In this document: in pieces, positions 1 to 24,802 of the stretch
Position numbering within the stretch: position 1 is the stretch's first letter
Layout: each line of letters opens with the position of its first letter
Source: an uncultured virus (IMG/VR IMGVR_UViG_3300037195_000767)
Lineage: Duplodnaviria > Heunggongvirae > Uroviricota > Caudoviricetes
IMG/VR virus record: IMGVR_UViG_3300037195_000767
Reading direction: 5' to 3' (one strand)
DNA: 24,802 bases
Notes under the pieces: model-generated
What the model was told of the DNA's origin: nothing
The model's input: only the letters and a program-made list of their open reading frames with translations
The model's database searches: none
Program-made: the position numbers and the translations under genes

Positions 1-408
1 TCTAGTTCTCATCAGTATAGCTATTAATGCCTTATCAGGTAATGATTTAAGATCTAAATGAAAACTATCTAATTTAACTCTATCATTCTTTTTCATGTAT
101 TTATCCACTCTACCTAGTTTTCTCATAAACTCTTCTGGACTATTAGCATCAGCTAATGAATTTAATATATCATTTGGTTTTTCATTTAACATATTATCTT
201 TATCTTTTGGAACTTTAACTTCTATATTTACTGATATATTACTTAAAATATTATCACTTTTATCTATATCAAGTATTGCCTCACATATGCCATTTATAGA
301 ATCTTTGTATCTTCTAAAATCATCACATATTTTTACTAATTCATTTGTATTACTAAATTTAGATCTTAGTAAATCATAATTCTTATTGTTTATTTGTTGT
401 TTACTCAT
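1..408 (-). CDS. hypothetical protein, 3'-truncated by window edge
   Basis: Translated by hand from ATG at 408 (MSKQQINNKNYDLLRSKFSNTNELVKNMCDDF...). It stays open to position 1 (136 codons) and is co-oriented with neighbouring minus-strand genes. It is absent from the ORF track because it has no stop in the window. Confidence 0.75.
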   Translation of the reverse strand, partial: MSKQQINNKNYDLLRSKFSNTNELVKICDDFRRYKDSINGICEAILDIDKSDNILSNISVNIEVKVPKDKDNMLNEKPNDILNSLADANSPEEFMRKLGRVDKYMKKNDRVKLDSFHLDLKSLPDKALIAILMRTR

Positions 409-437
409 AATGTTGTGTGTTATAAATTAATAATATG

Positions 438-836
438 TTAAAAGTCGTGTTTATCATCACCCATTGTTTCTTTAAATCCTTCTCTATTTAATTCCATATT
501 GGATAGATTAATATCTGAATCTGATCCAAAAGCTCTCCTTAATAGACTATTAAACATTTCTTTCATTAAACCAGGAGGAATATCTGCATCTCTAACATGA
601 CTAATCAATTGTTCTGTTCCATTTAATCCTCCTAATATTACACCTACAGCTAATAAATCTTCTGGACTTTGTGGATCATACTTATTTAATGTGTCTTCTA
701 AAGCTTCTGTTTTTTGTTTTTCTCCATTTTGTAATTTTTCTCTCATATATTTAGCAACATCATCCATATTAATAGATGTCTTTATTGCTTTATGTAAACT
801 ACTAGCTTTATGATTAAATTTTATATTATACTTCAT
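438..836 (-). CDS. hypothetical protein (132 aa)
   Basis: ORF track; overlaps the upstream gene in an operon-like way; no recognisable motif. Confidence 0.75.
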   Translation of the reverse strand: MKYNIKFNHKASSLHKAIKTSINMDDVAKYMREKLQNGEKQKTEALEDTLNKYDPQSPEDLLAVGVILGGLNGTEQLISHVRDADIPPGLMKEMFNSLLRRAFGSDSDINLSNMELNREGFKETMGDDKHDF

Positions 837-1389
837 CTTTCTTGTCTGTTTTATTATTAATATTCTCTATCATATCACATACTAATTGATATTTTGAACT
901 ATCTATTTCATCAACCATTGTTTCTTTCTTTATAATAGACATACCTTCTAATTTATTCTCTACTATTATATGACCGTGGCCTTGAAATACCTTATAAATA
1001 TTTTCTCCTGGTAATACTACATAAGTAGCAACATTTACTAGTTTATTATTTATTTTATAAGGTATTACTTCTCTTGTAATTATATCTCCTGGTATAACTG
1101 ATCCAATAAACTCTTTTGCTTTATTGGGTGTTATTCTTCTCCAAACAGGATTACCATTTTTATTTAATGATTGAAACATTATTCTTGATCTATGTAAAGA
1201 CAACGGTGAATGGATACTCATAAAATCTATGATGTAATATTTTATAGGCTCTGATTGATCAGAATCTGTAATATTAATATATCCATCCACTCCAGACTCA
1301 TCCTGAAGAATTTCAGCATCAGGATTGTCTGACAGTCTTACATTTACTACTTCTATCTCTTTATTGTCTTTTATAAATTCAACTTTCAT
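826..1389 (-). CDS. hypothetical protein (187 aa)
   Basis: ORF track; 11-nt overlaps with both neighbours. Confidence 0.75.
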   Translation of the reverse strand: MKVEFIKDNKEIEVVNVRLSDNPDAEILQDESGVDGYINITDSDQSEPIKYYIIDFMSIHSPLSLHRSRIMFQSLNKNGNPVWRRITPNKAKEFIGSVIPGDIITREVIPYKINNKLVNVATYVVLPGENIYKVFQGHGHIIVENKLEGMSIIKKETMVDEIDSSKYQLVCDMIENINNKTDKKDEV

Positions 1390-1744
1390 TGTACTTACTG
1401 TTAAGTTTCTCTACTTTCTTTAAAAATTCTTTCTGAGCTTTAGGTGAACTTAAATCTACTAAACCTACATCTTTCATACTTGTAGGTTTCTTTATACTAG
1501 GCACACCACCATTCATTTTATTAGATACTTTGATTTCTTCAGCATCTACCTTCATAGTATTACCAGCAATGTCAGCTAAATCTTTTAATACTTTTGTTGT
1601 CTTACAACACAGATCAGCATTCTTTTGAATAAATTCTCTGTTATCTTTAACTATATCAAATATAGTATTAACTGTATTTAATAATGATTTCATACCTTTT
1701 TGTAAAGATACAATTTCTTTTCTTAATTCTTCTTGTGTGTTCAT
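1379..1744 (-). CDS. hypothetical protein with N-terminal coiled coil (121 aa)
   Basis: ORF track; heptad-like N-terminus; ATGA-type overlap with the upstream gene. Confidence 0.75.
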   Translation of the reverse strand: MNTQEELRKEIVSLQKGMKSLLNTVNTIFDIVKDNREFIQKNADLCCKTTKVLKDLADIAGNTMKVDAEEIKVSNKMNGGVPSIKKPTSMKDVGLVDLSSPKAQKEFLKKVEKLNSKYNES

Positions 1745-1923
1745 CTTTTTATCTTTTTTTTATACATTTCTATGTAATCTAATACGTGTTTCGCATAGAT
1801 TGTGTAATATGTTCCACCATCAAACTCAAATTTCTCCACCTTCTCTTTTACGGCTCTATCATATGCTATCTTGAGTTCTCTACCCTTATCGATTAACATA
1901 CTAACCATTTTCATATGTCCCAT
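1741..1923 (-). CDS. small hypothetical phage protein (60 aa)
   Basis: ORF track; AT-rich leader before ATG; 'Y..AV....E.F.F.G......YAK.V..Y' pattern resembles small phage hypotheticals. Confidence 0.7.
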   Translation of the reverse strand: MGHMKMVSMLIDKGRELKIAYDRAVKEKVEKFEFDGGTYYTIYAKHVLDYIEMYKKKIKR

Positions 1924-1946
1924 AATATTTGTTTTAATGTTATAAA

Positions 1947-2028
1947 ATGAACAAGAGAGATTGCATAACCGTATATGTACTACTAACGCAATATTTCATA
2001 CAACTATCTAGTTCTCTCTCTTGTTCAT
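1947..2028 (-). repeat. perfect 14-bp inverted repeat enclosing a 54-nt loop
   Basis: ATGAACAAGAGAGA (1947-1960) / TCTCTCTTGTTCAT (2015-2028), intergenic. Confidence 0.85.
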
Positions 2029-2035
2029 ATTTTAT

Positions 2036-2722
2036 TTATCTCTTAGGTTCTATTTTATCTTTATCGAATAAATTAGGACCATCATAACTCCAATGTCCTG
2101 TTACATTCCAGTTAAATAAACAGTCATCCATATTTTGTCCTGCTCCTATGTTATGAACTACCATATAATTACCACTTGGTCCTATTTTATCTACAACAAT
2201 ACCAATATGATTATTAATACCTATTCTCCAAGTTACCAAATCTCCAGGACTGTAATATTTATTGTTCATCCCTTTAATCTTTTTATCTGCATATTTATCA
2301 AAGAAATTCATCATATTAGGCACTCTTCTATGTGATATATTTTTATTAGCCTTTTCTTTATAATGTTCAGGATTTGATAACATATCTTTAATTATTAATT
2401 CTTGTAAATCAATACCTAATTTACGATATGCTCTTATAACTACATCAGTACAAACTCCTATCTTTTCATTAACATCTCCCATTGGATAGTTTATCTTATA
2501 ATATGATCCATCATAAATTATAGACCCATCCACTATACTTTTTGCAGCCTTTGATAACTCTGGATTGCCTTTTATATTAGTGTCTACTAATATCTTATCA
2601 TCATGTACTTTATGTTCAGTTTTAGCTTCACATGAAATACAACAAAATAGTACTATTACTGCTATAAGTAGCAACCAATATTTACAAAATGCTATCAATT
2701 CTCTTTTTATTATCTTCTTCAC
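2036..2722 (-). CDS. DUF1287 (YijF-like) NlpC/P60-superfamily protein with signal/lipoprotein leader
   Basis: Signature YDGSY..I.YP.GDV....GVCTDVVIRAYR..GIDLQ...HRRVPN....PGD.V.W....HIGIV.....VVHNIG.G. The N-terminus is basic then hydrophobic and ends in Cys residues (LFCCISC). GTG start. Confidence 0.85.
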   Translation of the reverse strand: MKKIIKRELIAFCKYWLLLIAVIVLFCCISCEAKTEHKVHDDKILVDTNIKGNPELSKAAKSIVDGSIIYDGSYYKINYPMGDVNEKIGVCTDVVIRAYRKLGIDLQELIIKDMLSNPEHYKEKANKNISHRRVPNMMNFFDKYADKKIKGMNNKYYSPGDLVTWRIGINNHIGIVVDKIGPSGNYMVVHNIGAGQNMDDCLFNWNVTGHWSYDGPNLFDKDKIEPKR

Positions 2723-2754
2723 GATTTCTAATTGTTAGTTAATATTCTAGTTAA

Positions 2755-2889
2755 TTATATGTAGCACCACATAGCCATAAACATTAATAATGCGTATGCT
2801 AATGCTGCTACTATTAATATTGTATTGACTATGTATACTGCTAAATCAGATCTTTTGATCCTTCTTACTGTCTTTATTATTGTCTTCAT
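2755..2889 (-). CDS. small membrane protein (44 aa)
   Basis: Hand-translated MKTIIKTVRRIKRSDLAVYIVNTILIVAALAYALLMFMAMWCYI*; its ATG overlaps the upstream TGA (TGATG); one TM helix. Confidence 0.65.
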   Translation of the reverse strand: MKTIIKTVRRIKRSDLAVYIVNTILIVAALAYALLMFMAMWCYI

Positions 2890-3074
2890 CACTCTTTATC
2901 TTTTAAAGGCAGTTTATTATGTATTTCTAATGTGAATATTGTGAATGGTAAAGCAAATACAAATGTTCTGCCTCTTACCATCTTCTCTGTTAATATAAAT
3001 ACTCCTATTATAGGACCAAACTCTATTTTTAAGTTTATCTTTTTACTTATGTCTAAATTTATTGTTGATTCCAC
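2889..3074 (-). CDS. small hypothetical protein (61 aa)
   Basis: ORF track; GTG start preceded by the same TAGAAATC leader as the 2722 GTG start; coupled to the next gene. Confidence 0.6.
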   Translation of the reverse strand: MESTINLDISKKINLKIEFGPIIGVFILTEKMVRGRTFVFALPFTIFTLEIHNKLPLKDKE

Positions 3075-3165
3075 GATTTCTATGTTTTAGTTGTGCGTTA
3101 TTATTCTTTTTCTTGTTTCTTTTATCTTTTAATACATGTTGCCATCTAATGTCTATTGCTTTCAT
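3043..3165 (-). CDS. small basic peptide (40 aa)
   Basis: Hand-translated MKAIDIRWQHVLKDKRNKKKNNNAQLKHRNRGINNKFRHK*; leader TTAAAACATTTAATT-ATG resembles leaders of neighbouring genes. Confidence 0.45.
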   Translation of the reverse strand: MKAIDIRWQHVLKDKRNKKKNNNAQLKHRNRGINNKFRHK

Positions 3166-3290
3166 AATTAAATGTTTTAATATCCATTACAAATACATTA
3201 GCGTACTTTAACTAGTATATTTACTCGCCACAGCTTTAATCGCCAACCCAGAGCGTCGGGCTTCAATGTATTTATAAGGATAATGTTATT

Positions 3291-3374
3291 TTAATTGATA
3301 TCATCATCTAAGTTACCATTATAAACTACTAATGCCGTATAATAGATGAGGATACATATTAGTATTACTATCAT
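3291..3374 (-). CDS. small hydrophobic peptide (27 aa)
   Basis: Hand-translated MIVILICILIYYTALVVYNGNLDDDIN*; leader TTAAAACATATCAATT-ATG nearly identical to that of the 3165 ORF. Confidence 0.45.
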   Translation of the reverse strand: MIVILICILIYYTALVVYNGNLDDDIN

Positions 3375-3402
3375 AATTGATATGTTTTAATTGTTAAATA
3401 TT

Positions 3403-3771
3403 AAGAGTGAGAATAATGGTGTAAAGTTTGGACTACCTTTATACCTTACGAATGTCTGACCATTATCTCTCAAGCTCACTCTTTTATCTAATTAGTATTT
3501 TTCCATGATGATATATCATTTAAGGTTATTAAAGTAAACCTGATACTAATTAGTTAAATAAATCATCACAGCATATCTCAATGCATCTCTTACAGCAAGC
3601 GCCAATAAGTGTTTTTCTTTTAAAGGGAATTCCCGACTAAACATCAGTATACATCCTATTAAACTATGTTATGATTTAATGTTATGGCTATACTATACTA
3701 ATGATAGCCTTATAATTTGTAGTTAAGAAATGAACAAACATAGTCAATTAAGACTATGCTTGCTCAGTTTC
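3403..3771 (-). ncRNA. candidate structured non-coding RNA region (tandem long stem-loops)
   Basis: Back-to-back stems at 3403-3483, 3488-3553, 3559-3678, 3686-3709 and 3727-3771. The last pairs over 19 bp, with two G-U pairs that work only on the minus strand. No convincing ORF. Confidence 0.5.
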
Positions 3772-3956
3772 ATTCAGATTAGGCATTAAACTGTTCGATT
3801 GTGTTTAAAACCATAAGGCTTACGTTGCTTATGGTAACAATGGATACATAGTTCTCCGTATAATCTGGGAGATATAGTGAACAGACTACGTTCTGCTCTA
3901 TCATCTATCAAAGTAGTGATAGTAGTTAGTAATAGTCTGTAGATTCTCCTGTTATA

Positions 3957-4008
3957 AGTGGCAAAGGCCACTAAGGCCCGAAGGCCTGAGGCTACGCAAA
4001 TCGTAGCC
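3957..4008 (-). other. three adjacent GC-rich hairpins at the 3' end of the 80-aa gene (terminator or processing signal)
   Basis: AGTGGC-AAAG-GCCACT (3957-3972); AGGCC-CGAA-GGCCT (3974-3987), which reads as a C(UUCG)G tetraloop on the minus strand; GGCTACG-CAAAT-CGTAGCC (3990-4008). Confidence 0.6.
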
Positions 4009-4234
4009 ATGTGAAGCTAATCACTTCCCCAGTCTCTTCGTCTGTCACTTCACTAGTCACTGTCGATACTATTGTAGCATTTGGAATGTTTAGTTCGTCG
4101 CCTATTTCTGGCTCTAAACCTTCAGCTAGATTAATAAAACCTGTTGTTGATTGGACAATGTCGCCCATCTTTTGGTCTACTGCAACTGATGCAGATTTGC
4201 CCGATTGTGATACATACAAAACTTTTGCTTTCAT
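3992..4234 (-). CDS. small acidic hypothetical protein (80 aa), first gene of the leftward unit
   Basis: ORF track; AT-rich leader before ATG; beta-strand-rich sequence; locally higher GC than flanks. Confidence 0.7.
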   Translation of the reverse strand: MKAKVLYVSQSGKSASVAVDQKMGDIVQSTTGFINLAEGLEPEIGDELNIPNATIVSTVTSEVTDEETGEVISFTWLRFA

Positions 4235-4384
4235 AATTAATACTTTTTAATTAAATTACACATGGGGAATATCCCCACACAAAACTGAGTGGGAGTCTTT
4301 GATAATAGTGGGTTATGATCTCGTATATATATATATATTTTTAAATTTTTTTATTAATTATTTTTTTATTTAATTTATTAGTTG

Positions 4385-4392
4385 TATATTTG
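4385..4392 (+). promoter_or_regulatory. Bacteroidota sigmaA-type -7 element (TAnnTTTG)
   Basis: TATATTTG directly after a ~60-nt A/T-only tract and upstream of a structured non-coding region. Confidence 0.55.
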
Positions 4393-4414
4393 CCTATCAC
4401 TTCTTTTAATGAAG

Positions 4415-4596
4415 GACACCTCGCCAAGAAAACAAATGATATGAAGCGGGGCTACTACGTCTTATGTTATATACAAATCATACTATATAACACGACTGTT
4501 CTTAATTGAGCAGAAAAGATCCATGGAGATCTCTTCTTCGGAAGTTCTTGGGAAAATTCAAACGACACAAAAAATTGGGAGGGGATAAGGTGTCGT
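4415..4596 (+). ncRNA. candidate structured ncRNA / leader
   Basis: Multibranch pairing: CCAAGAA 4424-30 with TTCTTGG 4545-51; TGTTATATA 4465-73 with TATATAACA 4484-92; CTTC-TTCG-GAAG 4533-44; ACGACAC 4562-68 with GTGTCGT 4590-96. Confidence 0.5.
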
Positions 4597-4622
4597 GTAT
4601 TCAAAATAAAAATCAAAAAAGT

Positions 4623-4653
4623 TTTGGAGTTTCGAATAATTGTTATATATTTG
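4623..4653 (+). promoter_or_regulatory. Bacteroidota sigmaA promoter (-33 TTTG, 19-nt spacer, -7 TATATTTG)
   Basis: TTTG 4623-4626 and TATATTTG 4646-4653 match the consensus spacing; ATG at 4658. Confidence 0.75.
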
Positions 4654-4657
4654 CAGT

Positions 4658-5023
4658 ATGAAACGTATAAAGAAACAAAAAATAAGTAGAAAAAACTTCT
4701 ATCCTCAATACCTTAAATTAATTAATGTTATATTACCAGAACCATTAACTCAGAAAGAAATAGATATACTATCTGCCTTTATGGAACTAGATGGAGATAT
4801 AGCAAATAATGATCGTTTTGGTACTCAAGCTAGAAAATTAGTAAGGGAACGTTTTATGTTTAAATCTAATTCTAATTTAGATAACTATATAAAGTATTTT
4901 AAAAGAAAGGGGGTTTTATATATAGATGATTCTGGTATATTACAGGTTGTTGATAGTATAAATATACCAAAAGAGGAGAAAGAAGTTGAATTAACTTTTA
5001 ATTTTACATTCAATGAAAAATAA
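4658..5023 (+). CDS. putative winged-helix DNA-binding protein
   Basis: LTQKEIDIL...RKLVRERF....SNLDNYIKYFKRKGVLY resembles a wHTH. ATG 4658 is preferred over the TTG at 4640, which lies inside the promoter. Confidence 0.6.
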   Translation: MKRIKKQKISRKNFYPQYLKLINVILPEPLTQKEIDILSAFMELDGDIANNDRFGTQARKLVRERFMFKSNSNLDNYIKYFKRKGVLYIDDSGILQVVDSINIPKEEKEVELTFNFTFNEK

Positions 5024-5246
5024 AGAAACAGCAAATTGTGGTTTCGATGAACTTATAAAGTTAGGTAAAAAAGAAATATCTAAAAAAAATAATAAAGCTT
5101 CTTTATTAATATTAAATCCATTAGGATCTATGGTTTTACAGGAGTTATTAGAGTTAGAAGATACAATGGAATTACCTAAAACATATAAAGGATTAGAGAT
5201 TGTTTATACACAAGATCAGTATGCGGAAGTTGCAAGAGTTTATTAA
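5013..5246 (+). CDS. hypothetical protein (77 aa)
   Basis: ORF track; overlapping operon arrangement. Confidence 0.65.
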   Translation: MKNKETANCGFDELIKLGKKEISKKNNKASLLILNPLGSMVLQELLELEDTMELPKTYKGLEIVYTQDQYAEVARVY

Positions 5247-5481
5247 AAATTTGGCAGAAGAAAAAAATTTATCTATATTTGCAGTAGAATCTGTAATAAG
5301 TCATCAATTTAAATTTTTAAAAAAATGTATGCAGAGTGACGATTTACCAGATATATATTTAAAGAATCTAGGTAGATTTAAGATAAAAAAGAAAAGATTA
5401 GAATGGATGATAGATGAATTAAAAAAGGATAAAAATAATAATATAGATAAACTTAAAAAAGCAATAAATGTCAGAAAATAA
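5221..5481 (+). CDS. HU/IHF-like DNA-binding protein
   Basis: MRKLQEFIKNLAEEKNLS...VESVISHQFKFLKKCM.....IYLKNLGRFKIK matches the HU/IHF helix-helix-strand (lxxfGxF) pattern. IHF-like genes are typical of crAss-like structural blocks. ATG at 5221. Confidence 0.7.
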   Translation: MRKLQEFIKNLAEEKNLSIFAVESVISHQFKFLKKCMQSDDLPDIYLKNLGRFKIKKKRLEWMIDELKKDKNNNIDKLKKAINVRK

Positions 5482-5698
5482 AAATCTAAACCAAAATTCT
5501 ATAGACTTAGCTATAACTTACTGGCAATCTAAAAAAGCTTTAGCTGCTAAATCAATTGTGGATCTTATAGATGATGCTGCTGAAGATAGTATTGATGAAT
5601 ATGAAAGTAGAATGAGAAATTCAGTAAATGATTTTCATATAGCAAATGATGTATTAACAACTTTAAAAAATATAGAAGATGACAACAAAAAAAAGTAA
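5468..5698 (+). CDS. hypothetical protein (76 aa)
   Basis: ORF track; overlapping operon arrangement. Confidence 0.7.
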   Translation: MSENKNLNQNSIDLAITYWQSKKALAAKSIVDLIDDAAEDSIDEYESRMRNSVNDFHIANDVLTTLKNIEDDNKKK

Positions 5699-5915
5699 AT
5701 ATTATTATGATATAGATAGGAATCTAGATTCATCAAGAGGTATTAATATTGTATTTTGTAAAACTTGTAAAACTTGTCCTGCAATAAATATTCATAAAGA
5801 TGTAGATAATGTTGTATTAGGAGGAGAAGATGAAGGATTTAGTATCTGGACTAAAGATCAATTCAAAGAAATGGTAGAAGAAATTAAAAAAGGTAAATTC
5901 GATGAGTATATTTAA
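5679..5915 (+). CDS. small Cys-motif protein (CxxCxxCP)
   Basis: FCKTCKTCPAI; ORF track. Confidence 0.65.
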   Translation: MTTKKSKYYYDIDRNLDSSRGINIVFCKTCKTCPAINIHKDVDNVVLGGEDEGFSIWTKDQFKEMVEEIKKGKFDEYI

Positions 5916-6282
5916 AAATATTAAAGACGGATGGTCTAATTATTTAAATGCTTTTAGTGAGCATAAAGGTAGTGTAGATCCAAAAATAGAAAACATAGCA
6001 AGAGAAAGAGCTAATATATGTAAAGAATGTCCAGAATTAGTAACATCTGGATTTTTTAAATTAGTTAATCAAATAATAAGAAAACCTGATGGTACACAAA
6101 ATGAGAAAAAAATACTACACACATCTCCTACAAATACTGTAGCTGATGAAAGTATGTGGGATGGTAATACATACAAATGTGGTCAATGTGGTTGCGCATT
6201 TCCAGCAAATGTTTATTCTCCAGGAAAAACATGTCCTATGGGTAAATGGGATGGATACGAATTAGAAACTAAAGAATTTTAA
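5902..6282 (+). CDS. putative Zn-binding protein
   Basis: R..ICKECP ... CGQCGC ... CPMGKW, a Cys-cluster pattern common in small phage proteins. Confidence 0.7.
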   Translation: MSIFKNIKDGWSNYLNAFSEHKGSVDPKIENIARERANICKECPELVTSGFFKLVNQIIRKPDGTQNEKKILHTSPTNTVADESMWDGNTYKCGQCGCAFPANVYSPGKTCPMGKWDGYELETKEF

Positions 6283-6283
6283 A

Positions 6284-6559
6284 ATGAAAGAAATAGAAAT
6301 GGTACGTGACAATATATTAGTAAATGTTGAACTACCAAAAACAGAAACAGAAGCTGGTATTATTGTTAATGAAGAAACTGCAGCTCAAATGAGAAAAGAT
6401 ATAGTTGGAGAAATTTTAGCTATAGGACCAGAAGTGGTTAATTTAAAAGAAGGAGATAAGATTTTATTACCTCCTCATGGAAATATTCCTGTATCATATA
6501 AAGGAGGAGTTTATCATGTATTTAGAGAAATTAGTATTTTTGCAAAAGTAAATGGATAA
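6284..6559 (+). CDS. groES: co-chaperonin GroES-like protein
   Basis: DNILV......TETEAGIIV...GEILAIGPEV..LKEGDKIL.......V...G..Y.VFRE..IFA is the Cpn10 pattern, including the mobile loop. Confidence 0.85.
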   Translation: MKEIEMVRDNILVNVELPKTETEAGIIVNEETAAQMRKDIVGEILAIGPEVVNLKEGDKILLPPHGNIPVSYKGGVYHVFREISIFAKVNG

Positions 6560-6746
6560 TTATACAACAACTACTACAGAATATTCTGTAACAATAGTAA
6601 TTGATTCTACAAATAAGAGTGCTATAAGAGCTATAGTCAGAGTTTACTTCGGAGATAATATAAGTGAAGATGATTTAAACGAAGACGGTAGTTATACTAA
6701 GATTCTTAATTTAGATGAAGATGAAATTAAAGCAGATTTAGATTAA
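6552..6746 (+). CDS. hypothetical protein (64 aa)
   Basis: ORF track; TAATG coupling to the next gene. Confidence 0.6.
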   Translation: MDNYTTTTTEYSVTIVIDSTNKSAIRAIVRVYFGDNISEDDLNEDGSYTKILNLDEDEIKADLD

Positions 6747-7294
6747 TGGATTTATTTGATCTAAGAGATTTTAAAGTAACTATATCTCCAAGAGCTTTAC
6801 TTATCCCCGAATTTAGAACTCTATGGGATAGAGACAAAAGTAAAGATAAAGATAAAGCTCTACAAGAATTAGCTTACGTTTATTATTTAAGTGATTTTAA
6901 ATCTCCTTATTTATTATCTTTAGATATGTCTATAGTATCAGATACTGTAGCTAAAGATTTTATGAAAGACGAAAGTTATAAACCCGATCAAGAAGTAGAA
7001 GAAGCTATAAGTAAATATAAAGAATTACAAATAACACCTTCTATGAGATTACTAACCGCATCTTTAACTACCGTTAATAGATTAACAGATTATTTAGAAG
7101 AAGTAGATCTTAATGAAAGGGATGATAAAAATAAACCTATTTATAAGCCTTCTGATATTACAAATAGTCTTAAATCTATTGGTGGTATTGTAGAATCATT
7201 AACAAAAGTTAGAGATCAAGTAGAAAAAGAAATAACAAAATCTGGAACTCTTAGAGGTCAAAGACGTAAAGGTAATAGAGAAGATCCAACATGA
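6746..7294 (+). CDS. conserved crAss-like protein, possible terminase small subunit
   Basis: L.IPEFR.LWDRDKSKDK..A..ELAYVY...DFKSPY resembles the conserved gene found upstream of TerL in crAss-like phages; the TerS role is inference. Confidence 0.55.
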   Translation: MDLFDLRDFKVTISPRALLIPEFRTLWDRDKSKDKDKALQELAYVYYLSDFKSPYLLSLDMSIVSDTVAKDFMKDESYKPDQEVEEAISKYKELQITPSMRLLTASLTTVNRLTDYLEEVDLNERDDKNKPIYKPSDITNSLKSIGGIVESLTKVRDQVEKEITKSGTLRGQRRKGNREDPT

Positions 7295-7386
7295 TAAATA
7301 AAATAATAGATAGATTTAAATTTTTACATTATATAGGTTTTCATAATAAAAACTGTAGAAGACGTGTTTTTACGACAAAAAATGAT

Positions 7387-7394
7387 TATATTTG
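7387..7394 (+). promoter_or_regulatory. Bacteroidota -7 promoter element
   Basis: TATATTTG in an intergenic gap upstream of the lysis/packaging genes; -33 element weak. Confidence 0.5.
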
Positions 7395-7430
7395 TATAAA
7401 GACAGGTAATATATATAAAAAAATAGGATT

Positions 7431-7637
7431 ATGAGTTACTTGAATACAATTAAAAAAATAAAAATTGATTCTACAGAAAGATGGATTGTAAAATATTATG
7501 ATAGTGCTGGTCATAGAATAAGAGAAGTTAAACAAGTATACGATCCAACTGATTATAGAAAAAATGGTAGAGCTAGAGAGTTACATACTAAAGAACAATT
7601 AATATCTATTTTAGAACTACATAAAAATAATGTATAA
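7431..7637 (+). CDS. hypothetical protein (68 aa)
   Basis: ORF track. Confidence 0.7.
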   Translation: MSYLNTIKKIKIDSTERWIVKYYDSAGHRIREVKQVYDPTDYRKNGRARELHTKEQLISILELHKNNV

Positions 7638-7968
7638 AATATTATATTTTAATAGTGGAGATGGAGAAGATACCATAGATGAGTCAGTGGCTTATCCTAT
7701 TAGTGCTTTAAGAGGATTTACTCCTAGAAGTGCTACAGTACTTAGTTTATATTTTACTCCTATTAAAGATACTACTCAGGATACAACCGCTGACTTAAAT
7801 GATCAAGTAGATCTTACTATAACTAGTGGAGCTCATAGAACAATTATAAAAGCAATAACTGATGAAATTGCTTTTGGTGATCAAGCTTTTATTACAGTAG
7901 GTAATAAAGATGATGAAGTTTGGTTACATAGTGGGATAACAGATGTTATATTAATAATCTCATCTTAA
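7630..7968 (+). CDS. hypothetical protein, possibly virion-associated (112 aa)
   Basis: ORF track; T/D/I-rich beta-type composition. Confidence 0.65.
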   Translation: MYKILYFNSGDGEDTIDESVAYPISALRGFTPRSATVLSLYFTPIKDTTQDTTADLNDQVDLTITSGAHRTIIKAITDEIAFGDQAFITVGNKDDEVWLHSGITDVILIISS

Positions 7969-7973
7969 AAAAA

Positions 7974-8594
7974 ATGATGACAAATAAATATACTAAAGAG
8001 CAAATAAAAGATACTGTAGAAAGATTAGGATATAAATATTTTACAGGAGATAACTATGATGTAAATATCATAGGTATTAGAAATTGTGATACAGGTAGTA
8101 AAGTTACTAATTTATTTGATGATACAATAACTATATCTTATAAAGATAAAAAAGGAGATTGGAAATATCATGAATATGATTGTACTACAGATCCAGGTGA
8201 TGATTGGATGGAAAATCCTTGGATAGATAAAATAGGTTGTGCTGTTTTAAAACCAGGACAATATAGAGGTTCTCATAAATTAAGATTACATGGGGGTAAA
8301 TATTTAGCATTAGGACAAAAGAAAAATGTAACAGTATATAGAGATAATAATAGAAACGATAAATATGAATTTGATGAATCATCTTGTGATACAGGTGTAT
8401 TCGGAATCAATATTCATAGAGCAACTGCTTTGGAAGGTAAAAAATCTACTTATGTAAATAAGTGGTCAGCAGGTTGTCAAGTAATAGCATCTAATGATGA
8501 TTGGTTTTCATTTTTAGAAATATGTCAGACAGCTAGGGATGTGTGGGGGAATAGTTTTTCATATACATTAATAGAAAGTAAAGATATATTATGA
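7974..8594 (+). CDS. putative endolysin, L,D-transpeptidase(YkuD)-like catalytic motif
   Basis: NIIGIR...FDD...TTDPG...L.PGQY...VYRDNN...GINIHRA...WSAGCQV contains an H-x(n)-S-x-G-C motif; lies near the holin. Confidence 0.65.
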   Translation: MMTNKYTKEQIKDTVERLGYKYFTGDNYDVNIIGIRNCDTGSKVTNLFDDTITISYKDKKGDWKYHEYDCTTDPGDDWMENPWIDKIGCAVLKPGQYRGSHKLRLHGGKYLALGQKKNVTVYRDNNRNDKYEFDESSCDTGVFGINIHRATALEGKKSTYVNKWSAGCQVIASNDDWFSFLEICQTARDVWGNSFSYTLIESKDIL

Positions 8595-8902
8595 GTAAAG
8601 AAATGAATCAATATCAAAATGATCTTGAAATGTTAGATGTATCTATGCATAATGCTTATAGAGTATTAACAAATAAAATATCTATTAAAAGATTAATAAA
8701 TAGTAGTGATGATCAAGGTATGTGGTTACCTTATGCTGATATATTTAATCCATCTAATAAAGATATAGATAGTGTTATAGAATATTATTGTGATTTAGAA
8801 GAGTATGAAAAATGTGCTGAATTAGTTAAAATTAAAGAATATCGTAAAACACAAGCTAAAATAAATAGAATAAACAACAGTAAATTAGGGGGAATAAGAT
8901 AA
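8591..8902 (+). CDS. hypothetical protein with UVR-like C-terminal motif
   Basis: IEYY...EEYEKCAEL; ATGA overlap with the lysin gene. Confidence 0.65.
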   Translation: MSKEMNQYQNDLEMLDVSMHNAYRVLTNKISIKRLINSSDDQGMWLPYADIFNPSNKDIDSVIEYYCDLEEYEKCAELVKIKEYRKTQAKINRINNSKLGGIR

Positions 8903-10705
8903 ATGGAAGAAGAAGACGAATTATATCAAAATTTATTTTCTAGAGGTGATCCTAATGCGGGAGATACTTATCCTCAACAAAGAACTGGATTAGGTAAAGT
9001 ATCTGCTCAAATTGGTAATATATTTAGACCTTCTAGTAGAGATGTTAATATAAGTACTAAAGAAGTTCCTTATCCTAGTATGGATGATTGGGGAAGATCT
9101 GAAAATGAATTACCTCTTCAATATAATTGGGATAAATATGGAGCTCCTAAATATAAGAAAAATATATTTGGTACAGAAACTTGGAAAGCTCCTATTGTTC
9201 GTCAAGAAAATCAAAAAGGTGATTTAACGAATAGAGCATATCAAGAAAAAGTAAAATGGAATCCAAATCCATGGGGAGGTGTTCTTAAAACAAAGACTAC
9301 TCCATTTGAACCAACAAAGAAAAGATTGTGGACAGAAAATTGGGATTCTGATCAATGGAATAAAAGAAATAAATACAGCAGACTAGCTCAGAAAGGATTT
9401 GGCGAAGATGGCCAGAAAGGATATAGAAAAAGATTAGATCCAACAACAGAACCATATAGATTGCATATTCCTGTAAAAGGAGAAGTACCTGATGCTCTTA
9501 CAAGATTAATGAGTCCTCTTACAGCTGGAATGAATTTAGCAACAGGAACAAATCCTGGATTTAATTATAATCCTTTGCGTAGTACGTTCTTAGGAAGTAC
9601 TAACTTTATGGGTATGAAAATGCCTAATTATAGTGATATGGATTTAGGACAAAAAGCAGCTATAATGGGTATTCATCCTCAAACAATGTTCGGAATAACT
9701 AGTCCATATTCACTTAGTCCATTTGCTCATATAACACCAGGTGAAGGAACAGATCCAGTAAGAGAAATGAAAGCTTTAGATATGATACCTTGGTTTGGTG
9801 GTGGAATCGCTGGTTCTCTTAATATGATGAAGGTTCCTGGTACACAAAAAATATTAAATCAACCATATGGATTTAATTCTAAATTTAGAAGAAATTATCC
9901 AGGAATAACAAAGGCATGGGAAAATTTCGCAACGAGTCCTGTTGTTAATACTATTTTACCTCAATTTGAAAGATGGAGTCAAAAAGGAGAAGAGATTACA
10001 ACTGATCCAACTGCAGGATTTTTTGGAAGACAAGCAGGATGGAATTTTGGCGGAGGCAAAGGTTATTATAATCAAGCAAAATCTAAAATACATCCTTTAA
10101 TACCATTTACGGGAGAATATACAATAGGAGGAGATTATAAAGGTGGTTATGAAAATCCATATAATCCAATAGATGGGCCTTTGGCGACTCTAAAAAATCT
10201 TGGACATAGATTAATAAGTCCAGATTATTATACAAAAGGAGGACTTGATAGAGATTTACGAATGGTTGGAGGTTTAGGAGCTTCTTATGAAACACCTATT
10301 CCATTATTACCTCCAAGACATAATATCTTTGATGTGAACAGATTTGATGTAGAAAGAACTAGAGAAGAAATATATGATCCAAATAAGGGTGGAAGAAAAT
10401 GGAAATGGCCAAGAATTAGAGGTGCTTCTAAAGTTGGCGATAAACAAACATCTGCTTGGGTTGATGTTGGAGGACAAAGTGTACAAGTCCCATTTGAAGA
10501 TAGATTTAAATATTCTGCAGTACCTGGGCAAGAACATAGCGATCCATTTAAAGTTAGATCAATGTATCCAGGAAGAAATAAATTAGATTATTATGGTAAT
10601 CCACGACCTACTATTCCAAAAGATTATATAGATAATCGTTCATATTATGAGAATCAATATAGTAATTGGCGTCAGAATATATATGATCAGAGTTTAGATC
10701 AATAA
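8903..10705 (+). CDS. 600-aa orphan protein, G/P/Y/W-rich
   Basis: Long intact ORF abutting the upstream stop codon; no recognisable domain. Confidence 0.75.
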   Translation: MEEEDELYQNLFSRGDPNAGDTYPQQRTGLGKVSAQIGNIFRPSSRDVNISTKEVPYPSMDDWGRSENELPLQYNWDKYGAPKYKKNIFGTETWKAPIVRQENQKGDLTNRAYQEKVKWNPNPWGGVLKTKTTPFEPTKKRLWTENWDSDQWNKRNKYSRLAQKGFGEDGQKGYRKRLDPTTEPYRLHIPVKGEVPDALTRLMSPLTAGMNLATGTNPGFNYNPLRSTFLGSTNFMGMKMPNYSDMDLGQKAAIMGIHPQTMFGITSPYSLSPFAHITPGEGTDPVREMKALDMIPWFGGGIAGSLNMMKVPGTQKILNQPYGFNSKFRRNYPGITKAWENFATSPVVNTILPQFERWSQKGEEITTDPTAGFFGRQAGWNFGGGKGYYNQAKSKIHPLIPFTGEYTIGGDYKGGYENPYNPIDGPLATLKNLGHRLISPDYYTKGGLDRDLRMVGGLGASYETPIPLLPPRHNIFDVNRFDVERTREEIYDPNKGGRKWKWPRIRGASKVGDKQTSAWVDVGGQSVQVPFEDRFKYSAVPGQEHSDPFKVRSMYPGRNKLDYYGNPRPTIPKDYIDNRSYYENQYSNWRQNIYDQSLDQ

Positions 10706-10727
10706 TAATAACGAATAAAATAAAAAA

Positions 10728-11126
10728 ATGAATATATTAAGTACAATATTTAGTGGGGGTACAAAAGATCTTGTAGAAGGTGTAGGAGGAGTTATAGATA
10801 ATTTACATACATCAAAAGAAGAAAAATTAGAAGCAGAACAAAAAGTAAAAGAATTAGTTGTTTCATATCAAAATACATTAGAAAAAGAAATATCAAATAG
10901 ATGGACTGCTGATATGAAATCTGATTCTTGGTTGTCAAAAAATATAAGGCCATTAGTTTTAGCTTTTCTAGTTCTTTCTACAGTTTTAATGATATTCATT
11001 GATGCTGGAGTAGTTCAATTTCATGTAGAAGAAAAATGGACTGACTTATTACAACTAGTTCTTATTACGGTTATAGGTGCTTACTTTGGTGGTAGATCAT
11101 TAGAGAAAGTAAAAAAGAATGCCTAA
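10728..11126 (+). CDS. 3TM-type (GTA-like) holin
   Basis: RW.ADM.SDSWLSKNIRPL followed by two hydrophobic segments and GAYFGGRSLEK, the holin_3TM family pattern. Confidence 0.8.
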   Translation: MNILSTIFSGGTKDLVEGVGGVIDNLHTSKEEKLEAEQKVKELVVSYQNTLEKEISNRWTADMKSDSWLSKNIRPLVLAFLVLSTVLMIFIDAGVVQFHVEEKWTDLLQLVLITVIGAYFGGRSLEKVKKNA

Positions 11127-13176
11127 TTCGGATATAATAATAGCACAACCTTGGGAAAATTTAGATAAATATAAAAATAATCCTGTAATACATACAGGTC
11201 AGGAATATTTAAAATTTATAAATACAGATCTTTTTAGTGAGGTTTCAAGATATTATTTAAAACATAAAGTATATACACATGCTCCAGAAGGTACTTCAGA
11301 ACATAAAGAGTTTTGGGATAGAGAAGAAAAAAGATGTAAAGAAGGACGTACTATAGGAGGTGTTCGTATAACTGGAGAACATTATGCATATTTAAATTAT
11401 GGTAGAATATTGGCTACTGTAGAAGATGGGGGAAGGTCTAGAAAAATAGATACCTTCCCTAAATTTTTAGATATGGATTATTATTGGTATCATGAATTGG
11501 AAGCTGCTGAAAAAGCAGGTCAAGGAATGATTGTTGTAAAAGCTAGACGTAAAGGATTTTCTTATAAAAATGCTTTTGGTATGGCTTGGAAATTTACTTG
11601 GTATCCTTTTTCAGTATCTATACTTGCTGCATTTGAAAAAACTTTTTGGTCTAATACTATGGAGATGGCTAAAAATATGATAAACTTTATTAATCAAAAT
11701 ACTGATTGGGCTAAAGGTTTTTTAATAGATAGACAAGATCATATAAAAGCTGGATACATAGAAAAGGATGTTATATCTGGTATTAATATTCATAAAGGAT
11801 ATAAGTCTGAATTATTAGCTTTATCATTTAAAGACGCTCCACAAAAATCTGTAGGACGTACTGCTGAACGAATGTTATTCGAAGAAGCTGGAGATTGGCC
11901 AGGATTATTACAAGCTTATCAACGTTCCTATCCTCTATTCAAAGATGGTAATATTATGATTGGTATCCCTATTATTTATGGTACTGGAGGTAACAATAAA
12001 AATGGGACTAATGCTGATTTTGAGGAAATGTTTTACAATCCTTCAGTATATGGATTAAGATCTTATGATAATGTATATGATGATAATGCGGTAGGAGAAG
12101 CAGGTTGGTTTGTAGATGATGCTTGGTATCGAGAACCTTTTGTAGATAAAGCAGGAAATGCTTTAAGAGAGGAAGCTAAAGAGGATGTATTATTAGAAAG
12201 AGAACAGAAAAAACACGCAGATCCTAAAGCTTATAATATGTTAGTTACTCAACATCCTAATACTCCTAAAGAAGCTTTTTTAAGAAATGAAGGATCTGTA
12301 TTTCCAGCTATTGAATTATATAATGTTTTATCTAGATTAAAAGCAAATGATAGATATAAAAAAATAGGAACTCCAGGAAAACTATATATAGAAGATAATA
12401 AAATAAGATTCAGGCCTGATCTTGAAAAGCAACTAGAACCTTTAAATAGATTCCCACATAAACCAAATGATGATGTAACAGGTTGTCCTGTTATATATCA
12501 ACATCCTCCAGAAAATATACCTTATGGTTTATATAAAATTGGATTAGATCCTGTAGCATTTGATAAGTCAGGTAGTAGATCTTTAAATGCCGCTTTTGTA
12601 TATAAATCATTACAAAGTTTTGAACATGGTTATGATGAGATTGTAGCAGAATATGTAGGTAGGCCAGATAATATTGAAATATATAATAGAAATTTAGAAT
12701 TATTATCTGAATATTATGGTGGAGCTGAGATTATGTTTGAGAATGATAGGGGTGAGGTATTATCTTATTTCAAGAGAAGGGGTAAATTAAATTTATTAGC
12801 AGATCAACCAGATAATGTTATATCTAAAGTTATAAAAGATTCTACAGTAGCTCGTATAAAAGGGTGTCATATGAATGAGAGAATGAAAGATGCTGGAGAG
12901 AAATTTATACTTAGATGGTTATGGACTGAAAGAGGATCAAATGTAGATGGAGAAAAGGTTTATAATATGGATTTGATAATGAGTCCTGCTCTTTTAGAAG
13001 AACTAATTCAGTATCATAGAGGAGGAAATTTTGACCGTGTGATGGCATTAATGCAAGTTATGTTTATGGTTGAAGAAACTTATGAACAAGAAATTGGACA
13101 AGAAAAACGTAAAAATCATGCTGCAGATTACCTTATAAGTAATATTAATACGATGTTTAGTAGGACTAGTCGATAA
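11119..13176 (+). CDS. terL: terminase large subunit (crAss-like)
   Basis: Walker A VVKARRKGFSY, Walker B MLFEEAG, coupling motif YGTGG, RNase H-like nuclease IGLDP ... FEND ... NFDRVMA; immediately upstream of the portal gene. Confidence 0.93.
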   Translation: MPNSDIIIAQPWENLDKYKNNPVIHTGQEYLKFINTDLFSEVSRYYLKHKVYTHAPEGTSEHKEFWDREEKRCKEGRTIGGVRITGEHYAYLNYGRILATVEDGGRSRKIDTFPKFLDMDYYWYHELEAAEKAGQGMIVVKARRKGFSYKNAFGMAWKFTWYPFSVSILAAFEKTFWSNTMEMAKNMINFINQNTDWAKGFLIDRQDHIKAGYIEKDVISGINIHKGYKSELLALSFKDAPQKSVGRTAERMLFEEAGDWPGLLQAYQRSYPLFKDGNIMIGIPIIYGTGGNNKNGTNADFEEMFYNPSVYGLRSYDNVYDDNAVGEAGWFVDDAWYREPFVDKAGNALREEAKEDVLLEREQKKHADPKAYNMLVTQHPNTPKEAFLRNEGSVFPAIELYNVLSRLKANDRYKKIGTPGKLYIEDNKIRFRPDLEKQLEPLNRFPHKPNDDVTGCPVIYQHPPENIPYGLYKIGLDPVAFDKSGSRSLNAAFVYKSLQSFEHGYDEIVAEYVGRPDNIEIYNRNLELLSEYYGGAEIMFENDRGEVLSYFKRRGKLNLLADQPDNVISKVIKDSTVARIKGCHMNERMKDAGEKFILRWLWTERGSNVDGEKVYNMDLIMSPALLEELIQYHRGGNFDRVMALMQVMFMVEETYEQEIGQEKRKNHAADYLISNINTMFSRTSR

Positions 13177-13183
13177 TTTTTAT

Positions 13184-13191
13184 TATATTTG
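13184..13191 (+). promoter_or_regulatory. Bacteroidota -7 promoter element upstream of portal
   Basis: TATATTTG in the TerL-portal gap. Confidence 0.45.
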
Positions 13192-13223
13192 TTAGTTAGT
13201 AGGATTATTAAATTAAAAAAAAA

Positions 13224-15680
13224 ATGGGATATTCATTTCCGCAACAAAAATTAACTAGAAAACAAAAAGCAAAAAATAATTTTGCTTGGGGTAAAAATGT
13301 TCTAGATGAGATAGATAAATACAATTCAAAAGGTTTTGATGGTAGATTAGATAATACCAGAAAAAAAATAAACTATGATATATATAATGGACAGATAGAT
13401 CGTGATGATTATGAATATGTTTGTAAACCTTATGGTGTAGATGGTGTTGGAGAATTACCTGCAGAATTACGTCATTATGATATCACTACTCCTAAATTAA
13501 GAGTTTTATTTGGTGAAGAAATAAAAAGACCTTTTAATTATAAATTAATAGCTACTAATTCAGAAGCTATAACTGAGAAAGAAAGAGAAAGAATGAGAAT
13601 GATTGCTGAATATGTAAAAGAATCAATCATGTCTAGAGTTAATGCTATGGTAGCTCAAGAAGCAGAAAAAATGCAAGCTGGTGCTCCACAAGAATCTATG
13701 ACACCAGAAGCTCAACAACAAATGGATCAGCAACTTCAACAGATTCAACGATCCATGACTCCTCCAGAAATAGAAGAATATATGAAGAGAGATTATGTTG
13801 GATCTAGAGAAATACAAGGACAACAAATATTAGATTATTTAATAAGAAAAGAAAAAGTAAAAGAAAAATTTAGCAAAGGATGGAAACATGCTTTGATTGC
13901 TGGTGAAGAAATTTATTGGACAGGTATTGTAAATGGTGAACCTACCATGAGAACTGTTAATCCTTTATATTTTGATTACGATAAAGATCCAGATTTAGAC
14001 TATATACAAGATGGTCAATGGGCAAAATATATTATGAGAATGACTCCAGGATCTGTGATAGATACTTTTGGAGAATACCTAACAGATAGACAAATTAAAG
14101 ATTTATATTCTGATACAGGAGTAACTGGAGCTAATCATATAATTGATGAGACATTTGGTGAATTTTCATATGATCATTCTGATACATTTGATTTAGATAA
14201 TTTTGGTACTAGTGATGGACAAGCAAGTTCTGAATATATTAGAGTGGTTCATTGTGAATGGAGATCTTTACGTAAATTAGGTTTTTTAAAATTTATAGAT
14301 GATAAAGGAGTACCACAAGAAACTATAGTAGATGATACATATGTAAAAGATGAAGCTAAAGGTGATATAGAAATAAAATGGGAATGGATACCTGAGATAT
14401 GGGAAGGTACTAAAATAGAAGGTGATATATATGTTAATATAAGACCTAAGCCAAATCAATATAAAGATCTTGATAATTTGTATAGTTGTAAATTAGGTTA
14501 TATAGGAATAGCTTATAATAATCTTAATTCTAGATCTGTTTCAGTTATAGATAGAATTAAACCATATCAATATATGTATAATATTATTATGTATAGATTA
14601 GAAATGGATTTAGCTTCTGATAAAGGTAAAAAGTTTTTAGCGGATATTAATCAGATACCTAGTGATCTTGGAATGGATATGCAAAAATGGATGTATTATT
14701 TTGACGCTATGGGTATCGCTTGGGTTAATCCTCATGAAGAAGGTAATAGAGGAAAACCTCATTCTTTTAATCAATGGCAAGCAGTAGATTTATCTATGGC
14801 TCAAACTGTACAACAAAAAATACAGTTATTAGAATATTTAGAAATGCAAAGTGGTGAAGTTGCTGGTGTTGCTAAACAAAGAGAAGGACAAATGGGGCCT
14901 AGAGAAGGATTAGGTACCTCACAACAAGCTATTGTACAATCATCTCATATTACAGAAGATTTATTTAGTACTCATAATGGTGTTAAAAAAGCTGTACTTG
15001 AATCACTAATAGAAACAGCTAAAGTAGCTTGGAGTTTAGATGAACAAACTTCTGGAAGTAAAAAACAATCTAAAAAAATACAATATGTATTAGATGATAT
15101 GAGTGTTCAAATGCTTAGTATAGATCCAGATATATTTACTAATTCTTCATATGGTATATTTGTATCTGACTCTGGTAAAGACCAAGAAACATTTATGGTG
15201 TTACGTCAATTAGCTCAAGCTGCTCTTCAAAATCAACGTGCTGAATTATCTGATGTTATTAAGATGTTCTCTACTAATTCAACATCCGAACTTAAAACTA
15301 TATTAGAAAAAGCTGAAGAACAACGTAAAGCTCAAGAACAACAAATGCAACAATCACAACAAGAATCTCAAGAACGTATGGCTCAAGCTAAACAAGAACA
15401 AGAAAGACAAGAAATGATGTTAGATAAATATAAAGTTGATGAAGATAATGCTACTAAATTAGAAATAGCTAGAATGAAAGAATTAGGGCAACAAAGAGCT
15501 TTAGATCTTAATAGAAATAAAATTCCTGATATTATGGAAGTTGAAAAGTTTAAACAAGAAGCTGAAAATAAAAGAGAAAAAAATAATATAGAACAACAAA
15601 AATTAGATCTTAAGCGTAAAGAATTAGATATAAAATCTAGGGATGTTCAGAAAAAAGATAAAGAAAAAAATAAAAAATAA
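13224..15680 (+). CDS. portal protein (crAss-like)
   Basis: Starts FPQQKL; contains NYDIYNG, PA.L.HYDI..PK...L.GEE.KRPF, VVH.EW.S..K.G and W.WI.E.WEG.KI; ends in a Q/E/K coiled-coil tail with DLNRNKIPD; lies after TerL. Confidence 0.9.
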   Translation: MGYSFPQQKLTRKQKAKNNFAWGKNVLDEIDKYNSKGFDGRLDNTRKKINYDIYNGQIDRDDYEYVCKPYGVDGVGELPAELRHYDITTPKLRVLFGEEIKRPFNYKLIATNSEAITEKERERMRMIAEYVKESIMSRVNAMVAQEAEKMQAGAPQESMTPEAQQQMDQQLQQIQRSMTPPEIEEYMKRDYVGSREIQGQQILDYLIRKEKVKEKFSKGWKHALIAGEEIYWTGIVNGEPTMRTVNPLYFDYDKDPDLDYIQDGQWAKYIMRMTPGSVIDTFGEYLTDRQIKDLYSDTGVTGANHIIDETFGEFSYDHSDTFDLDNFGTSDGQASSEYIRVVHCEWRSLRKLGFLKFIDDKGVPQETIVDDTYVKDEAKGDIEIKWEWIPEIWEGTKIEGDIYVNIRPKPNQYKDLDNLYSCKLGYIGIAYNNLNSRSVSVIDRIKPYQYMYNIIMYRLEMDLASDKGKKFLADINQIPSDLGMDMQKWMYYFDAMGIAWVNPHEEGNRGKPHSFNQWQAVDLSMAQTVQQKIQLLEYLEMQSGEVAGVAKQREGQMGPREGLGTSQQAIVQSSHITEDLFSTHNGVKKAVLESLIETAKVAWSLDEQTSGSKKQSKKIQYVLDDMSVQMLSIDPDIFTNSSYGIFVSDSGKDQETFMVLRQLAQAALQNQRAELSDVIKMFSTNSTSELKTILEKAEEQRKAQEQQMQQSQQESQERMAQAKQEQERQEMMLDKYKVDEDNATKLEIARMKELGQQRALDLNRNKIPDIMEVEKFKQEAENKREKNNIEQQKLDLKRKELDIKSRDVQKKDKEKNKK

Positions 15681-17053
15681 TGAATACTCTAAAAATGCTT
15701 GGAAAAAGAAACCAAGTTCCATCATATGAAAATGGGACTAAAATTACTGATCCTCCAACTGATCCTCCAGTTAGTAATTTAGCACCTGATCCTGTAATTG
15801 GTAATCAAATGGGTCTTGGATTTGAGTTCGAATGTGATACAGAAACTGGTGCAAATTGTTCAAATAAAACAGGGCGTATGTTTAGATTAGGACTTAAAGG
15901 TAGTTTTGAAGGCAAAAAAGGAGCATATGGACAACCAACAAATCTTGGACCAGGGTGGAATAATCAGGGAGAATACGTGGAAAATAGAATAGGTACAAAT
16001 CGAGATTATGATTTATCTGCTAATATAGGTGGATATCTTAGAACAGATTTAGATAAACTATTTGACCCTTACGGTAGTCCACATTCATTAGGAAACAAAT
16101 TACGAGATAGAAATTGGAATCCAGTACATTTAAATTTAGGATACAATAGACATATAAAAGACTTTATGACAGGAGAAGGTAGTAATAATCTTACTGCTAA
16201 ACTAGCTCATTCTGGAGATCAATTTACAGGAAGTGCAGGACATTCAGGATTTTTTGGTAATAGAGGTGGTTCGAGTAGACCTGGGTTTTCATATGGTCTT
16301 CAAGGTAATTATAATTTAGATCAAAAACGATTAGATAATATAGGAGCATTTGGACGAATAGGAATGATGGGACCATTAGGTATTCATGGATATGCGGGAA
16401 TTAATCCTCAAACGTGGCAACCAAATTTTGGAGGAGGTATGAGTATTAAATTTGATAAAGGAGGTGCAGTTCCTTCATATGATAATGGTGATGATGTTAA
16501 TTTAGGTTTAGGAGGAAGTGAACTAAGTTATGGTACAAGTGGACTTACAACTAAAATTAATCCTACTTTAAATATGGGTAGGTTAAATCTAGGAGGTGAG
16601 TTTGGTGGTTTACATAGTTTTAATGATGACGTATCATCAAAATATTTTTTAGGGGGTACTGGTAGATTTAATTTTGATTCTTCTGGTAGAAGAGTAAGAG
16701 ACTGGGATCCTAGATTTATGGGATCTTTAAGTGGTAATGTAGGATATGGTAGAACAGGATCTGAAAAACAAGGCAATCTTTCAAATCAAGGATTAGCAGC
16801 TTCTGGTAGATTAGATTTAGGTGTTGGTAGACCTGGAAAGACTTTTTGTGTAGGTAATGCTTGTGATGCTCCTCCAGTAATACCTTGGGATATTGGAGCT
16901 TTTGGAGAGTATGGAAATCAATATTCCTTAAATCCTGGTTTAAGAACTGGTGTTAAAGGACAATATAATTGGTTATCTGGAGAAGGTGGATATGATTTAA
17001 CAAATAAATCTCCATTTTTTAAAGCTGGTCTTAATATACCTTTGTCAAGGTAA
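15680..17053 (+). CDS. Gly/aromatic-rich two-module protein, putative tandem beta-barrel virion cargo
   Basis: Coupled to the portal gene (TAATG). Amphipathic G-rich strands. Carries two copies of the VPSYxNG tag and an internal IGAFG repeat. Confidence 0.6.
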   Translation: MNTLKMLGKRNQVPSYENGTKITDPPTDPPVSNLAPDPVIGNQMGLGFEFECDTETGANCSNKTGRMFRLGLKGSFEGKKGAYGQPTNLGPGWNNQGEYVENRIGTNRDYDLSANIGGYLRTDLDKLFDPYGSPHSLGNKLRDRNWNPVHLNLGYNRHIKDFMTGEGSNNLTAKLAHSGDQFTGSAGHSGFFGNRGGSSRPGFSYGLQGNYNLDQKRLDNIGAFGRIGMMGPLGIHGYAGINPQTWQPNFGGGMSIKFDKGGAVPSYDNGDDVNLGLGGSELSYGTSGLTTKINPTLNMGRLNLGGEFGGLHSFNDDVSSKYFLGGTGRFNFDSSGRRVRDWDPRFMGSLSGNVGYGRTGSEKQGNLSNQGLAASGRLDLGVGRPGKTFCVGNACDAPPVIPWDIGAFGEYGNQYSLNPGLRTGVKGQYNWLSGEGGYDLTNKSPFFKAGLNIPLSR

Positions 17054-20000
17054 TGAATTTATTACAACAATATAATAATCAGAAAAATTCTTCTAGATCT
17101 TATGCTAATGGTACTATAGTTTCTAATGATTTAGAAAATTTAATTTCAAAATATAAAGAAGGAACTCTTTCAGATAACGAGAAAAAGTTACTAATGTCAC
17201 AATTACAAGAAATTAGTCAGACTCCTCTAAATACATTTGAAAGTTTTCAAAAAGATTTTTATAAAACTTCTATTAGTCAAGGAACAGATTTTTATTTAAA
17301 TACTGGTCTTGAGACTAATAAAGAATTATCTGAGTATAGTGGTAGGAATCCATTAGGTCAACGTTATGAAAGTTACAACCAGTTTTTTCCAAGAGATATT
17401 ATAACTGAAGAGGATATAACTAAATTAAAGAAAGGTCCTAACTATCAAGGTTTTGTTATGGAGACTGATACCAAGGATAGAGAAGTTCAAGTATTTCATG
17501 ATGAGACCGATTTAATTGGTCCTAGGAATGTTAGAAGAAATAGATATGTAACTACTGAAGGAGAACAATTATTTTATTATAACAAATCTGGTGATTTAGT
17601 TTCAGTTCCTGATTTCGGAGGAGATCAAAATAAAAAAGGTGAATTTTTAAAGAAATTAGCTTATAATGGTATAAGAGTATTTGATAAAACTCATGTTAAT
17701 ATAGCTGGATGCGGTGATAATATGACCTGTATAACAGCTGGTACTAATATGACACAAAATAGTATAGAAGCTTGGAATACAGCTATTGGAGATGAAAATA
17801 GTCCTTATTATATTGAAGATAAAAAACAACGTAAAGCAGCTTTTATAAATGCTAATACAGAATCTATGTCTGCTATGTCTCATTTAAAATTTTGGGGAGA
17901 TCTTTATAGTTCAGGTGATCAAAGTCGTAATGCGAAATTAGCTCGTCAGAATCAGTTATTCTATGAACAAGCTGGATTTTTACAAAGATCAATAAATAGA
18001 GATGATTTCTTTACAGAAACTGAAGGAGGTGATATGATATTAAATCCTGAAGCGATAGTTAATTTCTTTGATCAAGAAATGCAAATAGGAAATATTATGG
18101 GTATACACTCAGGTCAAGGATCTGGTCCTGGTCATGCTATATCTTATCAGGGTGGTTTATTTTATAAAGGGGATAGAGGTAATACTCCTTTTGATGTTAC
18201 TACATTACAAGGACGTGAACATATGATGGGGTATTTACAAAAACAAATAAACGATGGTGTGGATCCTAAGGATATTATGAAGAATCTTCAATTTTTAGCT
18301 TCTAATGATTATACAGAAGCTGGAAAATTGGGTTCTCCTTATCAATATAGAACCCAAGAATTCGGAGATATGTTTGCGAGTGATGATTATAAATCAACTT
18401 ATGGTAATATGTGGTATACAAATTTTCAAGGAAATACAGATTATCAAAATTATTTAAAACAACTTAATAAACAAGATGAACTATATCAAACAATTTTAAC
18501 AGATCTTTCTGGTGGAGAATCAGAGTTTAGTAGACAATCTATAGATTATCAAAATATAATCCAGAAAACAAACAGAGGTTTTAGAGGTAGGAGAAGAATG
18601 CAAGAAGAAGATGTAAATATAGAAGAAGATGTAGAAGAAGAAGGACTGATAGATCGTGGATATAACTTTCTACGTAACCTTGTACCTGGTTTTATAGGGG
18701 AACCAGAACAAGAACAAGGAGGAATAGTACCACCATCTTTTAAGAGGGGTGGTACTGTAGGTTCTGGTTGTCCTGAATGTGATGCTAAAAGATTAGCTCA
18801 ACGTATGTCTCCACCTTCATTTCATCATGGAGGTGAACATGATAATAGTTTAATAGATTTAGAAAATAACGCATATTATAATAATTGGAATCAAAATATA
18901 CAAAACTACGCAACATCTATATCAGATTTAGAAAGCAAAATACAATGGAATAAAGATGTACGTGCATCATTACCTAGATTCAATAAAAAAAGAAAAAACT
19001 TAAAAAAAGAAAATAAAGTTTTACAAGCTAAATTAGATGATCAAATAATACTTAGTGAAAATGAGATTAAATACAGGGATAAATGGGTAAATGATCAAAC
19101 TGCTTTGTATCCAGTACAACTAATAGTCTATCCTCCTGGATATTCTCAAATGGAATCAGGTCATATAGAATCAAGAATGTTAGGTAATTATAATGGAAAT
19201 AATATAAATATAGATGCTTTGGGTTGGCTTGGGAACATAACTGTAGGCCAATTTGATGGAGATTTATCAGAAGAAGAAATAATGGCGCTTTATAAAAAAA
19301 GTCTTGATTTAGATAATCCTGTAACAAAAGCTACGGATATAGATGGAAATGTATTTTATCAGTCTAGTACTTCTGTTAATTCATGGTATGATGGTAATAG
19401 AGAGATTACTTATGATCCTAACGATCAAATTCATTATGGTGATCCTAATATAAGAACAGCTGTACTTAATTTAAATCATAATCAAATACAAAGGTATATG
19501 AATAGCGCTATGGATACTAATCCAACAAGTGGGGGATTAAATCAAGAAGCAAGAGAAGGTGTAGGTCTTGGGGGTATAATTGCAGAACTTTCAGGAGAGG
19601 TATCGTATGATGAAGATGGTACAAGAATTTATACTGGAAATATTCCTATAGGTGATGCAGGATATAGTTTTATAGGTAATAATTGTGGAGATGCTACTTG
19701 TAGAGCTTTTGGAATAAATCCTAATGAAACTGATAGGATATTAGGAACAACTACAGATCCTCAAGAAGTTTTTGATTATATAATTAATGCCGATCAGTTT
19801 AATTTAATACCTGGTAGTTTGACAGGTACTAAAATACAGGGTGTTGATGAAGCTGGAAATTATATAGATAATAGAGAAGCGTATGTAGCAGGTGGTTCTG
19901 AATTATTTAGTATACCTAATTATGTTCTTCAAGATTTATTAATATTAGAACAAAAAGGATTTACTTTAGATAAATTAAGTGAAGGTACTTTGGGTGATAT

Positions 20001-23000
20001 TTTAAAACATACTCCTAATATAGGAAAAGAATTAACAGAGAATATATTAAATTTTAATGATCGTTGGTATACTGCAGAATGGCAAGAAGACATGGCATTA
20101 GATGCTATAAAAGCTATAAAAGTTAGTAATGTGGTAGATTTGTTACTTGATCCTAGTAATACTGATAGAATTTCTGGTATAGCAAATGCTATTAAGACGG
20201 GTGATTATAGTAAAATTGATGCAGGAGATATGATAGAATTTTATATAAACAGCACTAAAACGGGAGAAATATATGATGATTTGGGAATAATAGGAGATTA
20301 TCTAATGTGGGAAAAGAAAGTTCTTGCTGATTTTGCTCAGAATACATTTGATGTTGGTAAGGGTGTTTATGATCAAGCAAAACGGGATATTAATAATATT
20401 AAACTGGCAAATGAAGTATTTAAAAATTATTCACCTGTTTATAAAGATATAGTTGAAGCTCCCAGAAATCTTTATAATTATATGTTTGGTCTGAATCAAG
20501 GAACTATTGAACCATATAATCCTGACGTTGATGTGGATTATACTAATACTAATTACCGAAATTTAGATATGAGTAATTTTACTCCAAACTTATGTATTAG
20601 CGGTAAGTGTGATCCTCCACCTATTAATAAAGACTATGAATGGTTATCTAAAGAATTATTTGAAGAAGAGGAAAAAGGACCAATTCAGTATCAAGATAAT
20701 AGTAATATACCTATGGGTCTGCAGCTTAGTACTGAAGAACGAGAAGCTATTATGAAAGCTCTAACTGAAGGTATGAAAACAGGAGGATTCGTTAATAGAT
20801 CTTATCAAGATGGAGATGAAGTTATAATGGATCCAAAAGTTATGAATCAAATGGATTATAGAAATATGATTCAATCAACATATTCAGATTTATTTAAAGA
20901 AGATGAGTTTGGAACGTTAACTTATTATACTCCAGGTAAAGATTATATTGAAAAAGGGGTTTTGAAAAATACTGTAGAAACATATGATAATTGTATACAT
21001 GGAGTTTGTTATACTTTAAATCAGATATTAGGAGATTATTCTTTTTTAGGAGATAAAGATGGATTTGGAGAATATGTAGGTAATGAATCTTTTGCTGAAA
21101 ATGCAGCTCGTGAAGGATTTATACATCGAGCAGATTATAAAACACATGGTTTAAATGTAGGAGATATTCTTCAAAGTACTCGTCCTAGAGAAACTTCTGT
21201 AGACGCTATGGGAGAACAATTATATTTACCTAGAGAAGAAGGTGCACTTATAAATAATCTTGTTTTGAATGTTACCGATAAACTTGGTCTTACAAATAAA
21301 GAAAAAACAACTGAATTCATAGGAAATAAATATCCTAGTCATGCACATGTAGTATTAAATAAAAGAGTTAATTCTGAAGGAATTACTGAATATTTAGTTG
21401 CTCAGAATGCGGGAAGAGACATAATGAAAGCTAGATGGGAAAGTGAACAAATATTATTAAAGGAATTAGATAATGGTGATAAGTTTTTAAATTCTTATCA
21501 AGGCTTAGATGGTATGAATAAGATTAAACAAGATGGTCTAAATAAAGTACACCAAATTAAAGGTAATAATGAATATGCTAATTTATATAATGAAAGTGTA
21601 ATTCCTAAATATACTGTTGACGATAATACTCTATTTTTTAGTAATGATAATACATTAGATATTTTTACTGATAATTATTTAGAGATAGGTAAAATGAGTA
21701 ATTTACCACCACATATATTAAATCAGTTAGCTATTAATCAATTAGGTATTAAAGAAGAAGAAACAGGAAGTGGGTCTAGTAGAAAAGCAGCTAAATCAGT
21801 AATGAATATGTTAGATAATATGCATCCTGGAAATTTACAAAAAAAGATGAGAGAAAGACAATATGAAGATGGTCTTTTTTTTAGTGGTGATGATATTTCT
21901 TGGAAAGAAGTTTTACATAAGGAAGGTATTATAAATGATAAAGCGATCGCTCAAGAAATTTTAGATTATATTGGTACATTTAAAAGTAATTATTTACCAT
22001 TAACTTTTGATGATATTTATGGTAAATCATATAAAGATATATTTCCTACTTTTAAGAGAGAAGAAGGTAGAGTAAATCTGAGATTATATGATTTTATTAG
22101 TTATTTAGATAGAGAAAATAAATTAAATAGTTTTGAACAAAAACATGCATTTGTAAATCAAGAACAAAGTAAAGGAACATACCAGCAGAAAAACTTAAGT
22201 GAAAGAGGCAAACATATGAGAGATTTATTGTTTCCAGGTAGTGATGGATTTGTTGGAAAAGATCAACAATTTATATCATCTTTATCTTTATCTATTGATA
22301 ATTATCATAAAATAGCTAAAATGTATCCAGATTTAAATGAATCAGAATTAATAAATTTAACTACATTAATGCATAATGCTCCAGGTAAAGCAATGTCTAG
22401 AGATTATGTTATGCATTTTCTTAAGAATAATTCTGTAGATTATGTTAATAATGTTAATAATGCAGTTTCAAATTATAATATTGATACAGAATTTCCTGAT
22501 GATATGGAAACAATATATTTAGATGAAGTAGAAATAACGGAAAAAAGATCAGAGCCTGGAGTAAGATCAGGATTTACTTTAAATCCGTTTTCTAAAGAGA
22601 AAAAGTTTTTAGGTTTATTTGAAGAAGGTGGAGAAGTAGTACCATCATATCATGAAGGAGATGAAGTACATGATCATCCTCATCCATACGAAGATAAAGG
22701 GTTTAGTGATATATTAGTAGATTTTGGAAAAAGTCAGATGGATAAACTAGGAAAGGGACTTGAAGAATATCATAAGTTAAAAGAAGAAGGAGTAGATGCA
22801 GGAGAGTATTTTAAAGGAATAGATTTTAATCCATTTGTAAAAGGAACAACGATGTCTTTTGAAGGATATAGAGCTTATCCAATAAATTTAAAAGGGGAAG
22901 TTGAAATTAGAGATGCAAATGGAAATGTAGATAAAACTAGAACTTATTTAGCAAATAATTATTTAGGTAGTGGATGGACTAAAAAAGCAGAAAGTACACT

Positions 23001-23166
23001 AAGTTCTATTGGTGACTGGTATGACAGATTGGGTGATATTGACTGGTCAGGAATGGGGTCTAGTAGATTTGAACCAAATGAAGTTGAAAAGAATTTAGGT
23101 ATTACTAAGCATGATAAAGTAATGTGGCATAGTCAAAGTTCACAATCTATGGGATCTATGAAATAG
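17053..23166 (+). CDS. 2037-aa multi-module protein with papain/NlpC-P60-like and lytic transglycosylase-like domains
   Basis: Intact ORF coupled to the upstream gene (TAATG). Modules are separated by GG..PS[YF]xxG tags. Cys/His and E-T / SxGxxQ / HN / YVxxV motifs are detailed in the findings. Confidence 0.7.
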   Translation: MNLLQQYNNQKNSSRSYANGTIVSNDLENLISKYKEGTLSDNEKKLLMSQLQEISQTPLNTFESFQKDFYKTSISQGTDFYLNTGLETNKELSEYSGRNPLGQRYESYNQFFPRDIITEEDITKLKKGPNYQGFVMETDTKDREVQVFHDETDLIGPRNVRRNRYVTTEGEQLFYYNKSGDLVSVPDFGGDQNKKGEFLKKLAYNGIRVFDKTHVNIAGCGDNMTCITAGTNMTQNSIEAWNTAIGDENSPYYIEDKKQRKAAFINANTESMSAMSHLKFWGDLYSSGDQSRNAKLARQNQLFYEQAGFLQRSINRDDFFTETEGGDMILNPEAIVNFFDQEMQIGNIMGIHSGQGSGPGHAISYQGGLFYKGDRGNTPFDVTTLQGREHMMGYLQKQINDGVDPKDIMKNLQFLASNDYTEAGKLGSPYQYRTQEFGDMFASDDYKSTYGNMWYTNFQGNTDYQNYLKQLNKQDELYQTILTDLSGGESEFSRQSIDYQNIIQKTNRGFRGRRRMQEEDVNIEEDVEEEGLIDRGYNFLRNLVPGFIGEPEQEQGGIVPPSFKRGGTVGSGCPECDAKRLAQRMSPPSFHHGGEHDNSLIDLENNAYYNNWNQNIQNYATSISDLESKIQWNKDVRASLPRFNKKRKNLKKENKVLQAKLDDQIILSENEIKYRDKWVNDQTALYPVQLIVYPPGYSQMESGHIESRMLGNYNGNNINIDALGWLGNITVGQFDGDLSEEEIMALYKKSLDLDNPVTKATDIDGNVFYQSSTSVNSWYDGNREITYDPNDQIHYGDPNIRTAVLNLNHNQIQRYMNSAMDTNPTSGGLNQEAREGVGLGGIIAELSGEVSYDEDGTRIYTGNIPIGDAGYSFIGNNCGDATCRAFGINPNETDRILGTTTDPQEVFDYIINADQFNLIPGSLTGTKIQGVDEAGNYIDNREAYVAGGSELFSIPNYVLQDLLILEQKGFTLDKLSEGTLGDILKHTPNIGKELTENILNFNDRWYTAEWQEDMALDAIKAIKVSNVVDLLLDPSNTDRISGIANAIKTGDYSKIDAGDMIEFYINSTKTGEIYDDLGIIGDYLMWEKKVLADFAQNTFDVGKGVYDQAKRDINNIKLANEVFKNYSPVYKDIVEAPRNLYNYMFGLNQGTIEPYNPDVDVDYTNTNYRNLDMSNFTPNLCISGKCDPPPINKDYEWLSKELFEEEEKGPIQYQDNSNIPMGLQLSTEEREAIMKALTEGMKTGGFVNRSYQDGDEVIMDPKVMNQMDYRNMIQSTYSDLFKEDEFGTLTYYTPGKDYIEKGVLKNTVETYDNCIHGVCYTLNQILGDYSFLGDKDGFGEYVGNESFAENAAREGFIHRADYKTHGLNVGDILQSTRPRETSVDAMGEQLYLPREEGALINNLVLNVTDKLGLTNKEKTTEFIGNKYPSHAHVVLNKRVNSEGITEYLVAQNAGRDIMKARWESEQILLKELDNGDKFLNSYQGLDGMNKIKQDGLNKVHQIKGNNEYANLYNESVIPKYTVDDNTLFFSNDNTLDIFTDNYLEIGKMSNLPPHILNQLAINQLGIKEEETGSGSSRKAAKSVMNMLDNMHPGNLQKKMRERQYEDGLFFSGDDISWKEVLHKEGIINDKAIAQEILDYIGTFKSNYLPLTFDDIYGKSYKDIFPTFKREEGRVNLRLYDFISYLDRENKLNSFEQKHAFVNQEQSKGTYQQKNLSERGKHMRDLLFPGSDGFVGKDQQFISSLSLSIDNYHKIAKMYPDLNESELINLTTLMHNAPGKAMSRDYVMHFLKNNSVDYVNNVNNAVSNYNIDTEFPDDMETIYLDEVEITEKRSEPGVRSGFTLNPFSKEKKFLGLFEEGGEVVPSYHEGDEVHDHPHPYEDKGFSDILVDFGKSQMDKLGKGLEEYHKLKEEGVDAGEYFKGIDFNPFVKGTTMSFEGYRAYPINLKGEVEIRDANGNVDKTRTYLANNYLGSGWTKKAESTLSSIGDWYDRLGDIDWSGMGSSRFEPNEVEKNLGITKHDKVMWHSQSSQSMGSMK

Positions 23167-23193
23167 ATAATAAAAAAAATAAAAGTAAAATAA

Positions 23194-23297
23194 GTTGTGA
23201 AATATATAAAAAAGTATTATTTTTGCTATAATATAAACAAAACTTTGAAAATATAACAAAGTTTGTTATGATATTAACTAAAAATAAATTATATTTG
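23194..23297 (+). promoter_or_regulatory. tandem Bacteroidota promoters plus a palindrome upstream of the head operon
   Basis: GTTG 23194-97, 20-nt spacer, TATTTTTG 23218-25; second element TATATTTG 23290-97; ATAACAAA-G-TTTGTTAT palindrome at 23253-23269. Confidence 0.55.
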
Positions 23298-23311
23298 TAA
23301 TACTATTAATT

Positions 23312-24535
23312 ATGAGTGAAACTAAAAAAGAAGTAAAAGACGTATCAAATTCTACAAGTGTAAATACTATGTGGGATATTGATGACGCAACGAATTTTGA
23401 AAATGCTTTTGATATGGCAGAATCAACTAGTGCTGATCCTATTATCGATTTTGGAACAGAGACTAAAGAAGAAACTATATCAAAAGAAAAAGAACAAACA
23501 GATACTAAATTAGGTAATTTGGAAGAAAAAAATGATCCTGTTCCTGTTAAGGAACCAGAATTAGATCTTCCAGAAGTAAAAGAAGAAATGTCTGAAGAAA
23601 TCTCTGACTTTGATCCAGATCAAGTTGAAGGAGAATCTACATCAGATGATAATATTAATAATGATCCTGTAGCTATTTTTGCTAGTATGCTACAAGAGAA
23701 AGAGATAATAGATATTGATGAAGATTTTGAACCTTCTGAAAAAGGATTAATAAATGCTGTCGAATCTACAATTGATAGTAGAGTTAAAGAAGAACTTGAT
23801 TTATTTCAAAACACATTAACTGGAGAAGGTAGGGCGCTTTTAAAGCATCTTATTAATGGTGGTGATGTGGGTAATTTTGTTAGTACATATTCACAAGTAG
23901 GATTCGATAAAGTTGATTTAAAGAATGCTAATAATCAAAAATATGTATTAGGAGAGTTTATGAAATTAAGAGGAGATTCTGATCAAGAGATTAAAGAAAA
24001 TATTGAGTTATATGAGGATAATGGTATATTAGCTAAGAAAGCTGGATTAGCGAAGAATAAACTTGTTGATTATCAAGATAAACAAAAACAAGAATTTGCT
24101 GATAGACAAGTTTACGCTGCTCAAGAAAAAGAGCGTGTAAGGGCTGAAGTAGTGTCTAATATACAAGATACAATAGCAAATTCTGAAGAGATAAAAGGTG
24201 TTCCTTTATCTAGAAAAGCTAAAAAAGACTTGTTATCCTATATGACTGTTCCTTCTGTTAAGATTAATGATCCTAGCGGTGGTACACAATATGTAACTCA
24301 ATTTCAAGCTGACGAGATGAAATCATCTAATGATATAGATGAGTTTATTTTAAAAGCTTATCTGCGAATGACTGACTATGATATGTCTAGTGCAAATAAA
24401 AAATCAGTTACCGCATTTAGCTCTAAACTTAGAAATAGTCTCCAGAATAAGAAAACTATGACGGATATTAAAGCTATGTTTGGAGGAAACAAAAAGACTA
24501 CTAGTTCAAAATCTAGTAGTTCTTGGGATTTGTAA
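23312..24535 (+). CDS. acidic scaffold-like head protein (gene preceding MCP in crAss-like phages)
   Basis: Very acidic, disordered N-terminus followed by a helical/coiled-coil C-terminal part; directly upstream of the capsid gene. Confidence 0.7.
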   Translation: MSETKKEVKDVSNSTSVNTMWDIDDATNFENAFDMAESTSADPIIDFGTETKEETISKEKEQTDTKLGNLEEKNDPVPVKEPELDLPEVKEEMSEEISDFDPDQVEGESTSDDNINNDPVAIFASMLQEKEIIDIDEDFEPSEKGLINAVESTIDSRVKEELDLFQNTLTGEGRALLKHLINGGDVGNFVSTYSQVGFDKVDLKNANNQKYVLGEFMKLRGDSDQEIKENIELYEDNGILAKKAGLAKNKLVDYQDKQKQEFADRQVYAAQEKERVRAEVVSNIQDTIANSEEIKGVPLSRKAKKDLLSYMTVPSVKINDPSGGTQYVTQFQADEMKSSNDIDEFILKAYLRMTDYDMSSANKKSVTAFSSKLRNSLQNKKTMTDIKAMFGGNKKTTSSKSSSSWDL

Positions 24536-24568
24536 ATAATTATTAATTAATATTTAAATTTAAAAAAG

Positions 24569-24802
24569 ATGGCAAGAGCACAATCAAAATTAGTAACGAT
24601 GACTCGTCCTTGGCATGCTAACTTTACTGAAATGAATCACCTGGGGTCTGCTTTTATGGCTGAACCTCATAAATTTGATAAGGTCCTGACTAGAGTATTT
24701 ACTGCTTCTAGATTAGCAGATAATCCTTTGACAGCGATGACTAAAGGTATGGGCAAGCTAAGCGAGATTGAATCGTTTGAATGGGAATGGGAATTGATGG
24801 GA
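24569..24802 (+). CDS. major capsid protein, N-terminal part (truncated by window)
   Basis: Hand-translated MARAQSKLVTMTRPWHANFTEMNHLGSAFMAEPHKFDKVLTRVF...NPLTAM...EIESFEWEWELMG. The T..NHL and W.W patterns and the position after portal/scaffold fit a crAss-like MCP. Confidence 0.75.
   Translation, partial: MARAQSKLVTMTRPWHANFTEMNHLGSAFMAEPHKFDKVLTRVFTASRLADNPLTAMTKGMGKLSEIESFEWEWELMG

Follow-up and report, generated by a model that had tools for sequence, protein, structure and literature searches.

Described systems resembling the locus

The crAss-type Bacteroides phage crAss001 contains a large virion-internal protein, gp45 (C1), deposited as 'Cargo protein 1' in PDB 7QOG (Bayfield et al. 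2023, PMC10172136). The retrieved text of that paper describes gp45 as one chain bridging from tail barrel (its residues 214-245) to portal (residues 425-552), the latter part sitting on the portal wing, with mass-spectrometry peptides from residues 275-300 and 307-320. The same text (PMC10172136) has no word starting with cleav- or proteoly-, and makes no mention of the conserved Phi-xx-GG nodes found at the borders of variable segments of gp45. Similar nodes are present at the locus analysed here, a window of 24,802 bases (the whole stretch of crAss-like phage DNA under study) in which the genes for two proteins, P0001 and P0002, lie between those for the portal and a scaffold-like protein. 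Homologues of one P0002 module, D3, hold the post-muzzle gene position of gp45, some of them together with gp45 segments. Unlike gp45, P0001 and P0002 are encoded after the portal and not the muzzle, as known from this one window, and P0002 contains D3 whereas gp45 has no recognised enzyme modules.

Polyvalent proteins are multi-module proteins encoded beside portal and terminase genes and predicted to enter the virion and be delivered along with the DNA; they are described as extensively mosaic, and peptidase modules are proposed to process them (Iyer, Burroughs, Anand, de Souza, Aravind 2017, PMC5512222). A conserved joint motif appears not to be part of this description, since the word 'linker' has no occurrence in the retrieved text of PMC5512222, and none of the signature Pfam domains named there is detectable in the window proteins. 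One member of the family studied here, P0046, does carry an ART-PolyVal domain (Pfam E 7e-10).

In phage T4, the internal proteins IPI-III and Alt have a capsid-targeting sequence, N-terminal only, which is cut at L/I-x-E by the prohead protease gp21. This protease also cuts capsid and scaffold proteins, and the T4 cargo is ejected with the DNA. The window likewise has a short N-terminal peptide common to unrelated, putative cargo proteins, but here the motif is also internal, no head protease was seen, and the portal and scaffold-like proteins lack the motif. T7 gp16, a podophage internal core/ejection protein, contains a lytic transglycosylase domain, and some virion-associated peptidoglycan hydrolases combine CHAP with lysozyme-type domains; both kinds of protein serve to open the peptidoglycan at infection. 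Both fold types are found in D3 by VIA-align; we know of no tag-delimited cassettes and no conserved joint peptide among gp16-type proteins or virion-associated hydrolases.

Papain-fold and clan CE processing enzymes classically cut at double glycine: adenain of adenovirus, pS273R of African swine fever virus and the C39 leader peptidases act at Gly-Gly joints of virion polyproteins or leaders. A hydrophobic residue occupies P4 in adenain, PLpro and C39 sites. P0002 also has a papain-like fold within the same polyprotein, but the hydrophobic residue of its joints stands at P5, and its papain-fold domain bears a closer resemblance to cell-wall amidases or endopeptidases.

The portal-to-scaffold slot

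The portal gene (13224..15680, + strand, as are all features below; 818 aa) matches phrog_6547 (portal, E 3.7e-181). By tblastn it has counterparts in 154 phage records, the best being Flavobacterium phages (37% identity), with Cellulophaga and crAss-like phages also represented. Its stop codon and the start of the P0001 gene (15680..17053) share a TAATG overlap (15678-15682), and a second TAATG (17051-17055) joins the P0001 gene to that of P0002 (17053..23166). Through these overlaps the two genes are coupled to one another and to the portal gene, as had been claimed for a cassette inside the head operon. The downstream edge of the slot is the gene for P0004 (23312..24535; 407 aa; phrog_16294, E 1.5e-10), whose putative scaffold role is assigned from its position and acidic composition. 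Genes for an endolysin-like protein and a holin are found 5-8 kb upstream in the window.

In Flavobacterium phage Fpv1 the order is portal, scaffold-like protein, major head protein, with nothing between the first two; relative to Fpv1, the P0001 and P0002 genes are an insertion. Phages with 63%-identical portals have one gene only in this slot, and in L016, L017, L019 and L025 a single cargo gene is followed by a P0004 counterpart. Slot proteins of 752 and 448 aa from such relatives have in common a C-terminal part of 217 aa (95% identical) that starts at ..EEGGDV or ..EDGGDI, upstream of which they are unrelated, with either a HEFAH module (L016) or an SLT domain (Pfam E 1.8e-16). Portal relatives therefore differ in the slot by what looks like an exchange of cargo at xxGG, the kind of module shuffling that the original prediction had anticipated. 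The HEFAH module of L016 is zincin-like (HExxH), as is a HELGH module in P0009.

Seven copies of a peptide tag

The original prediction placed seven copies of one peptide motif across the two coupled genes, and translation with a regex scan found each of them in place. P0001 has an N-terminal half-tag, NQVPSYENGT (copy 1; aa 11-20; 15710..15739), and a full bipartite tag, FDKGGAVPSYDNGDDV, between modules B1 and B2 (copy 2; 16451..16498). P0002 opens with a second half-tag, SSRSYANGT (copy 3; aa 13-21; 17089..17115). Its composite linker L1 contains both QEQGGIVPPSFKRGG (copy 4; 18709..18753) and PPSFHHGGEH (copy 5; 18811..18840), and further copies are MKTGGFVNRSYQDGDEV (copy 6; aa 1241-1257; 20773..20823) and FEEGGEVVPSYHEGDEV (copy 7; aa 1856-1872; 22618..22668), the last followed by the His-rich HDHPHP.

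The pattern S[YF]..G[DGT] has seven matches in the six frames of the 24,802-base window, 7/7 in the P0001 and P0002 ORFs; the 19 other ORFs of at least 80 aa, 4,584 residues in all, have none. The same scan of window ORFs found no tag in the portal or the scaffold-like protein. Residue shuffles of P0001 and P0002 gave a mean of 0.40 matches (maximum 4; 0/5000 reaching 7), and the long form GG.V.{1,2}S[YF]..G[DGT] was observed four times against a shuffle mean of 0.001 (0/5000 reaching 4), figures that overstate the significance somewhat because the regexes were written after seeing the copies. Synonymous codons vary among the copies (GGA/GGT, TCA/TCT, GTT/GTA, CCA/CCT), which shows that what is conserved is the peptide and not a repeated stretch of DNA.

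Modular architecture of P0001 and P0002

P0001 (457 aa) consists of a leader with the half-tag, the Gly-rich module B1, the full tag and the Gly-rich module B2, and belongs to no Pfam or PHROG family. Copy 1 aligns with YQMGG or YQKGG in distant members of its homologue set (P0006-P0010), and its leader precedes a different 214-aa module in L004, L005, L021 and L023. P0009 and P0010 lack B2 and end a few residues past KKGG or KEGG, which align at the position of copy 2, while P0007, P0008 and P0009 have other N-terminal modules added, joined via YQxGG. The AlphaFold model of P0001 (pLDDT 35, strands only) is not interpretable.

P0002 (2037 aa), likewise without a Pfam or PHROG family, has the order leader, D1, L1, D2, tag, D3, tag, D4, and its homologues P0012, P0013 and P0080 differ from it by whole modules. 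Copy 3 is kept as KSYENGG in P0013 and NSYHHGG in P0080. D1 (about aa 22-546; 17116..18690), recognised by alignment with its conserved AGCGDNMTCITA ... GHAISYQGG, has no Pfam or Atlas match. Compared with L004, a near-identical phage, D1 shows only 42-78% nucleotide identity, while the sequences on both sides of it (leader codons 1-45 and linker codons 561-605) are ~100% identical in nucleotides. L1 (18709..18840) is made up of copy 4, a GSGCPECDAKRLAQ element (CPEC, 18769-18780) and copy 5; it differs from L004 by one synonymous change in 45 codons, and its residues 571-600 are 100% identical to P0012, with flanks of 28-73% identity. On this pattern, the joints also serve as recombination arms.

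D2 (aa 597-1240; 18841..20772) has no Pfam match and is present in P0012 and P0080 but missing from P0013, in which the deletion starts within copy 5 and stops at the equivalent point of copy 6. P0013 also lacks D4, ending at a YKVGG node that matches copy 7, and P0080, which comprises leader, D1, L1 and D2, stops 13 residues past YKNGG. The small module D4 (aa 1873-2037; 22669..23163) occurs as a stand-alone protein in P0038, P0051 and P0062. Homologues thus gain and lose whole modules exactly at the tag, and each copy sits at the border of independently exchangeable modules, as originally supposed. Both cassette proteins begin with the downstream half of a joint, and relatives stop just past the upstream half. 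In the AlphaFold model, pLDDT is below 50 over model residues 13-33 (aa 1237-1257), covering copy 6, and copy 7 is inside a low-confidence stretch, again below 50 (model residues 593-666; aa 1817-1890); these two copies fall in low-confidence linkers between confidently predicted domains.

Predicted cell-wall enzymes in D3

D3 is predicted to be an envelope hydrolase combining a CHAP/NlpC-P60-like domain, D3a (aa 1264-1486; 20842..21510), with an SLT-like lytic transglycosylase, D3b (aa 1522-1814; 21616..22494). The papain-fold D3a aligns in VIA-align with 5d74 (Z 9.1), 7cfl (Z 8.0) and LytE (Z 7.8) and also with the C39 double-glycine proteases 6mpz (Z 7.0), 7s5j (Z 6.4) and 3b79 (Z 6.4), and the lysozyme-like D3b with MltF (5aa1, Z 8.6), MltC (Z 7.7), MltE (Z 7.2) and g-type lysozyme (Z 6.9); the best of these scores (9.1 and 8.6) are middling, VIA-align warning that Z below 8 is common by chance. 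Atlas places D3a with NlpC/P60 and CHAP clusters at 0.91. D3a has no Pfam match, and a Foldseek search with D3 returned no match. A candidate catalytic triad in D3a (C1314, H1430, N1452) is near-invariant in 26 sequences, E1570 of D3b is invariant in the same number, and D3b is the best-conserved core among 68 D3 matches drawn from 1.84 billion proteins. The phi812 baseplate and the Andhra tail tip are among the fold neighbours of D3. Of the effector modules first proposed, the envelope hydrolase is consequently matched by D3, whereas the 'membrane barrels' are unsupported, because the P0001 model has a pLDDT of just 35.

A double-glycine node in crAss-type relatives

The tag is a local dialect of a widespread double-glycine node with the pattern Phi-x-x-GG, a short hydrophobic core and [YF]-x-x-G-[G/D/T], often followed by D-P. 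The core differs by lineage and is uniform within one: V-x-PSY here, WLDKY or WQIIE elsewhere. Judged from sequence comparison, this node runs through a large family of modular proteins from crAss-type phages, nearly all of it without annotation, and the same kind of joint is widespread among the putative head-carried proteins of such phages. No other IMG/VR contig searched contained the exact dialect, in keeping with the initial statement that no characterised system has this tag; that statement is qualified by the widespread node to which the dialect belongs and by the similar nodes of the structurally characterised gp45.

The node is strongly enriched between, and not within, the domains of crAss-type multi-module proteins. 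In a set of 66 proteins (P0002 and 65 of the 68 D3 matches), all 45 bipartite tags lie outside the D3-type envelopes, with 0 inside. The Phi-xx-GG count is 10 in the 29,521 aa within these envelopes and 198 in the 43,579 aa beyond them, although this pattern alone holds little information and the node regexes were made after seeing the data. GG falls within the last 25 aa in 34/67 family proteins, against 15% of internal windows, and is not enriched in the first 25 aa (11/67, p 0.44). The W-core is found in the last 25 aa of 18/67 and the first 25 aa of 7/67, over a background of 0.75%. Split genes retain the core on both sides (…GGWLDKYN stop / M.GWLDKYQNGG…), and stand-alone relatives start just before, and end 0-4 residues past, the aromatic residue of the core.

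Relationship to crAss001 gp45

The P0001/P0002 family is linked to gp45 by shared modules, synteny and similar GG nodes. In L036, L037 and L038, a D3-family gene takes the gp45 position, directly behind the homologue of gp44, the muzzle gene of crAss001. P0059, P0056, P0060 and P0050 combine a D3-type module with gp45 stretches (E 3e-18, 5e-11, 2.6e-6 and 0.003, respectively, by BLASTP against an 80-protein set). In an alignment of six gp45 orthologues, the GG nodes belong to the invariant columns and large indels begin right after them. The portal-bound part opens with one such node, FGGWLNTQGG (425-435), whose contact with the portal follows only from the residue range in PMC10172136. For P0001 and P0002 themselves, neither hhalign (probability 0.1%) nor BLASTP (no match) detects similarity to gp45, and they have no homologue of its portal-bound domain, D4 included (hhalign probability 1%). 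The second crAss001 cargo protein, gp46, has no Phi-xx-GG at all, and the node is therefore not a universal cargo label.

Role of the node

We favour, at somewhat less than an even chance, the explanation that the peptide, in its seven copies, joins the modules of a head-cargo or ejection system, with the node likely acting as an uncut hinge and docking strand. P0001 and P0002 would be head cargo or ejection proteins: translational coupling would tie their synthesis to that of the portal, and they would enter the procapsid and later be expelled ahead of the DNA, after which D3 would cut peptidoglycan. The node would most likely remain uncut, its glycines serving as hinges that allow the chain to be packed and then passed, one module at a time, through portal and tail. 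The hydrophobic core, being conserved, may act as a short strand for docking to a phage partner particular to the lineage, our best guess being the portal wing or the head interior. The peptide marks joints between swappable modules, predicted cell-wall-cutting enzymes included.

We prefer such a docking or threading joint to a protease site, which we consider unlikely though a serious competitor. Under the latter, the polyproteins would be cut at every joint, after GG or after the aromatic residue, giving new N-termini such as ENGT.., DNGDDV.. and QDGDEV.., and short N-terminal leaders would be removed like T4 capsid-targeting peptides, by D3's own papain-fold domain or by some unseen protease of the head. 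The half-tags, 11-21 residues from both N-termini, are propeptide-like, and the ends of stand-alone relatives resemble free cleavage products. Double glycine is a papain-fold/clan CE site, C39 proteases are among the structural neighbours of D3a, its Cys-His-Asn set is near-invariant, and zincin-like modules in relatives' slot proteins offer further candidate peptidases. However, D3a is nearer to peptidoglycan hydrolases (Z 9.1-7.8) than to C39 (7.0) and is always fused to the lytic-transglycosylase-like domain, the usual virion-lysin pairing, and the node has its hydrophobic residue at P5 of GG, not P4. No prohead protease family was found among 9 window ORFs scanned (Pfam, PHROG), and the absence of the tag from the portal and scaffold-like proteins is unlike head-protease motifs. 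Retention of the core on both sides of split genes is easier to reconcile with a peptide that functions in each module than with a cut site, and gp45 is described as one bridging chain in the retrieved text of PMC10172136.

It is less probable still that the node is a flexible, recombination-friendly linker with no specific reader, its glycines just separating domains and its conserved residues persisting as homology arms for module exchange between co-infecting phages. The L004 mosaic, the architectural differences observed, every one of which breaks at nodes, and the gp45 orthologue indels all accord with this. Conserved motifs are recombination sites in T-even tail fibre genes, a precedent for such a role. 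Against it, the tag cores of the seven copies in this one genome share only 9-15 of 18 bases pairwise, which is poor substrate for homologous recombination and indicates that selection acts on the peptide. The hydrophobic core, moreover, varies between lineages but not within one, and it is retained at the very ends of single-module proteins, where there is no need for a partner to recombine with.

That P0001 and P0002 belong instead to the outside of the virion, or are secreted factors acting in lysis or on the host envelope, with the tag a wall- or membrane-binding repeat, is the least credible reading: D3-like hydrolase pairs also occur in tail-tip lysins (phi812 baseplate, Andhra tail tip), lysis genes lie upstream and neither protein has direct homology to any known cargo protein, but the genes sit in the head module under translational coupling to the portal, the D3 family holds the gp45 position and shares gp45 segments, and the tags fall in predicted disordered linkers, not in a repeat domain.

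Genomic setting of the cassette

The window has a low GC content (~30%) and is part of a tailed-phage genome encoding an endolysin-like protein, a holin, the large terminase TerL (phrog_6681, E 1e-124), a portal (phrog_6547, E 3.7e-181) and, further 3', a scaffold-like member of phrog_16294 (E 1.5e-10). The order of the head region is TerL, portal, P0001, P0002, scaffold-like. The two cassette genes are each coupled to the gene before them by a TAATG overlap: P0001 (15680-17053, 457 aa) to the portal gene, and P0002 (17053-23166, 2037 aa) to P0001. Relatives of the portal are found in 154 records of cultured phages, including Flavobacterium phages (37% identity) together with phages of Cellulophaga and crAss-like phages of Bacteroides. 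The portal gene of Flavobacterium phage Fpv1 directly adjoins the phrog_16294 counterpart, which is followed by the major head protein gene. P0001 and P0002 are therefore an insertion into the head module, between the portal and scaffold/capsid genes, as the original prediction held.

The cargo in this slot differs among relatives of the portal. The comparison covered portal loci with downstream DNA (L004, L005, L006, L016, L017, L019, L021, L023, L025, and L027); left out were L022 and L024, whose lengths and match positions equal those of L006 and L016, and L015, L018, L020, and L026, which stop inside the portal gene. Where the portal is 99% identical to that of the window, the slot holds the window's P0001 (L006) or, in L004, L005, L021, and L023, the same 21-residue leader joined to another module of 214 aa. 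Phages whose portal is 63% identical have a single slot gene, encoding either 752 aa (L016 and L017) or 448 aa (L019 and L025). The C-terminal 217 aa of these two proteins are 95% identical and begin at ..EEGGDV / ..EDGGDI, where the break between the versions falls, and the parts upstream are unrelated. The 448-aa protein consists of the leader MYNNILNNLINEYQNGGETDPP and an SLT lytic transglycosylase (Pfam E 1.8e-16), while the 752-aa protein carries a HEFAH motif and has no match by tblastn in 50,697 cultured-phage records. In Fpv1 and L027 the slot is empty. Use of the portal-to-scaffold slot as a cargo cassette site appears not to have been described before.

The recurrent peptide and its conservation

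Translation and a pattern scan recovered all seven predicted copies of the tag in place. The pattern S[YF]xxG[DGT] has seven matches in the six-frame translation of the whole window, all (7/7) within the P0001 and P0002 ORFs; the 19 other window ORFs of at least 80 aa, 4,584 residues in all, contain no match. Residue shuffles of P0001 and P0002 contain a mean of 0.40 matches, with 0/5000 reaching seven, and the long form of the tag with GG-x-V is observed four times against a shuffle mean of 0.001; these shuffle figures are generous, since the patterns were devised after the copies were known. The recurrence itself is not in doubt despite the post hoc patterns. Synonymous codons vary from copy to copy, and any two copies have just 9-15 of the 18 core bases in common, so conservation acts on the peptide and no DNA repeat is involved. 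Such codon differences among copies within one genome are evidence for purifying selection on the peptide.

Two further elements lie beside the tags. Directly after copy 7 is a His-rich run, HDHPHPYED (window 22669-22700), which reads HVHPHPDED in the homologue P0012. Between copies 4 and 5 is the element TVGSGCPECDAKRLAQRMS (window 18754-18810, P0002 aa 568-586), bearing a CxxC pair as well as a basic helix-like stretch. Elsewhere it is found only in the contig of L004, P0012, P0013 and the N-terminal end of P0006, and it may be a metal-binding or pairing element. P0080, a further homologue, has a Cys-free stretch in its place; the C-termini of P0009 and P0010 carry C-x-Y-C, and gp45, cargo protein 1 of Bacteroides phage crAss001, has a Cys pair and a basic stretch just ahead of residues 425-435.

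Tags as borders between modules

The claim that tags fall at domain boundaries is borne out by three independent lines: homologue modules, slot cargo and structure prediction. P0002 contains at least four modules (D1 to D4), delimited by which entire modules P0012, P0013, and P0080 have or lack, and P0001 contains two. The contigs on record for P0011 and P0012 measure 40,334 and 64,783 bases. D1 and D2 are separated by linker L1, which bears copies 4 and 5, D2 and D3 by copy 6, and D3 and D4 by copy 7. P0013 (1266 aa) has D1 and D3 without D2, the alignment gap running from inside copy 5 to the equivalent position of copy 6; it also lacks D4, its C-terminus lying nine residues past a YKVGG node (the wider double-glycine form of the tag). 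P0080 (1089 aa) comprises leader, D1, linker and D2, and finishes 13 residues past YKNGG. The P0001 homologues P0009 and P0010 similarly stop shortly past the node in front of the second Gly-rich module. In P0007, P0008, and P0009, YQxGG joins on other N-terminal modules, among them a DUF192 domain and a HELGH module. In alignment A2 the half-tag PSYENGT lies opposite YQMGG / YQKGG, and DKGGAVPSYDNGD opposite KKGGVKKYQYGG.

The original prediction had proposed AlphaFold as a check on whether tags sit in linkers. P0002 residues 1225-1890 were modelled with 26 sequences (mean pLDDT 71.9), giving confident domains split by stretches with pLDDT below 50. One such stretch, model residues 13-33 (aa 1237-1257), is exactly copy 6, and another, model residues 593-666 (aa 1817-1890), includes copy 7. 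Both copies are thus predicted to lie in linker-like, low-confidence stretches between domains.

Recombination at the joints

In a codon alignment of the window with L004, the DNA of the leader (codons 1-45) and of the linker (codons 561-605) shows either no difference or one synonymous change. The intervening D1 has 42-78% DNA identity and 20-87% protein identity per 15 codons. The leader and linker, nearly identical around a divergent D1, thus served as arms for the swapping of a diverged D1 allele. Because they act as exchange arms, the 100% protein identity of L1 between P0002 and P0012 is not by itself evidence of purifying selection. At L023, the P0012-like gene (~6900-11250) is present as two or three separate ORFs, reflecting either an assembly frameshift or stop or a genuine split.

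Predicted functions of the modules

No Pfam family is found in P0001, P0002 or their pieces, which hence have no recognisable polyvalent-type signature domain, and PHROGs likewise gives no family in either protein or its pieces and none in 18 relatives (0/18). Pfam families are present in two of 30 relatives: ART-PolyVal in P0046 (E 7e-10) and a borderline PG_binding_1 in another.

The D3 model splits in two, D3a at residues 40-262 (aa 1264-1486) and D3b at residues 298-590 (aa 1522-1814), and was compared by VIA-align with 48,161 PDB representatives. Of the 50 matches listed, 41 cover model residues 29-267 and are nearly all to NlpC/P60, CHAP, C39 or related proteins; the remaining nine cover residues 289-622 and are of lytic transglycosylase/lysozyme type. 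The CHAP and NlpC/P60 matches to aa 1264-1486 include 5d74 (Z 9.1, rmsd 4.0, 132 aligned), 7cfl (8.0), LytE (7.8) and PlyGRCS (7.8), with weaker similarity to C39 double-glycine proteases (6mpz, Z 7.0), and those to aa 1522-1814 include MltF (8.6), a GH23 chitinase (7.7), MltC (7.7), MltE (7.2), Slt (7.0) and a g-type lysozyme (6.9), Z values barely above the range that VIA-align calls common. Foldseek searches of the D3 model against PDB and BFVD returned nothing at E <=0.001, and a PDB sequence search with D3 profile A5 returned nothing credible. Across the 26 sequences E1570 does not vary and C1314, H1430 and N1452 hardly do, and an Atlas look-up places D3 in NlpC/P60 and CHAP clusters (0.91).

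Like CHAP and NlpC/P60 wall hydrolases, D3a has a predicted papain-like fold with a conserved Cys-His-polar triad, though no Pfam match; like SLT and family-1 lytic transglycosylases, D3b has a predicted lysozyme-like helical fold with a candidate catalytic Glu, E1570, though P0002 does not reach Pfam SLT. Since two families dominate the 50 listed matches, the residues are invariant or nearly so and the Atlas clusters agree, D3 is most likely a two-enzyme peptidoglycan-cutting module, as judged from its predicted fold. Of the effector modules originally envisaged, envelope hydrolases thus have a candidate in D3, while membrane barrels find no support: P0001, modelled with six sequences, gave an unusable model (pLDDT 35) that neither supports nor excludes a barrel. 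The Atlas look-up of D1 gave no usable match.

A widespread double-glycine node

When 1.84 billion representative proteins were searched by phmmer with residues 1241-2037 of P0002, 68 matched at E <=0.001 and 49 of these reached <=1e-10. The matched proteins are mostly 500-2500 aa in length, and their conserved core corresponds to P0002 residues ~1679-1805. They are rich in bipartite nodes, for example KKYGGMLKKYQGDEEG, MRYGGSLPDLPKYQNGGKTDP, YRDGGEVESYQNGG, YKNGGWLDKYQTGG, and KEKYGGWLDEEEFRRGGPTNP. Node positions were scored with a D3-region HMM, tags excluded, in 66 proteins (P0002 and 65 of the 68 matches, the other three being D4-only matches without an envelope). Bipartite nodes number 45 outside the D3 envelopes and none within them; Phi-xx-GG occurs 198 times in 43,579 aa outside (4.54 per 1000) and 10 times in 29,521 aa within (0.34 per 1000).

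Nodes also mark the ends of these proteins. Many family members begin M(K)(G)WLDKYQxGG or finish ..GGWLDKYN, ..GGILYKK or ..KGGYLSKYRNRK. Among the 67 of 69 proteins with an initial M, GG falls within the last 25 aa of 34, as against 15.1% of internal windows (p 1e-11), with no enrichment in the first 25 aa (11/67, p 0.44). The W-x-x-x-Phi core lies in the last 25 aa of 18/67 and the first 25 aa of 7/67, against a background of 0.75%. The general node is Phi-x-x-GG, a hydrophobic core of ~5 residues and x-x-G-[G/D/T], often followed by D-P. Its core varies by lineage (WLDKY, WQIIE, G-x-IEY, and V-x-PSY in the window) and is uniform inside one lineage. By sequence comparison, the tag of the window is a dialect of this widespread node.

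Degenerate-DNA scans of IMG/VR did not find the window's exact dialect in any other contig. The scan GG.VPSY..GD.V gave two loci and GG.V..SY..GDEV six, about chance level and with no crAss-like polyprotein among them; all but two of the contigs are high-GC. The scan SGC.ECDAK gave eight loci, of which only L013, on the contig of L004, is related, the other seven being unrelated Cys-rich ORFs. An IMG/VR contig of 66% GC (L029) has an ORF at 1836-5417 (>1194 aa) containing ..LAAGGRVPRYADGDQV.. and ..FAKGGVTKK.., either by chance or as a similar node in an unrelated phage group. Neither P0001 nor P0002 has a tblastn match in the 50,697 cultured-phage records, where the 57-aa linker gives nothing better than E 0.6. 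Contigs of 185,579 species genomes, scanned with the D3 core, yielded no relative and hence give no indication of prophage carriage.

Relationship to the crAss001 cargo protein gp45

A D3-core locus search, run with the three-sequence alignment A4 in place of the too diverse A3, identified three IMG/VR contigs of 28-32% GC (L036, L037, and L038). In all three the D3-family gene directly follows a gene of 1472-1809 aa belonging to phrog_28748 or phrog_37948, a homologue of crAss001 gp44. gp44 is the muzzle protein, and the next two genes, gp45 and gp46, encode cargo proteins 1 and 2 (PMC10172136); PDB 7QOG, like four further entries, lists gp45 under the name 'Cargo protein 1'. Segments of gp45 are recognisable in four D3-family proteins: P0059 (56% over 71 aa, E 3e-18), P0056 (5e-11), P0060 (2.6e-6) and P0050 (0.003), with E-values relative to an 80-protein set. 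These matches tie P0002-type proteins by family to gp45, a proven cargo protein.

At full length gp45 has a mass of 90.8 kDa. GG nodes are present in gp45 at residues 17-21, 209-210, 260-264, ~330, 425-435 (FGGWLNTQGG) and 559-563, and none is present in gp46. In six gp45 orthologues from different genera the GG positions are among the invariant columns, and large indels begin right past them. The structure paper locates gp45 residues 214-245 in the tail barrel and residues 425-552 on the portal wing, where they interdigitate with loops 337-380 (PMC10172136). Given the range 425-552, the portal-bound part has node 425-435 as its first ordered stretch and another node past its end. In that paper gp45 is one chain that spans tail and head, and cleavage goes unmentioned. 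The 2018 paper on crAss001 reports gel bands of 85 and 100 kDa (PMC6235969).

P0001 and P0002 themselves differ from gp45 in sequence. BLASTP of gp45 against both gave no match at E <1, its portal-bound domain (425-552) has no BLASTP match in either, and hhalign of the P0002 family (A1) with gp45 gave a probability of 0.1%. D4 was considered as a counterpart of the portal-bound domain and rejected (hhalign with gp45 425-570, probability 1%). In gene order, gp45 lies directly 3' of the muzzle gene, as do the D3 homologues in 3/3 loci; in the window the two genes follow the portal gene.

Proposed role of the cassette

Internal proteins of phage T4 are one modular type of protein carried in the head. 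Others of this kind are already known in the polyvalent proteins (PMC5512222) and the crAss001 cargo (PMC10172136). Polyvalent proteins combine two to 15 unrelated domains in one polypeptide of a phage or conjugative element (Iyer et al. 2017, PMC5512222). P0001 and P0002 resemble them in being multi-domain and in being encoded, TAATG-coupled, in the portal/terminase neighbourhood, but lack their signature domains in Pfam (e.g. ART-PolyVal, MuF, MPTase), only the distant P0046 having ART-PolyVal. The word 'linker' does not occur in the polyvalent-protein paper (PMC5512222). The double-glycine node with a lineage-specific core as a joint, together with the similar GG nodes of gp45, appears to be undescribed; a literature search on the node core sequences, in a limited text collection, found nothing relevant.

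We propose that P0001 and P0002 are head cargo made together with the portal; both would be loaded into the procapsid and then expelled ahead of the DNA, whereupon D3 would open the peptidoglycan. For the node we tentatively favour an uncut hinge that includes a docking strand, because split genes retain the core on both sides of the split, because the core is lineage-specific, and because gp45 has one node at the edge of its portal-bound part and, in the account cited, bridges tail and head as a single chain with no cleavage mentioned (PMC10172136). Cleavage at the node is rather unlikely: a processing site would account for the short leaders, for where stand-alone relatives begin and end, and for a double glycine beside a papain-fold domain, yet that domain resembles a wall hydrolase. 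Cysteine proteases of the C39, adenain and pS273R type do cut after Gly-Gly, and GG nodes and a predicted papain-fold domain are both present here. Processing of T4-type capsid-targeting sequences, by comparison, involves a head maturation protease, with the same motif at the processing sites of capsid and scaffold; here neither the portal nor the scaffold-like protein contains the tag, and no head protease or other protease family was found in the nine window ORFs scanned with Pfam and PHROGs, which counts against processing. A node serving purely as a recombination linker would explain the DNA mosaic but is at odds with conservation at the peptide level, making it improbable, and action of the proteins outside the head is more improbable still.

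A broader proposal, which we regard as doubtful, is that crAss-type phages generally use the node as an address code tuned to each lineage. Modules flanked by a phage's own dialect would be recognised by one phage-encoded reader (the portal wing or head interior, or the papain-fold enzyme within the polyprotein) and thereby loaded into the head and perhaps cut free, letting phages plug in new cargo by recombination at the joint. If true, Crassvirales cargo would have its first described packaging grammar. The structure paper, as far as its consulted sections go, leaves unexplained how crAss-type phages select and load several megadaltons of head and tail protein (PMC10172136), and a conserved joint in gp45 and in a large, unannotated modular family offers a concrete, mutable handle on cargo selection and loading. 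The joint also accounts for the swapping of envelope-cutting and other modules and gives annotators domain boundaries for the giant 'hypothetical proteins' that marine and gut phages encode. Should it suffice for loading, it would be a tool for placing chosen proteins in the phage heads of laboratory phage-host systems.

Other features of the window and related bins

A 600-kb genome bin (73% complete, 50 contigs) includes two contigs 100% identical to window 1-4274 and 4176-11927. Window bases 1-11927 are contained in the genome-collection records G001 and G002 (G001:C20, G001:C8, and G002:C1), from both of which the cassette, capsid gene and muzzle gene are absent. The match reflects either phage fragments binned with a small-genome organism or a hint at the host. 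The single tag-like match in G001 (..KAGTYTMGDEVV..) is at the level expected by chance. On a 27%-GC contig of the same bin (L048, G001:C6:9616-9638) a tag-like string, ..KAGTYTMGDEVVTLGDGDYRSYNQLVGKK-stop, lies near a C-terminus; one match is the chance prediction for this pattern in 600 kb.

Between a 103-aa gene and the holin gene of the window lies a 600-aa Gly/Pro/Asn-rich ORF (8903-10705, + strand) with no Pfam or PHROG family and a few Phi-xx-GG strings (YTKGG, DYKGG). In L006, L021, and L023, all with 99% portal identity, the 103-aa gene directly adjoins the holin gene, so the ORF is a second insertion in the window. The stretch at window ~2723-4640, a possible divergent promoter or origin region, is where gene direction changes from minus to plus; ORFs of at least 80 aa are few there, and the GC skew reverses its sign.
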